This document shows positions 1 through 64,000 of a stretch of 64,000 bases of DNA, piece by piece (position 1 is the stretch's first letter; every line of letters begins with the position of its first letter). This DNA comes from an uncultured Gammaproteobacteria bacterium (GTDB lineage Bacteria; Patescibacteriota; Patescibacteriia; UBA9934; GWF2-40-263). A program made the translations under genes and the position numbers. The stretch covers positions 4,399 to 68,398 of the forward strand of contig CAZIDX010000007.1 of NCBI GenBank assembly GCA_964538435.1, written 5' to 3'. The notes below the pieces were generated by a model. It did not search any database. It saw nothing but the letters and a program-made list of their open reading frames with translations, and was not told the origin of the DNA.

Positions 1-1213
1 TGGTCTTCAGGCCGCTGAACACGGCGTGATTCCAGTCGATGTCCGCGATCTCGATGTCGAAGTCGCTGCTCGCGAGCCTCATGGCCTGGGCCACGGCGTT
101 GGAACGCTCCACGAAGGCAGCGAATCCGTCCGGGTTGGTCCGATCCATGAAGTTCAGGTTTCCGGCGTGCCCTACGAAGGTCGCGTCGCGGTACAGACCG
201 TCGGCGTCCTCGAAGGTGGGGTTGGCGTCGTAGTAGTCCACGGCGTACTGCATGAGGGCCATGTACTCGTCCGAGCCGGAGCCGTCGTACGCGTTCATCA
301 GGTCCTTGACCTTCTCGGCCGAGTACAGGTACGCGGCCACGAAGTTGCGGAGATCCTCGGGGTTCTGCTGCGCCCAGTCGGTGCGCACGAAGTACGAGTC
401 CGCGATGGTGCGGCGGCGATCGGCCGTGCTGGCGAGCACGTGTGCGCCGACCACGGAGCACTCGGCACCGTCGCAGGTCTGGTCCGGACCGCCGGTGAGG
501 GCGTACATGTCCGGAGTGATGACGAAGGCGCCGGCGATGTTCTCGTTGCGCTCGAAGGCCTCGACCGGTGAGCCGGGGCCGGACAGGTTGTCGACCCATT
601 CGATGTTCACGTCGGTCCACTTGAGGCCGGCGTCACCGAGGATCGCGTGCAGGAAGCCCATGTGCGGGCCACCCTTCTGGATGGCGATGGTCTTGCCGCG
701 GAGCTGGGTCAGGTCCGTGATGCCATCACGCACGATCAGGTGGTCACCGGCCGACCAGGTCATCTGGAAGACGAACTGGGGGCAGGCGCCGGGCTCGGAC
801 TGACAGAGCTCCTCGGTGTTCACGGCCACCATCACGAAGGTGCCGCGCAGGAACGGGCTCTTGCCGGACTTGTAGTCCGCGAGCTGCTGGCTCATGTCGT
901 CGCCGTTGACGATGCAGAGGTTCTGCCCGTACTCGGCGCAGATGGTGCCTTCGCGGCTCTGATCGCCGCCCGCACAGTAGTGCGTGGGGTAGTCGCCGCC
1001 CCAGGTGATGTCCGGGACCTGCGTGCACTGACCGGCCATCTTGCCCTTGCCGGGCATGCCGGAAGAGGACTTGGAGTTGCTCTTGGTGGGTGCGGTCTGG
1101 TTGCTCGTGGGAGCACCCCCGTCACTCGACGGTGGGGTCTGCTCCACACTCACGCAGCCAGCCACGAGGAAGCTGATCAGAGCCAGCATCGGCATCAGGA
1201 AACGGAGTCGCAT
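1..1213 (-). CDS. ABC-transporter substrate-binding lipoprotein (NitT/TauT/ThiY-like); C-terminus runs off window start
   Basis: ATG at 1213..1211 preceded by GGAGGA SD (rc of 1221-1226). N-terminus MRLRFLMPMLALISFLVAGC is a signal peptide plus lipobox, followed by a S/T/P-rich linker. ~65% GC with GC3 bias. Frame stays open to position 1 (checked at both ends); absent from the ORF track only because it leaves the window. Confidence 0.6.
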   Translation of the reverse strand, partial: MRLRFLMPMLALISFLVAGCVSVEQTPPSSDGGAPTSNQTAPTKSNSKSSSGMPGKGKMAGQCTQVPDITWGGDYPTHYCAGGDQSREGTICAEYGQNLCIVNGDDMSQQLADYKSGKSPFLRGTFVMVAVNTEELCQSEPGACPQFVFQMTWSAGDHLIVRDGITDLTQLRGKTIAIQKGGPHMGFLHAILGDAGLKWTDVNIEWVDNLSGPGSPVEAFERNENIAGAFVITPDMYALTGGPDQTCDGAECSVVGAHVLASTADRRRTIADSYFVRTDWAQQNPEDLRNFVAAYLYSAEKVKDLMNAYDGSGSDEYMALMQYAVDYYDANPTFEDADGLYRDATFVGHAGNLNFMDRTNPDGFAAFVERSNAVAQAMRLASSDFDIEIADIDWNHAVFSGLKT

Positions 1214-1601
1214 GGACATCCTCCTTCTCTCCCTGTCGGTGAATTTACTTCCAGGCCGTGACAGGCCAAGCCAGGAAGCATGTTCTCGGATTCGTTCCGA
1301 TTGGATCTCACCGTTGAGCGATGAGGGCGTGCAGTAGACCTAAATCCACTACGTCACGCACACGGCGAGATCCAATCGAAACAAATCTTTGAAATGAGAA
1401 TAAAAAGAGCGCCCGGTATTTGGGCGTCTTTCCAGTATTATGACCTTGCGTAACGGAAACGCCCCATTTCCGAAGGGCGCAACTTAGTCCAAGTGGCAAA
1501 ATTTGTCAAGGGGCACAAATGGACATCTGTTAGCTGAGTTTGACGAGTTCATTTTTGCCTATAAAATCAGGAGTTTTCTGTATATTTTTGGTCAGAAACT
1601 A

Positions 1602-1630
1602 TTGACAAATGTGCTTTTTTGTGCTAATAT
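1602..1630 (+). promoter_or_regulatory. sigma70-like promoter TTGACA-17-TAATAT
   Basis: TTGACA 1602-1607, 17-nt spacer, TAATAT 1625-1630 in an AT-rich divergent intergenic region; about 170-nt leader before ATG 1801. Confidence 0.5.
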
Positions 1631-1800
1631 CGCATGTTCGCTTGAGACTGCGTTAGCCGCAACTAACAAAGAATCTATGCGACCCAAGTGCCCCGCCACA
1701 GGGGCAAACATATCAACCCAAGACCTTTGCCTGCCCGCGCGATGGAATGTGCGGACCAATGCGGGTGGGTGAAAAACCTCCGCACTGCAAAGGCAACATC

Positions 1801-2358
1801 ATGTCCCCTTCCGACTTCCGCGTCGTCTCCAGCGCTCGCAAGCTCGTCCTCGTTCCCAAGATCGATGCCCCTGTGGTGTCCTTCCCGGACGGAGCCGAGA
1901 TCAACAGCTGGGGAGCCAACAACGAGACCCCCACCGTGGTGGTCTGCAACGGCACCGAGGAGACCCCGTCCTGGCAGGGTGTCGACGCCGTGACCGGCTT
2001 CGTCATCGTCAACGAGGTTCCCGAGGAGATCGCCGAAGCCGCCCTGGCCATGTACGAGTCCGGCAACTCCCTCGAGGACGTGCTGGCCTACCTGGTCGAG
2101 AACGGCTGCGTGGATCAGTACACGAGCTCGTGGAGCTTCAAGAAGACCAAGCTCTCTGTGGCCGGCACCGTCCTGAGCGACAAGTCCGGCATCTACAAGC
2201 GTGACGACCGTGACCTGATCGCCTGCTGGCGTGAGGGTGACACCTTCTTCACCGCCCCGAGTGGTGAAGGTCGGGTCATCGAGCCCGGCATCCTGCAGCG
2301 GACCTACCGCCTGCCGGACGGAAGTCAGATCGATCTCGATCAGGTTCCCGAGAAGTAG
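1801..2358 (+). CDS. hypothetical protein (high-GC island gene)
   Basis: 185-aa ORF with ordinary composition and GC3 bias. Antisense ORF 1675..2523 is Gly/Arg-rich reverse-frame junk. First ATG at 1801 (the ORF opens at 1747 with an alternative start codon). Confidence 0.5.
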   Translation: MSPSDFRVVSSARKLVLVPKIDAPVVSFPDGAEINSWGANNETPTVVVCNGTEETPSWQGVDAVTGFVIVNEVPEEIAEAALAMYESGNSLEDVLAYLVENGCVDQYTSSWSFKKTKLSVAGTVLSDKSGIYKRDDRDLIACWREGDTFFTAPSGEGRVIEPGILQRTYRLPDGSQIDLDQVPEK

Positions 2359-2595
2359 AACTAGCTCTTCATCACCCCCGGGTGGTAGAAGGGCATGGGA
2401 TCCAACCCTTGTGTGTAACAGTGACCCCTGTGGTCTCTGGAATGCGCTAGGAGTGGTTCCATGGAATGCAACGCTGCGGCTGAGCATTCCTGAGAAGCGT
2501 CTGCGGACGTGACTCAACCCCACTACGGCCCAGGGGTAAAAGGGCAGCGACCACCGGTTAGCGCAGTTGCGGATGCGCGCCGGTGGTTTTGTTTT

Positions 2596-2624
2596 TAAAA
2601 CAGACGCGCTTGACGTCTGTTTGT
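2596..2624 (-). terminator. rho-independent terminator at GC-content junction
   Basis: Inverted repeat AAACAGACG-N7-CGTCTGTTT (2598-2622) flanked by A/T runs, immediately after the stop (2625-2627) of the 997-aa gene. Confidence 0.5.
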
Positions 2625-5618
2625 TTATGACATGAAGGTTTGCAGTTTGTCTTCGAGGCTGTCGAGGTTTGCAAGGTGTATCTTATCTGGATTCTCTCTG
2701 GCTAATCTGACAAACTCTCTGAAATATTTTCTATGCACGATGTAGTTCTTTTCTTTTTTTCCTGTTGGCTCAGGTGAGCCGCCGAAATCTTTTGTCATGT
2801 GTTCATCAAAGACCTCTTCGTCAAGCGCGCCCTCGAGAAGATGAAAGACATGCTCATCAAACTTTGTGTCTTCTGTATCAGGTAAACGATCAAGGTTGCT
2901 CATCACAACAGAGGCTGCTTCTGCAAAACGGCCAGAGTCAGATAAGAGCACGATATCAAACCCGTTCTTGATTGACTCGTTGATTTCCATGATTGAGAAC
3001 ACTCCCCCGTTCCCAGCAACGAGCACACGCGGTTGGTCTTGGCTGATGCGAGCAAACAGGGATTCCATGTAAGCGATGTGCAAGTCATATCCACTCACAC
3101 GCTCTTCACCTTCTCGTCCAAACATGGCTGTGATTGGAGTAACTGCCGTGTCCACTGGAGCTAGAGCAAAGCGCTCCCAAGAGTCTGTTTGCTCCATCCA
3201 TGGATTATCTGGATAGACGGTGTTTCCAGCGGGCGAGATTGAAAACAGATGCGCTTGATCTCTAAACGGCAGGTGCTCGGTTTCAGAGCGATAGATTGTA
3301 TTTTGTTTTCCAAAAAATACACCTATTCCAGACTGTGTCCCTGGCACAGCAACATTTGCTTTTGCATCATGAGCGACCCGGATAACTGCTGAGCTCATGC
3401 GATTTAGCGGATGATCTTCTGGGCGATCTGTTTCTTTTACCATTCGGCAACCACCAACAACATTGATTAGAGGGCGATTTCGGTTCACCCGCAGCTTGTC
3501 GAGGACAGCTTCTTCGATATCAACTGGAATTGTCTCAGAGGGATGGTTGATTTCGTGATCCATTGCGACAACGCGGACATCGTGAGATTTTGAACAAAGC
3601 TCTTCATCAAATCCATAGTCTGGACACATGTTTTGTGCAAGCGAGAGGAATTCTGGTCCGTATTCTATTTCGTGATTCCGTACAGCAGGCCGGTACATAT
3701 CTTTGAACCCACACATCTCTGGGGTTGCTGCGCTGCTGTACAAAAACTTAGCGTAGTCCTGCCGAACGTCATCAAGCCCATCGAGGAACCTGCTCGCAGC
3801 TGCTTCATCGACAGGTGGCATCAATGCAACGAAGTCGTCGAGGAGATTGTAATACTCACTTGATTGGTTTGTCAGAACAAAGACCATTGATTCTTCTGCA
3901 ATGTCAGAGAGTTTTTGTTCCCAGTTTTTGTTTTTGTATTTGAGAAGTTTTTGCATCCGCTCAATCTGCTTGATGAAATGATCGAATGCGCGCAGACTCT
4001 CTTCAATCTCAATGTAGGCTGCTCTTTCAAACACTGGAGTTGCATTCTGCTGATCTGGCTTGAGGTCTTTGCTCTCATCGATCAGGATTCGAGCAACGCT
4101 TCCTTGATGCACAGATTCGAGAAAACTGTGCTGTCGCCCTTGCTTGGATTTTTTGTACTGACCTCGGAAAAAGAGAAACTGTGCATCTGGATCTGATTGC
4201 GGACCAGAAGCGAGTAGGTTGCGAGCGATTTTTTGGGCGCTGTAGTAACGGTGATCAGAAAGGATGCTGGACCGCGCCTTATAACTCTGCTCTTGCGCGT
4301 CACGCATTCCGTGATCGAAAAAGAATCGTCTGTCTCCAACGCGCTCTCCCGTTATTGCTATACCAACCCCCTCTGCAAAACGCGTGAGGGCATGTGCTCC
4401 CCACTCCTTGTTTTGCTCGAGGACAAGATCGATGAGCTTGTCTGGGATCACTTGTCCATGATCAAGAACACGTTTTGCCAAACGGTCTGGGAACTGAAGC
4501 ATCTCATCAATCACAGCTTGCTGCGTTTGTTCTGGAGTGGCCTTAGCAAGCCCGAGTGTGTCAGCAAACGCTGCGAGCTGATGTTCGCGCTTTGCATGCA
4601 GGTCTTCTGTGTCAAAATTTTCACTGGCGCGACGAAGCCCAAGCTCAAGTCCCTCTGCTTCTGATCCTAGCCAGTGTGACTCAAGCTCTGCTCTGAGCTC
4701 TTCTGAAACTAACCCAAACGGGATGTGGGCAACAAATGGTCTTTGGAGGATGTTCTTTGCTTTTCCCTTGCGTCGCCCATCAAAATGAACCTGTACACCG
4801 TTTGAATCGAGTGTGACGTGTCGGGTTTTCTTTCCGTTCACCCTGAACGTTCTTGCTAGACCTGATGTAAATAGTGCTGAGGTGAGTTTTGTGCGTTCGC
4901 TGCGTGCCTGATCTGCCAGATCTGGATGTGATCGCTCAATGTTTCTCAGCGCGTGTTCTGCACGAGCAAACTCTTGAGGGGTTAACGTTGCGATGGCATT
5001 GCTTTCAAAAAGCTCTGATGGGATGAATCCAAGAGACTCAATGAGTCGCCCTAGGTTGTCAGGGTTTGTTCGAAGAGCTGCGGCTGCAACAGGCGCCCAA
5101 TCGTCTTGCGGCTCCATACGAAGCACGCGGTAGGCAGCCGCTCGCACCTCACTCTCGTAGGTGTCCCAGGTCACATCCTCAAACCGATCTGCAAACACCA
5201 TCCGTTCGTGTAACTGATTACTGCTCTTTGCATCGAGAAGCAACGTGTCTTGCTCGTGTGAAATATTGGCTAGACTTGCTTTCCCAGTAAGCACGGCCTC
5301 CTGCGCCCAGTCGATCAGGTCTTTGAGTTCGTGATTTGATTGCAGAACAGTGTTGCGAACTCTTGCTCCTTGGTGACCAATAAGTTTTTGAAGGAGTCCA
5401 ACATTCTTTTCCACTTGCTGCTGCTCTTCTGGGCTAAGCATGAGGAAATCGTCCTTACTCAGACTGATTTCTTTTGTGTGTTCTGCGCCGTGTGATAGCA
5501 AAAATTGCCGCTGGCTTTCAAACACACCGGTGAGTGTTGTCTCGAGCTTTGTGAAGGAAACAACTTCTCTGTGCTGAACAAGATCATGCTGCCTTCTTCC
5601 TCCTTCTCCACCCATCAT
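2625..5618 (-). CDS. large (997 aa) uncharacterised protein with C-terminal LOG/SLOG-like Rossmann domain (tentative)
   Basis: Single uninterrupted ORF. C-terminal ~350 aa carries INVVGGCRMV ... LVAGNGGVFSIMEINE, resembling the GGGxG and PGGxGTxxE motifs of LOG-family proteins (compare canonical LOG at 25553..26281). N-terminal ~600 aa is helical with no motif I recognise. TAACAT box 9 nt upstream of the ATG, no SD. Confidence 0.6.
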   Translation of the reverse strand: MMGGEGGRRQHDLVQHREVVSFTKLETTLTGVFESQRQFLLSHGAEHTKEISLSKDDFLMLSPEEQQQVEKNVGLLQKLIGHQGARVRNTVLQSNHELKDLIDWAQEAVLTGKASLANISHEQDTLLLDAKSSNQLHERMVFADRFEDVTWDTYESEVRAAAYRVLRMEPQDDWAPVAAAALRTNPDNLGRLIESLGFIPSELFESNAIATLTPQEFARAEHALRNIERSHPDLADQARSERTKLTSALFTSGLARTFRVNGKKTRHVTLDSNGVQVHFDGRRKGKAKNILQRPFVAHIPFGLVSEELRAELESHWLGSEAEGLELGLRRASENFDTEDLHAKREHQLAAFADTLGLAKATPEQTQQAVIDEMLQFPDRLAKRVLDHGQVIPDKLIDLVLEQNKEWGAHALTRFAEGVGIAITGERVGDRRFFFDHGMRDAQEQSYKARSSILSDHRYYSAQKIARNLLASGPQSDPDAQFLFFRGQYKKSKQGRQHSFLESVHQGSVARILIDESKDLKPDQQNATPVFERAAYIEIEESLRAFDHFIKQIERMQKLLKYKNKNWEQKLSDIAEESMVFVLTNQSSEYYNLLDDFVALMPPVDEAAASRFLDGLDDVRQDYAKFLYSSAATPEMCGFKDMYRPAVRNHEIEYGPEFLSLAQNMCPDYGFDEELCSKSHDVRVVAMDHEINHPSETIPVDIEEAVLDKLRVNRNRPLINVVGGCRMVKETDRPEDHPLNRMSSAVIRVAHDAKANVAVPGTQSGIGVFFGKQNTIYRSETEHLPFRDQAHLFSISPAGNTVYPDNPWMEQTDSWERFALAPVDTAVTPITAMFGREGEERVSGYDLHIAYMESLFARISQDQPRVLVAGNGGVFSIMEINESIKNGFDIVLLSDSGRFAEAASVVMSNLDRLPDTEDTKFDEHVFHLLEGALDEEVFDEHMTKDFGGSPEPTGKKEKNYIVHRKYFREFVRLARENPDKIHLANLDSLEDKLQTFMS

Positions 5619-5684
5619 AGTGAGTTTATGTTACCACTTTTGGTCTTGCGCTGCGAGAGTGAAACAAGTATTATTCGTTTTAAT

Positions 5685-6443
5685 ATGAAACCATTTTTGA
5701 TTCTTCAACTTCGGAAAAATGATCAAGCCTCGGACGGTGAGTATGAGGCTTTTTTGGATTACGGCAATCTTGATGAAAAAGATACTGTGCGTGTGCGCAT
5801 GGATCGAGGTGAGTTACCTGAGGTGAATCTTAATGATTATTCTGGTGCAATCGTTGGAGGTGGTCCGTGGAATGTGAGTGATCCGGATGCGAAGAAGTCG
5901 CAAGAGCAAAAGCAGGCAGAGTTGTGGCTTGGTGATTTGTTTGCAGAAATTCTTGAGCGAGACTTTCCTTACCTTGGCGCATGCTATGGTTTCGGTGTTC
6001 TGGCCCACCTTGCTGGAGGCCGAGTAGATAAAGGAAGATACGGAGAAGATCCTGGTGCTGTTCGAGTACACCTGTCAAATGAAGGGAATGAAGACCCTCT
6101 TCTTAAAGATCTCCCAACTTCTTTTGACGCGCTTGTGGGACACAAAGAAGCATGTGAAGAGCTTCCGGAAGGTGCTGTGCTTCTTGGGGGTTCAGACACA
6201 TGCCCTCATCAAATGTTTCGTATAAAGAACAACATTTACACGACTCAGTTTCATCCAGAGCTTGATGTCGAAGGAATTTGTGTGAGGATTGATGTGTACA
6301 AGAATGCTGGGTACTTCCCTCCTGAGGATGCTGAGAAGCTGAAGGTTCAATGCAAAAAAGAAACTATTGATGTGCCAATGGAGATTTTGAGGAGATTTGT
6401 GAAGAGGTACACACAACAAACCCTTGACAGTACTGAATGTTGA
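5685..6443 (+). CDS. class I glutamine amidotransferase-like protein
   Basis: GACYGFG (nucleophile elbow Cys) and FHPE motifs typical of GATase1. ORF track start at 5505 overlaps the divergent gene, so first internal ATG 5685 (MKPFLILQL) is used; TATTAT box ~10 nt upstream. Confidence 0.7.
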   Translation: MKPFLILQLRKNDQASDGEYEAFLDYGNLDEKDTVRVRMDRGELPEVNLNDYSGAIVGGGPWNVSDPDAKKSQEQKQAELWLGDLFAEILERDFPYLGACYGFGVLAHLAGGRVDKGRYGEDPGAVRVHLSNEGNEDPLLKDLPTSFDALVGHKEACEELPEGAVLLGGSDTCPHQMFRIKNNIYTTQFHPELDVEGICVRIDVYKNAGYFPPEDAEKLKVQCKKETIDVPMEILRRFVKRYTQQTLDSTEC

Positions 6444-6497
6444 TGTTGCAATAAACTTACGACTGAGGGAATTCCTCAGCAATAGACACAATCAAAA

Positions 6498-6537
6498 CAT
6501 CCTCCCAAACTCTATTTTTTGAGTTAGGAGGGTGTTT
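6498..6537. terminator. bidirectional hairpin terminator
   Basis: CCTCCCAAACTC / GAGTTAGGAGG imperfect inverted repeat around a T-run, then GTGTTTTATTCTG. Confidence 0.4.
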
Positions 6538-6563
6538 TATTCTGATTCAAACTCAGAGCCCTC

Positions 6564-6594
6564 TAAGGGGCCGGGTCGTTACTTGTAGCATTGC
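6564..6594 (+). repeat. left 31-bp terminal inverted repeat
   Basis: Exact reverse-complement match to 7443-7473. Confidence 0.8.
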
Positions 6595-6597
6595 TTT

Positions 6598-7458
6598 ATG
6601 GCAAGACAGCTTCGTATTGAATTTCCAGGTGCGTTGTATCATGTTTTCGCACGCGGGAATGCAAAACAAGACATTTTTCTTGACGCCGATGATCGGACTT
6701 TGTTTCTAAAGAGTCTTGAGTTTTGTGTTATGACTCATAATTTGATTTGCCATGCATATTGCCTAATGGACAATCACTACCACCTTCTCTTGGAGACACC
6801 AGACGGGAACCTGTCACAAGGAATGAGGGATTTGAATGGGAATTATGCTCAGTCCTTCAATTCTCGACATGACCGTGTCGGTCATTTGTTTCAGGGTAGA
6901 TATAAGGCAATTGTGGTTGAAAAAGAAGTTTATCTATGTGAATTGGCAAAATACATTGCTAACAACCCTGTAAAAGAAGGGCTTGTAAAATCTGCAGATG
7001 AATGGGTGTGGGGCAGCCATCAAGCAACCATCGGAAAAACAGAAGCGCCAAGCTGGTTGACCACAGATTTTATATTGGGGCACTTTTCAACTAATAGGCA
7101 GATGGCGCTTGAAGAGTATCGTGGTTTTGTATCCAGCTTAGAAGGTGGTGGTGACCCATATAACAACGTCCGCAAAGGTGCCATTATCGGCTCAGAGCAA
7201 TTTGCTTTTTCATTATGGGAAAAATTTGAAAGCTCAGAAGAGATAAAGGATGTTGTTGTCTCAGAGAGAATGATTGGCAGACCTTCCTTGAATGATATCT
7301 TCTCTGGAGCAGGAACCTTGAAACAGCGTGATGATCGTATCATTGCAGCAAAAAGGCGAGCGGGTTATACAATTACCGAAATTGCAAATCACTTACAGCT
7401 TCACCGAACAACGGTTAGCAGGATTTACAATCGAGAACAACAGCAATGCTACAAGTAA
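6598..7458 (+). CDS. IS200-like / REP-associated tyrosine transposase (Y1 HuH family, COG1943-type) with C-terminal HTH
   Basis: N-terminus RIEFPGALYHVFARGNAKQDIF and HuH motif CLMDNHYHLLLETP, then GHLFQGRYKAIVV (catalytic Tyr region); matches the widespread long IS200-like transposase family. C-terminal AGYTITEIANHLQLHRTTVSRI is HTH-like. Confidence 0.75.
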   Translation: MARQLRIEFPGALYHVFARGNAKQDIFLDADDRTLFLKSLEFCVMTHNLICHAYCLMDNHYHLLLETPDGNLSQGMRDLNGNYAQSFNSRHDRVGHLFQGRYKAIVVEKEVYLCELAKYIANNPVKEGLVKSADEWVWGSHQATIGKTEAPSWLTTDFILGHFSTNRQMALEEYRGFVSSLEGGGDPYNNVRKGAIIGSEQFAFSLWEKFESSEEIKDVVVSERMIGRPSLNDIFSGAGTLKQRDDRIIAAKRRAGYTITEIANHLQLHRTTVSRIYNREQQQCYK

Positions 7459-7473
7459 CGACCCGGCCCCTTA
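7443..7473 (-). repeat. right 31-bp terminal inverted repeat (followed by partial duplicate GGCCCCTTAG 7475-7487)
   Basis: Exact reverse-complement match to 6564-6594. Confidence 0.8.
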
Positions 7474-7532
7474 GCGGCCCCTTAGTGTGATTGGAACAAC
7501 TTAGTTGCGAAACGAGATTGGAAAACGTATGA

Positions 7533-8162
7533 TTGATGAGTATGAAACCACGAAATTTTGAAGGAAGATACGTTGAAGGCTCCACGTTTATGGTTTTTGA
7601 AGAAGGTGGAAAGTCCATGGAGCAGTATCTGGATATGCTAAATCTAAAAAAGGATGATTTGGTTGGAAAAAGAATCATGGATCTTGGCTCTGGCCCTGAG
7701 GAGCGATTTGCAAATGAGATTGAAGCCGCAGGAATTGAATCTGATGTTGTTTGTGTGAATCCTGATTATGAACATGAGTCTTTTAAGACTGAAGTTTCCG
7801 ATAAATCTCCGAACAGAGAGCGGGTTGCTGCTATTGCTCAAGATCTTCCTTTTGAAGACGAATCTTTTGATCTTATTGTTGCGCTGGAGTCTGTCTCTAG
7901 GTACGCAGCACCAAGAGATAGTATTGATGAGGCGTTTAGCTGGGCAACTGAGCTTTTTCGTGTCCTCAAAGAGGAAGGTGAGGCGCGTTTATGGCCGATA
8001 CTGGAACTTGATGAGCACACTCCTGAAAACCATGATGCACACCTGGATTTTGTTAACTACCTAACAGATCTAGGGGCAGAGGTTAAGCTTGAAGAATGGC
8101 AGGACAAGAAACACCCTGGCATCAAGGGTCACCGAATGATTATTCGAAAACCAAAGAGATAG
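7533..8162 (+). CDS. class I SAM-dependent methyltransferase
   Basis: Motif I IMDLGSGPE and post-I/II acidic motifs (DLIVALESV). Confidence 0.7.
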   Translation: MMSMKPRNFEGRYVEGSTFMVFEEGGKSMEQYLDMLNLKKDDLVGKRIMDLGSGPEERFANEIEAAGIESDVVCVNPDYEHESFKTEVSDKSPNRERVAAIAQDLPFEDESFDLIVALESVSRYAAPRDSIDEAFSWATELFRVLKEEGEARLWPILELDEHTPENHDAHLDFVNYLTDLGAEVKLEEWQDKKHPGIKGHRMIIRKPKR

Positions 8163-8180
8163 CAGATTCTTCCCAAATTA

Positions 8181-8212
8181 AAACACCCTGCCAATGACAG
8201 GGTGTTTTTTGT
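8181..8212. terminator. rho-independent terminator (bidirectional)
   Basis: CACCCTG-CCAATGA-CAGGGTG hairpin (8184-8204) followed by TTTTTT; A-run upstream. Confidence 0.7.
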
Positions 8213-8218
8213 TAGAGA

Positions 8219-9124
8219 TTACTGATTTCCTTCGATGAAGAGTATTGCGTCGTTGATTGGGATGGTGAAGCCGATGTTTTCTCCTTCGCTGTCGATGGCT
8301 GTGTTGACTCCGACTACTTCGCCATCGAGATTGAGCAGTGGACCACCTGAGTTTCCTGGGTTGATGGAGGCGTCTGTTTGGATGATGTTTTCAAGCTCTA
8401 AGACTTCCCCTGAGTCAAGCATTGATGAGATCGATCGCCCAAGTGCACTGACCACGCCGCGAGTAACTGTTGAATCGTAGCGACCAAGCGAGTTTCCAAT
8501 TGCCATAACGGTTTGGCCGACCTCTAGCGCATCTGAGTCGCCAAGCGAAGCTGCATTAAGTGTCACCTCACTCTGCACTTTAATAAGCGCAAGATCGGTT
8601 TCATCTGAGACGTTTACCACCTTTGCTGAAAGCTCAAGTCCATCCACAGTAAACACGGTGTAGTCTGCGCTTCTGTCTTCGATCACGTGTTTGTTTGTGA
8701 GGATGTACCCATCTTCAGAGATGATAATCCCTGTTCCACCACCAATTTCGATTGTTACCGTTTCATTTTCTCTTCCCATTGGAGTCGCACTCGGACGATC
8801 TTGGTTTGCGGCAGGTTTTGCTGCAGAAGGAGAAGCTGAGCGCTGCTGACGAAAGTACGGACTGAATGGATCCTGGTTGAATCGTCCTGTATTTCGATCA
8901 TAAATCTTTTCAACATCCTTTGTAATAATGATTGAAACAACAGATGGTGAAACCTCATCAACAGCATCAATAACCATTTCATCGCTTGTTTCTATGGTTG
9001 TGATCACCTCTGTGACACCTGCTTGCTGAAGGTATGGCAGACCGAAGATGAGAAGCGCGCCAACAATCAAAATCGTAATCAGGATATTGATAATGACCGT
9101 GAGGATGAGTGTTGATGTCTTCAT
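8219..9124 (-). CDS. membrane-anchored trypsin-like serine protease (HtrA/DegP-like S1C, no PDZ domain)
   Basis: N-terminal TM helix; catalytic triad motifs TNKHV (His), DLALIK (Asp), GNSGGP (Ser). Confidence 0.8.
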   Translation of the reverse strand: MKTSTLILTVIINILITILIVGALLIFGLPYLQQAGVTEVITTIETSDEMVIDAVDEVSPSVVSIIITKDVEKIYDRNTGRFNQDPFSPYFRQQRSASPSAAKPAANQDRPSATPMGRENETVTIEIGGGTGIIISEDGYILTNKHVIEDRSADYTVFTVDGLELSAKVVNVSDETDLALIKVQSEVTLNAASLGDSDALEVGQTVMAIGNSLGRYDSTVTRGVVSALGRSISSMLDSGEVLELENIIQTDASINPGNSGGPLLNLDGEVVGVNTAIDSEGENIGFTIPINDAILFIEGNQ

Positions 9125-9127
9125 ATA

Positions 9128-10132
9128 TTAGTAGTCGAGCCCCTCGCGGGCAGGGACGCCTGAGTAAAAGTAATGCCTGTGTAGGCGCATTTGTGTGATG
9201 AGATGGGCGCGGTCGAGAAACTCTTTTGGTGCATGGCGTCCGGTCATGATGACCTCGGTGTTATCTGGCTTGCTGTCGAGCAGCTTGAGCACATCACTTA
9301 CTTTGAGCATGCCTAGATCTGTGGTTGAGTTGATCTCGTCGAGAACCACCAAGTCACAACCCTCATCGAACATCTTTTGTGCAGCACTGAGTCCGCGCTG
9401 CGCTTCTTGCTTATCGGTATCTTGGACTGAGAAGTCAAAACGTCCAGTGTCAGGATCGATGCGATCTCGTCCTGTTGCAACATAATCAATCCCCTCGATT
9501 TGTTCGAGAACGTGACGTTCTGAGTAATGTGTCTCCCCTCCTTTGTCAAAATATACAATTCCAACTTTCTTTTCAACAGCTCGCGCTCGAATCACCTCTC
9601 CGAGTGCTGCAGTGGTCTTACCTTTTCCGTTTCCTGTGAAGACCTGAATGAGGCCATAGCCTTCTCGTCCTTTGATGCGCTCGTCCGTGCCGACCGTGAT
9701 GCCGAAGTGCTTTCTATAGACGTCAATGACATCAAACACGACCTGGTGAGCTGTTTCTTCAAATGAAAGCTGTGGGTTCATCCAAATAAGCTCGGTGTGC
9801 TCATCAGAGAGTGTGATTTTCACTCCTTCTTTGAGTCTGACAAGGTGAAAGATGCCGATGATTGGGTTATTCTCAACATCACCATTTACTCCCCAACGAT
9901 CAACATGAAGCGGTTCGAGCACCTCGAAGTCTCCTGCATTAATGCCTAGCTCTTCGGTAAGCTCTCGGATAAGAGCGTCGCGCGGCATCTCATTTGCATC
10001 CATGCGCCCGCCTGGAAAGTCGAGTTTTCCCTTTGCTTTTGAGTGGTCACCAATCCCGCTTTCTCTGATTAGAAGAATGCGACCAACACGATCAACAACA
10101 ACCCCTTTATTTGCTACAAACTTTTTTTCCAT
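9128..10132 (-). CDS. Nudix hydrolase fused to cob(I)yrinic acid a,c-diamide / corrinoid adenosyltransferase (CobA/CobO/BtuR)
   Basis: N-terminal Nudix box GGRMDANEMPRDALIRELTEELG. C-terminal IQVFTGNGKGKTTAALG P-loop, VVLDEI, IMTGR and terminal GLDY, collinear with CobA/BtuR. 3 bp from the downstream protease gene. Confidence 0.75.
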   Translation of the reverse strand: MEKKFVANKGVVVDRVGRILLIRESGIGDHSKAKGKLDFPGGRMDANEMPRDALIRELTEELGINAGDFEVLEPLHVDRWGVNGDVENNPIIGIFHLVRLKEGVKITLSDEHTELIWMNPQLSFEETAHQVVFDVIDVYRKHFGITVGTDERIKGREGYGLIQVFTGNGKGKTTAALGEVIRARAVEKKVGIVYFDKGGETHYSERHVLEQIEGIDYVATGRDRIDPDTGRFDFSVQDTDKQEAQRGLSAAQKMFDEGCDLVVLDEINSTTDLGMLKVSDVLKLLDSKPDNTEVIMTGRHAPKEFLDRAHLITQMRLHRHYFYSGVPAREGLDY

Positions 10133-10217
10133 AGTAAACCGATTTTACCATAGATTGACAAAGTGGCGTTTTGGAGATAAGGTTTGATATCCTCAACAAA
10201 AGGAAATGGGAGGTATC

Positions 10218-10913
10218 ATGCGAGGAATCCCTCTTGCACCGCATATGAGTCCTGGCGACCTGTGCATCATCACTGTGACCACCAGAAGCAGCTGCGACTC
10301 TCTGGGTCGCATCGGCCCCGAGGACTTTGTGGGCGAGTTCAAGGGTGTGGTCGAGGCCGTGGACTACGACAACCGCAGGATCAAGGCCAAGTTCACTGAC
10401 CCGCGCCTGACCAAGAACAGAGATCTGGCTATTCGTCGGTTCGACGACAAGGAGCCGCCGTACGAGTACAGGGTTCGCCCGCGTTACCGAATCCAAGGCT
10501 TGTCCATGCAGACCGGGTTCGAGCTCGGTCAACGCTGCGTGGTGCAGATCGGTCACTTCGACGAGAACCCGAGACTGTGTGAGAACCCGGGCATGACCCC
10601 AGAAGAAGTCCTCGAGTGCTTCCCGATCGAGATGGTCGGCCTGTGGGAAGCGAAGATCATCTTCGCCAGCACCAAAGGTGTTGACATGGATGGCACGATC
10701 TACTACCCGGTGGCCGTGCTCCTGGTCGATGACCGTCTGGCAAATCACGAGAACGAAGAGGTTCGGCACTGGCATGGACTGGAGCCTCCGGTGCGCTACA
10801 ACGTGTACCGCGTGAACGAACACATCATCGACGGAGCCCAGCAGGTGATGCGTGTTTGGGAGACCGCACGTGATGCACTGATGGACTCCTGGTCCACGCT
10901 CCAGAAGGGCTGA
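10218..10913 (+). CDS. hypothetical protein (high-GC island, first of four)
   Basis: GGGAGG SD 4 nt before ATG 10218. Ordinary composition; antisense ORF 10107..10952 is junk-like. Upstream TTGACA (10164-10169)-17-TAAGGT. Confidence 0.55.
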   Translation: MRGIPLAPHMSPGDLCIITVTTRSSCDSLGRIGPEDFVGEFKGVVEAVDYDNRRIKAKFTDPRLTKNRDLAIRRFDDKEPPYEYRVRPRYRIQGLSMQTGFELGQRCVVQIGHFDENPRLCENPGMTPEEVLECFPIEMVGLWEAKIIFASTKGVDMDGTIYYPVAVLLVDDRLANHENEEVRHWHGLEPPVRYNVYRVNEHIIDGAQQVMRVWETARDALMDSWSTLQKG

Positions 10914-10975
10914 GCAGACTGAGCAAACGCTCGACGAAGCGCTAAGCAGCAATGCTGGCGCTTTTCTAATTGTGT

Positions 10976-10998
10976 GATTCTTGTTCGTAGGTACGAAA
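10976..10998. repeat. palindromic repeat family copy (degenerate right arm)
   Basis: GATTCTTGTTCGTAGGTACGAAA; shares TTCGTAGGTACGAA core with 11050, 54325 and 54410. Confidence 0.5.
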
Positions 10999-11049
10999 TG
11001 TTATCCACAACTACTTTTTGTTTGTTTGAGGAGTGAAGATTGCTTGCGT

Positions 11050-11079
11050 GATTCTTGTTTGTAGGTACGAAAAAGAATC
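11050..11079. repeat. 30-bp palindromic repeat (14-2-14 inverted repeat)
   Basis: GATTCTTGTTTGTA-GG-TACGAAAAAGAATC; arms 12/14 complementary. Confidence 0.6.
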
Positions 11080-11086
11080 GTGAATA

Positions 11087-11117
11087 GAAAACAGGACCCT
11101 AGGGTCCTGCGTTTTTG
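11087..11117. terminator. bidirectional terminator with perfect 18-bp palindrome CAGGACCCTAGGGTCCTG
   Basis: Palindrome 11092-11109 embeds the TAG stop of the minus-strand gene; T-runs on both sides. Confidence 0.6.
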
Positions 11118-11620
11118 TCGTTACCTCCCTTTCCTCGCCCAAGGGCGATTCCGGCAAGGCTGGCGATGTGGTCGAGCAGCCACTTGCGTTTTCCGATCGA
11201 GCTCTTGCTGATTGCTGTGCACACGTAGAGCAGAGCAACCTTGAGCGCAGTGTCTGTGGCCAGAGCCATAACCTCTTCCTGTGCAGTTGTAGCACCTGCC
11301 TTGAGAAATGCCTCAGGTACTCCCATGGAGAACGGGAGTGTCAGGAAGAGAAGTAGGTAGATCTCACCGTGCGTGATGAAGCGCCAGATGTAGCTTCCGC
11401 TCTGATGGTCTCCAACCCAGCGGCTAACCTCGCGCGCACCCACAAAGATTGTGAGGGCGTAGAACCAGTAGTCTACGAGCTGCTTTCCCACACTGACGTG
11501 CGTTGGGAGCCAGTAACTGGCTGCGATCAGGCTGATCACGATAACGGTACAGATGTCGAAGACGAGCTTCCAGGCGAACAGCTTCCGAAACACGAAGCTG
11601 ACACGTTCTTTTCCAGTCAT
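11099..11620 (-). CDS. hypothetical integral membrane protein (high-GC island)
   Basis: Start chosen at ATG 11620 (MTGKERV) preceded by GGAGGTG SD (the track ORF opens with an alternative start codon at 11647). 4-5 predicted TM helices. Confidence 0.5.
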   Translation of the reverse strand: MTGKERVSFVFRKLFAWKLVFDICTVIVISLIAASYWLPTHVSVGKQLVDYWFYALTIFVGAREVSRWVGDHQSGSYIWRFITHGEIYLLLFLTLPFSMGVPEAFLKAGATTAQEEVMALATDTALKVALLYVCTAISKSSIGKRKWLLDHIASLAGIALGRGKGGNDKNAGP

Positions 11621-11725
11621 TGTCACCTCCGCATTGGAACTGGACAAAAAACCTTAGCAACGCAGCTGATTTGCGTCAAGGTATTGAAATACCACGCCCG
11701 GGGGCGTGGTTCGTGGCAGTTGCTG

Positions 11726-12352
11726 CTAGCGCAAGAGCTGTGGGAGCGCAATGGCAGCCAGGATACCGATGATCGAGATGACGATCATGACCTCCACCAT
11801 TGTCGTGCTCTTGAGGATCTTCCTCTTGTTCACGAGGATGAAGCCTGCCGGAAGAAGCAGGGACAGGAGCAGTCCGAAGACCACGATCCGCTGATGCGGG
11901 AACAGAGCCACCATGGTCGGCAATGTGACACGTTCGTCACCATCGACCAGCACCTTGCGCACCTGCAGCAGAGCCAGGTCTCGATCTCCGCTGCTCATCT
12001 CTGCCGCAATGGCTTCATCTGCCTCGAGCTTGGCGCCTACGATGTTCTCGTACCAGTACCCGACGTCGTTACTGCCGCGCTCGAAGAACACGTTCGAGTG
12101 ACCGTAGTTAATCTCGTGTTCGTCCAGATACTCGATCGCGAGCCCCACCTTCTCACTGGCGCGCTCCAGGTTGGAGGCATCGGCAGCGAGCTTGAGGTTG
12201 TCGGTCACGTTGATGGAGAACAGGAGCGAAACCACGACCGCGTAGGCAGCGATCAGAAGCGCAGGCAGCAACGTGAACCCTGTACCTACCAGTATTGTGT
12301 TCCTATTGCTGCGCTCGAGCCTTTCTCTGTCACGTCCGGTAGGGATTGCCAT
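11726..12352 (-). CDS. hypothetical membrane protein (N-terminal TM, extracytoplasmic domain, two C-terminal TM helices)
   Basis: Antisense ORF 11369..12382 is His/Cys/Arg-rich junk. Directly follows the stop of 12363..13067 (operon). Perfect 20-bp palindrome ACCACGCCCGGGGGCGTGGT (11693-11712) downstream. Confidence 0.5.
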   Translation of the reverse strand: MAIPTGRDRERLERSNRNTILVGTGFTLLPALLIAAYAVVVSLLFSINVTDNLKLAADASNLERASEKVGLAIEYLDEHEINYGHSNVFFERGSNDVGYWYENIVGAKLEADEAIAAEMSSGDRDLALLQVRKVLVDGDERVTLPTMVALFPHQRIVVFGLLLSLLLPAGFILVNKRKILKSTTMVEVMIVISIIGILAAIALPQLLR

Positions 12353-12362
12353 GTTGTCTCCG

Positions 12363-13067
12363 TTACTCCGTGTGGATCTTGACGGTGTCGTTCATGGGGA
12401 AGAGACGAAAGCGTTCACCACTCTCATTCTCCATGATGAAGTAGTTGCCGGACTCGATGAGCTCCTGGATTCGAGCGTTCTCGTGATCCTTGAGTTGTGC
12501 TTCCACCTGCTCGCTCTCTTGTTCGCGCGGCTCTGCCAGATACTGCTGCTGGTCAGCGATGAGATCCCTGCGAACCTGCTTGGCTCGATACGGGTCAGAC
12601 AGCTCGCTTGCAAAGCCCAGAGCGCGGCTGTAAGCCTCATCTGTGCGCTCGCAACGCATGCGCCAGATCATCATCTCCTGGACGAACAAGTCGTGCTTGG
12701 ACTCGTCGATCTCCTGACACTGGGCCACGTAGGCCTCGAACCAGTCGGCGCCGAGGTAGCTGCCGTCATCTCGGACCTTGCAGTCGCGGGCCTTTTGCAG
12801 ATGCTCGCGCTTGAGACCTGAATAATGGAAGCAATTCACAGACCTCCACGCGATGATGATCGGCTCCTCGGTTTCAGGTGCACTCACCTTGACCTCGGCA
12901 GCCTGAGCCACGGTGTCCATGGACTCATCCGTGACCATAACGAATCCGATCACGACCCCGAACAGGACCAGACCGAACAGCGCCAGGTAAATCACGCCTG
13001 ATGGGAACGTGACGGGCTTGAGCTGATCGCGAATGCGCTTGCTCACGACCTTTGTTCGCTTGTTCAT
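12363..13067 (-). CDS. hypothetical single-pass membrane protein (high-GC island)
   Basis: GGAGGGGAG SD before ATG 13067; one N-terminal TM helix then a charged soluble domain. Confidence 0.5.
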   Translation of the reverse strand: MNKRTKVVSKRIRDQLKPVTFPSGVIYLALFGLVLFGVVIGFVMVTDESMDTVAQAAEVKVSAPETEEPIIIAWRSVNCFHYSGLKREHLQKARDCKVRDDGSYLGADWFEAYVAQCQEIDESKHDLFVQEMMIWRMRCERTDEAYSRALGFASELSDPYRAKQVRRDLIADQQQYLAEPREQESEQVEAQLKDHENARIQELIESGNYFIMENESGERFRLFPMNDTVKIHTE

Positions 13068-13170
13068 TTCTTCTCCCCTCCACTGGGTGACGGATATTGA
13101 ACTTTGGTGAACATGAGAGAATGCCTGAAAATCATCGTTTTGTCAATGGTTGGTGTATAATGTAGTCACT

Positions 13171-13743
13171 ATGTTTTTTCTAAAAGCCTTTATTGCTGGG
13201 TTTGTGATTAAGTCGATTGCAAGTTTTGATGACACGGTCACAAAGATCCCAGTGATCACCAGCCTGACTCAAACACGTGAAGGAAAAATTGCGTTTGCGA
13301 TTGGAAATCTTGGTGCGGTTGCGGTTGTCATTTTGATCGCTTCTGGGATAAGTGCACTTTTAAGTGACTTTGGTGCTCTGCGCTATATTTTAGCTGGACT
13401 CATCTTTTTGGTCGCACTTAATGCTCTTCGTCCTGCTCGCCAACATGCACGCAAGAAAAAACACGACCACCCGTCTGGGCTCAAACTCTTGTACCTAATC
13501 GGGATAGGGTTTGCCGTGTCGTTTGTTGCGCTTATTGATGACTCAGTGCTCTTTATCCCTCTCTTTGCAAACGAGGCTTTATCGAGCGCGTACGTTATTG
13601 TTGGAATCTTTGTATCGACGATTGTGAACTTGCTTCTTGTGATTTACTTTGCTGAGCAGTTTGAGCGTGTGAAGTACTCACACTTTGTTTCATTTGTGAT
13701 CTTGCTCATTATTGCTGGGCTGATTGCGTTTGGAGTGCTTTAA
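13171..13743 (+). CDS. hypothetical polytopic membrane protein
   Basis: Six hydrophobic helices. Track ORF opens at 13150 with an alternative start codon; first ATG is 13171, with TATAAT at 13156-13161. Confidence 0.45.
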   Translation: MFFLKAFIAGFVIKSIASFDDTVTKIPVITSLTQTREGKIAFAIGNLGAVAVVILIASGISALLSDFGALRYILAGLIFLVALNALRPARQHARKKKHDHPSGLKLLYLIGIGFAVSFVALIDDSVLFIPLFANEALSSAYVIVGIFVSTIVNLLLVIYFAEQFERVKYSHFVSFVILLIIAGLIAFGVL

Positions 13744-13756
13744 CAATTTGAAAACC

Positions 13757-14329
13757 TCACCCTAGGGGCGAGGTTCGTTGCCACAGGTCCACCAGCTCAT
13801 CAGCTAGGGCCTGTGTTTTTGTGTCTGCGACCGTGAGTCTACGCTCAAGGTCGTGAAGCACGTGTGTGCAGCAACTGGGAACGGGCTGTGTGCAGCCATT
13901 GATCTTGGTCTGCACTCTCCAGTCGATGCGGATGCCAGCGTCTTGGAATGCTTGCTCCCACTGAGAAAGCTCGTCAAAGCTCTTCCCAACGTACATGGCA
14001 TGTGTGCCACACGACATCATGACGTGCAGGTGCGGATTGTGAATGTTGCCAGGAAGATCACCCAAAACGATCTGAGCACTGTCAGCCAAGTAAGCCTGAA
14101 CAGCAGCCTCAACCTCTGGTAGACCAGCGTGCCACTGCTTTTGTCGCGCGCTCCAGGGCTTGAGCCCAAGAAGAGGGCCGTGGGTATCCGAGTAGACATC
14201 GATCTCGTGGAGACCAACACGCACATCAGAGCGGGCCTGGAGAAGCCTGTAGAGCGTGGTGCAGAGCGTGGACTTCCCGCTGTTAGCAGGACCACCGACA
14301 AGGAGACGAATCTGGTGAGGTGCGCTCAC
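13757..14329 (-). CDS. P-loop NTPase / small kinase-like protein
   Basis: Walker A LLVGGPANSGKST and Walker B-like IVLGDLPG. GTG start overlaps the Fic stop (GTGA) with GAGGTGA SD inside the Fic 3' end. ~57% GC. Confidence 0.55.
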   Translation of the reverse strand: MSAPHQIRLLVGGPANSGKSTLCTTLYRLLQARSDVRVGLHEIDVYSDTHGPLLGLKPWSARQKQWHAGLPEVEAAVQAYLADSAQIVLGDLPGNIHNPHLHVMMSCGTHAMYVGKSFDELSQWEQAFQDAGIRIDWRVQTKINGCTQPVPSCCTHVLHDLERRLTVADTKTQALADELVDLWQRTSPLG

Positions 14330-14940
14330 TGATCACCTCGCAATGCCCGGTAGTAGGCCTGAAAGACCTCGAGGCTCTGGTTCATGCGCTCGTAGTAGCT
14401 CCTGCGGTCTGCATAGATAGTGAGGGGCGCTCCTGCCTTGAGACAGGCCAGCGCGCTCCAGAATTTGGTCATGCGACCACAACCATCTGAGTATGGGTGA
14501 ATGCGGAAGTCGAGCTCGTACTCGAGTATTGCCAGGAATTCTGTGACTTGATCTTGTGTCAGTCCGGCCAGGCCAGACGCAAGCCACTTGAACCACACAC
14601 CCATTTCGATATCGATCCTACCAATGGGCACTCCATAGGCCTTGCCTGTGTCATGCTGGCGATACATGGAGCTGGTTTGGGTTCCTGATGTTACGGATGC
14701 AAAGAGCTGGAGCTCGAGCAGGCGCAGGTCGCGCACGCTCAGGTCACGATCTCGGTGATCCCACAGGCGATTTGCTGCGCAGACGAGTCCGCGCATTGCA
14801 CTTTCCTGCAGGGCCTCCCCTGTTTCTTCGGCCTGAGGTTTCCCCTCTCGACCCAGTGCATTGACTGAACCTGTCTGAACCGTGCGGCTCATGCCAGAAA
14901 TGCTCCGGAGGAGCACCTGGATGAACTCAGTCTTTTCCAT
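14326..14940 (-). CDS. Fic/Doc (Fido) family protein
   Basis: Fic active-site motif HPYSDGCGRMTKF (HPFx[DE]GNGR pattern) and upstream RDLRLLELQLF helix. Overlaps the HD gene stop by 14 nt. Confidence 0.65.
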   Translation of the reverse strand: MEKTEFIQVLLRSISGMSRTVQTGSVNALGREGKPQAEETGEALQESAMRGLVCAANRLWDHRDRDLSVRDLRLLELQLFASVTSGTQTSSMYRQHDTGKAYGVPIGRIDIEMGVWFKWLASGLAGLTQDQVTEFLAILEYELDFRIHPYSDGCGRMTKFWSALACLKAGAPLTIYADRRSYYERMNQSLEVFQAYYRALRGDQ

Positions 14941-15505
14941 GGCTACCTCCTAGGATCTTTTGAGCCTCTGCCAAGAGCATCTTGTGCAAAGGAACGCTGA
15001 CATCTTTAGCTATTGGAAGGAAAAAATCAACCGTCTTCTGTGCATAACGTGTCACAAAATCGGTATGCGAATCCTTAATACATTGCATGGCCCTACAGTT
15101 ATCCAACCGATCAACAAGCTTTACCATCTGTCCGTCGCGGCTGCTGGCCTTAATTTTCTTTAAAAATGCGTGATTATCAATCACATCGTCAGGAGAAGTG
15201 CATTCATCCACCAGTTGCCTGACATGCTTGTTTGTGAGGCGCTCAACCTTGTCTAGAGTGGTGTCTGTGTCCTCGATAACGTCGTGGAGGAGAGCTGCAG
15301 CCATTACGTCTGGATCTTGGTAGCCAAGTGTTTGATTGAGAATCAAAAAGCAGCGGTATAGGTGAACAAGTTGACACTCCTGGATCCGCTTGTCATTGCC
15401 ATGTACCTGCTGCACAAACTCAACAATAGGTTGCAAATGCCTGGGAAGCTGCTGTCGAACAAATTGAAAAACGTATTTTTCGTCTTGTGAGTATTCCCAG
15501 GTCAT
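14927..15505 (-). CDS. HD-domain (p)ppGpp-hydrolase-like protein (small alarmone hydrolase / Mesh1-like)
   Basis: H..HD metal-binding signature with AALLHDVIEDT identical in pattern to the RelA/SpoT HD hydrolase motif. TATAAT 10 nt upstream of the ATG (leaderless-like). Confidence 0.65.
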   Translation of the reverse strand: MTWEYSQDEKYVFQFVRQQLPRHLQPIVEFVQQVHGNDKRIQECQLVHLYRCFLILNQTLGYQDPDVMAAALLHDVIEDTDTTLDKVERLTNKHVRQLVDECTSPDDVIDNHAFLKKIKASSRDGQMVKLVDRLDNCRAMQCIKDSHTDFVTRYAQKTVDFFLPIAKDVSVPLHKMLLAEAQKILGGSHGKD

Positions 15506-15540
15506 AGTGGGGTTATTATATCGAACTTTCTAACAGATCT

Positions 15541-15572
15541 GAAAACAGGGGCCGTAACCCCTGTTTTTTCTT
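15541..15572. terminator. rho-independent terminator after nrdJ
   Basis: CAGGGGCCGTAACCCCTG hairpin (15546-15563) with T-runs on both strands. Confidence 0.7.
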
Positions 15573-15574
15573 GT

Positions 15575-18500
15575 CTAGCTACATCCGCTTGTTGCACCGC
15601 AGTTTAGGCACTTATAGCAAGCTGCGTTGCGAACCATGATTGAGCCACAGGTGTCACAGGCAGGGGCGTCTGATTGATTATCAAACGTTTGCGTGTGCTT
15701 TGAGTCCTTCTCTTCTTTTGCGTCAAAGAGCTTTGTTTGTACTTCATCTGTCTGCTCTTCTTCTTCCTCATCTTTTTTCACAAGTTCAGCCACGTCTTCA
15801 TCTGCAACAGGTGCGACGGTCTCGCTGAGCTGGGCCGTGTTGATCCCAACAGCCACCTGACTCTCTTGAGGAAGGAACTTGATTGCAAGCCAACGGAAGA
15901 TGTAGTCCGTGATGGACTTGGCGATTCTGATTTGAGGATTGTTTGTGTAGCCTGATGGCTCAAAACGCATGTGAACAAACTTGTTCACGAGAACCTCCAG
16001 TGGCACCCCGTACTGAAGGCCGATTGAGATGGCTGTGGCAAAACTATCCATGAGCCCGCTAATCACAGACCCTTCCTTTGACATGGTAATGAAGATTTCC
16101 CCAGGAGTTCCGTCGTTGTAGAGCCCAACCGTGATGTATCCCTGATGGTTTCCTACGGCAAACTTATGCGTAACAGCCCTGCGCTCGTCTGGAAGCCGGC
16201 GGCGACGCGGTTTGCTTGATGAATCGACTTTTACGGTTTGGACAATCTGTTTTTCTGCTTCTTTAATTTCTGCTTTTTCTTCTTCTACGTTCTGCTTCTT
16301 TGCATCTGATTCTTTTGAAGTTGTGAGTGCCTGCTGGCGCTTTGATCCATCACGGTAGATGGCAATGGCCTTGAGTCCCATCTTCCATCCCTGCATGTAA
16401 ACATCGGCAATATCTTCTTTTGTTGCCTCATGTGGCATGTTCACAGTCTTTGAGATGGCACCTGAGATGAAAGGTTGGACAGCGGCCATCATGCGGATGT
16501 GGCCCATGTAATGAATGGTGCGTGTTCCGTTTGCAGCTTTAAATGCGCAATCAAATACGGCCAAATGCTCAGGTTTGATGTGAGGAGCGCCTTCAATAGT
16601 ATCTTTTTCTTCGATAAAGTCCTGAATCTCTTTTCGCTCAGACCCAGTGTAGCCAAGGCGTGTGAGGGCTTCTTCCACGGTTCCATTCACCATCTTGAGC
16701 ATTCCACCTCCAACAAGCCATTTGTACTTTACAAGAGCGATATCAGGCTCAACACCAGTGGTGTCGCAATCCATGAGGAAAGAGATGGTTCCGGTTGGAG
16801 CGAGTACGGAGATCTGTGCATTGCGGAGCCCGTGACTACTTGCATGTTCAACGGTGTTGTCCCAGCACTTGCGCGCTTCTGTGAGCAAGTCGGCTGGCAC
16901 TCCTTCTTCTTTGATCTTGTAAGACTCGTCGCGGTGCATGCGCATGACTTCCATGGCTGGTTCTTCGTTTGCTTTGTATCCAGCAAAGGCTCCGCGCTTT
17001 TCTGCGATTTTTGATGACTGGAAATAGCAGTGACCGCTCTGGAGTGAGGTGATAGCAGCGGCTAAGTTGCGTCCTTCGTCTGAATCGTAAGGGAGCCCGC
17101 GGCTCATAAGGAGCGCACCGAGGTTTGCGTAGCCGATTCCAAGAGGTCGGTAGTCAAGACTGTTCTGCTCAATGGCTGGAGTTGGATAAACCGAGCTTCC
17201 TACAATAATCTCCTGCGCTGTGATAATGATTTCGTTTGCTTTTTTGAATGCCTCTGTATCAAATACCATGCGTCCGTTTTCCTCCTTTCGGAACTTCATG
17301 AGGTTGAGAGACGCCAGGTTGCATGCACTGTCATTGATAAACATGTACTCAGAGCATGGGTTTGAGGCAAAAATGCGATCTGTGTTCTTGCAGGTGTGCC
17401 ACTTGTTAATAGTGGTGTCGTACTGGATTCCTGGATCTCCACACTGCCACGCAGCATCTGTCATAAGATCCATGAGATCCTGTGCCTTCCAGGTTTGAAT
17501 GGTCTCGCCCGTTGTCACTGCCTTTGTGTCCCAGTTTTCTCCTTTTTCAACCGCACTCATGAACTCATCGTTTACACGCACTGAGTTGTTTGCATTTTGG
17601 AAATAGATTGATCCATAAGCTGGGCCGTCGATTGATCCGTCATACCCGGCATCCATGAGCGCCCAAGCCTTTTTCTCTTCTTCAACTTTGCAAGTAATAA
17701 ATTGATCAATGTCAGGGTGTCCAACATCCAAAATCACCATTTTTGCGGCACGACGTGTTTTCCCTCCTGATTTGATGACTCCAGCAAATGCATCCAGTCC
17801 TTTCATGAACGACACAGGTCCTGAAGCTTTTCCGTTGCTTCCTCCAAGATACTCGTGGCGGGAACGGAGCTTTGAAAGACTTGAACCAGCACCAGACCCA
17901 CCCTTAAAGAGCATGCCCTCTGTGACACAGAGGTTCAGGATTGAGCGCATGTCATCCTCAACTGAGTTGATGAAGCAGGCAGAGCATTGCTGTGGTCGCG
18001 GTGTTCCCACATTAAACCAAACCGGCGAGTTAAATGCTGCCATTTGGTTTACGAGAATGTAATGAAGCTCATCCTCGAAGGTTTGTGCGTCTTCTTTTGT
18101 TTGAAAATAACTTCCCTTCCGCCCCCAGTCAGAAATAGTTGTTGCCACTCGCCCAACAAGCTGCTTTACAGAAGTCTCCCGATCTTCCTTTCCAATAGTT
18201 CCGTAAAAGTATTTTGAAACAACAATGTTTGTTGCTGTCTGAGACCAACTCTTTGGCATCTCTACATCCTTTTGCTCAAACACCAAGTTGCCTTTATGGT
18301 CCATGATGGTGGCATCGCGTTTTTCCCATTCGATCTCGTCGTATGGATGCACGTCCTTTTTTGTGAAGTAGCGTTTTACATCGATTCCTTTTCCGTACTG
18401 TTCCTTTTTGTCATTCACACGCTCCTCATTGCGGAACTGTGAGTAACGCTTTGCCACATGGACGAGGTTGGCGTCAATTAAAACAAGACCAACAACTTCA

Positions 18501-18781
18501 CGAACGTCAGCAAATGATGGGTTGCTGTGTCCGTTGAATTGTTTGGTCAATCGGGTGATTACCTGTCCGGTAACACGATCCGCCAACTGTTTTTCTTTCA
18601 TGCCAGCTGAAACAAGAGCGCTCTTTAGCGAAGCATGAAGCTTTTTACTATCAAAATCTTGTTCGTCACCACTACGTTTACGTATACATTTTACTGAAGT
18701 CATAAACTCCAATACAGCATCTGAAATATTAGCAGTGTCCGTTTTTTTCTCACGAACCTGTTTGGTGGTGGTGTCCGACAT
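15575..18781 (-). CDS. nrdJ: adenosylcobalamin-dependent (class II) ribonucleotide reductase with N-terminal ATP-cone and C-terminal Zn-ribbon
   Basis: 1068 aa. ATP-cone at the N-terminus, RNR catalytic core (NPCSE, GLMD), C-terminal CDTCG...CYKCLNCG zinc ribbon. Confidence 0.9.
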   Translation of the reverse strand: MSDTTTKQVREKKTDTANISDAVLEFMTSVKCIRKRSGDEQDFDSKKLHASLKSALVSAGMKEKQLADRVTGQVITRLTKQFNGHSNPSFADVREVVGLVLIDANLVHVAKRYSQFRNEERVNDKKEQYGKGIDVKRYFTKKDVHPYDEIEWEKRDATIMDHKGNLVFEQKDVEMPKSWSQTATNIVVSKYFYGTIGKEDRETSVKQLVGRVATTISDWGRKGSYFQTKEDAQTFEDELHYILVNQMAAFNSPVWFNVGTPRPQQCSACFINSVEDDMRSILNLCVTEGMLFKGGSGAGSSLSKLRSRHEYLGGSNGKASGPVSFMKGLDAFAGVIKSGGKTRRAAKMVILDVGHPDIDQFITCKVEEEKKAWALMDAGYDGSIDGPAYGSIYFQNANNSVRVNDEFMSAVEKGENWDTKAVTTGETIQTWKAQDLMDLMTDAAWQCGDPGIQYDTTINKWHTCKNTDRIFASNPCSEYMFINDSACNLASLNLMKFRKEENGRMVFDTEAFKKANEIIITAQEIIVGSSVYPTPAIEQNSLDYRPLGIGYANLGALLMSRGLPYDSDEGRNLAAAITSLQSGHCYFQSSKIAEKRGAFAGYKANEEPAMEVMRMHRDESYKIKEEGVPADLLTEARKCWDNTVEHASSHGLRNAQISVLAPTGTISFLMDCDTTGVEPDIALVKYKWLVGGGMLKMVNGTVEEALTRLGYTGSERKEIQDFIEEKDTIEGAPHIKPEHLAVFDCAFKAANGTRTIHYMGHIRMMAAVQPFISGAISKTVNMPHEATKEDIADVYMQGWKMGLKAIAIYRDGSKRQQALTTSKESDAKKQNVEEEKAEIKEAEKQIVQTVKVDSSSKPRRRRLPDERRAVTHKFAVGNHQGYITVGLYNDGTPGEIFITMSKEGSVISGLMDSFATAISIGLQYGVPLEVLVNKFVHMRFEPSGYTNNPQIRIAKSITDYIFRWLAIKFLPQESQVAVGINTAQLSETVAPVADEDVAELVKKDEEEEEQTDEVQTKLFDAKEEKDSKHTQTFDNQSDAPACDTCGSIMVRNAACYKCLNCGATSGCS

Positions 18782-18924
18782 AGGGCGAGTATGTTGGGGA
18801 TCTATTAAGTTGTTATTAGCGAAAGGATCTTAACAAATTTGGCAGAATAAAAGAAGATCCACTTAGGATCATCTCTTCACTCCTGAAAGGGTCCAGATGG
18901 GATGATTCTTCTTCCCCACTGCGA

Positions 18925-18940
18925 CCACTACATGTTGTGG
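18925..18940 (-). promoter_or_regulatory. NrdR box 1 (CCACTACATGTTGTGG)
   Basis: 16-bp imperfect palindrome of the NrdR-box type, downstream of the -10 element. Confidence 0.6.
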
Positions 18941-18949
18941 TCCTGTTCT

Positions 18950-18978
18950 ATTGTAGACCACTATATGTAGTGGTGTCA
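18950..18978 (-). promoter_or_regulatory. nrdJ promoter TTGACA-17-TACAAT (minus strand)
   Basis: -35 is the rc of 18973-18978, -10 is the rc of 18950-18955. Confidence 0.55.
18958..18973 (-). promoter_or_regulatory. NrdR box 2 (CCACTATATGTAGTGG) within promoter spacer
   Basis: 16-bp palindrome, centre 33 bp from box 1, lying between -35 and -10. Confidence 0.6.
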
Positions 18979-19009
18979 AAATGCGGTTATCCACATATTT
19001 TGACGACAC

Positions 19010-19588
19010 TTAGAACCCCATGCTCAGATTGATTGATGCCTTTTCTTCAATTTTATCGGAAAAATCAACAGGGATGGGCCTTCGTCCTCCCAATCGATCT
19101 TCGTAGGCCAGTGCGTTGTACTTTTTTCCGTACTCGTAAACGTCCTTTGTCACCTTTACGTCCTGCAGGCAGTAATCTTTAATCTTCTGGATCTCCCCTT
19201 GCTTCCACCACTCTACCGCTTGGAGTCCATGACCTGATTTTCTGTGACCTACAGATGCTGCTGCCACATCATCAAGCTTGAGACGGAATCCAAGAGCCTT
19301 GTGAATTTCTTCGAGAATGTCGAGGTTTGGAAAATCGAGGAAGTTGCCGGCGTAATAATTGTTCATCACAGGAAGATCAAAGCCCTTGCTGTTGTATCCA
19401 ATAATGCGGCCAGATTTTTCAAGTCGCTGGTAGAGTTGGCCTAGCTCATGCTCCTCAAATGCTTCGAAGGTGTCTGTCTCATAAAAATAGACTCCAACAA
19501 CAGAGATTTTAAGCTTGTCTGTGAAATACCCACCGACTTCTTGAAATGTATTCTGGGTCTCAATATCGAGAACCACCTCATTATTCAT
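19010..19588 (-). CDS. DEDD-family 3'-5' exonuclease (DnaQ-like)
   Basis: Exo I LDIETQ, Exo II GYNSKGFDLPV, Exo III YCLQD motifs. Confidence 0.65.
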   Translation of the reverse strand: MNNEVVLDIETQNTFQEVGGYFTDKLKISVVGVYFYETDTFEAFEEHELGQLYQRLEKSGRIIGYNSKGFDLPVMNNYYAGNFLDFPNLDILEEIHKALGFRLKLDDVAAASVGHRKSGHGLQAVEWWKQGEIQKIKDYCLQDVKVTKDVYEYGKKYNALAYEDRLGGRRPIPVDFSDKIEEKASINLSMGF

Positions 19589-19642
19589 AGGGATCTTGGA
19601 GTGATAACGGCAGTATTATAGCACACCGGACTTTTCCACAAT

Positions 19643-20179
19643 CTAGGTGATCTCGTAGAGGTAAATCGTGGTAAATCCAAGCGTTTGTTGCTCTATCTCT
19701 TTGAGGTCCTTGAACCTGAAATCTCGTGAGATTACGCGTGTTCCTGCTGGATATCTTTTCTTTAGGATGGGGGTCAGACGCTCGTTAAACTCAGGGAATA
19801 GATAGGCAAAGATGACATCTGCGTCTGGGAGGTCAGTCTTGAATATGTTTGCACGCAGGAACGTGGCGTTTTCCAGCTTTGCCCGCCTGGCCCTGAATCT
19901 AGACACCCGAACCAACCAGCCCATCTGCTCAATCCCAACACCGATTGCCCCAAGCTTGGCAGCTTCGAGTACGAGCGAGCCATCACCTGAACCAAGATCC
20001 AGGACACACTGGCCTGGCTGAAGCTCTGCTAGATCCATCATGGCTTTTGAGATTTTTTTGCGAGTTCTTACCCAAGGAACAGAGACAACACCACTTACAA
20101 GCAGGTACCCAGCAAAAATCAAGAGCCCTATTAGAAAGAGCTCTGTGAGAAATATACAAAATAGAATCAGTGTCTTCAT
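19643..20179 (-). CDS. membrane-anchored class I SAM-dependent methyltransferase
   Basis: N-terminal TM helix; VLDLGSGDG motif I. Confidence 0.65.
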   Translation of the reverse strand: MKTLILFCIFLTELFLIGLLIFAGYLLVSGVVSVPWVRTRKKISKAMMDLAELQPGQCVLDLGSGDGSLVLEAAKLGAIGVGIEQMGWLVRVSRFRARRAKLENATFLRANIFKTDLPDADVIFAYLFPEFNERLTPILKKRYPAGTRVISRDFRFKDLKEIEQQTLGFTTIYLYEIT

Positions 20180-21594
20180 GGTGTAATCTTTGCGCTTGCA
20201 GCAGCTGCTTTCACCCCCTCTGAAAAGGTTGGGAATGCGTGAATCATGCTGGCCAGCTTGTCTACAGTGGCATTTAAGTGAATAGCTAGCGCGATCTCGT
20301 GTATCACCTCACCAGCTCGCTCTCCAACCATGTGACCTCCAAGAACCTTCCGAGTCTTTGGGTGCGCCACAATCTTTATGAGTCCAAAGCGCGTATTCTC
20401 AGTAACTGCGCGCCCGAGTGCACCAACATCATAGCTACCAACCAATGCGCTCTTGAACTTTGTCTCGACCTCTTGCTGCGTTAGGCCAACAGACGCCACT
20501 TCTGGGTCTGTGAACGTAACACGTGGCACAACACGCTCATCAATCTTTTTCGCAGGCTCGCGTTTCTTTTTTGCCAACATCCCAGCATTTAGACCTGCAA
20601 TGTAGCCTTCGTGGTGGGCAGTGTGGGTGAAGCGCATGCCCCCATTTACGTCTCCGGCTGCAAAAATGTGCTTTACATTTGTTCTTTGCTCTTTTGATGC
20701 AACAATGTCTCCGCGCTCGCTTAATTCGACTCCAGACGCGTTGATCTCTAGCCCATCGATGTTTGATTGCTTTCCGGTAGCAAGAATGATCTGCTCAACA
20801 GCAAGGGTCTGCTCCCCATCGACTGACTCAACCCTGAGGCCATATACCCCACCGCGCGCGTCAATGATTTCGTTGGTCTTTGTGTTGACTCTGATGTCAA
20901 CACCGAGTTTTTGCAAACGCTCATGCGCGATCTGTGTGATCTGGACATCCTCTCGGCTCAAAATCGTTGGTGCCGCCTGAAGAAGGGTCACGCGCGTTCC
21001 AAAGCTTGCAAAAAACGTGGCGAGCTCACATCCAACTGGCCCTGCACCGATCACTGCCAATGTCTTTGGCTGCCTTTTTACTTGCACGGCCTTTTTCCAG
21101 GTCCAGTAGGTGCCTTTTTCCAGCCCAGGTATTGATGGGATTCGATCTCTGGCTCCAGTTGCAATCACAACCGTTTTTGCGTAAATATTTTGCCCGTCCA
21201 CTTGAATCATGTGATCATCCAGAAATGTTGCTTGGCCTGTTTTGACGGTTACGCCTAGTTTTTCAAAAATTCGCACATAGCGCTCCCCCACCTTCCCTCC
21301 ACCTGTGATTGCTTCAACAACCTCGTCTCGGTACTGAGTGACTTTTTCAAAATCAAAAGAAAGGTTTCCAAGCTCGATTCCAAGCTCTCGCGCGTGCCTT
21401 GCCTTGTGATACATCTTTGCTGCCCTAAGAAGAGCCTTTGTGGGCACACAGGCATAGTTTGGACACTCACCCCCAAGCTTTTCTTTTTCGATCACACATA
21501 CGCTTGCTCCTGTGCTCACAGCCGCTTCTGCAGCAGAAAATCCTGCAGATCCGCTTCCAATAATCACGACATCAAATGTTGATTGTGCTGACAT
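20176..21594 (-). CDS. FAD-dependent pyridine nucleotide-disulfide oxidoreductase (dihydrolipoyl dehydrogenase family)
   Basis: GSGSAG FAD site, redox-active GGECPNYACVPTK, NAD site GAGPVG, C-terminal HAFPTFSE dimer-interface motif. ATGA overlap with the upstream gene. Confidence 0.75.
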   Translation of the reverse strand: MSAQSTFDVVIIGSGSAGFSAAEAAVSTGASVCVIEKEKLGGECPNYACVPTKALLRAAKMYHKARHARELGIELGNLSFDFEKVTQYRDEVVEAITGGGKVGERYVRIFEKLGVTVKTGQATFLDDHMIQVDGQNIYAKTVVIATGARDRIPSIPGLEKGTYWTWKKAVQVKRQPKTLAVIGAGPVGCELATFFASFGTRVTLLQAAPTILSREDVQITQIAHERLQKLGVDIRVNTKTNEIIDARGGVYGLRVESVDGEQTLAVEQIILATGKQSNIDGLEINASGVELSERGDIVASKEQRTNVKHIFAAGDVNGGMRFTHTAHHEGYIAGLNAGMLAKKKREPAKKIDERVVPRVTFTDPEVASVGLTQQEVETKFKSALVGSYDVGALGRAVTENTRFGLIKIVAHPKTRKVLGGHMVGERAGEVIHEIALAIHLNATVDKLASMIHAFPTFSEGVKAAAASAKITP

Positions 21595-21597
21595 AGA

Positions 21598-22593
21598 TTA
21601 GTTTTCAAATGCGCCGCGCGCTGCCTCCCAAAGACGTGTGTCTCCGGCCTTTTTTAAGTAATACCACCATTCAGCTCCCCAAAGATAGGTTTCGCTCACA
21701 CCTGTTTTTGCAGCAAACTCAATGTTGGTCTGGAGCATTTCAGCTGTGAACGCGTCGTACCATTCAGCAGGCTGCTTGCTTTCGATGGGTTCTGGGAACC
21801 ATGGCTCAGCCTGGAGCTCTGAGACGATAATGTCGTCTACATATCCGCTTACAGCACCTGATCGGAAGAAGTAATACTCAGGGCTGAGTGGATACACAAA
21901 ATATCCAAAGAGATCGTTCCAGGTCTGCCTGTACAGTGAGAATCCAAGCACATCAGCTGATTGAGCGGCGTCTAGCCATGGTCCAATCTCACCACTCACT
22001 GTCACTTGAATCGGTCTGTCGTCAAGGCGGCGAACAAGATCTACACGATCCTGGAAGTTCTTCATTGAAATATCTGGACACTCACCAAATGGGAAAAAGG
22101 GTTCGTTTTCTACTTGCCAACGCACAATGGCTGGATTGTCTTTGTATCGAAGAACCGCCGCTTGCATAAACGCAAGCAAGGCCTCTTGTCTTTGTGTGTC
22201 ACTCAAAGTCTCTGCCCAGTCTGGAATAAAACACTCTGGCCATCTTGGTACTTTTTCTCCCACAACCATTGTCATACTGACATTATGATCTTCTGAGTAG
22301 TTCATGATCCAGTCGTAGCGAGACCAATCAAACTCCCCATCAACTGGCTCGATATCAGACCAGTACATTGGGAGCCTGACATGACGCACACCCAGATCTT
22401 GAATCAATGCGGCGTACACTGTGCTGTACATGAGGTTTAGCTGGTCTGAGTAGAGGGTTGAGAATGTGATTCCGTATTCTGTTTCTGGAACTGGTCTGTC
22501 ATTGATCCAATTTGAGGCAAAAGAAAAAACCACCGCAGTGGCAATAACAACGGCAACAAGCGCAATCACGTTTGTTGTTTTTGATGTATGCAA
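21598..22593 (-). CDS. membrane-anchored clan GH-A glycoside hydrolase (GH5-like TIM barrel)
   Basis: N-terminal TM; WQVENEP acid/base motif typical of GH-A (GH5/GH42) enzymes. Confidence 0.45.
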   Translation of the reverse strand: MHTSKTTNVIALVAVVIATAVVFSFASNWINDRPVPETEYGITFSTLYSDQLNLMYSTVYAALIQDLGVRHVRLPMYWSDIEPVDGEFDWSRYDWIMNYSEDHNVSMTMVVGEKVPRWPECFIPDWAETLSDTQRQEALLAFMQAAVLRYKDNPAIVRWQVENEPFFPFGECPDISMKNFQDRVDLVRRLDDRPIQVTVSGEIGPWLDAAQSADVLGFSLYRQTWNDLFGYFVYPLSPEYYFFRSGAVSGYVDDIIVSELQAEPWFPEPIESKQPAEWYDAFTAEMLQTNIEFAAKTGVSETYLWGAEWWYYLKKAGDTRLWEAARGAFEN

Positions 22594-22608
22594 ACCCCCA
22601 GTATTAAT

Positions 22609-24195
22609 CTAAATTTCTTCTCTCTTTTCCCTCAGGAATGCGAGCCAGCTCTCTACAAGGCCGATGGCCGCTTTAAACGGTGCTTCGATAATGAAGTCAA
22701 AGAAGAATAGGAAAATATTTACGCGCGGTGCGCGGATCGCAACCCATCGTCCTGCACGTACGATTGGCAAGAAAATCACATCAACAATGGTTCCAACGAC
22801 ACCTCGTGCTGTGTCAACGATAAGCAGCTCTCTTCGGATGTTTCGGATACGGAGCCCGAAGTAGGCAACAAGACAGAGGAAGAAGATGAAGAAGAAGATG
22901 GACAGCGCGTTGAAGTGCAAAGTCACCAGGAATCCAGCGATTACAGCGATGGTTGCAAGCAGGATAGCAACATAGGCTCCATTGAAGATCCACCAGAGCG
23001 CTCCTCGTCCCCATGGGCGCTTTTGCTTGTATACAAGCCCAAAATCATCTCCAAGCCCCAGAAGCGCATGCACTTCCTCGAGGACTTTTTCTGTGTTTTG
23101 TTTCTTTGGAATACGCACAGAAAGCCCAATCACAGCCAAGAGCAATGGTGGGAATAAGATGTTTACCATCAGCGGCATGTAGTCTGTTGTGTGCAGGACC
23201 AGGGATTCGTATGGGTATTCGACCAGGATAGCAAGGATTGATTTTGTGAACAGCAAGAAGAACGCTGCGCGCACAACTGTTCGGTTGAGCCGCTTCCTGA
23301 GCGAGCCATAACGAGCTTCAGCGGCTTTTGTAATAGCTGTATCAATGGTTGTGGTGTCTCCTGAGTACAATGCACTAGAAAACGCTTCTGGGCTGTCTTT
23401 TACAATGTCTGTGAGCAGATGGAAGACAACGCCGTGACGTCTTACAAATCGGAATACAGCGTCTTGAGACTTGTGATAGATCTGATTTTCAATTGACTCA
23501 ATGACCGTGCCAATATTCATGGCAACTTCTTTTGCAACGGCATCGCCTGATTTTGCTGTGCGCCACTTTGGATAGTAGAGCGTGAGGATGCGATAGCGCA
23601 GCGTGGCCACATTTGACTTGAGCACAGAGCGATGCACCGCAACGTAGAGCTGCAGGTCTCGATCAGCCTCACTGATAACCTTTGTTTGCCAGTCAATGCG
23701 TTTTTTCAGTTCTTGATACGCATAGCTTGCTAGAGCCTCGTCAACGCATGGTGGTCCAAGCACGTACTCGATTTCAACTGAGAGCACATCAAGAAGCCAC
23801 TTGTAGACATACTGCCCCTCTTTGGTCTCCCCCTCGAGTGTTCCAAACATGAGTTTGTACTTCTCGAGAATCTGAGAAACCTTTGCAATTGTGTTTGTTG
23901 GGACTTCTTTGTTTGGAAGATACTTTGCCCAAACAAGCTCTCGGAGAAGTGTCTCTGCTAAGTGGTCTGATGGATCCCCTTCTGAGAGACGACGCTTGAG
24001 AATGCGCTTGATTGCGTTGCGTCTGAGCAAATGCTCTTCATCGTACTCAAGCGTGTTGCGCACGGTCTCATACGCAGAAGCAGCCGCAGAGACAGTGTCT
24101 GAGACGTGAATAGTATCCTCTTCTTTTTTTCCTTCCTCTTCTTCTCGGCGGATCTGGATGATGGTGCCAAGGAGGTGTTCGAGTGCTTTGTCCAT
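22609..24195 (-). CDS. hypothetical membrane protein (cytoplasmic N-domain plus C-terminal TM bundle)
   Basis: 528-aa ORF with several C-terminal hydrophobic helices; no motif recognised. Confidence 0.45.
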   Translation of the reverse strand: MDKALEHLLGTIIQIRREEEEGKKEEDTIHVSDTVSAAASAYETVRNTLEYDEEHLLRRNAIKRILKRRLSEGDPSDHLAETLLRELVWAKYLPNKEVPTNTIAKVSQILEKYKLMFGTLEGETKEGQYVYKWLLDVLSVEIEYVLGPPCVDEALASYAYQELKKRIDWQTKVISEADRDLQLYVAVHRSVLKSNVATLRYRILTLYYPKWRTAKSGDAVAKEVAMNIGTVIESIENQIYHKSQDAVFRFVRRHGVVFHLLTDIVKDSPEAFSSALYSGDTTTIDTAITKAAEARYGSLRKRLNRTVVRAAFFLLFTKSILAILVEYPYESLVLHTTDYMPLMVNILFPPLLLAVIGLSVRIPKKQNTEKVLEEVHALLGLGDDFGLVYKQKRPWGRGALWWIFNGAYVAILLATIAVIAGFLVTLHFNALSIFFFIFFLCLVAYFGLRIRNIRRELLIVDTARGVVGTIVDVIFLPIVRAGRWVAIRAPRVNIFLFFFDFIIEAPFKAAIGLVESWLAFLREKREEI

Positions 24196-24201
24196 ACGTT
24201 T

Positions 24202-25551
24202 TTACACAATAAGTGGGAGCCTGTGAATCGTGCTTTTTCGGCCTAAAACAAGGTCTTCAATGCGATATGTTCCGTGAGTTGGCGCTTCAATGTAGCCGTT
24301 CCAGGCCATTCTGGCAACCCCTCCGGAGTGGATCCAATCAAAGAGCCATTCGTCTGTGTAGCGCGGGTCATTTTGTGGGATTCCTCCTCCAACATAGTTG
24401 AGCCATACACGATTAAACTCTTCTTGTGAGCCAATAGGCGGCGCCATAACAACAGCAATACCGAGCCCAGTGAAAAATGAAAGTTCGCTTGGTTTTGTCC
24501 AGAGAATGTCTGTTGTTTTTAGAACTTCGTTGAAATCAGAAAAGTACTCTGCGCGCGAGGCATGCTCTGGGACATTCACCCACTCTCCAAGTTCTTTTTT
24601 GAGCCCGCAATCCTTTACAGCCGCACGGTAGTAGCGCACTGCGTCTTTTCGGTAGCCTGCCATGAGGTTAAGTCTGATCTCGTGCCTTGCAATCTTTGAC
24701 TTGAGACTCTTTAAAATCTTCACACCAAGAGCACGCTGCGCCCCTGCTCCACCAACACTGTAGGTGAGAGTGAGTGGGTGTGTGGATGAGTTTAGTTTGC
24801 AACGAGACGGCCCAAGCTCTTGTTTGAGTGTGGATGTGTATCTTTGCTGGAAGATTCCCTCTGGATCGAGGTTGCAGAGCCGTTCTTTAAGCAGGTCTTT
24901 AAGCACGCTTGCCTTTGCTCCACCAATGAGCTCCTTTGGCATTGGGAAGCCTGTGGCATAGATGTTTTCTGCTGGCACACCATAAAGCTTGAGTCGCTCC
25001 ACCACACGTCCGTTGCTGGCCAGGTACTTGATGCGACTGGTCTTGGGATCAAGCGGTGCCCATGCGCGTGAGATATCAGCATCTGTTGTCACGCACCAGA
25101 TGTCTCCTGGGTAATCGTAGTAATCTGCAAAAAAGGCTGGGATGAAAAAGGTTGTTACGATCGGGAGAGGGTTTTTGGACATCTCTTCGACCATGTGCTT
25201 ACCCAAGCCCTTTTTGATCATTCGAAAAATCTCCTTTACCTGAATGATTGGCTTTGAAAGATCTCTTCGAGGATAAAACTTTGGAATTTGCTGCCAATGA
25301 TCCAGGGCTTCAAACAAAAAGTCTCCGACCACTGGGACCGGTTTCATTCTTGATATTGCCTCATAGATCTTACGACTGTCATTCCAGAGCTTTCTGTCTT
25401 CAGCTGGAATGCCTTTGTAATCGTTTGCTGAGATCACTGTGCCACAAGAGAGATCCTTGAGTGCATAGGCTGCACGCGAGTGCCCGTACCCCATGTTTAC
25501 ATCGATCACCCAGGCTTTTTGGCAATTCTTTGGTTTAAACGGTGACGACAT
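24202..25551 (-). CDS. putative GT-B glycosyltransferase (MGDG-synthase / MurG-like)
   Basis: N-terminal VIDVNMGYGHSRAAYAL resembles the G-G-H-x-R-A-A loop of MGDG synthase/UgtP; weak call. Confidence 0.35.
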   Translation of the reverse strand: MSSPFKPKNCQKAWVIDVNMGYGHSRAAYALKDLSCGTVISANDYKGIPAEDRKLWNDSRKIYEAISRMKPVPVVGDFLFEALDHWQQIPKFYPRRDLSKPIIQVKEIFRMIKKGLGKHMVEEMSKNPLPIVTTFFIPAFFADYYDYPGDIWCVTTDADISRAWAPLDPKTSRIKYLASNGRVVERLKLYGVPAENIYATGFPMPKELIGGAKASVLKDLLKERLCNLDPEGIFQQRYTSTLKQELGPSRCKLNSSTHPLTLTYSVGGAGAQRALGVKILKSLKSKIARHEIRLNLMAGYRKDAVRYYRAAVKDCGLKKELGEWVNVPEHASRAEYFSDFNEVLKTTDILWTKPSELSFFTGLGIAVVMAPPIGSQEEFNRVWLNYVGGGIPQNDPRYTDEWLFDWIHSGGVARMAWNGYIEAPTHGTYRIEDLVLGRKSTIHRLPLIV

Positions 25552-25552
25552 A

Positions 25553-26281
25553 CTAGAAGAAGCTTCGTTCAGCCGATGTGTTGATAATGCGCATTGCGTC
25601 TTCTGCTGTGTCTACAACGGAAATAAGTTCGAGATCTTCTGGGTTGATGGTTCCAAATTCTTCAAGCTGAGTTTCTCGGACCCAGTCAAACAACCCGCTC
25701 CAGTAATCTTTGCTTATGCAGATCACTGGAATGTTCTGCATCTTCCCTGTTTGGATAAGCGTCACGATTTCAAACAACTCGTCCATGGTGCCGTATCCGC
25801 CTGGCATGTAGACATAAGCTTGTGCTGATGCTGCCAGAATAACTTTTCGTGTGAAAAAGTAGTGAAATGCTCGGGAGTGTGTGACGTATTTGTTGATGCG
25901 CTGCTCGTTTGGGAGTTGGATGTTGAGCCCGATGGACTTCCCTCCTGCCTCAGCAGCCCCTTTGTTTGCTGCCTCCATCATTCCTGGACCACCACCTGTA
26001 ATAACTGTGTAGCCGTTTTCTGTAAGAAGCCCCCCTAGTTTTACTGCTTCTTTGTACCACTTGTTTCGTGGGCTTGTGCGCGCTGACCCAAAGATGGTCA
26101 CTTCCTTTCTTGAATCTGTTAAAAACTGGAATCCTTCGACGAACTCGGACATGATTCTAAAGATCCTCCATGAAAGTTCGTTGATGTGCATTGGCTCATC
26201 AAGAGCTTCATTTGGTGCTAGTGGAAGACGGCAAATGCTGTCTTTGCATTCTTGTTCTTTTGATGGTTTCTTTTTAGGCAT
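25553..26281 (-). CDS. LOG family protein (cytokinin riboside 5'-monophosphate phosphoribohydrolase-like)
   Basis: GGGPGMMEA and PGGYGTMDE signature motifs. Confidence 0.8.
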   Translation of the reverse strand: MPKKKPSKEQECKDSICRLPLAPNEALDEPMHINELSWRIFRIMSEFVEGFQFLTDSRKEVTIFGSARTSPRNKWYKEAVKLGGLLTENGYTVITGGGPGMMEAANKGAAEAGGKSIGLNIQLPNEQRINKYVTHSRAFHYFFTRKVILAASAQAYVYMPGGYGTMDELFEIVTLIQTGKMQNIPVICISKDYWSGLFDWVRETQLEEFGTINPEDLELISVVDTAEDAMRIINTSAERSFF

Positions 26282-26314
26282 ATTTGTAGTTGATTTCTAA
26301 GGTATTGTAGCACA

Positions 26315-26854
26315 TTAAGGCGTGTAATCGCGCAGGAGTTTTCTACAGGTCTTTGCGCGCGGATAGATGGTCTCAAGAAGTGTCCAGAAGGCCTTTGAAT
26401 GGTTGAAATGCAGTGTGTGACAGAGCTCGTGAGCGATGATGTACTCTGCGAGCTCGCGTGGGAGAAGTGAGAGTTTGTAGTGAAAGCTGAGCCTGTGTTT
26501 GTGTGTGCAGTTTCCCCACTGAGACTTGTATTTGCGTAGGCGGACCTCGTCGACAGTGAATGGCTGGAATCGACGGAACTTGATGATTGACTCTTCAATG
26601 AGAAGTCTCGTTTGTTTTTCAATGGCCGGGCGCGGTACACCGCGGTGAGAAAGTGTTTTTTGAGGATTCTGCCTTTGAGCGCGCTCAAGTTGCTTGTCAA
26701 TCCAGTCTTGCTGCGTGCGCACAAAGTGTCTTATACGAGTGTCAGACAACCTGGCTTGATGTGGAACCACAACCTCCCATCGCCCACCTGGATGGACCAC
26801 AATACTCATGCGTTTTGCACGCTTGCTGATGCGTATGGGGATATCTGTTTGCAT
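26315..26854 (-). CDS. YgjP/DUF45 (SprT-like) metal-dependent hydrolase
   Basis: HELCHTLHFNHSKAFW zinc-binding motif. Confidence 0.7.
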   Translation of the reverse strand: MQTDIPIRISKRAKRMSIVVHPGGRWEVVVPHQARLSDTRIRHFVRTQQDWIDKQLERAQRQNPQKTLSHRGVPRPAIEKQTRLLIEESIIKFRRFQPFTVDEVRLRKYKSQWGNCTHKHRLSFHYKLSLLPRELAEYIIAHELCHTLHFNHSKAFWTLLETIYPRAKTCRKLLRDYTP

Positions 26855-26867
26855 GGGTGCATTATAG

Positions 26868-26908
26868 CAAGTTTGTGTATAAGAAAACCCGCCGTCGCTC
26901 TGGTGAGC
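26868..26908 (-). terminator. rho-independent terminator after high-GC single-gene island
   Basis: CCCGCC-N18-GGCGGG hairpin (26878-26907) followed on the minus strand by TTTTCTT. Confidence 0.55.
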
Positions 26909-26950
26909 TATGGCGGGCAGGCCCGGTTGGAATGTATCCGTGCGGGGGGT

Positions 26951-27382
26951 CTAGGCGAACGCGATGGCTGCCATGGGGAAGCGCTGGCTGCGCCGGTAGA
27001 GCTGGGCTCGCATGACCTGAGAGCGCAGGCGCTTGCCTGAGACCGGGTCCAGGAAGTTCATCTGGCTGCCGCTGGGCACCTTGCGGGCGACCTCCAGGGC
27101 GATGGTCTCGACGGCCTCGTCGTACTGTTGCGACGGTGTGACGCTCTTCTGCGCCTGTCGGGTCATCTCGTCCCAGCGCGTGAAGTTGGTGCGCGCGGTG
27201 ACGAGAAAGTTGTAGACGAAGAGCAGATCCACAGCGTTCATGCCGCTGGTTTGGATCTCGCGAACGACATCCTGAGCCAGGCTCAGGAACTCGCTTGCGT
27301 CGATGTCTGATCGTTCGTCGTAGCGACGCATCAGGCGCGCGCAGTGCTTGGCGACCGTGGATGTGAGCTGCTGCGGTGTCAC
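26951..27382 (-). CDS. hypothetical protein (single-gene high-GC island)
   Basis: Start chosen at GTG 27382 preceded by GGGAGG SD (track ORF opens at 27418). ~62-65% GC; ordinary composition. The overlapping 197-aa ORF in another frame is Arg-rich junk. Confidence 0.45.
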   Translation of the reverse strand: MTPQQLTSTVAKHCARLMRRYDERSDIDASEFLSLAQDVVREIQTSGMNAVDLLFVYNFLVTARTNFTRWDEMTRQAQKSVTPSQQYDEAVETIALEVARKVPSGSQMNFLDPVSGKRLRSQVMRAQLYRRSQRFPMAAIAFA

Positions 27383-27553
27383 GGTTTTCCTCCCAATCGG
27401 CGCAGGGTATCTGCGCACGAGTTTTGAGACTAAAATAAAAACAAGGCGCTGTCAAGGCCTTTTTCTTACCCAGAACAAATCTGGGTAGCCGCGGACTTTA
27501 GCCTGCGTTCGGACACAAGCTAAAGCTTGCGGCTACCACACACAATGAATGGA

Positions 27554-28090
27554 TTACGGAAGGACGGGTTCAGTCTCGATCATGGCGTTTTCTACAGCCT
27601 CGAATGTCATGAGCACGACCGTGTCTTCGAAATCTGTTGCTTGCGTGTCGTGAATCTCTGAAAACTCCGCATCACCGTCGTCGTGATAGGCCACAGCGTA
27701 GTACACCTGGCCCTGCACCAACGATTCTTCAGCACGAATGAGTACATGCTCCCCTCCCTCAACCATCCACCCTGAGTTTCCAATCACATCACCTGGCATG
27801 CCATCGCGATCATTGTAGATTGCCACGAACCCAGGCTTTGAGAGCACAGCATATCCAACCCAAACCTCTCTCTGCCCTGCTTGCTGATTCTCAACAAAAA
27901 TGGCGTTCTCACCTGCTTCGAGCATGTTTTCGAATGTTTGAGAGCGGACCTGCTCATCTATGGCTGCACTGGTGTCCTGTGGACTCACGGCTGAATCCTC
28001 AGCTTTTGGTGCTGTCACTGCAAGGCCAATAAACAGGAATACGATGATTAGAAAGAAGAATAACCAGAGTTTTGGGATGTTTTGCTTCAT
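27554..28090 (-). CDS. hypothetical secreted/membrane-anchored protein
   Basis: N-terminal signal/TM helix, acidic mature domain. Confidence 0.5.
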   Translation of the reverse strand: MKQNIPKLWLFFFLIIVFLFIGLAVTAPKAEDSAVSPQDTSAAIDEQVRSQTFENMLEAGENAIFVENQQAGQREVWVGYAVLSKPGFVAIYNDRDGMPGDVIGNSGWMVEGGEHVLIRAEESLVQGQVYYAVAYHDDGDAEFSEIHDTQATDFEDTVVLMTFEAVENAMIETEPVLP

Positions 28091-28164
28091 ACACAGGGAT
28101 TATACCTAGGACTGGACAAAAAAACGAGAAACGGCTATACTCTCCCCGTTAACTGATCAAATCT

Positions 28165-28413
28165 ATGGGAAAATCTTGCATTGTTACTGGCAAGAAGACT
28201 GTTACTGGAAACCGAGTTTCTCACGCAAACAACAAGACAAAGCGTCGACTCAAGGCAAATCTCCAGAAGAAACGTCTTCTTAACCCAGCAACCGGACGAA
28301 TCGTGACTGTCACAATCTCAGCTCGTGGTATGCGCACTCTTAAGAAGTGGGACCGCGAAGGAAAGACATACGATCTTACCAAGTTGAAAAAGGACGGCAC
28401 CCTCGCCAAGTAA
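28165..28413 (+). CDS. rpmB: 50S ribosomal protein L28
   Basis: Core tracks L28 (C-V-T-GK..V-GN-VSHA-N-TKRR..NLQ....RGMRT); TATACT box upstream. Confidence 0.85.
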   Translation: MGKSCIVTGKKTVTGNRVSHANNKTKRRLKANLQKKRLLNPATGRIVTVTISARGMRTLKKWDREGKTYDLTKLKKDGTLAK

Positions 28414-28415
28414 AA

Positions 28416-28440
28416 AAACTCCCGGAAGGGAGTTTTTTGG
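28416..28440 (+). terminator. rho-independent terminator
   Basis: CTCCCGGAAGGGAG hairpin followed by TTTTTTGG. Confidence 0.7.
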
Positions 28441-28452
28441 TTTGTTGGATTA

Positions 28453-29321
28453 TTACTTCTTGTCTTGCTTGATTCTTTCTATTGTTTTGTTACGTTTATC
28501 CAACATCTCATCTTGATTAATAATTTCCACGACTTTGGAAATTGGCGTGACAATTGCAACTCCTTTATTCACCGCTTCATCACTCAGAACATTAGACGAA
28601 TCATGAACAGAACAATCATGCTGGCTGTCAATAGACTGATTCCAATGCCCTTGCGTAAGACCAAGTAAATAAAAGACATCTGTTAAAGGGTTCGGTGGAT
28701 CATGCTTTCTCCTAAATGGACCGAGATGAACAAAAACCGGAGAACCACTCAAACCGCCAATCGATCTACATTCTACAAGATAGGCCTCAATGGACGTTAT
28801 TAAACCACCAAGATCGGCGCTCACTTTTTCATTTGGCATCATTGAAATATTTCCAAATCGTGCAATCGGAAGATTCCTGTCTCTCCCGGCATGATTCACA
28901 AATAACCCTATCATGAAGGTTTCATCACCAATCCCAATTTGCTCACCCTCACAAGAACAGCCTCGCTTACAATATCCTCAATATCGATAATTTTGTAATC
29001 ATATTTTTCTTGATTGGGTGCACAAAAAAATACTGCAGCATCAACAGTCTCTTCTTTATTAATCACCCACTGCTCAGGCTCGGTCCTTACATGTTCTACA
29101 CCTGTTTTTGTATTCATTCTCAAATAGACACCTCCGTCGTTCTCTTCCTTTTGAATCCCTGCAATAACATGTTGTGCCGTGACAATGTAACAAAAAGTAA
29201 CATCAAGGTCCTCAACGAAATCTCCAACAAAAAATGCGGTGCCTTTTAAACAAAACTTTTCTTCTTTGTTACGTGCCGCTATGAAGACAACACCTTCTAG
29301 TATTTCTTTTTTTACAAGCAT
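28453..29321 (-). pseudogene. trypsin-like (S1) serine protease split by a frameshift
   Basis: ORF 28911..29321 carries the His (TAQHV) and Asp regions; ORF 28453..28914 carries the Ser motif GGLSGSPVF. The two are in different frames and overlap. The downstream frame is open ~17 codons upstream of its Met, consistent with one ~290-aa gene broken by a -1/+2 shift near 28915-28960. Confidence 0.5.
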
Positions 29322-29350
29322 ATTTCATATTTACTCCCTCAATATCAGCG

Positions 29351-29740
29351 TTATTCCTTCACCTCCGAGAAAACCAACACGTACCCATTGAGATCACTCA
29401 CTGCGAATTCTTTTGCTCCGTAAAAGGTCTCTTTCATCTCTCTGACGATCTCAACATTCTCCTTCACTGATTCGTAGAGTGCCTGCACGTCGTCTACTTT
29501 GATGTAGAGCGTCATGCTTGCTCCGATCTCCTTCCCTGCGAGAACAGACATCTCTTTTTCTAGACTCTCTCGCTTTTGAAAGAAGATCTGGACGTCGCCT
29601 GCTTGCACTACGGCCCATTCGAGGGGTTCGTCTATTGTTTGTTCTTTGTTGGCGAGCTGGAAGTTCAGGTTGTCTTGGTACCACTTCACGGTTGCGTTTA
29701 CATCCTCAACCATGATGTTTGGAGTGAGTGTTTTGTACAT
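29351..29740 (-). CDS. VOC family protein (glyoxalase/bleomycin-resistance fold)
   Basis: 129-aa protein with paired beta-alpha-beta-beta-beta module pattern typical of VOC. Confidence 0.55.
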   Translation of the reverse strand: MYKTLTPNIMVEDVNATVKWYQDNLNFQLANKEQTIDEPLEWAVVQAGDVQIFFQKRESLEKEMSVLAGKEIGASMTLYIKVDDVQALYESVKENVEIVREMKETFYGAKEFAVSDLNGYVLVFSEVKE

Positions 29741-29751
29741 AGATATTAAGT

Positions 29752-30867
29752 TTAAACTGCTTTCTCAATCTTCCCCACCAACTCATCGAGGCCATCCTTC
29801 TTCACAGCTGAGACCCAGACGCGGTCTTCTTCTGTGTGGCGCTTTTCTACAGCGTCGATGTGATCCTGTTTCATCTTGTCTTTTTTGTTGAGTACGAGAA
29901 TGCGTGGGGTTTCTCTTAAGCCTAGTTTGCTTAGGATATCCTCGACCACTTCTTTGTTCTTGCAAAAGTTCTTGTCGCTTGCGTCTGCTACGTGCAGGAG
30001 GAGGTCTGCGCCTACGGCTTCTGAGAGTGTCGATGAGAAGGCGTTTAGGAGTTCTGGGGGGAGGTCTCGGATGAAACCGATGGTATCGCTCAGGAGTACT
30101 GATTCGCGCTTTTCTGGGAGGTAGAGCTGGCCTACGCGCGTGTCTAGTGTGGCAAAGAGGGCGTCTGCAGCGTACTCCTTGCGGCCTGTGAGTGCGTTTA
30201 GGAGGGTTGTCTTGCCTGCGTTGGTGTAACCGACCACAGAGACGGTTTTTAGGCCTCTACGCTTGCGTCCGCTGTGTACGAGCTCACGTCCTTTTTTGTA
30301 CTTGTCTAGTTTCTTTTTGATGATCCGTTCTTTCTCCTTGAGGTGGCGCTTCATGATCTCGGTGTTGGTTTCTCCGATTCCGACTGTTCCGATTCCACCT
30401 GCTTGCCTGGAGAGCTCCATTCCCATACCAAAGATACGTGGGCCCATGTGGCGGATGCTGGCGAGCTCGATCTCGAGCCTGGCTTCTGTTGTGCTGGCGT
30501 GCTTGGCGAAGATTTTTAGAATGAGATCAATGCGATCCCAAACCTTCACACCGTGAGGTCTGAGCATTTCAGAGAGGTCGTAGATCTGCCGTGGTTTGAG
30601 CTGTGCGTTTACGATCAGAATAGTTGCACCGTTTTCCTTTGACTCCTCACCGATCTCCTCGGCCTTACCTGGACCGATATAGGTTCTAGCATGTGGAGCA
30701 ACGCGCTTTTGCCACTTTTTTACAATCACAATACCACCGTAGGTATTCACCAATTCTTCAAGTTCTTCCATCCTGTCCTTTGCCTCCTCTTTTGGAACAC
30801 GAGGATGTGTCATGTCGATTAGAATGGCTTTTGTCTGTGTCTTTGTTTTCATAGATGTGGACATCAT
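29752..30867 (-). CDS. hflX: GTPase HflX
   Basis: HflX N-domain then G-domain with GYTNAGKTTLLNALTG (G1), DTIGF (G3), NKKD (G4). Confidence 0.85.
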   Translation of the reverse strand: MMSTSMKTKTQTKAILIDMTHPRVPKEEAKDRMEELEELVNTYGGIVIVKKWQKRVAPHARTYIGPGKAEEIGEESKENGATILIVNAQLKPRQIYDLSEMLRPHGVKVWDRIDLILKIFAKHASTTEARLEIELASIRHMGPRIFGMGMELSRQAGGIGTVGIGETNTEIMKRHLKEKERIIKKKLDKYKKGRELVHSGRKRRGLKTVSVVGYTNAGKTTLLNALTGRKEYAADALFATLDTRVGQLYLPEKRESVLLSDTIGFIRDLPPELLNAFSSTLSEAVGADLLLHVADASDKNFCKNKEVVEDILSKLGLRETPRILVLNKKDKMKQDHIDAVEKRHTEEDRVWVSAVKKDGLDELVGKIEKAV

Positions 30868-30884
30868 AGCAATCTTGAGTGGAA

Positions 30885-30920
30885 ATCAAAACACCCGAGG
30901 CATTCCCGGGTGTTTGTTTG
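30885..30920 (-). terminator. rho-independent terminator
   Basis: ACACCCGAGGCATTCCCGGGTGT hairpin with T-run on the minus strand. Confidence 0.6.
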
Positions 30921-30929
30921 AGTTTCAAC

Positions 30930-31904
30930 TTAGTCAGCTGAGGCCACTGCTGTCATAGTAATGGTTCCAGTACAGGTACCAGATACGTCGTACTGTGGAA
31001 TCTGGATCTCCCAGTGAACAGAGTCAGTAACAGCACCGGCTGTGATCTGGTAAGGGATGGTGACGTCAAGAAGAGTTGGAGTTCCGCTAAGAGCAGCTCC
31101 ACCAGATGCGTGACCATCATCATTAAGGTCATACTTAATGTTACCTACAGGAATAGTACCAGTGTTTGTACATCCCATGTCTGTTCCAGACAAGTTGATA
31201 TCAGCTTTGTCATTACCCTTCTGAGTAATAGTCTGGTCTTCGTTTGTGCCACTTACGGTCTGTACATTCTGCGCAAGTGTTCCCCAGTCAATTGGACCAG
31301 GCATATCAAGTGAGAGCATGGTTGCAATGTCGATTGTTGCAGTCATGTTCCCTGATGCTTGGGATGAGTCGTTTACATTCACTCTGGCTGTCCAGTCTTG
31401 ACCTGCTTCTGCACCACCGGCTGTAGTTGAGTTGGCCCAAAATACCACATCAACAGCACAGTTGTAGGTAAGCGAATCAGCGTCATTGGCCTGAGTTGTG
31501 CAGCTTGTTAATTTATAACAGTGATTCGGGTCGGGTCCGTTGAAACAATCCGTAAATGTCCCTACCTCTGGTGAGTAAAATAACATGTCGACGAGTGTGA
31601 TATCACTATCTCCGTTGGTGTCTGTTACAACACCTGAAATATTCAGCGTTGTATTGGATCCTGAGGTCAACTCAAAAATACCATCAACCTCATTTGTTCC
31701 ATTTCCATCTGTTTGATAGGTGTCAACGGAATCAAAGTAAATACTGTCCACTGTTGGCGCAGCATTTGCAACTCCTGCAGATGAGTTTAGCTCGTCTGCT
31801 TGTGAGTTTGCCCCCACAAGAGCCACGACAACAAACAGCGTGATAAGGAGCAATGCAGCTCCTAAAATCCAGTGCAATGCACTTGAATTGTTTGATTCGG
31901 CCAT
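30930..31904 (-). CDS. secreted, membrane-anchored Thr/Ser/Asn/Asp-rich surface protein
   Basis: N-terminal TM helix; low-complexity T/S/N/D-rich beta-rich body; no catalytic motif. Confidence 0.5.
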   Translation of the reverse strand: MAESNNSSALHWILGAALLLITLFVVVALVGANSQADELNSSAGVANAAPTVDSIYFDSVDTYQTDGNGTNEVDGIFELTSGSNTTLNISGVVTDTNGDSDITLVDMLFYSPEVGTFTDCFNGPDPNHCYKLTSCTTQANDADSLTYNCAVDVVFWANSTTAGGAEAGQDWTARVNVNDSSQASGNMTATIDIATMLSLDMPGPIDWGTLAQNVQTVSGTNEDQTITQKGNDKADINLSGTDMGCTNTGTIPVGNIKYDLNDDGHASGGAALSGTPTLLDVTIPYQITAGAVTDSVHWEIQIPQYDVSGTCTGTITMTAVASAD

Positions 31905-32010
31905 AATACGTAAGTAAGAATTAATTAGAAAAATGAATTATGTCCGGGAGCAAGGTCGACACCCCCGAATACTGTCTTAATTGTATCAAAATTTATGTAA
32001 AGCTGCTTAC

Positions 32011-32050
32011 AAATCAAAAATCCACTCAGAAACTGAATGGATTTTTTTGA
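32011..32050. terminator. bidirectional hairpin terminator (downstream of hup)
   Basis: AATCCACTCAG-AAA-CTGAATGGATT hairpin flanked by A5 and T7. Confidence 0.6.
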
Positions 32051-32055
32051 TCGCT

Positions 32056-32337
32056 TTAAAGTACTGCGTCCTTAGCTGCTTTAGCTACACGGAACTTTAC
32101 AACAGTCTTTGCAGGGATGTGGATCTGCTCTCCAGTCATTGGGTTTCGTCCCATTCGAGCTGCGCGCTCCTTTCGGACAAGCTTACCCATTCCTGGGAGT
32201 GGGAACTCTCCATTAGTGCGAACCTCTCGGTAAGCGAGTTCTACGAACTGATCCCACTTCTCAACGGCTTCCTTTTTGGAAACACCGAGAAGCTCTGCGT
32301 AAGCAGCCATGAACTGGCTCTTAGTCAATTTGGCCAT
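32056..32337 (-). CDS. hup: DNA-binding protein HU
   Basis: Tracks HU/IHF: GFG-F....R.AR.GRNP.TGE.I.IPA...V.F...K.LKDAV. Confidence 0.85.
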   Translation of the reverse strand: MAKLTKSQFMAAYAELLGVSKKEAVEKWDQFVELAYREVRTNGEFPLPGMGKLVRKERAARMGRNPMTGEQIHIPAKTVVKFRVAKAAKDAVL

Positions 32338-32536
32338 AGGTGTGGAAAACTTAAGTTTTACGCGAGAATCTTAGCACAAGATCAAATTTTTGGGAATACA
32401 AAAGATTGCAAGAACTAGTCAATTACGCAACGTTTGTCAAATTTTGTGTTGAGTATTTGTGTCAAAAACAAAAAGAAAACGGGGTTTTTGCCCCATTTTT
32501 CAAGAGTCCAAAGTCTTGTTTTTTGACTTAATTAAG

Positions 32537-32920
32537 TCAATTTCTCTGCTCAAACCATTGGTTTGCCTTTTTGATATCACTGGCGATAATTTGAGACATT
32601 TCCTCTTCTCCTGGGTAAGCAATCACATCTCTGAGCTTCTTAAAAACCGTCACTCGCATGTGCTTTCCAAAAAGTTCGATATTTTCATTTAAGAGATGAA
32701 CTTCCATTTTTAGATGGTAGCCTGTGCGCCCATCTGTGATAAAGATGAGTGATGGGTATAGCTTTCCTTCACATGTTGTCTCACCCACATACGCTCCCAT
32801 TCCAGGGATCACCACACCTTGCTCTACCGCAATGTTCGCCGTCGGACACCCAAGGCGTGTTGCAAACCCTTCGCCGGTTTCTACCCGACCGCTGAATGTA
32901 ATTTGTTTCATATCTATCAT
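32537..32920 (-). CDS. riboflavin kinase (monofunctional, RibF C-terminal-domain type)
   Basis: RLGCPTANI (PTAN motif) and GxY/E motifs of the RFK fold; stop overlaps the perfect palindrome TTGACTTAATTAAGTCAA (32523-32540). Confidence 0.65.
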   Translation of the reverse strand: MIDMKQITFSGRVETGEGFATRLGCPTANIAVEQGVVIPGMGAYVGETTCEGKLYPSLIFITDGRTGYHLKMEVHLLNENIELFGKHMRVTVFKKLRDVIAYPGEEEMSQIIASDIKKANQWFEQRN

Positions 32921-32957
32921 CCACTTTATACTGAGAAACGAAAATAGGGCAAGTGCC

Positions 32958-33482
32958 CTATTTTTTTGTGATCTTCTTTATGTGCTTGATTGCTCTTTCA
33001 ACAATCGGCTTCATATCCTTATAACTTGATGTGCTTTGCACTTTGCTCAGCGGCACCCACTTAGCATCCATGGCATGCTCTTCTGGGTCTGGGTCCAGTT
33101 TTGCATTGGGCTTTGTTTCAAACAGGTAGTAGTGAATGTCTTTATGAACGAGCTTGCCTTTTTTTTCAAACTTGTCGCGAAACCAGATATCGATTTGCCC
33201 CAGGTCTTCCCAGAACTTGATCTCCATGAGTCCAAGCTCTTCTAGAGTCTCTCGTGCGGCTGCCTCTTCAAGGTCCTCTCCCTTCTCTACCCTACCTTTT
33301 GGAAAGGTCCACTTGCCGTAGGTGTCTTGCATCATGGCAAACGACACCCCTTTTCCAGTTCGACGAAACACAACACCGCCAGCAGATACCTCCTTGATCG
33401 CTTTTTCTTTTCTTTTGGAAGACGCCTTAGAGCTCTTCCTCTGCGGCTTCTTCCCCGCTGGTTGTTTCTTCTTGGGCTTCAT
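32958..33482 (-). CDS. Nudix hydrolase with Lys-rich N-terminal tail
   Basis: Nudix box GRVEKGEDLEEAAARETLEELG; 5' end overlaps the ctpA-like gene by 56 nt. Confidence 0.7.
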   Translation of the reverse strand: MKPKKKQPAGKKPQRKSSKASSKRKEKAIKEVSAGGVVFRRTGKGVSFAMMQDTYGKWTFPKGRVEKGEDLEEAAARETLEELGLMEIKFWEDLGQIDIWFRDKFEKKGKLVHKDIHYYLFETKPNAKLDPDPEEHAMDAKWVPLSKVQSTSSYKDMKPIVERAIKHIKKITKK

Positions 33483-34710
33483 AGGTTCCTAGCAAAATTT
33501 GTGATGCAGCATCCTTCTGCGGATCTAGGCCTTCGTCATACTGCTCTAGTGTGTATTCAACCTCGATGTCTGGCGTGACTCCTGTTTCGTTGATGCTTCT
33601 ACCAAGTGGAGTATACCATTCTGCTACTGTTATCTTTACTGCTGCTCCATCATTTAGCTCTCGGTAATCTTGAACTGAACCTTTTCCAAAGGTCTGAGTT
33701 CCAATAATTGTGGCAAAGTCATAGTCTTGGAGTGCTCCGGCAACAATCTCTGATCCAGAGGCAGAGCCACCGTTTACAAGTACAACGGTATCAATCCCCT
33801 CAAGCCGCGGAGCCATGAGCCCCTCGTAGGTGTTTGATCCTTCTGGGCTGCGCTCGATCACGATTGACTCATACCCAATCCAAGCAGATGCAATATCGAT
33901 TGCTGAGGTCAGGAGTCCGCCCGGGTTGCTTCGAAGATCAAGAATGATTCCAGCCACGTCTTTTGATAGCGCTTCTTGAACAGCCTGATTAAACAGCCCT
34001 GCGGTGTCTTGATTAAATGTACTGATATCAATCACCATGATGTTGTCTTCGTCGATCTCCCAGTTCACACTCTCAATTATAATGGTGTCGCGCGTGATAG
34101 TGATGTCAACGAGCTCGTCTAGACCGTTTCGGCTTACGGTCAAAATAACGTCTGTTCCCTTTTCTCCACGAATTCTTTGCACTGCCTCTTCAACAGTGAT
34201 GTTCATGGTTTCATATCCATCGATCATGACCACCCAATCAGCTGGTTGCAGACCTGCTTGCTCAGCTGGAGACCCGCTGAGCGGCGCAACGATCTGAAGC
34301 TTGTCATCTTTGATGCCAATCTCGGCTCCGATTCCTTCAAACGAGCCCGTGATGCTCTCTGTGAATGCCAATGCCTCTTCTGGATTGAAGTACACACTGT
34401 ATGGATCGTCTAGTCCATCAATGAGCCCACCAACAGCCCCGTGATAGAGGTCAATGTCAGAGACGGGTTGATCGTAGTATCCCTCTTTTACAAAGTTCCA
34501 AATATCCCAAAAGTTGCCAAACTCAATGTCTTGCGCCAGGTAGGATGGTGTGTCACCAACGCCTGTTACCTGCCCCTGACCCTCAGGAACCATGTTGCGC
34601 GCTGCCCGCTCTTGTCCTACAAAAAAACCAATGCTGAATGAGCACGTGGTTAGCAGAAGCGCAACAAGCACAATGATTGAAACTGGGAAAACTGTTTTAT
34701 TCTTTGACAT
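33427..34710 (-). CDS. carboxyl-terminal processing protease (S41, CtpA-like) with PDZ domain
   Basis: N-terminal TM; PDZ segment GLQPADWVVMIDG; S41 motifs LDLRSNPGG and GSASGSEI. Confidence 0.8.
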   Translation of the reverse strand: MSKNKTVFPVSIIVLVALLLTTCSFSIGFFVGQERAARNMVPEGQGQVTGVGDTPSYLAQDIEFGNFWDIWNFVKEGYYDQPVSDIDLYHGAVGGLIDGLDDPYSVYFNPEEALAFTESITGSFEGIGAEIGIKDDKLQIVAPLSGSPAEQAGLQPADWVVMIDGYETMNITVEEAVQRIRGEKGTDVILTVSRNGLDELVDITITRDTIIIESVNWEIDEDNIMVIDISTFNQDTAGLFNQAVQEALSKDVAGIILDLRSNPGGLLTSAIDIASAWIGYESIVIERSPEGSNTYEGLMAPRLEGIDTVVLVNGGSASGSEIVAGALQDYDFATIIGTQTFGKGSVQDYRELNDGAAVKITVAEWYTPLGRSINETGVTPDIEVEYTLEQYDEGLDPQKDAASQILLGTYEAQEETTSGEEAAEEEL

Positions 34711-35185
34711 AGTGCGTATAGGATACAGCCGGATTAAGATTGAGTCAAAACCCCTCTTATATGCACATTCGATGTCCCTATTTTCTCGTGGTTGAGATAA
34801 AAAATGAACATCGAATGTCTGTTTTTGAAAGTCAAAGGGTGGGTTTTACTTTATTTCTTGGGGGTGTTGGCCCCCTAGAACCCCAACCTACTTTCTTTGG
34901 TCGCAAAGAAAGTAGGCAAAGAAAACAGTCCCGCCCGATCTTGCTTTGCCGGGCCAGCTACCGTCTCAAGCTTGTCTTGGCTGCGGAACGGCGCCCGATT
35001 TTGTTCATGCCAACGTCTGACTTTGGTGGCAGGAACTTCTGGCCTGAGCGGTCAGCTCCTTCAAAGTCAGACGTTGAGCTGCTCCAGAATCGGTGCTAGG
35101 ACCATCCTCACCATCCTCTCAGAGGGGATCGACAAGCTTTCACCGGGCTGGCTCTGGCAGTCTCGATAGGGCGGGAGTCGATCAG

Positions 35186-35216
35186 AATTAGAAAAGACCC
35201 CTCCGAAGAAGAGTCT
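35186..35216 (-). terminator. rho-independent terminator with UUCG tetraloop
   Basis: rc AGACUCUUC-UUCG-GAGGGGUCU (9-bp stem with G-U pairs) followed by UUUUCUAAUUC. Confidence 0.55.
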
Positions 35217-35226
35217 TGCGTAGTTG

Positions 35227-35940
35227 CTAGCCGAACTGCGACCCGAAGCGGGACTCGACAGCATCGATGGCTGGTCCGAAGAGCTTGTCGAGCTGCCAAT
35301 CGATCATGCCTCCCACAGCACCATCGAGAGACAGGTCGTTGAATGCCTTTGCGCGTGCGTAGCGTTCTTCAGTCTCGAGCAACACAGACACCAGACCGCA
35401 AGAGATCGAGCAGATGATGCCACAGACCAGCGACATGACCAGTGGCGATGCCTCAGCCATGGGATTCACGATCAGGAAGATCGCAGCTCCCATTGTACCG
35501 AACACAGCCATGGACAGGCGCTTGAACATGTTGATGCTCAGCGCTACGAGAACGAGTGCCTTGACGACCACCAGAACGAACGCGCTGACGAACACTATGC
35601 AGACGAATGCTGCGAGGATCAGGAACAGGATCGCGAACCCGAAGAGCTTCAGCTTGTTGCTCCAAATGTCTCCGGCAACCCCCTTGACCATCCTGACAGG
35701 AACTTCGAGCCACTGCTTGGCCGTGACCATGTAGGGGTGAGCGACCCACTCCTCGAAGCTCATGCGTGCAGCTTGCTTGGTGGAGCGGACGAGCCCTCGG
35801 ATGTCGTAGCCGATGAGGATGAGCGGGAAGATGAGCACGAGGGTAAGCAGGTCGCTCCCCATGCTCTGGCCGATGTAGCAGCCCAGAGAGCCACCAATCA
35901 GGCCAGCGCTCATGGACTTTCCAGTTTCTCTTGTGAACAT
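35227..35940 (-). CDS. hypothetical polytopic membrane protein (single-gene high-GC island)
   Basis: AGGAGG SD before ATG 35940; multiple TM helices; antisense ORF 35224..35994 is His/Asp/Glu-rich junk. Confidence 0.5.
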   Translation of the reverse strand: MFTRETGKSMSAGLIGGSLGCYIGQSMGSDLLTLVLIFPLILIGYDIRGLVRSTKQAARMSFEEWVAHPYMVTAKQWLEVPVRMVKGVAGDIWSNKLKLFGFAILFLILAAFVCIVFVSAFVLVVVKALVLVALSINMFKRLSMAVFGTMGAAIFLIVNPMAEASPLVMSLVCGIICSISCGLVSVLLETEERYARAKAFNDLSLDGAVGGMIDWQLDKLFGPAIDAVESRFGSQFG

Positions 35941-36010
35941 TGCGCCTCCTGCGCGTGTTTCTGCGTCTTGCAGCGCTTTTTTCTATCATGCTGAGGCCTA
36001 TCTGTCAACC

Positions 36011-36039
36011 TTGATTTGGAACGATTTTTGGCGTATTAT
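36011..36039 (+). promoter_or_regulatory. promoter TTGATT-17-TATTAT driving a leaderless mRNA
   Basis: -10 ends 9 nt before ATG 36049; no SD. Confidence 0.45.
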
Positions 36040-36048
36040 GGCTGCGAT

Positions 36049-37368
36049 ATGCATCCACGAATACGACTTTTACTGTTTCTCATCTTTTTATTCGCCTTTC
36101 TCATAACTGCCCCGCTGGTTGTGCTTTACACGGCTGGGTATCGTTTTGATTTCACAGCGAATGCCATCGTTCACACTGGAGTGCTCAATGTGACATCTGT
36201 TCCTCGCAGCGCAACGGTTTGGATTGATGGTGATAAGCAATCAGATCGCACGCCGTCTGTGCTGGATGATGTCATGCCTGGAGAGCGTGTTGTGCGTGTC
36301 ACAAAGGATGGGTACACGAGCTGGGAAAAGACTCTGCTTGTTGAAAGTCGTGACACTACGTTTGTCTACGACGCCATGCTTTTTCTTGAGACAGAGTTTG
36401 AGATTGAAGATGATCGAGAAATTCTTGAGAGTGCGTTGTCACCCAACGATCACACACTTGCCTATCTGACCTCAGAAGGATCTTGGGCTGAGCTTTGGTC
36501 GATCACAGAAGGCGAAAAGCAATTGCTAACACGTGTGTCTGATTTTGAGGATGCGTCGTATGTGCTTAGCTGGTCATCTGAAGGTGATTATCTGGCACTT
36601 GAGCAAACGGTTGGTGGCGAGCTTGCGCTTTCTGTTGTTGATGTTGGAAATGGATCTACGATTGAGACACATGAGGTGCTGCAGACAGCAGAGGATTATT
36701 GGTGGGATGCTGGAGACAATGACGCACTCTTTATTCGATATGATGAGAATGTCTACAAACTCTCGCTTGCAAACAAGGACCTGGCTGAGATTATTCCTGA
36801 GAATCCGCAGCGAACAGTGACAAGAAATGGGATTATTGAGCTTGCGCAGAGCGCAGACCGCGTTGCCATTGCTCGAGTAGAAGACGAGATCGCTTCGATC
36901 ATTACCTATCTCCCCTATGGCGACTACGCTTTCTTGCCTGCGCCAGATGATGTGGTCATGCTTGAAGATCTTGATCGTGGAAGACTTATCCTGCTAGACC
37001 TGAATGAAACCGAACAACCTATCTTGATTAACAAGGAGCTGACACTGTGGCAATGGCATGAGAATGACGACCTGCTCCTGTACTCAGATGGATTTGATAT
37101 TGAGATCTACAGCCGCGATTCTCACACCACACAAACACTCACACGCCTTAGTGAGCAGATTGTGGACCTGATGTGGTATCCGCTTGGAAACAGCATCGTG
37201 TACTCAGCTGCAAACGAAGTGATCGCGCTTGAGCTTGAAAGCCGCGACGGACACAGCGCAACCACACTTCATGAGGGATCTGTGGAATCAACTTGGGTTG
37301 ATGAAGAGGGAGAGTTTCTGTATGTCACGAACTCGAACATCATTCAATCAAAACGACTACAAAGATAG
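36049..37368 (+). CDS. membrane-anchored PEGA-domain protein with beta-propeller-like C-terminal region
   Basis: N-terminal TM; PEGA-like segment VTSVPRSATVWIDGDKQSDRTPSVLDDVMPGERVVRVTKDGYTSWEKTL. First ATG at 36049 (track ORF opens at 36016 with an alternative start codon). Confidence 0.55.
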   Translation: MHPRIRLLLFLIFLFAFLITAPLVVLYTAGYRFDFTANAIVHTGVLNVTSVPRSATVWIDGDKQSDRTPSVLDDVMPGERVVRVTKDGYTSWEKTLLVESRDTTFVYDAMLFLETEFEIEDDREILESALSPNDHTLAYLTSEGSWAELWSITEGEKQLLTRVSDFEDASYVLSWSSEGDYLALEQTVGGELALSVVDVGNGSTIETHEVLQTAEDYWWDAGDNDALFIRYDENVYKLSLANKDLAEIIPENPQRTVTRNGIIELAQSADRVAIARVEDEIASIITYLPYGDYAFLPAPDDVVMLEDLDRGRLILLDLNETEQPILINKELTLWQWHENDDLLLYSDGFDIEIYSRDSHTTQTLTRLSEQIVDLMWYPLGNSIVYSAANEVIALELESRDGHSATTLHEGSVESTWVDEEGEFLYVTNSNIIQSKRLQR

Positions 37369-37418
37369 CAAACCAAAAAAATCCAGGCACCTGCTTGGAG
37401 TTTTTGGTTAATTAACAC

Positions 37419-37587
37419 TAAGGGGCCGGGTCGTTACTTGTAGCATTTCTAGCTTTTCCACATGTTTAGTACAAAAAAATGGATTTAATATCCATTTTTT
37501 TTGAAGTTTTTTGTTTACAGGTTTCAATTTATACTCGTTTAGACTCAGGAATAGAATATGAATGCTACAAGTAACGACCCGGCCCCC
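37419..37587. mobile_element. MITE-like non-autonomous element with the same terminal inverted repeats as the IS200/RAYT-like element
   Basis: TAAGGGGCCGGGTCGTTACTTGTAGCATT at 37419-37447 and its rc (26/27 nt) at 37561-37587 flank ~115 bp of AT-rich ORF-less DNA, wedged between the stops of convergent genes. Confidence 0.6.
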
Positions 37588-37589
37588 AA

Positions 37590-38672
37590 CTAAAGCTCTA
37601 CAAAACTGTTGTCTCCCACAATCAGTCTATGTCCTGTTTTTGGATGGGAGCGTTTGTAATCGACAAGCTCAGCATTGACTCCAATAAGGCTGTTTACAAT
37701 GCGACGTGTTGTGTCGATCTTTGCTCCGTCAAACACGATTGAATGCTCGACTTCAGTGTGGTTTACCTGCACGTTGTCTCCGATTGCTGTGTACGGTCCG
37801 ATATAGCTTGATGTGATGCGACAGTTCTTTCCGATTGCGACTGGTCCGCGAATGAGACAGTCAGGGCTAATCTCTGTTCCCTCTCCAATGCTCACAGGCC
37901 CTTGGATTTGCACATCTTCGTGCGGCTCGCAGTCCACTGAGTATCCTTCTCGAGGCGTGTCGTCCATGATGAGCGCATTTCCTTCGATGAGTGCGTTTGG
38001 GGTTCCGGTGTCCTTCCACCAACCTGTGATCTCCTCGTGACCAACTTTTCCGTTATTGATGTACCAGGTGATCATGTCTGTAATCTCGTACTCACCTCGG
38101 CCTGATGGCTCCATTGTTTTAAATGCATCAAAGAATTTTTCGTCAAAGAGATAGATTCCTGTGACGGCAAATGGTGATGGCGGGTTCTCTGGTTTCTCGA
38201 TTGTTTTGATCAGGTTGCCCTGCTCATCGAATTCTGGAACACCGAATCGCTTTGGATCTTTCACTCGAGAGAGCGCGATCATACAATCGAGGCCTTCGTT
38301 TTGGAATCGATCTACGAACTTATTGATGCCGCCAAGAATAATGTTGTCACCCAGGAAAAACAGGAAACGCTCTCCTTTGAGATGCTCCTCTGCGTTTGCA
38401 ACAACGTGCGCGAGTCCTTTTGCTCCGCCGCGCTGCTCGAGGTAGGTGATCTTGGCACCAAACTCAGATCCGTCTCCCAGGTTCTCTGACATGTACTTCA
38501 CCTCGCCTGGGTTCACGTTGATGATGATGTCCTTAATCCCTGCATCTGTGATCTTTTTTAGGACATACCAAAGCATTGGCTTGTTAGCCAGCGGAATGAG
38601 ATGTTTGTTTCGAGTCCAGGTAATTGGGCGTAATCGCGTTGCGTGCCCGCCTGCTGCAATAAGTGCTTTCAT
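37590..38672 (-). CDS. rmlA: glucose-1-phosphate thymidylyltransferase, long form (nucleotidyltransferase plus C-terminal left-handed beta-helix)
   Basis: MKALIAAGGHATRLRPIT sugar-nucleotidyltransferase signature; C-terminal hexapeptide-repeat region; 360 aa. Confidence 0.7.
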   Translation of the reverse strand: MKALIAAGGHATRLRPITWTRNKHLIPLANKPMLWYVLKKITDAGIKDIIINVNPGEVKYMSENLGDGSEFGAKITYLEQRGGAKGLAHVVANAEEHLKGERFLFFLGDNIILGGINKFVDRFQNEGLDCMIALSRVKDPKRFGVPEFDEQGNLIKTIEKPENPPSPFAVTGIYLFDEKFFDAFKTMEPSGRGEYEITDMITWYINNGKVGHEEITGWWKDTGTPNALIEGNALIMDDTPREGYSVDCEPHEDVQIQGPVSIGEGTEISPDCLIRGPVAIGKNCRITSSYIGPYTAIGDNVQVNHTEVEHSIVFDGAKIDTTRRIVNSLIGVNAELVDYKRSHPKTGHRLIVGDNSFVEL

Positions 38673-38754
38673 AAGAAAATGATACTAAACCTTTAAAAAA
38701 GGTACGTCAAGTGTTCCCCCTGCTTCTAGACTACGTTGGATGCGGGCTCTGGTC

Positions 38755-38790
38755 AATGAGAAAACCCGCCACAGCAATGCCGTAGCGGGT
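38755..38790 (-). terminator. rho-independent terminator after high-GC Nudix gene
   Basis: CCCGC-N15-GCGGG hairpin (38765-38789) with TTTTCTC on the minus strand. Confidence 0.55.
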
Positions 38791-38807
38791 CTCGTCCCTT
38801 GCGGGTT

Positions 38808-40022
38808 CTAGCGGGAGCTGAGCTCTGCGCGGATGCGCTCTTGCTCGACCTTGATCTCTTGGAGCGTCGAAGCCACTGCAAGCGCGTGCTTGCGCTCGCT
38901 CATCTCGAACTTGATCTCGGTGATGTGACCACCGTAGCGCTGGTCGCTCATCTCACCCATCCAGGCAGTGCTGCCATGGAGAGTCTGGAGGCGCACCTTC
39001 CACATCCCGTCATTGCGGCGGGACTTGCGCCTGAGGTAGCGGATGACTCGCTCGAGGTCGTCAGCCAGGATACCGTTGAAGCACGGAGGTGATCCAACCC
39101 AGTCTTCGAGGCCGAGGAACACTTCGATGCGTGCATCCTGACAGACTGACATCTTCAGATCGTAGTTGAAACCAGGCCCCATCCAGCTCACACACTTTTC
39201 GAGCACGGGCTTGGATGCACGCACAGGTACTGCTCGCGGAGGCTCGATGAGCCCCTTGAGCTGCGCCTTCATCAGTGCGGCAGAGGTGAACCCGTCCGTG
39301 ATCACCCCATCGCGCACCATTTCGTAAAGCTCGGTGAGACTCAGAACCACAGGTCCGAGCACGGACTCGGAAACGTCACGCGAGATCTTGCTCTCGTCGA
39401 TGATGACGTCGGTGATCATGAGGATCTCGGGGTCCATGCCCAGCACACCCGTATCAGGGTCTGTGATGCCGAGCGGGAACATCCTGGAGGTCTTGGTCAG
39501 GATTGCTCCGACCTCCTCCTGGGCCTCGCGGATGGCGCACTCTTCCATGGCTTCGTCTGGCATGCGTGTTCCGCGCGGAAGCTCGATGGTCCAAGCGCGC
39601 TTGGCGTGCTTGTATGAGCGGACGAGAACGAATTCATTGTCCACGGTCCGCAGCAGCACTGCGGCACCGACATCCCTGCCGATGTTCCACTCGACCACTT
39701 GGTAGGTTCCGACCACGGGCGCTCCGTCTTCCTCGCGCGGAGGAAAGAGCACGGTGTAGACCGGGATGACCCAGTACGGTGTGGTGACTACGCGATGGAG
39801 TCCGATGATCTGAACTTCGCCCTCACTCCAGTCTCCCAGAGGAACACTTTCGTCTTCCAGGCTCGCGACCACACGCTCGATAGCTTCTCTTCGAGTGCTT
39901 TCGGCGTACTTGACCCGGGCGCGCCTGAGCGATCCCTTGGCCAAACTCACCCCCAGGTCAATGACCTGATACTTGTCTTCCTTTCCCATTTTGACTCGCT
40001 TTGGACCAGGCTGCACGAGCAT
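38808..40022 (-). CDS. multidomain Nudix hydrolase family protein (single-gene high-GC island)
   Basis: Nudix box GTRMPDEAMEECAIREAQEEVG. ~60% GC. Start uncertain: ATG 40022 (MLVQPG) or 39989 (MGKED). The track ORF extends artefactually to 40379 across the next gene. Confidence 0.5.
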   Translation of the reverse strand: MLVQPGPKRVKMGKEDKYQVIDLGVSLAKGSLRRARVKYAESTRREAIERVVASLEDESVPLGDWSEGEVQIIGLHRVVTTPYWVIPVYTVLFPPREEDGAPVVGTYQVVEWNIGRDVGAAVLLRTVDNEFVLVRSYKHAKRAWTIELPRGTRMPDEAMEECAIREAQEEVGAILTKTSRMFPLGITDPDTGVLGMDPEILMITDVIIDESKISRDVSESVLGPVVLSLTELYEMVRDGVITDGFTSAALMKAQLKGLIEPPRAVPVRASKPVLEKCVSWMGPGFNYDLKMSVCQDARIEVFLGLEDWVGSPPCFNGILADDLERVIRYLRRKSRRNDGMWKVRLQTLHGSTAWMGEMSDQRYGGHITEIKFEMSERKHALAVASTLQEIKVEQERIRAELSSR

Positions 40023-40146
40023 GGCGCCGAAGTGTGAGTGTGAATACACGAACATCCTGCATGAGAATGCCGCGTGCACTGCTGGGTAGCAGAGGAGGAA
40101 TTTACCATAAAATAAGGGTTTTGTCAAGGTAAAAAAGCAATCAAAA

Positions 40147-40175
40147 AACCCGGCTTGAGCCGAGTTTTTCTCTTT
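40147..40175 (-). terminator. putative terminator after rmlD-like gene
   Basis: A6-ACCCGGC-TTGA-GCCGAGT-T5, imperfect short stem. Confidence 0.35.
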
Positions 40176-40183
40176 GTTTATCT

Positions 40184-41056
40184 TTAGCACGTAGGCCCAA
40201 CTTCGTCTGATTCCCCTTTTTTCTTTGCCTCTGCATACTTTTCCATTGTGTCGTGGAGTGCTTCGTAGATTGGACGCATTTTGATTCCCACCTTCTCTAA
40301 CTCTTCTGATGCTAGGAAATTGTTTGATCGCCCTTTGGCAGCAAGCCCTTGCTCTACGAGCTCTTCGTTTGAGATCCATTCGTTTGTGTGCGTTGGATCT
40401 ACGAGCTCTTCGTAGAGTTTGATGAGGTCGCGATGCTTCATGGTTCCTGGGTTGGTGACGTGGAAGATGCCGGCGGCTTTTTTCTCCATGAGCTGGTAGA
40501 AGACGTCGATCATGTCATCGAGCACGGTTACTGAGTTTTCAACATCGATGACCTTTGGGAAACTGGCGACCTTGTCGATGAGGTTTCCTGGTGCTGGGAT
40601 CCAATCGATTGGCATACGAATGCGTGCGATCCCGACGTTTGGCAGTGTTGAGAGCATAAGGTCGGCGGCCCACTTTGATCGTGAATACACTGGGTGTGGG
40701 TTCCCAAAATCACATTCTCGCCAGGCGTTGTCATCGTGATGCGATTCGCCGTAGAAAATGCAGCCTGAGCCCATGTGAAGCAGGTAGAGATCTTTTTCTG
40801 AGCAAGCTTCAGCTAGGATCATTGGCAGGATCGTATTCCCTCGCATGGTTTCGACTTGATGATCCTCACACCAATCAACGTTTGGGCTCCCCTTGATACC
40901 AGCGGCATTAAACACAACATCTGGCTGCACGCGTTCGATCTCGTCGAGCATGTCTTGCTTTGTGTTGATGATGGCGTCTGAGAGCACGGCATCATCGCCC
41001 CACTCATCTGCACAGCGCTGCCCCATGTACCCTTTTCCGATGATAAGAATTTTCAT
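40184..41056 (-). CDS. rmlD: dTDP-4-dehydrorhamnose reductase-like SDR (RmlD family)
   Basis: MKILIIGKGYMG Rossmann motif and YSRSK (YxxxK) catalytic dyad; RmlD-like size. Confidence 0.6.
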   Translation of the reverse strand: MKILIIGKGYMGQRCADEWGDDAVLSDAIINTKQDMLDEIERVQPDVVFNAAGIKGSPNVDWCEDHQVETMRGNTILPMILAEACSEKDLYLLHMGSGCIFYGESHHDDNAWRECDFGNPHPVYSRSKWAADLMLSTLPNVGIARIRMPIDWIPAPGNLIDKVASFPKVIDVENSVTVLDDMIDVFYQLMEKKAAGIFHVTNPGTMKHRDLIKLYEELVDPTHTNEWISNEELVEQGLAAKGRSNNFLASEELEKVGIKMRPIYEALHDTMEKYAEAKKKGESDEVGPTC

Positions 41057-41058
41057 AG

Positions 41059-41535
41059 CTATCCTGTTTTGGCTTTAATTTCTTGTTCTATTTTCTCAAA
41101 CCACTCAAACGCAGCTTGGCCTCCTGATTTTTCGAATCTGAAACTTATTGAGTATTTGTTTCCGTCAGATCCCTGGAACCTCACGCGGCCTTTGTATTTT
41201 CCATTGTCTTTTCGCTTGCGAGTTTTTAAATCATACATCTGCGACGTGCTGATGTCGATCATGTCGTTTGGGTATGTGAGTGTAACGGCATTACCGTTTA
41301 TACGCACGTGACGAATGCCTGTTTTGATTTGTTTGACTGCAAGAAAAATACCAATGAGTGGAATGATTATGAAGACAGCTACAGGAATGAGCTCAACAAT
41401 ATGTTCGCCACCCTCTGTGATTTCCACAAAGATACTAAACGCCATTGCAATTGCTATTGCACCCATAATTGCGCTGGCAACAACTCCTTGCCGCGTCTTG
41501 AACACTTCGTATTCGATTGGTTTATCGATGTCCAT
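41059..41535 (-). CDS. hypothetical small membrane protein (2 TM)
   Basis: 158-aa ORF with two hydrophobic helices, basic C-terminus; overlaps rmlB by 14 nt. Confidence 0.45.
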   Translation of the reverse strand: MDIDKPIEYEVFKTRQGVVASAIMGAIAIAMAFSIFVEITEGGEHIVELIPVAVFIIIPLIGIFLAVKQIKTGIRHVRINGNAVTLTYPNDMIDISTSQMYDLKTRKRKDNGKYKGRVRFQGSDGNKYSISFRFEKSGGQAAFEWFEKIEQEIKAKTG

Positions 41536-42523
41536 ATTGTTTTTCGTAATACTCTTGGTACGCGCCAGATCGGCAGGCGTCTACCCATTCTTGGTTATCT
41601 GTGTACCACTGAACTGTGCGCTTGATTCCTTCTTCAAATGAGATCTGAGGCTCCCAACCGAGTTCGGTGCGGAGCTTTGTGGCATCAAGAGCGTAGCGAC
41701 GGTCGTGTCCCTCTCGGTCCTTTACGTACTCGATCGCGTCCTCTCCCCGCCCAGTGAGCTCGAGGAGCTTCTTTACCACCTCCATGTTTGGCACACGGTA
41801 GCCTGTTCCGATGTTGTAGGTCTCACCAAGCTTTCCTTCGCGTGCGATCAGGTCGATTGCGCGGCAGTGGTCCTCTGTGAAGATCCACTCGCGCACTTGC
41901 ATACCGTCTCCATACACTGGCACGGTCTTTCCTTCTTTGAGGTTCATGGTGAAAAGTGGAATGAGTTTTTCTGGGAACTGGCGCGGTCCGTAAAAGTTTA
42001 CTGAGTTCGTTACGATCACAGGTGTGTCATAGGTTACAAAGTACGAGTAGCACAAGTGGTCAGCTGCTGCCTTTGATGCTGAATATGGTGAGCGTGGCTC
42101 GAATGCATCACCTTCTTTACTCTCGCCTTCCATGACCGCGCCATAGACCTCGTCGGTTGAGATGTGGACCATGCGCGGGATGTTGTGCTTTCGCACTGCC
42201 TCGAGGAGTGTGAAGACTCCCATGATGTTTGTTTCAAGAAAAGCGCGCGGCTCGAGGATGGACCGGTCCACATGTGTCTCGGCAGCGTAGTTGATGATGA
42301 GATCAACGCCTTGCACGGCCTTGTCTACATCTTCTGGGTTTGCAATGCTTCCTTTGATAAAGGTGTAGCGTGGATCGTCCTGGATGTCAGCAAGGTTATT
42401 CAGGTTCCCGGCGTAAGTAAGGTTGTCTAGGTTCACGATCTGAGTATCATCATACTTGTCGAGTAGATAGTGGATCATGTTTGAGGCCATGAACCCCGCT
42501 CCCCCTGTGATTAGGATTTTCAT
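41522..42523 (-). CDS. rmlB: dTDP-glucose 4,6-dehydratase
   Basis: ITGGAGFMASN Rossmann, TDEVYG, YSASKAA catalytic motif, NFYGPRQFPEKLIP. Confidence 0.85.
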   Translation of the reverse strand: MKILITGGAGFMASNMIHYLLDKYDDTQIVNLDNLTYAGNLNNLADIQDDPRYTFIKGSIANPEDVDKAVQGVDLIINYAAETHVDRSILEPRAFLETNIMGVFTLLEAVRKHNIPRMVHISTDEVYGAVMEGESKEGDAFEPRSPYSASKAAADHLCYSYFVTYDTPVIVTNSVNFYGPRQFPEKLIPLFTMNLKEGKTVPVYGDGMQVREWIFTEDHCRAIDLIAREGKLGETYNIGTGYRVPNMEVVKKLLELTGRGEDAIEYVKDREGHDRRYALDATKLRTELGWEPQISFEEGIKRTVQWYTDNQEWVDACRSGAYQEYYEKQYGHR

Positions 42524-42529
42524 AAACGT

Positions 42530-42940
42530 TTAACTAAGTTCATTTTTGATTTGCGCTGCGAGCTCACTGAGCTCTTCTGGTTTTGCCTCGCCAGAGTTCC
42601 ATGGGAGCACACCATCGTCTTTTGTGCGCGGAACAATGTGGAAGTGGGTGTGAAAGATAGACTGCCCAGCCTCGGCACCGACGTTTGTGAGCACATTGAA
42701 TGCATCTGCATCGACTGTGTCACGAATGACTGGCGCGATTTTTCGGATAACATTCATTATGCGCGCGAGATCATCCTCTGATGATGAGAGCATGTCTTGC
42801 TCCTGATTCTTTGGCACGACAAGAGTGTGACCTTTGCTGAGTGGAAAGAGATCGAGAAAGGCAATGACGTGATCGTCCTCGTAAAGGATGTTTGCCGGAA
42901 TCTCGCGATTGATGATTTTGGTGAAGATTGATGGTTCCAT
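42530..42940 (-). CDS. HIT family (histidine triad) protein
   Basis: HTHFHIVP histidine-triad motif. Confidence 0.8.
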   Translation of the reverse strand: MEPSIFTKIINREIPANILYEDDHVIAFLDLFPLSKGHTLVVPKNQEQDMLSSSEDDLARIMNVIRKIAPVIRDTVDADAFNVLTNVGAEAGQSIFHTHFHIVPRTKDDGVLPWNSGEAKPEELSELAAQIKNELS

Positions 42941-42941
42941 A

Positions 42942-43304
42942 CTATTTCTTAAATGCTTTGAGAATGAGCCAAGGGGTTGCGAGTCCGATCACGACCAGAG
43001 CTGCTCTGTACTCGTCTAGCCCTTCGGATGTGTGCCAGATTAGCATGGCCAGAGCGATCCCGGAAATGAGTGCGACCACCTTGTGAACAAGCGGTCTTTC
43101 TCGGTAGGAGTCCATCTCTCTTGACCAAAGCAAGCCAAAGGCAACGATAGCGAGCAGGAAGATGTGCACTGAGACGTAGCGAGAAACAAAGCCGGGTTGA
43201 ACAAGGTCAATGGCCCAGAATGAGATGTATGAAATCAGGGCCACATGGAATCCAGTTCTGGCAATTTCTTCTTTTGGATTGAAATGTTTTCGTTTCCAGA
43301 CCAT
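42942..43304 (-). CDS. hypothetical membrane protein
   Basis: 120 aa, three hydrophobic helices. Confidence 0.45.
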   Translation of the reverse strand: MVWKRKHFNPKEEIARTGFHVALISYISFWAIDLVQPGFVSRYVSVHIFLLAIVAFGLLWSREMDSYRERPLVHKVVALISGIALAMLIWHTSEGLDEYRAALVVIGLATPWLILKAFKK

Positions 43305-43306
43305 AG

Positions 43307-43888
43307 CTAGGCACTAAATGGTGTGATGCCGAATTTGTTTAGAACTTCAAGGAGCGGAGCAATAGGCAGGCCGACAACATTGTAGTAGTCACCGTATACA
43401 CCTTTGAAAAGTGCTGCTCCTCCATCTTGGATCCCATAGGCACCTGCTTTATCGAGCGGCTCTCCGGTTGCTACGTAGAGGTCGATGATTTCGTCTGAGA
43501 GATCTTTAAACTCCACGTCTGTAACAATGGCTTCTGAGACTGACTCTCCGGACTCGAGATCTCGAACTGTGAATCCGGTAATGACTTGGTGACGCTTGCC
43601 ACTGAGGGTTTTAAGGGTTTCTTTTGCTTTTTCTGGCGTGTGGGGTTTGCCGAGCACTTGTCCTTCGTGGGCAATAATAGTGTCAGCTGCGACAATCACA
43701 GCATCTTTTTCATCTGTCTTGATCGAATCTGCTTTTCCTTTTGAGAGAAACTTAACGAGCTCCTCTGGAGTCATGTCGAGTGTCATGTCTTCTTCGTAAT
43801 CGTTGTCGATGACCTTAAAAGGTAGACCAACCTGCTCCATAATCATTTTTCTGCGCGGTGAAGTTGAGGCAAGTAGTAGTTTTTTCAT
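43307..43888 (-). CDS. maf: Maf-like nucleotide pyrophosphatase
   Basis: LLLASTSPRRKMIM, GKP and AGAYGIQ motifs. Start set at ATG 43888, immediately after the stop of the upstream gene (track ORF extends to 44056 in overlap). Confidence 0.75.
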   Translation of the reverse strand: MKKLLLASTSPRRKMIMEQVGLPFKVIDNDYEEDMTLDMTPEELVKFLSKGKADSIKTDEKDAVIVAADTIIAHEGQVLGKPHTPEKAKETLKTLSGKRHQVITGFTVRDLESGESVSEAIVTDVEFKDLSDEIIDLYVATGEPLDKAGAYGIQDGGAALFKGVYGDYYNVVGLPIAPLLEVLNKFGITPFSA

Positions 43889-43890
43889 AG

Positions 43891-45321
43891 TTATTTGATG
43901 ATGAGTTCGTCTCGGTACATCCAGGTATTTATTTTGTGGATCATGAGCTCGGCTTCTATGGTGTCGATCCCTGGTGTTGAGAATACAAACTTCCAGGTAC
44001 CATCCTCTTCTGCAAAAAGCTCGGCTGTGTTGAATGAGAGCGTCTTTACCAGCCAACCATCTTGCTCGCGAGGACTTTCGTAGTTTGCAATGACGTAGTC
44101 GACTCCGAGCTCGTCTAGATCTGACATGTACGTAAGCTCGACTGGGTCTGGGTCAAAGTACTGATCGGCTGAGAATGCAATTCCGCCTTCAAGCACGATC
44201 TCGACATCACCTGCTGGTGCGTCAACGATTGAGAGACCTCCTGAGTTAAGCATCTGCGAGTACCAAACATAGGGCTCCTCGATTTCCAGCTCGCTACTGT
44301 TCACAGTCATGGTCTGCACACCTTCTGCGTGCCGCGTTTGCACGCGCATGACCTCTGCTTTGGTCCAGAAGGTTGCTCCAACAGCTGGCTCTGCAAACCC
44401 CACCTCATCCCCTAGATACACCATGTCGAGGAACACCATCTTTTGCTGAGGTGTTTGTATTCGTCTGATAAAGACGTCGTTTGTTGTGTTGATGACAAGC
44501 TTGTACACCCCTTCTGCGAGCCCTGGCACTGAAAGTGTGAGGTGCTCGAGACCTGTTGGAATGGCGTCGCTGCGAATGTTCCCATCGTCTTCTGCGCGCG
44601 CTTCTGCAACAGGCAACCCTTCTTCATTAAACACAACAACAGAGAGAAGGTCTGCGCCTTCGTCTCGGTTCATGTCCATGTAATCAAACTCAAAGAGCAG
44701 GGTTTCATCTTTGATGTATGTTTTGAGCTCGTGGTGACCGCGCAGGGATGCATCGATTGTCTGGATGGTGTCTGTTGGGTTGTAGCCTGTAATGCGGTAT
44801 GGAACATCAAAGCTTGTTTGGTAGGTTGCAACTTCGTTTCGTCTTGGTGGATCTGCAAAGAAAGCGTCAAGGGAGTTGTATGTTGCTTCGCGCTGGAGCA
44901 GCACCAGGCCTTCCTTGTCGATTCTGTTCCAGGTTGAATCCTCAATGATTTTATTGTGGAACGGGAAGAGGGTTGTAACTTCTGGATCTTCTTGATTCAT
45001 TCCCCCAAACTCAACGATTGGGACACTGCTGTTTTCAAACCAGACCTCCACGTCGATTTTCTCAAAGTCTCTGTGTGGGTGCACAAAAAAGAAGGTTGGG
45101 TCTGCCACAATTGGCTGCACCCACAACCCTTGCTCGTTCATGCGGACGTCGCCTGTTCTCTGGCTTGGCTGGATCTCGTCAATGAAGGGTGAGTCTTGTC
45201 CAACAATATGTGAAGCGAAAAAGACCCCGGACGGAACAAACCACTGGGTCGCGAGCCACCCAAGCAAAACGATTGGAGCGGCTATGAGGAAACATTGGAT
45301 GATGCGGATGAGAATCTTCAT
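43891..45321 (-). CDS. hypothetical membrane-anchored extracytoplasmic protein
   Basis: N-terminal TM, 450-aa beta-rich body, no motif; 4-nt overlap with the upstream GT-C gene. Confidence 0.5.
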   Translation of the reverse strand: MKILIRIIQCFLIAAPIVLLGWLATQWFVPSGVFFASHIVGQDSPFIDEIQPSQRTGDVRMNEQGLWVQPIVADPTFFFVHPHRDFEKIDVEVWFENSSVPIVEFGGMNQEDPEVTTLFPFHNKIIEDSTWNRIDKEGLVLLQREATYNSLDAFFADPPRRNEVATYQTSFDVPYRITGYNPTDTIQTIDASLRGHHELKTYIKDETLLFEFDYMDMNRDEGADLLSVVVFNEEGLPVAEARAEDDGNIRSDAIPTGLEHLTLSVPGLAEGVYKLVINTTNDVFIRRIQTPQQKMVFLDMVYLGDEVGFAEPAVGATFWTKAEVMRVQTRHAEGVQTMTVNSSELEIEEPYVWYSQMLNSGGLSIVDAPAGDVEIVLEGGIAFSADQYFDPDPVELTYMSDLDELGVDYVIANYESPREQDGWLVKTLSFNTAELFAEEDGTWKFVFSTPGIDTIEAELMIHKINTWMYRDELIIK

Positions 45322-46916
45322 TTTTTGTAGATTTGATAGAGGGATTCTTGGTCGTAGGTCTCAATGAGCTTGATTCCCAGGTCCATGTCTGCGAGTCGTG
45401 AATTGTTCAAATATTCAATGTCCTCAGAAGGGAATGTTATGCCGTAATAATACACTGAATCCGTCTTTGTGAGGAGCGGAAGCGCTTCGTATGTAGCATC
45501 ATCGCGGAGCGGGTACATGACCTGTCTGTGAGGGAAGATGATCTTATCAGCACGATCAACAATGATGATACTACTCTCTTGTGTGTGCGTGAGGATGCTC
45601 TCCTGGATCTCCCCTGACCTGGACAGTGTGTCTGCTACTTTTACGAGACCGTCTTGCCCCTGTGAGAACACAGCGTTGAAGTTGAGGAATACCACCATGA
45701 AGAGCAACCCAGCAGAGATGAGTTTTGCTTGCTTTGAATAGATTGTCTGTGCAAGCTTTTCTATTGCAATGGCAATGAGCGGAATCGACAAGATGTACAT
45801 TGGGAGCCAGTAGCGCACATAGGAGTTTGCCATGGTTATTTGGGTTGGATCTGGGTTGTCATGAATCTCCCAACTTCCGTACATGAGCGTGAGGTAACCA
45901 AAGATCATTGCTCCGGTTGCGATAATCCCCCACTTTTTCCAATTCTTTTTGTCTTTCCAGCACACCACCCCCAAACCAATCGCGGCAAGTGATGTGAGCC
46001 ACCAGAACATGGATCCAAAATAGATTGAGAAGTGCTCCCAGGCCGAAGCTGGGTGAATGCCAAACGGGAAGAGCTCGACTGTGTCTGCGGATTCATCTGC
46101 GCTGAGTGTGATCTGAGCTGAATCGATCCCAACCGTATAGCCTGTTGTGAGTGGACCGCCGTATGTGAGTGTGTTGAATGCAAAAAGAATCAAGAGGCCC
46201 AGGGCGAGTCCGAGCAGGCCGCGGAGAAGGTGTTTGTATTTGAGGCGCCTAATATTCAGCGCGAGCAATGCACCCAGAGCCAAGGCGATCCAACCGAACT
46301 CTGATGTTCTTACAAAGAGAGCGAGTCCGAGCGAGAGTCCAGCAAGAATGTCGCTGAGCCATGGTGCTCGCTTGAGTTTTTCAAATGGTTTGCAGACCCA
46401 GAGCCAGAGCGCAAGCACGATCAGATCAATGAAAAGTACGTTGTGCATGAGTCCGCGCGCTGAGTAGTACCAGATGGCTGGGTGGAGCAAGAAGAGTGTG
46501 AATGCCATCAATCCAATCTTTGATCCAAAAAATTTCTCTGTGAGTTTTCTAAATGCCAGCCCTGCACCGACGGTTATTGCCGGAGTGAGCACCCAAAGCA
46601 CCCAGGAACCAAAGAGCGACATAAGGGCGCCATAGAGCACTGGGAGGCCAAGGAAACTGCCTGGATAGAGGTAGCCTTCAACTGAAACTGTGCTGCGTGG
46701 GTGAATGCGATCATCAAGAAAAAGCGAGGTTAAGTTTGGTCCATCATGCAAGACCCCTTCTGCAGCAAAACGCTCTGCAAAAAAGGCGTTTGCTGTCTCA
46801 TCTGGCGAGATGTAGAGCTGCTGCTCATTGATGAGGATGAGTGATGTGAAAAAAAACAGAACCGCTACAGCAGCAACGATCCACCTTCCAGATGACTTCT
46901 TAGAACTAGAGACCAT
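45318..46916 (-). CDS. GT-C fold membrane glycosyltransferase (PMT / ArnT-like, GT39/GT83 type)
   Basis: ~11 TM helices, first extracytoplasmic loop with a DE motif (YISPDETANAF), large C-terminal soluble domain. Confidence 0.6.
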   Translation of the reverse strand: MVSSSKKSSGRWIVAAVAVLFFFTSLILINEQQLYISPDETANAFFAERFAAEGVLHDGPNLTSLFLDDRIHPRSTVSVEGYLYPGSFLGLPVLYGALMSLFGSWVLWVLTPAITVGAGLAFRKLTEKFFGSKIGLMAFTLFLLHPAIWYYSARGLMHNVLFIDLIVLALWLWVCKPFEKLKRAPWLSDILAGLSLGLALFVRTSEFGWIALALGALLALNIRRLKYKHLLRGLLGLALGLLILFAFNTLTYGGPLTTGYTVGIDSAQITLSADESADTVELFPFGIHPASAWEHFSIYFGSMFWWLTSLAAIGLGVVCWKDKKNWKKWGIIATGAMIFGYLTLMYGSWEIHDNPDPTQITMANSYVRYWLPMYILSIPLIAIAIEKLAQTIYSKQAKLISAGLLFMVVFLNFNAVFSQGQDGLVKVADTLSRSGEIQESILTHTQESSIIIVDRADKIIFPHRQVMYPLRDDATYEALPLLTKTDSVYYYGITFPSEDIEYLNNSRLADMDLGIKLIETYDQESLYQIYKK

Positions 46917-47484
46917 ACGTGAACAAACTAATCACTGCGAAAACGATCGCGAGCGAGAGCGTTCCCACACTTACAGGGATAAAGAGATTAAACCCACTCC
47001 AAAGAGCAATGAGGAGAAATGAAACACCTATGACTTGCAGGACCATCTTTGTTTTTCCGAAGATGTTTGCGCTCACTATCTTCCCTTCAGCTTTTCTGAG
47101 CACACCACCGAGCGTGAGCGCAGCCTCAACAATAACGATCAAGAGTCCAAAGATGACATTCACGTGCTTGATGACGACCAGAAGCACGACTGAACCTACT
47201 AGAATTTTATCAGCAACAGGATCAAAGAAGGTTCCCCAGTCTGTGATCTGCTTGCGAAGCCGCGCTATTGATCCATCGAGCGCGTCTGAGAATGCGAGAA
47301 GCAGAAAGAGGGGCATGCCAAGGGAATACTGCTCAAGATAAAGAAGCACGAGTACGAATGGTGTCATGATGATCCTAAAAATGGTCACCATGTTTGGGGT
47401 TACAAACGATGGGACCAAAGGCACAAACGTGTACTTCATGACGTGATCGTGCGGGAACAGCTTGTACGGATCGCGCTCAACCAT
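46906..47484 (-). CDS. CDP-alcohol phosphatidyltransferase family protein
   Basis: D-x2-DG-x2-AR ... G-x3-D-x3-D signature (SDALDGSIARL ... FFDPVADK). Confidence 0.7.
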   Translation of the reverse strand: MVERDPYKLFPHDHVMKYTFVPLVPSFVTPNMVTIFRIIMTPFVLVLLYLEQYSLGMPLFLLLAFSDALDGSIARLRKQITDWGTFFDPVADKILVGSVVLLVVIKHVNVIFGLLIVIVEAALTLGGVLRKAEGKIVSANIFGKTKMVLQVIGVSFLLIALWSGFNLFIPVSVGTLSLAIVFAVISLFTYGL

Positions 47485-47524
47485 AGTATAATGGATCAGA
47501 AATCCGGCAGACCCGGGATATTCT

Positions 47525-49672
47525 ATGTATCACAAGATTCACCATACCATTGTTACGCTCGTTTTTCTAGCGTTTTTTGTGGGAAACACCTTTGCGTTGC
47601 AGAGCACTTCGCTGGGCCTTATTCTTCTCATATTCTACCTACTTTTCTTCGGTTGGGAGCTGGGCGGACTCATCACCACTTCTGAGAAAGCTATCCTGCG
47701 CTGGTGGCTTGGTGTGTGGCTTCTTCTCTCTCTGATCATGATCATTGGGAGTGCTGCGTACTACACAACATTTTTAACAGCAGAGGTTGTGTATGTGATT
47801 GTGCTTCTTACGCCTCCGATCGTGCTCTGGGCAGCCACTCGGCACAAACACAAGCCACTGATGCTTCATGCGCATGATCTGTGGAAAGAGAAGAGGCATC
47901 GCATCCCGGGTGTTGTGTTTTTGCTTGCAGCGCTGTTTCTTGTTTTGCTCTCAATGTATTTTAGTGTTCTAGGTGACCACCTTGTTACAGATTCTGTGCG
48001 CTCAGTTTGGGAGCGTGTTCCTGGAGGAGTGTTTCAGCTCTTTGCTCTTGCTTCCCTTGTGCTGTTTGCGCTTCTTCTTCGCGGAAAAGAACGTGCACTC
48101 ACCATCTTGCTCTACGGAGGGATACTTTTTGCTGCTGTGTCTGTTGTTGCCATTGTCTTCCCTCTTGGATTCGGGTTTGACTCGTTTATTCACAAAGCCA
48201 CAGAGTCACATCTAGCTGAGTTTGGAACCATCAGTCCAAAACCGTTTTACTATATTGGACAATACGCCCTGGTGTTATTTGCTCACCACGGTTTTTTACT
48301 TCCTGTTGGCCTTGTTGATACGTATCTTCTCCCAACGCTCATTGCACTGCTGCTCCCATCTGCTTGGTACTTTGCTGCGGCGCATATCACCCGGAAGAAA
48401 TCTGTGGCTATGGCAACGCTCCCAGGTGTTTTCCTGCTCCCGCTTTCAGGATTCATTGTCACAACACCGCAGGGACTTGCAAATCTTTGGACACTCCTGA
48501 TTGTTTTGGCTTCTGTGCCTTTCTTGCTTGAAAAGGAGCATCCGCGCTTGCTTGTGCTTGGACTTACAGCTGTGGCAACGCTACTTATCCATCCGATTGC
48601 CGGGATCCCGGTCATGCTCTACCTTGCCCTGCTTTTCTCTGACCCATCGCGCATTGATCCGCGCACACCAGTGCTGAATCGCATCTTACGCATCATTTTA
48701 ATTGCGTTTGCGTCTGTTGTTCTTCCACTGAGTTTTCTTGTAAATGCACTTATTAGCGGCCAGTCGCTTGGCATTGATTGGGCCGCGCTCAATCCTCTCA
48801 CCTGGCTTGGGGAGCTGAACATTAGCGTGTTCTTTGAGAATCGCTTTGAGCCGCTTCTAGATCTTGTTTATCTCTACGGACTCAATGCAACCTTGATTGT
48901 GTTTGCGATTGCTGGCATGGCTTGGGTGATGTATCGCAAAGAACTTTCAACGCGGTTCCGTGTGCTTGTTGTAATGACGCTTGTGCTTGCGATCAATTAT
49001 CTCATCATGAGCACAACACTTGAGTTCACGTTCCTTATCGATTACGAGCGCTCAAACTATGCTGCGCGCCTGGTTCCGCTCATGGTACTGTTCCTCTCTC
49101 CTCTTTTGATCCTTGGCCTCTCTCACCTGCTCATCAACCTTAAGTCTCGACCACTTGTGCTGCGTACGTGTGCGCTTGTGTTGTTTGTTGCGATTGCTAC
49201 GAGCACGGTGTATATGTCTTACCCTCGACGCGATGCGTATGACACAAGCCGTGGGTTTAATGTTGGGCAGTCAGATATTGATGCGGTCTATCTCATTGAG
49301 ACGCTTGCAGGCGAGGAAGAGTATGCCGCACTAGCAAATCAATCTGTGTCTGCGGCTGCGATTAGTGAGATTGGCTTTCGCTACTACAACGATTTCTTCT
49401 TTTATCCGATCCCGACTGGTGGGGCGATGTACGAATACTTCTTGGACATGAACGAAATGCCAACGCGAGAGAAGGCCCAGGAGGCGCTTGCACTCATCGA
49501 TGATCCGGATGTTGAGACCATGTTTTATGTGGTGAACAACTATTGGTGGGAGGCACCGCGGATCATTGAAACAGCAAAGTCGAATGCGGATGATTGGCGG
49601 TCTGTGGGCGACGAGGGGCAGGTGTATATTTTCAAGTACGAGTTTGGTGAGAGCACAGTCGAGATGGAATAG
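47525..49672 (+). CDS. large polytopic membrane protein (715 aa), possible glycan polymerase/transferase
   Basis: More than 12 TM helices plus a C-terminal soluble domain; embedded in the glycosylation locus; no catalytic motif recognised. Confidence 0.5.
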   Translation: MYHKIHHTIVTLVFLAFFVGNTFALQSTSLGLILLIFYLLFFGWELGGLITTSEKAILRWWLGVWLLLSLIMIIGSAAYYTTFLTAEVVYVIVLLTPPIVLWAATRHKHKPLMLHAHDLWKEKRHRIPGVVFLLAALFLVLLSMYFSVLGDHLVTDSVRSVWERVPGGVFQLFALASLVLFALLLRGKERALTILLYGGILFAAVSVVAIVFPLGFGFDSFIHKATESHLAEFGTISPKPFYYIGQYALVLFAHHGFLLPVGLVDTYLLPTLIALLLPSAWYFAAAHITRKKSVAMATLPGVFLLPLSGFIVTTPQGLANLWTLLIVLASVPFLLEKEHPRLLVLGLTAVATLLIHPIAGIPVMLYLALLFSDPSRIDPRTPVLNRILRIILIAFASVVLPLSFLVNALISGQSLGIDWAALNPLTWLGELNISVFFENRFEPLLDLVYLYGLNATLIVFAIAGMAWVMYRKELSTRFRVLVVMTLVLAINYLIMSTTLEFTFLIDYERSNYAARLVPLMVLFLSPLLILGLSHLLINLKSRPLVLRTCALVLFVAIATSTVYMSYPRRDAYDTSRGFNVGQSDIDAVYLIETLAGEEEYAALANQSVSAAAISEIGFRYYNDFFFYPIPTGGAMYEYFLDMNEMPTREKAQEALALIDDPDVETMFYVVNNYWWEAPRIIETAKSNADDWRSVGDEGQVYIFKYEFGESTVEME

Positions 49673-49677
49673 TCATC

Positions 49678-49721
49678 AAAACACCTCATTTCCTTGAGAA
49701 AGAGGTGTTTTTGTATTGACA
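49678..49721 (+). repeat. 44-bp direct repeat copy 1 (hairpin + TTGACA module)
   Basis: AAACACCTCATTTCCTTGAGAAAGAGGTGTTTTTGTATTGACA; 42/43 identical to 50971-51013. Confidence 0.75.
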
Positions 49722-49860
49722 CAACTTGGCACAAATGCTAGGTTTCATTGTCGATTCATTTCGAAAGCCCCTCAGGGGGCGCCCTGGATCTTCACGAGGA
49801 AGTGAAAGGCTTCCCTGGTATCTCTCAGGAGATGCTGCTTCAGATGATACGGAGACAGAC

Positions 49861-50913
49861 ATGTCCCCCAAAGTTCCTGAAGAACTGTCCGCTGAGCAGC
49901 AGCTCGCGATCCTTCGCGACTGGCTCATGAACCACAACCAGGCGTTCGGACATATGCGCGGCAAGCTCGGTGGATCCACCATGGATCTACTCGGCAGGCT
50001 GCTCGAGACCCGTTCGCCCTCTGCCGCTCTGGAGGCGTACAACGCTCTGGTCAGCGACATGCGCATTATGTTCAAGCACCTGGCCAAGCTACGCCGGGAT
50101 GGCCACACCGTAGCCGAAGCTGAGCTGATGCGCGCCCTGACCCAGCCGGGCTACCTGATCACGGGTGAGACTGTCCCTCTGGAGAGCACAGCACCTTACA
50201 CACTGTTCATGATCGACCCAGAGCTCACCTTCGCAACCGCGAAGTTCCTGGAAGACTGGAAAAACGTGTACCTGAACCAGTGTCCTCGTGTCCGGTGTCG
50301 GGCAGTCGTCGAGCCAGAGTTCGCTTTGGATCGCTACGGCAACCTCATCTGGGAGGTCTACCTGCGTGAGATGCGGGAAAACTATTACGACCGAATCGGT
50401 TTCCTCAACGACGACTTGCAGCGAGCTCAAACGCTCGTGTCGTATGTTCTGGAGACCTTCGGGCGAAGGCTCGAAATCTCAACCAAGCGCGTCGGCACCA
50501 AGACAACAGACTTTATCCCCATGGGGTGGAGAACGAGACAAGCCCCTCGAACCAGAGCCCAGCTCACAGCTAATCACCGGGTAGTCAACATGCTCTCCTG
50601 CGTGTTTGGAAAGCCACTGGAGCAGGGACAGGTGTTGAGTGCGTTCCCACGTGCTGAGCAGCACCGTGTGGCAACCTGGCAGTTCCACGCACCTGCAGCC
50701 ATGAACCTGAGTAGCCCCAGACGTACCTTCTACGTCGGCTTCCACCCCCGGGCGGAGCACGAGAAGTGGCAGCGTGCACGACCGCAGCTCACCAGTCGCG
50801 GCACAGCCAACGGCTGGGGTGCGATCATCATCCCCAGATCCATGCTCGACATGTACGACCGTGAAGGGCACTTCCTTTTCCACAACCGCAACCTGGATTT
50901 CCCTGAATCCTAG
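49861..50913 (+). CDS. hypothetical protein (high-GC cassette 1)
   Basis: ~65% GC ORF. Start chosen at ATG 49861 (GGAG 8 nt upstream); the ORF opens at 49726 overlapping the promoter-like module, so the true start is uncertain. Confidence 0.45.
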   Translation: MSPKVPEELSAEQQLAILRDWLMNHNQAFGHMRGKLGGSTMDLLGRLLETRSPSAALEAYNALVSDMRIMFKHLAKLRRDGHTVAEAELMRALTQPGYLITGETVPLESTAPYTLFMIDPELTFATAKFLEDWKNVYLNQCPRVRCRAVVEPEFALDRYGNLIWEVYLREMRENYYDRIGFLNDDLQRAQTLVSYVLETFGRRLEISTKRVGTKTTDFIPMGWRTRQAPRTRAQLTANHRVVNMLSCVFGKPLEQGQVLSAFPRAEQHRVATWQFHAPAAMNLSSPRRTFYVGFHPRAEHEKWQRARPQLTSRGTANGWGAIIIPRSMLDMYDREGHFLFHNRNLDFPES

Positions 50914-50927
50914 ATTGCACCACGAAC

Positions 50928-50968
50928 GCCCCTGTTGGTTCACACCGGCCGGGGCGCTTTCTATTTCT
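50928..50968 (+). terminator. GC-rich hairpin terminator
   Basis: CGCCCC-N18-GGGGCG followed by CTTTCTATTTC; near-copy of the terminator at 51580-51618. Confidence 0.55.
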
Positions 50969-50970
50969 AG

Positions 50971-51013
50971 AAACACCTCGTTTCCTTGAGAAAGAGGTGT
51001 TTTTGTATTGACA
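50971..51013 (+). repeat. 44-bp direct repeat copy 2 (hairpin + TTGACA module)
   Basis: AAACACCTCGTTTCCTTGAGAAAGAGGTGTTTTTGTATTGACA, followed by a 16-nt spacer and TAAGGT. Confidence 0.75.
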
Positions 51014-51088
51014 AATCCTTAAAAAGGTGTAAGGTGGCTTCTTGTCGAATACCCCCCTACGGTAGGGAAAGCCGAATAGAATGTAGAG

Positions 51089-51562
51089 ATGCTAGGACGA
51101 GTTATGATCACCCTCAAAGTGACCATTGGCGACCACCTCGAACAGGTGCTCAGGGTTTCCGACAATGACCCTGACGCCGAGATCTTGATCGACGCAGCGC
51201 TCGACAGCAAGTGCGTCATGACCCTGACGGTCCCGCAAGAGCCCGAGTGCGCTGCTGCTCTTGGTCGTTTGGTGTTTGGCCAGGATCTGCCCACGGACAA
51301 GGTGGTGCTCACGGACAAGATCACGGAGCTGTCCAAGACCACAGACAAACTCGGGCTCAAGACCACGGTTCACACGACCCTGACGCGGACTGACAAGCTC
51401 CGCTACATCTGGCAGGTCGTGGAGAAGAGCGAAGCTGACCTGGTCAAGTACTCGGCGTTTGGTCAGGGATCGTTGAAGGCGGTCAAACAAGCCTTGGCCG
51501 AGCTCGGTCTGCATCTGGGTATGGACCTGTCCGAGATCAAGGACCAGCTTCCTCAGCCCTAG
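51089..51562 (+). CDS. hypothetical protein (high-GC cassette 2)
   Basis: 157 aa, ~60% GC; alternative start ATG 51104. Confidence 0.45.
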   Translation: MLGRVMITLKVTIGDHLEQVLRVSDNDPDAEILIDAALDSKCVMTLTVPQEPECAAALGRLVFGQDLPTDKVVLTDKITELSKTTDKLGLKTTVHTTLTRTDKLRYIWQVVEKSEADLVKYSAFGQGSLKAVKQALAELGLHLGMDLSEIKDQLPQP

Positions 51563-51579
51563 GGCACACAAGCACGCGA

Positions 51580-51618
51580 CGCCCCGTCGGTATCACCGGC
51601 CGGGGCGTTTCTTATTTT
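51580..51618 (+). terminator. GC-rich hairpin terminator
   Basis: CGCCCCG-N14-CGGGGCG followed by TTTCTTATTTT. Confidence 0.6.
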
Positions 51619-51651
51619 GAATCAAAAAACCAGCGCATGGCTGGTGTTTTG

Positions 51652-52635
51652 TTACTTGCGGAAAATATTCTCTACAATCTCTTCGAGGGTTACGTCTGCT
51701 ATTGAGATGTCTTTGACTCTGTGTTTTGTTACCAGGTCTTTGATAATGCCTGGTGATTTTTCTGCTGGGATTCTCAGCGATGCGCTAAATGGTGAGTGCT
51801 CGAAGATTTTTCCGTAGCTTTGCAGATCTTTTTTGTACACCCTGTCAAAGAACTCTACCTCGAGATATTTGTGGTCGCTGTACTTTTCTACGATTTCTTT
51901 GAGTGAGCCGTCGTATCCAACCTCGCCCTCGTCGATGATGATGAGGCGCTTGCAGAGGTTTTCGACGTCGTCCATGTTGTGCGACGTTAGGATAATGGTG
52001 GTTCCTTCTTTTTTGTTGTGTTCGCGCAGGAAGTTGCGGATGTTTTTTTGTGAGAGTACGTCTAGGCCGATGGTTGGTTCGTCTAGGAAGAGGACCTTTG
52101 GGTTGTGGAGGAGTGAGGCCAGGAGTTCGCATTTCATTCGCTGTCCGAGTGAGAGCTTGCGGACTTGGATATTTAGAATATCCCCGATCTCCATAAGCTC
52201 TGAGAAGTCTTTGATTCTTTTTCGATAGGTTCTCTCTGGGATGTCGTAGAGTCTTTGAATGAGTTTGAATGACTCGATGGCTGGGAGGGTCATCCAGAGC
52301 TGGAACTTTTGCCCCATTACGATTGAGATTTTCTTTTTGAACTCGTTCTCCCTGTGAATTGGTGTGTGTCCATCGACTGTAATCTCTCCAACGCTTGGTG
52401 TGAGGATTCCTGAGAGCATCTTTAGAGTCGTCGTCTTCCCTGCCCCGTTCTTTCCGATAAAGCCGATGAATTCGCCTGGCTTAATATCAAACGACACGTG
52501 CTTTACAGCCTCTTTTGTGAGTTTCTCTCTGTGAAAGAGCGCTTTGAGCGATCCTCTGAGCCCCTCTGCTTTTTCGTGATACGTAAAAATCTTGCTTACG
52601 TCTTTTACAGAGATGATGGGTGTTGTGTCTGGCAT
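51652..52635 (-). CDS. ABC transporter ATP-binding protein (ABC-2 exporter type)
   Basis: Walker A GKNGAGKTT, signature LSLGQRMK, Walker B LFLDEPT, H-loop TSHNM. Confidence 0.85.
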   Translation of the reverse strand: MPDTTPIISVKDVSKIFTYHEKAEGLRGSLKALFHREKLTKEAVKHVSFDIKPGEFIGFIGKNGAGKTTTLKMLSGILTPSVGEITVDGHTPIHRENEFKKKISIVMGQKFQLWMTLPAIESFKLIQRLYDIPERTYRKRIKDFSELMEIGDILNIQVRKLSLGQRMKCELLASLLHNPKVLFLDEPTIGLDVLSQKNIRNFLREHNKKEGTTIILTSHNMDDVENLCKRLIIIDEGEVGYDGSLKEIVEKYSDHKYLEVEFFDRVYKKDLQSYGKIFEHSPFSASLRIPAEKSPGIIKDLVTKHRVKDISIADVTLEEIVENIFRK

Positions 52636-52636
52636 A

Positions 52637-53434
52637 TTATCCTTGAGCGCTTTTGTAATGTCTCAGCCCCTTGTTCCAGAAGAGTGATGAGAGAAGATAA
52701 AAAATGAGTGCAAGACCTGCGGCAACAATGACATCCATGTAATCGACATTGCCGAAGAATGCTCTTGCTGGGACTGTGAACATGAATGCGAGCGGGATGA
52801 TGAAAGAGAAAAACATCTTTGCAAATCCTTTGAAGATCGTGATTGGATACTCACCGAGCTTCATGATGCTGTTTCTCAGATACTGCGGGGTTTCAATGAT
52901 GTAGAAGAAGTTGATTGTTCCTAGCATGAGTGTGAATGAGAAGTGCAGGACGAACCCAATGAGCAGGAATGGAATGTAGGTCATCAAGTAAATCGGATCA
53001 GCACTTGTTTGCGCGCCGTAAACAATGAGGAGCACGGCTGCAATAATGGCTGGTGTTGAGAAAATGACATCAATGAAACGATAGCTTAGGTATGCCCTGA
53101 GGTTTACTGGTGTGACAAGCAAGAGATCAAAGCTCCCCTTATCAACCAAGCGCATGATTCGAGTAAATCCACGTGTGTACGTTGCCCAGGATATGCCGTC
53201 GATGAAGAAATAGGTTCCAAGCAGCACATACATGTGACTGATATCCCACCCACCGATGAGTTGCACTTGTCCGTAGATCGCCTGGAAGAATATGATCGTG
53301 ATGGCAATGCGTAGGAGTGTTGCAAACGTAATGATTGAAAACGTAAATACATCACTAGTCCGATCCATGGTCTCTAGCTTGATACAGATGGCGCATAATT
53401 GCAGATGTTTCTTTACGCTCATATCACCCACCAA
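52637..53434 (-). CDS. ABC-2 family transporter permease
   Basis: Six TM helices; immediately upstream of the ATPase gene; overlaps the next permease. Confidence 0.65.
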   Translation of the reverse strand: MVGDMSVKKHLQLCAICIKLETMDRTSDVFTFSIITFATLLRIAITIIFFQAIYGQVQLIGGWDISHMYVLLGTYFFIDGISWATYTRGFTRIMRLVDKGSFDLLLVTPVNLRAYLSYRFIDVIFSTPAIIAAVLLIVYGAQTSADPIYLMTYIPFLLIGFVLHFSFTLMLGTINFFYIIETPQYLRNSIMKLGEYPITIFKGFAKMFFSFIIPLAFMFTVPARAFFGNVDYMDVIVAAGLALIFYLLSSLFWNKGLRHYKSAQG

Positions 53435-54230
53435 ATGCTTCGTATTTCTTTATTCCACGTTTCCACAGTATCGCGACAAGAATAGCCAAGATGATTGTCC
53501 AGATCGTTTGGATACCAATGCCCATTGCAATCTCAACCCAGCTTAGATTTCCCACGAACGCATCCACGAGAAAAGCTCCGATGTACTTAAATGGCAAGAC
53601 AGTGCCGAGTATTTGAATCCATCCTGGGAGGAATGCGAGTGGAATCAGTGCTCCCGCGAGGAAAAACAGGAAGATCTCTAGAACAAAGGAAAGGATATCT
53701 GAGTAGAGCATCCAGAACTCAATGATTCCAATCAGAACATCGATGAGAAACAGAATGTTGATTGCACCGATCACTGTCACTGCAAGCACGAGATACGAGA
53801 TTGGATTTGTGATGAGCTGGATGTGACTTGAGAACAGCAAAACAAGCACTGCAAGCACGGGCAACCCTAGAACTATCCTAAACAATCTCCGTGAGAGCGA
53901 GCGCCAGTAGTGGTAGGAGAAATAATTCATTGGACGAGTGAGATACTTTGAAAGCTCGCCTTCTCGAATCTCATACGCAACTGGAACGTTTGCGTAGATA
54001 GCTGAAAGGAGGTAGGTGATCAAAATATAGTAGGTCACCATTTCCCTTTTTGAATACCCCATGAGCTCAGCATTTGCTCCATACACATCGTTCCAAAGAT
54101 AGAATGTGCTGATCAAAAAAATTGAAGCAATACCAAATTGCACCAAGCTGCTTACGCGGTACTCAAGTGTCTCTTGCCATGCGCTTTTAAAAAGAAAAGC
54201 GTACATGGCACATCGCTTCTTGATCGTCAT
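53424..54230 (-). CDS. ABC-2 family transporter permease
   Basis: Six TM helices; operon with the two genes above. Confidence 0.65.
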   Translation of the reverse strand: MTIKKRCAMYAFLFKSAWQETLEYRVSSLVQFGIASIFLISTFYLWNDVYGANAELMGYSKREMVTYYILITYLLSAIYANVPVAYEIREGELSKYLTRPMNYFSYHYWRSLSRRLFRIVLGLPVLAVLVLLFSSHIQLITNPISYLVLAVTVIGAINILFLIDVLIGIIEFWMLYSDILSFVLEIFLFFLAGALIPLAFLPGWIQILGTVLPFKYIGAFLVDAFVGNLSWVEIAMGIGIQTIWTIILAILVAILWKRGIKKYEAFGG

Positions 54231-54324
54231 GCATCTATTGTACCAAAAAACCGACTAGATTGAACTCATCCTGTTTAGCATTTAGCAGGCACAAAAATGA
54301 AAACTCGCATGTCAGTCTATGGGT

Positions 54325-54354
54325 GATTTTTGTTCGCACCTACGAAAAAGACTC
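54325..54354. repeat. 30-bp palindromic repeat family copy
   Basis: GATTTTTGTTCGCA-CC-TACGAAAAAGACTC. Confidence 0.55.
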
Positions 54355-54409
54355 ACCCGGGGAATCATCTTACTTTGACCATTATTCTGAAAGGTGCGTT
54401 GAGGTGTGC

Positions 54410-54439
54410 AATTCTTTTTCGTAGGTACGAACAAGAATT
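54410..54439. repeat. 30-bp palindromic repeat (best copy; 14-2-14 with 13/14 complementary arms)
   Basis: AATTCTTTTTCGTA-GG-TACGAACAAGAATT. Confidence 0.6.
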
Positions 54440-54485
54440 ACGTTTGGGTTTGTTTGTGGTGTGTGGGTTGAGAAATAGAGAGAGC

Positions 54486-54520
54486 AAAAAAGTGAGTACT
54501 TCTATACTCACTTTTTGTCA
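54486..54520. terminator. bidirectional terminator
   Basis: A6-GTGAGTA-CTTCTA-TACTCAC-T5. Confidence 0.6.
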
Positions 54521-54647
54521 TCAGTTTATCCATCCTCACCCATTTCGCTTTTCCACTTCTTGTATAGTGCTTCGTGATCTCTATAGTAATTCTCTTCAAA
54601 ATTTGGATCTGATTCAAAGACATCTAATTCTGTATCGAGCAACTCTT

Positions 54648-55849
54648 TTATTTGATCTCCTCAATAATCTTTTCAAGCTTGCTCACGTATTCTTTTATTC
54701 CGTAGCGGAGGCCGTGTTCGAAGATGCGTTGTGTTTTTGTCCACCAGACGTCTTTGTCTGTTGCGATTCGTTTCATGGCTTCGACGAGCTCTGGAACTGA
54801 TCCTGGTTCAACGAGAATTCCTGTTTCTCCGTCTTTTATTAGCTCTGGGATGCCTCCGATGCGGGACGCGATTACTGGGACGCCGACTTTGTAGCTTTCG
54901 TAGATGACGGTTGGTGAGTTTTCGTAGCAGAGGGATGGGACGAGGATGGCGTCGCTGGATTTTACGATCTTGAGCAAGTGTTGCATTGAAACAAAACCGT
55001 GGTAGTGCACGCGTGGATCCAGGCTTGCGCGTGCGGTTACGTAGTCTGAGAGCGAGCCGTCTCCTGCGATGTGTAGTTGCACGTCTGTGCCGAGCCCTTC
55101 CATTGCTTCAAATAACTCTACGATGCCTTTGTGCTTTTCAAGTTGCCCTACATACAAAAAGCGTGCTGCGCCTGATACCTGCTTTTCACGTGGAGGGCAG
55201 TCAACAGGCGGTAGTGGATTTGGTAGGACATGTGTTTTTGAGCGCGAAAACATTCCTCGTTTGTTGTAAAACTCTGCGAGGAAGTGCGATGGTGAGATGA
55301 CAGCGTCTGGATTTCCAATTGAGTTCTTTACTCCGTTTTCATACATCTTTCGAAGCGGCCCTACATTGAGCCCACTGTCTTCTTTTCCATGAATGAGCAG
55401 TCCGCTTGGAACGGAAAGCTGTACATCGTGAAGGGTGTGAATGTGCGGGATCCCTTGCTTTTGAATCTCCTTTCCAACAGAAACTCCAAGACCCTTGAGA
55501 TTGTGGGTGATGATCACGTCTGGGTCTTCATCTTGAATGACGCTTCGGATTGCGCGGCGTGCAAATGGACTGTATAGATCGATGAGGTGCCAAAATGCAC
55601 GGATGGGAAATGGGACGTATCTATCATGCTTGATGTAGTAGAGGTTCAGTGGATAGAAACGATACACAGCCTCAAGATGCCTCTCTCGGATGTGAGGGAA
55701 AATACTGTGCAACCCATGATAACCTTCGGTCGTTAACACAAAAACATCATGACCTGCTTCGTAAAGAGCATCGGCCACACGCTGGGCCACAAGTTCTGCT
55801 CCTCCGCGTGCCTGTGGCGGGTAGAGATTTGAAACGATTCCAATTTTCA
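54648..55849 (-). CDS. GT4 family glycosyltransferase
   Basis: GT-B fold. Start at ATG 55849 (MKIGIVSNLYPP), directly after the stop of the upstream GT4 gene (track ORF overlaps it). C-terminal E-x7-E region (PSLCYENSPTVIYES, IGGIPELI). Confidence 0.75.
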
Positions 55850-55851
55850 TG

Positions 55852-57021
55852 TTAGTACGTGCGCTTGCTTTGCTGCATGAGCACTGATAAATAGGTTTGC
55901 TCGAGTTTATCAATTAGTGGCTCCCAGTCAAATCTCTGCTCTGCGTGTTTTCGCGCAGAGAGACCGAAACGACTGCGGAGCTCTTCTTGCTCAAGAAGGA
56001 GGGTAATCGCCTCTGCAAGCTCATTTTGATCGTTTGGCGGTACAAGTAGACCGGTATCCCCGTCTCGAACAACCGTCCTGACACCAGGAAGATCTGATGC
56101 AATGGATGGGATTCCTGTTGCGGCTGCTTCGACGGCTACGAGCCCAAATGCCTCTGCTCTCTTTGTTGATGGAAACACATGGAAATCCCCTGCTCTGTAA
56201 TAGCGGGGCAGATCCTCTTCTGACACACTCCCGGCGAATGTTACGCGAGCGCGCATCTGTTTGCTTTCCAGAATCTCTTCAAACTGATGCTTAAGCTCAC
56301 CAGAACCAACAATCATAAGGTGCCAGTCTTTTTCTTTGATGCTTTCAAGAGCCTCAAAAAGCACGGGGAGCCCCTTGAAATAATGTGCCTCGTCTAGTCC
56401 GCCTACAAACACCATCACTGGAGTAGATTCAGAAATATTGTGGCGCGCGCGGATCATTGGTTCTTTACCTGGACAGAAAGACTCAAGATCAACTCCAAAC
56501 GGATGTTCCTCTAGTCGATCGGCAGCCCCATCGATTTTAGCGAGAGCAGATGTGTTTGCGTAATCAAGCGAACTCGACAGGATGCGGTCCACGCGATTTA
56601 CAAGCCATGGGAACAAGAGCCTACGATGCGCACCAAAGACGGCTCCGCGCACTCCACCGGCAACAGCATCCATGTGGTAGGTCATGACAAGCCCCTGGCT
56701 TTGGCGCATGGCCTTGCGCACGATTGTGGGCTCGGCTCCGCCAAAGAATGGGTAGTGCAAATGAACAAGATCGAATCCTGAAAGTCTGCGAAACAAAGAC
56801 GGGAGCACACTGCCGTTTCCGATGGTGAGGATGCTTGGGAGTCTGTGCACATAACGCGGGTCCTCGCTGTCGTCTCCGTCTTTTGAGCGCGTGGTGAACA
56901 CATGTACGTTGTAGCCTCGCTCGCGCAAACGCTCAGTGTATTCAAAAGCCACCTTCCCCATTCCGCCACGATACGGTGGGTAGGTGCATACGACATGTGC
57001 GATTTTTGGTTTCTTGTTCAT
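55852..57021 (-). CDS. GT4 family glycosyltransferase
   Basis: KIAHVVCTYPPYRGGMG N-terminal motif and C-terminal EAFGLVAVEAAATGIPSIASD motif. Confidence 0.8.
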   Translation of the reverse strand: MNKKPKIAHVVCTYPPYRGGMGKVAFEYTERLRERGYNVHVFTTRSKDGDDSEDPRYVHRLPSILTIGNGSVLPSLFRRLSGFDLVHLHYPFFGGAEPTIVRKAMRQSQGLVMTYHMDAVAGGVRGAVFGAHRRLLFPWLVNRVDRILSSSLDYANTSALAKIDGAADRLEEHPFGVDLESFCPGKEPMIRARHNISESTPVMVFVGGLDEAHYFKGLPVLFEALESIKEKDWHLMIVGSGELKHQFEEILESKQMRARVTFAGSVSEEDLPRYYRAGDFHVFPSTKRAEAFGLVAVEAAATGIPSIASDLPGVRTVVRDGDTGLLVPPNDQNELAEAITLLLEQEELRSRFGLSARKHAEQRFDWEPLIDKLEQTYLSVLMQQSKRTY

Positions 57022-57038
57022 GTGTGATTCTTTCTTCT

Positions 57039-57090
57039 CTCCACCTCGTCATCCTGACGACGAGCTTGTGAGGAGGAAGGATCCCACTCT
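57039..57090 (-). repeat. diverged copy of the 58-bp repeat unit (downstream flank of GIY-YIG gene)
   Basis: CTCCACCTCGTCATCCTGACGACGAG...AAGGATCCCAC aligns with the rc of the 57398-57562 unit (blocks CTCCACC, CGTCATCCTGA, AAGGATCCCAC). Confidence 0.55.
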
Positions 57091-57091
57091 T

Positions 57092-57379
57092 TTACAGATC
57101 AACTGACAGGTCTTTCCAATCTGGATTCTCGGTCTCGATTAGTTTGATTTTCTTTTCTCTTTTCCAACCTTTTATCTCTTTCTCTCGCTCAATAGCCAAG
57201 ATTGCTGTTGGGGCACTCTCGGCATATATCAACTTTGAGCAATTATATTTCTTTGAGAAACCTTCGACCAACCCAGACTTATGCTCAAATATTCTTCGGG
57301 AGAGGTTGTTGGTCATCCCCGTGTATAGAACCTTGTTCCACTCATTGGTTAATATGTATGCGAAATACTCTCGATCCAT
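57092..57379 (-). CDS. free-standing GIY-YIG nuclease family protein
   Basis: FAYILTNEWNKVLYTGMTNNLSRRIFEH is a GIY-YIG core (YIL..., LYTG..NL..R...H); 95 aa. Confidence 0.75.
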   Translation of the reverse strand: MDREYFAYILTNEWNKVLYTGMTNNLSRRIFEHKSGLVEGFSKKYNCSKLIYAESAPTAILAIEREKEIKGWKREKKIKLIETENPDWKDLSVDL

Positions 57380-57562
57380 ACGTTTATCTTGCTGTGAGTG
57401 GGATCCTTCGCTCCGCTCAGGATGACGGGGTGGAGTAGGGTTTGACTTGCTAGAGGTGGGATCCTTCGCTCCGCTCAGGATGACGGGGTGGAGTAGGGTT
57501 TGACTTGCTAGAGGTGGGATCCTTCGCTCCGCTCAGGATGACGGGGTGGAGTAGGGTTTGAC
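57380..57562 (+). repeat. 58-bp tandem repeat, ~3.1 copies
   Basis: Unit GTGGGATCCTTCGCTCCGCTCAGGATGACGGGGTGGAGTAGGGTTTGACTTGCTAGAG starting 57398, 57456 and 57514 (perfect copies; third truncated), with a partial unit 57380-57397. No unique spacers, so not CRISPR. Confidence 0.8.
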
Positions 57563-57565
57563 TAT

Positions 57566-57820
57566 TTACAAGAAGAAAATACTGAGCTCAGTTAAAATAT
57601 TGATTCCGAACCAGAGTACAATGAAAAAGCCTATGAGAACTAAAAGTTGCCTGAATGCTTTTTCACGCGTGTCTTTCTTAAACAGACCATGCATGAGATC
57701 AATGAATGGAAAATGTCGACCGTAGACATGTTTGTTCACTGCGAGTTTGTATGCAATCCCAACAAAGACGAGCAAAATGATCGCGATGAGTGACTCGAGG
57801 AGAAAACCGAGGTTGTTCAT
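57566..57820 (-). CDS. hypothetical small membrane protein (2 TM)
   Basis: 84 aa with two hydrophobic helices; 2 bp from the GT2 gene. Confidence 0.4.
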   Translation of the reverse strand: MNNLGFLLESLIAIILLVFVGIAYKLAVNKHVYGRHFPFIDLMHGLFKKDTREKAFRQLLVLIGFFIVLWFGINILTELSIFFL

Positions 57821-57821
57821 A

Positions 57822-58880
57822 TTACCATCGGATTATGAATTTGATCAGTTGGAATGAGAGGTTAAGCAGTGGATTCGCGATCTTTTCCACAAGCGGGCTT
57901 GAAGTTTCTTGGTGATCGATCTTTCCGGTAAACAGGCGCAGAATCTCTTTATCCGACACTTTTCTGAGGATAAATGTCTCGATGCGTTTTGTGCGAATAT
58001 GCTTCCAGGTTTTTAGGCGGAGCAGGTCTCTGTAAACGAGAAGCTTTTCCTTGATCCAGCCACCCTTGATGGCAAGCACAATAAGCCCGATCTCGAGTGC
58101 GAGCATGAACGGAGCTAGTAGCGCGAGGGTTGGCCAGCGCAGATGTGAGAAGTGCACGAGGATTCGATTACGCTCCATCCAGAAGAACTTTTTGATTGAG
58201 CGAGAAAACTCGTAGTGGTGGTGGACGATCGATTTTGTTGAAAGTACGTTTTTGTACCCAGCAAGCCTTAGGCGCCAACCTAGATCCAGGTCTTCGTGAT
58301 AGAGAAAAAGGAATGGGTCGAGTACACCAACCTTTCTGAGCGCTGACGACCGAAGGAGCACAGCTGCACCGCTTGAGTACGCAATCTCCTCTCCGTCTTT
58401 GTAGCGATCTTTCACCTTCTCCCACGGCTGTCCATTATCGCGCACGAATCCAAATCCGAGAAAGTGAATCATTCCTCCAGTGGCATTGAGGTACTCAGGG
58501 TCCTGCCATAGCATCATGCGTGACTGCACAGATCCGATGCTTGCGTCTTTTTCTGCAAGCGCAACGGCTTCTTTGAGTGCTTGTGGATCAAGCTTTGCAT
58601 CGTGATTGAGAAGATAGACGTAGTCACACCCTTCGAGCACGGCATGGTGAATGGCAAGATTGTTTCCTCCAGCAAACCCGAGATTTTCTCCGCTTGGGAA
58701 AAAGGTAATGCCTTCTTTTTTTCTGAGCATGTCTGGTGTGCCATCTGAGGAAGCGCAGTCCACGACAATAATTTCTCGTTTGTCCTTTGGATAATCAACT
58801 TGCTGGCAAGACAAAACAACCTCGTCAATAAACGAAGCTGCGTTGTAGGAAACTGTGATGACAGCAACTTTTGGAAGCAT
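57822..58880 (-). CDS. GT2 family glycosyltransferase
   Basis: VAVITVSYNAASFI, DCASSDGT and LLNHDA (DxD-like) GT-A motifs; C-terminal TM helices. Confidence 0.8.
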   Translation of the reverse strand: MLPKVAVITVSYNAASFIDEVVLSCQQVDYPKDKREIIVVDCASSDGTPDMLRKKEGITFFPSGENLGFAGGNNLAIHHAVLEGCDYVYLLNHDAKLDPQALKEAVALAEKDASIGSVQSRMMLWQDPEYLNATGGMIHFLGFGFVRDNGQPWEKVKDRYKDGEEIAYSSGAAVLLRSSALRKVGVLDPFLFLYHEDLDLGWRLRLAGYKNVLSTKSIVHHHYEFSRSIKKFFWMERNRILVHFSHLRWPTLALLAPFMLALEIGLIVLAIKGGWIKEKLLVYRDLLRLKTWKHIRTKRIETFILRKVSDKEILRLFTGKIDHQETSSPLVEKIANPLLNLSFQLIKFIIRW

Positions 58881-58882
58881 AC

Positions 58883-59221
58883 TTACTTGTTGTCTTTGTC
58901 TAAATCTTTTAGGGCGTTTGAGCGTACAAGGCGTGTGATCTCTCGCTCAACATCTTCAATGCGCACAAACATGCGGAACACAAGTAGAAACAAAATAATG
59001 AGCGATAGATAGATGACAGCGTCTGCACCGCGCCCAACACCAACAAACTGAGCAACAACATCGGTGGTTTTCGGTAGGACTGCCACCACGCCGGCAATCA
59101 CCCAAAAAATAACCCAGAATCCGAGCATGGCAATCGTTAGCGCGCCTTTTCTGAATTGCCAGAGCGCACGTGAGATCGCAAAGACGGCAATGGCAAGAAT
59201 GATGATCGAAATGATGTTCAT
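58883..59221 (-). CDS. DUF2304-like small membrane protein (GT2-associated)
   Basis: 112 aa, three TM helices plus charged C-terminus; architecture and synteny with GT2 typical of this family. Confidence 0.45.
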   Translation of the reverse strand: MNIISIIILAIAVFAISRALWQFRKGALTIAMLGFWVIFWVIAGVVAVLPKTTDVVAQFVGVGRGADAVIYLSLIILFLLVFRMFVRIEDVEREITRLVRSNALKDLDKDNK

Positions 59222-59225
59222 ACCT

Positions 59226-59891
59226 TTACATGGTTATGCGCCGGAAGATCAGCTTAAGAAGTGTTTTGATACCCACAAAGAAACTTTGCCCTTTGGAGAG
59301 CGAGTATTCTGTGTAGATCGCTTTGATCGGCACCTCGGTAATCTCGAGCTTGTTACGCTTGCTTTCTGCAATGAGCTCAGATGAAACTTCCATTCGATTT
59401 GTTTTGATCTCAATCTTTGAGAGAGCGTCGCGCGCAAAGCCTCGGAATCCGGACTGACTGTCTGTCACCCACGCTCCGAATAACACAAAAGTTGTGAGGT
59501 TTCCAAGAACCTGAGCCACCTGCCGGTACCAAGGCATGCCTGAGCGCGTTTTCATACGCGTACCAATGACAACGCTTGCACCTTTTTTGAGCGCTTCTGT
59601 GAACTTTGGAATCTCTTCTGGATCGTGCTGACCGTCTGCATCGAGTGTGATCACGGCGTCAGCGCCGAGCTTGATCGCTGCTGCGAAGCCAGTTCCGATT
59701 GCTGCACCAAGCCCTCGGTTTATTGCGTGAGAGACAACAGTTGCCCTTTGTTCAAGTGCAATGGTTTTTGTGTTGTCAGTTGACCCGTCGTTAACCACAA
59801 GGACCCGATCAACATGTGGACGGGTCTTTTTGATCACTTCTGCGATTGTTGTCTGCTCGTTCCAGGCCGGTATCAGTGCAATCACCTTCAT
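59226..59891 (-). CDS. GT2 polyprenol-phosphate glycosyltransferase (DPM1/ArnC-like)
   Basis: LIPAWNE, VVNDGSTDNT and TLDADGQHDP motifs. Confidence 0.8.
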   Translation of the reverse strand: MKVIALIPAWNEQTTIAEVIKKTRPHVDRVLVVNDGSTDNTKTIALEQRATVVSHAINRGLGAAIGTGFAAAIKLGADAVITLDADGQHDPEEIPKFTEALKKGASVVIGTRMKTRSGMPWYRQVAQVLGNLTTFVLFGAWVTDSQSGFRGFARDALSKIEIKTNRMEVSSELIAESKRNKLEITEVPIKAIYTEYSLSKGQSFFVGIKTLLKLIFRRITM

Positions 59892-60907
59892 AGGGATGTA
59901 AGTAGGATCTTATTTGCTTTCAAGTACTCGGTTGTTCTTCGCAGGCCGTCTTCAAGGCGGACGAGCGGGAACCACCCAAGGTCTTTTGCTTTTTCAATGC
60001 GAGGGAGCGCGAGCTCGGACAGGAATCCAAACCCCTCTCCTGGAACAATGCTTGACTGCGATTCGGTTTGCGCAAGAATCATTTCTGCAATCTCTTTAAG
60101 CGTGTGGTCAAGGTCGCTTCCAATATTGACTGGACCTGGGTCTTCCTGCGCGTCCATGAGCCTTACCATTCCGTCAACGAGATCTGTTACAAACACGAGA
60201 GACGTTTTGAAATCTTCGCCGCCATTTAGCACAACATCTTTTCCGTCTAGAGCATTGAGGATGAAGTCTGGAATGAGGTGCCCATCAAAGAGCGGCATGC
60301 GGGGTCCGTAGGTTCTAAAGATGCGTGCGATTCGGATCTCAAGCCCATGCACCTGCCTGTAGGTGTCAAACATGGTCTCTGAAAACCGTTTTCCTTCGTC
60401 ATAGCAGGCGCGCGGTGACATGTGCTCGACAATACCCACATCTTCTTCCTCAACATGTGTCTTGGCAGTTTCCCCTCGTGCTCCGTAGACAACAGAGCTA
60501 GATGCTAGGAATGCCTTTGCTCTGTATTTTTTTGCGAGCTCAAGCACGTTGTAGTTCCCTACTGAGTTTGAAAGTAGGGTTTGAATCTTGAACTGATGAA
60601 AGTTTTTGATTGATGTTGGGCAGGCCAAGTGGTAGATCTCTTGAATGCCTTGAAATGGGAGCTTGAAGGCGGCTAGTTCGCTGTGCTGCTCAAGATCAAA
60701 AGGCTCGTTGATATCGAGTTTGAGGAATCGGAAATCCTGATGTTGCATGAGTGCATCAATGTTCTTTGCGTTGCTTGTAGCGAAGTTATCAACACAAATA
60801 ACATGATGTCCGTCTTTTAGCAGACGCTCACAGAGATGGGAGCCGATAAACCCTGCTCCACCAGTGATCAAAATGTTCTTTTTTTCAAAGGAAAGTGCCT
60901 GTGCCAT
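59888..60907 (-). CDS. NAD-dependent epimerase/dehydratase, UDP-glucuronate decarboxylase (UXS)-like
   Basis: ILITGGAGFIGSHL ... VICVDNFATS N-terminus resembles UXS; YxxxK present. Start at ATG 60907 (MAQALSF) with TATACT 8 nt upstream. Confidence 0.7.
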   Translation of the reverse strand: MAQALSFEKKNILITGGAGFIGSHLCERLLKDGHHVICVDNFATSNAKNIDALMQHQDFRFLKLDINEPFDLEQHSELAAFKLPFQGIQEIYHLACPTSIKNFHQFKIQTLLSNSVGNYNVLELAKKYRAKAFLASSSVVYGARGETAKTHVEEEDVGIVEHMSPRACYDEGKRFSETMFDTYRQVHGLEIRIARIFRTYGPRMPLFDGHLIPDFILNALDGKDVVLNGGEDFKTSLVFVTDLVDGMVRLMDAQEDPGPVNIGSDLDHTLKEIAEMILAQTESQSSIVPGEGFGFLSELALPRIEKAKDLGWFPLVRLEDGLRRTTEYLKANKILLTSL

Positions 60908-60962
60908 ATGCTTGTAGTATATCAGATATTCAGCGTGTAGCGAGTAGCAGTTAGCGTGTAGG

Positions 60963-62585
60963 TTAAAAATTCTCATCTAGAGAAGACACGCTTGCGAGTG
61001 CCTCGTCCACATCATAGTCGCTGGTTGATTCGATATCATCTCCGAATGAATAGTTGGTAATAAAGACATCTGAGATGTCATCAATTTGCTGATTCCAATC
61101 CTCACCATAGAGATCAATGGCTATATCCTCTGAACTGATTGCACGAAGTTCTCCCTGAGCTGCGACAGCGTACACGGTTGGGACACTAAGAAACTTCACC
61201 ATCTTTGTTCCAGGGTGATACGTCACATTCTTTCCCAGCGGCAGTGATGAGAGAAACTCGCCTGTCACCTCGATCACATCATCAAAATCATCAAACCAAG
61301 TAAAGAATACTTTTTCGTTTGGGAAGGCGTGGCGGTATCCGTCGTCTGCGTAATAGTACACAGCGCGGCAAGGATCGTTTGCGCCCGCATCTTCATCGCA
61401 GACTTTTTTCACAAGACTGCTTTCGCTTGCTGTGCCTGTGGTCTCGGTTGTGTCCACGTCCAATCCATCAACATAGGATGGAGCCAGAGCCATGGCGTTT
61501 GCGATATTAAGTCGACCAGCCCCCATCTTTCCACGAGCGTCTCCGTAGGCTGTCACAGGATCAACAGAGAGCTTAAGGATTGATTTGATGTCGTTTGGAT
61601 CCAGAGAGTTGTACGTGGCTTTAAGTAGCGCTGCGGCACCTGCAACCATTGGAGCGGCCATGGATGTGCCTGACCAGCCTTCTTCATAGTACTCCTCGAA
61701 TCCTGTCCAGCTATCGCTTTGATACACCGTGCTTGTGATGTTTTCTCCTGGAGCTGAAATGTCTGTGCAGATTGATCCGTAGTTTGAAAAGTCGGACTTC
61801 ACGTCATTTTCATCTGTTGAGGCCACGCCTAGAATCCAGTCTTCGTCAGCGCGCTCTCCAAAGCAGGCTGGGAAGATAGCCCTGTTGTCCACATTAGTTC
61901 CGCCACCAGAGGTGTTTCCTACAGCAGCAACAACCACCACACCTGCCTCATAGGCTTCGCGGATAGCGCGACGGAATGTATTGTCTGGATCGTAGCCAGT
62001 AAAACTAAGGTTGATGACATCAGCGCCGTTTTCAACGGCATATTCCACTCCCTGGCGCGCTAGTGCTGATCCACCAACGCCATGATTATCCAAGATGCGC
62101 ACGGACATAATTTTAACGTCCCAGTTGATTCCAGCCACCCCCTCACCGTTGTTTGTCATGGCCCCGATGGTTCCAGCAATAAAGGTGCCATGCGAGATAG
62201 AGCCCATGTCAGAACCAACCCCGTGGTCTGGTGCTGGATCACCGTCGTATCCAACGTAGTCCCAACCGTGGACATCATCAATGTATCCGTTCCCATCGTT
62301 GTCGAGTCCATCCCCCTCGATTTCATCTCCGTTTCTCCAGAGATTGTTAACGAGGTCTGGGTGATCGAGGTCAACTCCGGTATCAAGCACAGCTACAACA
62401 ATTGAGTTGTCTCCGGTTCCTGTTTCCCATGCTTCTTCTAGCCCAAGTGTTTCAAAGTGCCACTGATCATCAAAGTAGCTGTCGTCTGGTGTAAGGGCGT
62501 AGGCTGGCACCGCGAGTGAGAACAGCAAACAAAAAATCGCCCCCTTGAGCATGGTTTCAAAGAACTGTTGTTTGTTCATAAGCAT
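60963..62585 (-). CDS. secreted subtilisin-like serine protease (S8)
   Basis: Asp VAVLDTGVD, His HGTFIAG, Ser GTSMAAP; N-terminal signal peptide. Confidence 0.85.
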   Translation of the reverse strand: MLMNKQQFFETMLKGAIFCLLFSLAVPAYALTPDDSYFDDQWHFETLGLEEAWETGTGDNSIVVAVLDTGVDLDHPDLVNNLWRNGDEIEGDGLDNDGNGYIDDVHGWDYVGYDGDPAPDHGVGSDMGSISHGTFIAGTIGAMTNNGEGVAGINWDVKIMSVRILDNHGVGGSALARQGVEYAVENGADVINLSFTGYDPDNTFRRAIREAYEAGVVVVAAVGNTSGGGTNVDNRAIFPACFGERADEDWILGVASTDENDVKSDFSNYGSICTDISAPGENITSTVYQSDSWTGFEEYYEEGWSGTSMAAPMVAGAAALLKATYNSLDPNDIKSILKLSVDPVTAYGDARGKMGAGRLNIANAMALAPSYVDGLDVDTTETTGTASESSLVKKVCDEDAGANDPCRAVYYYADDGYRHAFPNEKVFFTWFDDFDDVIEVTGEFLSSLPLGKNVTYHPGTKMVKFLSVPTVYAVAAQGELRAISSEDIAIDLYGEDWNQQIDDISDVFITNYSFGDDIESTSDYDVDEALASVSSLDENF

Positions 62586-62588
62586 GGG

Positions 62589-64000
62589 TTATGGATTCCA
62601 GATCGCAATGGAAGCGCCTGCGCGATGCATGTCATCGAATGCAAAGAATCCTCCGATGAGGTTGAGTGTTTCGTCGAAAATTCGGACATGAGGTCCTCCG
62701 CTTGTTTGTGGTACAGCAAAAATCTCTGTGGTTCCGTTTCGGTCAATGTCACCAATGGTAATTTGAGTTCCACCAGCAAATGACATTGGAAAGAAGTATT
62801 GTTTTGCTGTTTGGCTTCCAGATTCATTATACACGCTCACAGCTGATCTGTTGCCCTGAGCTGGGCAGACGAGGAGTTCGTTTTGTCCGTCCTGGTCTAG
62901 ATCACCGACAGCAGACAGTGTTCCTCCGCTGAACTGATCACTGGAAACACTGCGAACATACTGCCCATCTCCATCAATGACACGTACACGCCCCTGTCCT
63001 GAGGTCTCTGTGATAACGATTTCAAGCTCTGGATCTTCGTCTAAGTTTCCAGTACTAAGCGCAAGGCTTGTTGATGTGGTTTCAAAAGGATAGAGCTCGT
63101 CTAGCATGTACCCGTGCTGATCAAAGACCCGAACCTCTCCGTTTCCTCCTGTTGCTCGTGTGACAACGATTTCATCTGCTCCATCGCCTGTGAGATCCCC
63201 GAGCGCGATCTTGATACCGGTTCGCTCTCCCTCGTTAAATGCGAAAAATTGAGCATGCACCTGTCCGTCAACTGAAAAAACCCTTACTTGCGGACCACCA
63301 CCAGGACCGGCTCCTGTGACCACCTCTTCGATTCCGTCTCCATTAATATCACCTACAGCCAAATTTACACCTCCGCGGAAGTCTTTGTGATATGCGTAAA
63401 ACTCATCTAAGCGTGTTCCGTGATCGTTGAATCGTCTGACAAGCGGCTCTGTGCCTGGGCCTTGGGCAATCACAAATGATCGAGATGGGTTGTCGCGTGT
63501 GTTTGCTGGGCGCACAGATGCACCGCCAGCGTAGCGAGCAGCCACCTCGAATGCTTTTGCAATATTAAGTCGGCCGGATCCAAGCTGCCTGCGCGCTTCT
63601 AGATCTGTTTCTGCTACTGGATCCACTGAAAGCTGCAAGGAAAGTCGCACTTGGTCTGGTGAGAGGCTTGGGTAAGCTGAGATAAGCAGTGCTGCAGCTC
63701 CAGAGACCATTGGGGCAGCCATGGATGTTCCCTGCCATGGCGATCCGTATGATGTTGCAAGCCAGATAGAAGAATCATCCTGATAGACAGAAGCGAATAC
63801 ATTTGTTCCTGGCGCAGAGAGATCAACGCAGTTTGTTCCGTAGTTTGAAAAAGACGCGCGTGTGTCTGACGAATTTGTTGCCGCTACTCCGATCACAACA
63901 TTGCGACCGATCTCCTCGTCAAAGCAGGCTGGGAAGACTGGGGTGATATCGGTGTTTACTTCTCCGTTCCCGGCTGCTGAGACAATCACCACACCTTGAT
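62589..64000 (-). CDS. subtilisin-like serine protease (S8) with C-terminal FG-GAP repeat domain; N-terminus beyond window end
   Basis: GTSMAAP Ser motif near the window edge; at least four FG-GAP-like repeats (GDINGDGIEEVV, GDLTGDGADEIVV, GDLDQDGQNELLV, GDIDRNGTTEIF). Confidence 0.75.
   Translation of the reverse strand, partial: QGVVIVSAAGNGEVNTDITPVFPACFDEEIGRNVVIGVAATNSSDTRASFSNYGTNCVDLSAPGTNVFASVYQDDSSIWLATSYGSPWQGTSMAAPMVSGAAALLISAYPSLSPDQVRLSLQLSVDPVAETDLEARRQLGSGRLNIAKAFEVAARYAGGASVRPANTRDNPSRSFVIAQGPGTEPLVRRFNDHGTRLDEFYAYHKDFRGGVNLAVGDINGDGIEEVVTGAGPGGGPQVRVFSVDGQVHAQFFAFNEGERTGIKIALGDLTGDGADEIVVTRATGGNGEVRVFDQHGYMLDELYPFETTSTSLALSTGNLDEDPELEIVITETSGQGRVRVIDGDGQYVRSVSSDQFSGGTLSAVGDLDQDGQNELLVCPAQGNRSAVSVYNESGSQTAKQYFFPMSFAGGTQITIGDIDRNGTTEIFAVPQTSGGPHVRIFDETLNLIGGFFAFDDMHRAGASIAIWNP

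Follow-up and report, generated by a model that had tools for sequence, protein, structure and literature searches.

Two tandem single-gene cassettes with a copied, predicted terminator-promoter boundary in a variable interval of a Candidatus Uhrbacteria chromosome

Introduction

How did two unrelated, GC-rich genes come to stand in tandem, each behind an almost identical copy of the same 43-nt module? Patescibacteria have tiny genomes, and their acquisition of accessory genes is poorly understood. The locus described here is a clean example of such acquisition: a gene pair that is empty or variously filled in relatives here encloses two self-contained genes with copied boundaries. It lies in a 64,000-nt stretch of DNA (the window), whose content includes a glycan gene cluster and the genes of class II RNR, HflX and Lpd and whose gene order matches that of MAGs; on this gene content and synteny we assign the window to a Candidatus Uhrbacteria chromosome.

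Results

On its left the locus is flanked by the gene of a conserved 715-aa polytopic membrane protein (47525–49672, + strand), orthologues of which, 72–30% identical, occur in 80 loci of Candidatus Uhrbacteria/Patescibacteria MAGs. A CDP-alcohol phosphatidyltransferase gene always adjoins the membrane gene upstream, and the protein had no match in Pfam or NCBIfam. The right flank is a conserved GT4 glycosyltransferase gene (54648–55913, – strand), which in relatives is convergent on the membrane gene, and the flanking order is conserved from an NTP-transferase gene through the S8 peptidase genes. In two relatives (L093 and L094) the GT4 orthologue, 59–65% identical, lies 10–20 bp from the membrane gene, and the interval holds only a shared bidirectional hairpin. 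The same interval measures 2–3.3 kb in four others (L007, L008, L009 and L014), where it contains different cargo, ABC exporters included; the cargo of L014 and L019 includes an IS200/RAYT-like gene. In the present window it measures 4.97 kb. A sequence-only reading of this DNA had supposed that genes were inserted at this site, and the empty and differently filled relatives bear this out: judged by synteny, the junction of the membrane gene and the convergent glycosyltransferase gene is an insertion hot spot among Candidatus Uhrbacteria relatives. The closest membrane-gene orthologue available is 72% identical at the protein level, and because the nearest relative is this distant no strain-level empty site or alternative allele was found.

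The remainder of the lineage-specific 5-kb content is an ABC-2-type exporter operon (51652–54230, – strand; one ATPase and two ABC2_membrane_6 permeases by Pfam and NCBIfam), which has backbone-like GC and is absent from the interval in L093 and L094. A hairpin predicted from its fold to be a bidirectional terminator (51629–51645) stands at the 3' end of this convergent operon. In the search for a phage origin, blastn against 50,697 phage records and PHROG both returned no match; scans of a viral collection and viral contigs for the 43-nt module, and of viral contigs for the protein family of the first cassette, were negative, and no phage genes lie near the cassettes. The window contains no tRNA or tmRNA integration targets.

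The first cassette is bracketed by a 43-nt direct repeat, the copies of which, R1 (49679–49721) and R2 (50971–51013), both on the + strand, are identical at 42 of 43 positions. The chance expectation of such a match was 0, and 0 of 100 shuffles gave any. The duplicated 5' module with its –35 hexamer, as previously described, is thus real, and so is its reported distance of about 70–140 nt to each open reading frame, with start codons 139 nt (copy 1) and 75 nt (copy 2) downstream. From repeat and fold, R1 consists of a predicted intrinsic, probably bidirectional, terminator hairpin (49679–49711), a U-run and a –35 box TTGACA (49716–49721); R2 is the other copy of this putative terminator and –35 module, with its –35 box at 51008–51013. 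The hairpins have folding energies of –14.9 kcal/mol (R1, z –3.0) and –17.1 kcal/mol (R2), the lone A/G change between the copies falls at an internal stem mismatch, and on the 3' side of the hairpin come UUUUUG and, after it, TATTGACA. The 3' limit of the repeat is exactly at the end of the –35 hexamer, and the –10 boxes lie outside it. The GC content of the module is 15/43, or 35%.

R1 begins 6 nt past the stop codon of the membrane gene, a place at which three relatives (L007, L016 and L017) have a terminator. We read R as ordinary intergenic punctuation: it is the predicted intrinsic terminator of the upstream membrane-protein gene, its T-run abutting a TTGACA –35 box. R2 is found 4 nt past T1, the complete terminator of the first cassette. 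A second hairpin so close behind T1 is superfluous for termination and therefore fits a copied sequence better than a terminator maintained by selection. A search for further copies of the module, proposed together with the initial description, returned none in the 64-kb window beyond R1 and R2, and neither R nor the 3' modules described below recurred in 85 related loci (1.5 Mb), in which only chance 12–15-mers matched.

The –10 boxes were read from the sequence. That of cassette 1, a predicted TAGGTT (49739–49744, + strand), follows a 17-nt spacer and is outside the repeat; that of cassette 2, a predicted TAAGGT (51030–51035, + strand), follows a 16-nt spacer. The TAAGGT hexamer also precedes the island gene at 10206, and the TTGACA-N17-TAAGGT arrangement reported ahead of the 10.2-kb island is present, but at 10155–10183, about 9 nt to the left of where it had been placed. 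A T-run abutting (A)TTGAC(A) was found also at 38745–38770 and 40127–40170 of the window and in L007, L064 and L095. When the whole window was scanned for TTGAC[AT]-N16-18-TAnnnT, 7 of the 10 sites preceded high-GC islands. The suggestion that the module is a dedicated, reusable landing pad did not survive these comparisons, as the same layout recurs elsewhere, the 64 kb contain two copies only and no recombinase is associated with them.

At their 3' ends the cassettes carry predicted GC-rich intrinsic terminators, T1 (50927–50966, + strand; stem 50927–50956 and a U-rich tail; –21.8 kcal/mol) and T2 (51578–51618, + strand; stem 51578–51609 and a U-run; –24.0 kcal/mol). The two are homologous, with 36 of 43 alignment columns identical, 1 substitution and 5 small indels, and have an exact 14-mer, CACCGGCCGGGGCG, in common; their alignment score of 42 was reached in 0 of 2000 shuffles (mean 12.4, maximum 22). 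The similarity of these hairpins claimed previously was upheld as homology, but they are not near-identical. R1 and R2 differ at 1/43 positions and T1 and T2 at about 10/46 (Fisher p 0.008). Because T1 and T2 are the more diverged, the copy of R is the younger. Each cassette can be read as an autonomous unit of putative sigma-70-type promoter, 5' leader, open reading frame and putative GC-rich intrinsic terminator, in agreement with the earlier claim that each gene has its own promoter-like site and its own predicted terminator.

The gene of the first cassette, ORF1 (49861–50913, + strand; 350 aa), belongs to a large uncharacterised protein family, for which a profile search returned 264 clusters at E ≤ 1e-3 and 105 at E ≤ 1e-30. 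It had no match in Pfam, PHROG, NCBIfam, PADLOC or PDB, and its AF2 model, made from a 2-sequence alignment, was poor (pLDDT 41). ORF1 has a GC content of 0.59 and a GC3 of about 0.70, and the backbone 0.49 and about 0.51. In 10 of 10 genomes examined, ORF1 homologues had a GC3 above that of their neighbours, which indicates that the high GC is partly a family trait and no proof of recent transfer or foreign origin. Of the notion of high-GC foreign cassettes, the composition was correct (0.59 and 0.58 vs 0.49), but high GC alone does not prove ORF1 foreign.

ORF1 is preceded by the 5' leader of cassette 1 (49745–49860, + strand) with two YYAG-tetraloop hairpins, an architecture conserved in 10 ORF1-family loci, among which the leader stems covary. 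Hairpin 1 is GCCCC[UCAG]GGGGC at 49767–49780; hairpin 2 is GGUAUCUC[UCAG]GAGAUGCU at 49817–49836, and on its 3' side stand CUUCAGAUGA and then the ribosome-binding site GGAG. Searches with Rfam gave nothing at gathering score in the whole window and noise only at E ≤ 10 in 49650–51700. On the evidence of fold and covariation, the ORF1 family apparently has a conserved, structured leader.

The gene of the second cassette, ORF2 (51089–51562, + strand; 157 aa, alternative start 51104), encodes a protein whose C-terminal half resembles the C-terminal domain of the RNA polymerase alpha subunit (alpha-CTD) in phmmer and HMM searches. Against PDB, phmmer matched 9zum_A (E 3.7e-9), 7ye1_A (E 4e-8) and the E. 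coli alpha-CTD 1lb2_B (E 5.8e-5); NCBIfam rpoA models matched at E 4.8e-12, over residues 80–152 only, and Pfam RNA_pol_A_CTD at E 2.4e-4. Residues about 80–152 align to the last ~70 positions of the rpoA models, at no more than 45 bits vs cut-offs of 228–523 bits. A full-length RpoA was rejected because there was no match to the N-terminal dimerisation/assembly domain and the scores are far under the cut-offs. By these homology searches ORF2 is a predicted stand-alone alpha-CTD-like protein. No other ORF2 homologues were found among 5.8 billion proteins. ORF2 has a GC content of 0.58 and a GC3 of about 0.76, in a pattern that favours the + strand, and its structure prediction from the single sequence reached a pLDDT of 46. 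Defence-system models matched neither ORF1 nor ORF2.

That ORF1 and ORF2 are not paralogues, as noted initially, was confirmed by BLASTP (E 2.4), so the locus is no simple tandem gene duplication. A tandem-paralogue reading was rejected on this value and because ORF1 has its own 264-cluster family and ORF2 is alpha-CTD-like.

Shared boundaries were also found at two further loci. L007 has a second hot spot where a pair of high-GC genes, unrelated to each other, both end in a homologous 3' UTR of ~100 nt with a terminator; the hairpin and T-run of the two are 25/25 identical. In L088 the neighbourhood of the closest ORF1 homologue contains repeated intergenic modules that are combined as mosaics. 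These loci hint at module-based recombination.

Discussion

We favour, with a probability of roughly 0.55, the reading that two monocistronic accessory cassettes were added successively at a recombination-permissive hot spot by way of a short terminator-promoter module. What is established is how the locus is built, that its two genes are unrelated, that the interval is a hot spot and that R1 and R2, like T1 and T2, are homologous; the succession of events and the mechanism of recombination we infer. On this reading R would comprise the membrane gene's own terminator, probably a bidirectional one, and the –35 hexamer abutting its T-run, and would have been copied upon the addition of one cassette. 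The most likely route would be homologous recombination through R, either by Campbell-type integration of a circular or allelic fragment consisting of R and a cassette or by unequal exchange in which alternative alleles of the locus recombine; both would yield R-cassette 1-R-cassette 2. Since the –35 box lies within the copied piece, each cassette would gain a complete promoter. The 3' terminators are homologous as well, though of older date, which suggests that the cassettes came from one pool with common boundary sequences. Because R and T are unequal in divergence, one simple event fails to explain both. The duplicated boundary resembles a scar left by recombination as genes were acquired in tandem, not a system dedicated to cassette capture. 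The single repeat pair in 64 kb also counts against the recombination reading, as does the length of R, 43 bp being short as a substrate for RecA-dependent recombination.

The near identity of R1 and R2 and the homology of T1 and T2 also fit one source, such as another Patescibacteria genome, a plasmid or a phage, from which both cassettes might have come as a single block with R/T-like punctuation already in place and R1 as part of the insert. The GC contents of the two genes are almost equal (0.59 vs 0.58), two neighbouring cassettes in L007 likewise share 3' modules, and the arrangement looks similar to phage PeSL arrays (PMC2839356). However, the 35% GC of R is unlike that of the cargo, R1 occupies, 6 nt past the membrane-gene stop, the terminator place of L007, L016 and L017, the membrane gene would have no terminator without it, and no phage or plasmid gene is nearby, with viral scans negative. 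We regard this origin as unlikely. Improbable, in our judgment, is a history in which the whole unit of R, leader, gene and T was duplicated and one interior was later swapped through the R and T ends, the locus acting as a fixed expression frame. The two ends are indeed conserved, with unrelated sequence filling the whole stretch from the –35 box to the terminator, but this history requires more events and a donor already carrying the same R and T ends, and the equal divergence of R and T that it leads one to expect was not observed (p 0.008).

The order of the units itself could be an assembly artefact, either a 1.29-kb contig misplaced at the shared 43-mer or a collapsed circular or tandem element. 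The Logan graph, built with k=31, represents cassette 1 as a unitig of its own with the repeat at its bounds, and taken alone this graph also permits a path of membrane gene, R and cassette 2 with a separate circle of R and cassette 1. The break of the Logan unitigs at the repeat is expected because k is 31, and the unitigs (SRR8146440 and SRR8146443) contain the same junction k-mers as the assembly. Moreover, 43 bp is shorter than a read and than the large k values that modern assemblers use. By the A/G difference, independent unitigs from the two runs join R1 to the membrane gene and R2 to T1, and the linear path uses every unitig exactly once; an artefact is very improbable. We give slightly less credence still to a site-specific cassette system, integron- or transposon-like, with R as its recombination site or as a 43-bp target-site duplication. 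A hairpin repeat does mark the cassette boundaries, the window has a gene for a REP-associated tyrosine transposase (RAYT) at a distance of 43 kb (6598–7458), and in L014 and L019 the hot spot itself harbours RAYT-like genes. Yet no integrase or transposase lies within or beside the cassettes, R is merely a 33-nt hairpin without attC core sites and is missing after cassette 2, the cassettes have their own predicted promoters, terminal inverted repeats are absent, a 43-bp target duplication is far beyond known ranges, and R is unlike the REP sequence of the RAYT (GGGGCCGGGTCGTTACTTGTAGCATT); the missing features already go far to refute such a system.

If successive addition through terminator-promoter modules is correct, and such modules are recombination substrates as in T4-type phages, it would explain how single genes arrive both expressible and insulated. 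By-products of the analysis are a large protein family, as yet uncharacterised, whose leader is conserved and apparently structured, and a stand-alone protein, part of which resembles the C-terminal domain of RNA polymerase alpha.

Among known systems, integron arrays consist of intI, attI and Pc followed by cassettes that are generally promoterless and expressed from Pc. Each cassette 3' end carries an attC site, an imperfect palindrome of 57–141 bp that contains a GTTRRRY core and the boxes R''/L''/L'/R'. The present locus shares with them tandem unrelated single-gene units with hairpin-forming repeats between; it differs in having no intI or attI but a membrane-protein gene as upstream neighbour, in the position of R, 5' of the cassettes and missing after the last, and in the putative TTGACA-N16/17-TAnnnT site and terminator of each cassette. 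No integrase domain was detected among the roughly 45 window ORFs scanned. The sequence-only reading had seen no attC-like structure, and we concur: the 33-nt hairpin of R has no RYYYAAC/GTTRRRY cores, and T1 and T2 are plain GC stems with U-runs. An integron cassette array was rejected on the absence of intI and attC and the cassettes' own predicted promoters. Transposable elements have a transposase gene or inverted-repeat ends and a target duplication of 2–15 bp; a transposon with target duplication was rejected because neither ORF1 nor ORF2 has a transposase domain, R and T are not inverted copies and the repeat is 43 bp long. REP/REPIN sequences are multi-copy short palindromes that contain a GTAG motif and are akin to the repeats flanking a RAYT gene. 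The RAYT gene of the window (6598–7458) is flanked by GGGGCCGGGTCGTTACTTGTAGCATT repeats, and a REP/RAYT reading was rejected because R and T differ from these and have only local copies.

Flexible islets and hot spots offer a closer likeness in their conserved flanks, empty in some relatives and with varied cargo in others, and in the junction of convergent genes as a neutral insertion place, but a duplicated terminator-promoter boundary is no usual hallmark of such sites. The morons of lambdoid phages, reportedly described by Juhala and Hendrix in 2000, are said to be extra genes, often of deviant composition, that bring along a promoter and a factor-independent terminator and are inserted between a pair of conserved genes. 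Similarly, each cassette here appears to be an autonomous promoter-ORF-terminator unit, inserted between genes that are adjacent in relatives (10–20 bp in L093 and L094), with a deviant GC content of 0.58–0.59 vs 0.49 for the backbone. In contrast to morons, the cassettes are not in a prophage and have no phage genes nearby, there are two in tandem with duplicated boundaries, and the GC excess of ORF1 is common to its homologues in other genomes.

The promoter-early stem-loops (PeSLs) of T4-type phages are composites of promoter and stem-loop that flank ORFans and mediate their modular shuffling and mini-circle formation (Arbiol et al. 2010, PMC2839356; Comeau et al. 2014, PMC4122927). R resembles them as a putative terminator stem-loop joined to part of a sigma-70-type promoter in an AT-rich spacer (–15 to –17 kcal/mol, GC 35%), as a module directly upstream of poorly characterised genes with both copies in a demonstrated variable interval, and in the near-identical copies that bracket a single gene, a geometry for insertions, deletions and mini-circles. 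The differences are that the locus is on a Patescibacteria chromosome without phage matches and not in a T4-type phage, that there are two copies in 64 kb vs about 50 per phage genome, where PeSLs are concentrated in hyperplastic regions, that R spans the hairpin and –35 box but not the –10 box, and that mini-circles and recombination are features of PeSLs but hypothetical for the present locus. Tentatively, and with rather low confidence, we extend the comparison to Patescibacteria (CPR) chromosomes at large, which may diversify in a PeSL-like manner, with autonomous single-gene cassettes gained, lost or swapped at terminator-promoter modules, possibly via small circles of which the 1,292-bp unit of R and cassette 1 would be one mobile module; separately, the ORF1 family may have a structured leader RNA of a kind not described before, with tandem YYAG-tetraloop hairpins, that travels with its gene.

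Anatomy of the two cassettes

The two cassettes lie in the order membrane gene, R1, leader 1, ORF1, T1, CTAG, R2, leader 2, ORF2, T2, where R1 and R2 are copies of a repeat, R, and T1 and T2 are GC-rich terminators. R reads AAACACCTC(A/G)TTTCCTTGAGAAAGAGGTGTTTTTGTATTGACA and occurs at 49679-49721 and 50971-51013 with 42/43 identity; the sequence-only reading had both copies and their identity right, but the repeat is 43 nt long, not 44. Allowing up to three mismatches, no further copy was found in the 64-kb window, and none is expected by chance. Nucleotides 1-33 of R fold into a predicted hairpin (–14.9 kcal/mol for R1, –17.1 kcal/mol for R2, z ~ –3), followed on the 3' side by UUUUUG and then TATTGACA, and the sole difference between the copies, A versus G, falls at a mismatched position inside the stem. 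R ends exactly at the last base of the –35 hexamer, and the sequence beyond differs between copies. In cassette 1 the hexamer is followed by a 17-nt spacer, TAGGTT, a 116-nt leader and ORF1 (49861-50913), and in cassette 2 by a 16-nt spacer, TAAGGT, a 53-nt leader and ORF2 (51089-51562).

Both ORFs are closed by GC-rich hairpins followed by U-runs (folding energies –21.8 kcal/mol for T1 and –24.0 kcal/mol for T2). These had been described as near-identical; they are homologous, matching in 36/43 aligned columns (score 42 versus a shuffle mean of 12.4 and maximum of 22, reached by 0/2000 shuffles), but not near-identical. The ORFs themselves are unrelated (BLASTP E 2.4), in agreement with the earlier view that they are not paralogues from a tandem duplication. 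Their GC content (0.59 for ORF1, 0.58 for ORF2) exceeds that of the backbone (0.49), as does their GC3 (about 0.70-0.76 versus about 0.51).

R1 starts 6 nt past the membrane-gene stop codon, and at this position three relatives (L007, L016 and L017) carry the membrane gene's own terminator. With an A-run 5' of its hairpin and a T-run 3', R fits a predicted bidirectional terminator at a convergent junction. R2 lies 4 nt 3' of the complete T1, so its hairpin is redundant, which argues that R2 is a copy and was not selected in place.

The module had also been taken for a specialised pad on which genes land. This is not so, since a terminator T-run directly entering (A)TTGAC(A) is common in the compact genomes examined: it recurs in the window at 38745-38770 (GGGTTTTCTCATTGACC) and 40127-40170, and in related loci at two sites in L007 (CTGCTTTTTTATTGAAACCATTGACA and GGTTTTTGGATTGACG) and in L064 (GGGCTTTTTTATTGACA) and L095 (GGGGCTTTCTTAATTGACA). 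Scanning the window for TTGAC[AT]-N16-18-TAnnnT gave 10 sites, seven of them immediately 5' of high-GC islands (1509(–), 1602(+), 10155(+), 27455(–), 40127(–), 49716(+) and 51008(+)). The promoter reported before the 10.2-kb island is among them, though at 10155-10183. Judged by these comparisons, the architecture of R is ordinary punctuation, unusual only in the 98% identity of two copies that bracket a gene.

An insertion hot spot in a bacterial chromosome

The window is bacterial chromosome, encoding a class II ribonucleotide reductase, HflX, dihydrolipoyl dehydrogenase, S8 and S41 peptidases and a glycan-synthesis cluster; no tRNA genes, Rfam matches or phage matches were found across it. 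Orthologues of the 715-aa membrane protein were recovered from 80 MAG loci, nearly all labelled Candidatus Uhrbacteria/Patescibacteria (best identity 72%), and the host therefore belongs to an uncultured Candidatus Uhrbacteria lineage (CPR) without a close sequenced relative.

Gene order is kept on both sides of the cassettes in L093, L094, L007, L008, L009 and L014: NTP-transferase (37590), CDP-alcohol transferase (46906) and membrane gene (47525, +) on the left, and GT4-GT4-GT2...S8 peptidases from 54648 (–) on the right, GT4 denoting a glycosyltransferase gene. Measured from membrane-gene stop to GT4 stop, the interval is about 20 bp in L093 and about 10 bp in L094, each with one shared bidirectional hairpin. 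It holds different cargo in L008 and L014 (2.0 kb), L007 (2.9 kb) and L009 (3.3 kb), including fused ABC exporters and small ORFs. In the window it spans 4.97 kb, with both cassettes and an ABC-2 exporter operon (51652-54230). On the evidence of gene order, the membrane-gene/GT4 junction is an insertion hot spot, and the earlier proposal that genes were dropped here holds, as synteny places the insertion between conserved genes. The gene cluster has a second variable junction, where the NTP-transferase gene meets the epimerase gene: it is empty in L093 and holds a 259-aa gene in L094, a high-GC 404-aa NUDIX gene in the window (38808-40022) and two high-GC genes in L007.

A RAYT/IS200-like gene sits in the membrane-gene/GT4 interval of L014 and L019. 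The window has its own RAYT gene at 6598-7458 (Pfam Y1_Tnp, 5.6e-11; NCBIfam REP_Tyr_transpos, 6.9e-22), flanked within 6547-7490 by 49-nt inverted repeats with GTAG (GGGGCCGGGTCGTTACTTGTAGCATT); the repeat recurs as a REPIN-like doublet in 37418-37586 (37418-37450 and 37561-37586). A separate family of ~30-nt repeats with the inverted-repeat core TTCGTA-GG-TACGAA lies at 10970-10998, 11044-11078, 45337-45365, 54319-54351 and 54404-54442. It is paired at two island boundaries, 3' of the 10.2-kb island gene and in the ABC operon/GT4 gap, where the 5-kb insertion ends on the right, and could represent an operator or a small mobile repeat. Within an 800-bp low-GC insertion in the gap separating the second GT4 gene from the GT2 gene (spacer ~67 bp in L094), three tandem 58-nt units (57382-57563) are 91-100% identical and contain a TTGACT box.

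The window has eight or more additional high-GC islands, most with one to three genes, whose GC3 is 0.68-0.9 against about 0.5 for the backbone: 1-1213(–), 1801-2358(+), 10206-10913(+), 11099-13067(–), 13757-14940(–), 26862-27455, 35227-35940(–) and 38808-40022(–). Nearly all are without Pfam domains, and most have a consensus TTGACA-N17-TAnnnT promoter on their 5' side, in some directly after a terminator hairpin. Island 1-1213 (GC 0.65, GC3 about 0.9) encodes a lipoprotein-like solute-binding protein. The gene pair at 13757-14940 has defence-like matches, to Csx3/AAA models of PADLOC (13757-14329, E 8.8e-11) and to Fic-like models (14326-14940; PDC-S04, SoFic; Pfam Fic 0.0025). The NUDIX island, the only one of these compared by synteny, is missing in L093 and L094. 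Elsewhere, the class II ribonucleotide reductase promoter (18940-18985, –; TTGACA-N18-TACAAT) overlaps palindromic boxes ACCACTACATATAGTGGT and ACCACAACATGTAGTGGT, which look like NrdR boxes.

The cassette genes

ORF1 appeared orphan-like in a word-indexed search (a single match at 30% identity). Profile search of 1.84 billion representatives recovered 264 clusters at E ≤ 1e-3, 105 of them at E ≤ 1e-30, with members mostly of about 350 aa; the family found no relatives in Pfam, NCBIfam, PHROG, PADLOC or PDB. In the ten loci read, its gene stands alone in small-genome contexts and is richer in GC3 than its neighbours in 10/10, so the high GC of ORF1 is partly a family trait and alone no proof of recent transfer. 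Despite this caveat, by synteny the ORF1 cassette is an insertion at this site.

The family also shares a 5' leader that is conserved and apparently structured, with two hairpins, each a YYAG tetraloop with a C-G closing pair (GCCCC[UCAG]GGGGC and GGUAUCUC[UCAG]GAGAUGCU at 49745-49860 in the window), followed by YUUCAGA, a ribosome-binding site and the start codon. It was located at L003 3790-3885, L086 1020-1100, L087 7900-8000, L088 3240-3353, L089 2400-2500, L090 1660-1760, L091 3890-4000, L095 1140-1280 and L097 2920-3000. Loops and layout stay conserved while the proteins are only 26-44% identical. The two stems covary (83% and 89% paired; double changes at 6/6 and 5/6 pairs; equalled by 0/500 shuffles), but pairing was a condition for choosing the hairpins, and covariation would also be expected of a palindromic DNA operator. 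The leader has no Rfam match, and in some database ORF calls (P0004, P0008) it is mistakenly translated. One sub-group shares a promoter, TTGAAT-N16-TAnTAT, and a box, CACCUUGAAAAAGC.

Homologue searches with ORF2 recovered only ORF2 itself. Its residues from about 80 to 152 match the RNA polymerase alpha C-terminal domain (alpha-CTD) in PDB (9zum_A, E 3.7e-9; 7ye1_A, E 4e-8; E. coli alpha-CTD, E 5.8e-5) and NCBIfam rpoA models (E 4.8e-12, covering just the models' last ~70 positions). By these matches ORF2 is an alpha-CTD-like protein that stands alone. AlphaFold gave low-confidence models for both ORFs.

Origin of the duplicated boundary

From the anatomy and the comparison with relatives, we believe the duplication most likely arose by recombination. 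If an incoming fragment, circular or allelic, carried its own R, one crossover with the resident R would leave direct repeats around the insert; in T4-type phages, recombination between promoter-terminator stem-loop modules gives such bracketing repeats as well. Since the copied segment includes the –35 box, each cassette acquires a full predicted promoter. T1 and T2 differ at about 10/46 positions compared to 1/43 for R1 and R2 (Fisher p 0.008), indicating that the two boundary pairs do not come from one event. The simplest view would be that the cassettes were drawn from a pool with related terminators and that R was copied during the latest insertion.

Two loci resemble this arrangement. 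At the second hot spot of L007 (Candidatus Uhrbacteria BH28; 1045-3200, –), a NUDIX-like gene (2222-3076) and a gene without a Pfam domain (1187-2047), both high-GC and mutually unrelated (BLASTP E 2.0), each have a ~100-nt 3' UTR and terminator that are homologous between the two; hairpin and T-run are 25/25 identical, and each terminator enters the next promoter directly. By its layout this pair is the closest analogue of the window's cassettes. The closest ORF1 homologue (44% identity) lies in L088, where intergenic modules are repeated in mosaic combinations. Together these loci support what would be a recurring process. The 1.5 Mb of fetched loci contain 19 local intergenic direct repeats (30-200 nt, spacing 0.3-6 kb), not all one phenomenon, since some accompany paralogous genes (L064).

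That both cassettes arrived as one block from a donor already carrying the repeated punctuation would account for their shared boundaries and equal GC, but the AT-rich R1 occupies the relatives' membrane-gene terminator position, and we consider this origin improbable. Still less probable is that a whole expression unit was duplicated and one interior later replaced, which requires more events and should have left R and T equally diverged. A misassembly at R is unlikely: the repeat is just 43 bp, and independent unitigs, told apart by the A/G difference, join each copy to the neighbour on its left. Every junction sequence was recovered in Logan unitigs of two sequencing runs, which ended at the repeat, as expected with k=31, although the k=31 graph alone also permits a separate circle of R and cassette 1.

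Relation to known systems

Integron, transposon and REP/RAYT mechanisms were rejected on the features tested. The cassette locus has no integrase or transposase, the R and T boundaries no attC cores; R does not recur 3' of cassette 2, no inverted ends surround the cassettes, and neither R nor T resembles the REP sequence of the window's RAYT. The cassettes also carry their own predicted promoters.

In T4-type phages, promoter-early stem-loops (PeSLs) flank ORFans in hyperplastic regions, where exchanges yield indels, swaps and mini-circles (PMC2839356, PMC4122927). The likeness lies in an insert bracketed by direct promoter-terminator repeats, here R1 and R2. Cassettes may be shuffled more generally in Patescibacteria, a possibility that only three loci support. 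From its layout, the locus is best read as a tandem pair of moron-like accessory gene cassettes (morons being extra phage genes with their own promoter and terminator) that occupy a chromosomal hot spot and have a duplicated, PeSL-like terminator-promoter boundary. It is a new example, in an unusual lineage, of known kinds of genome plasticity.
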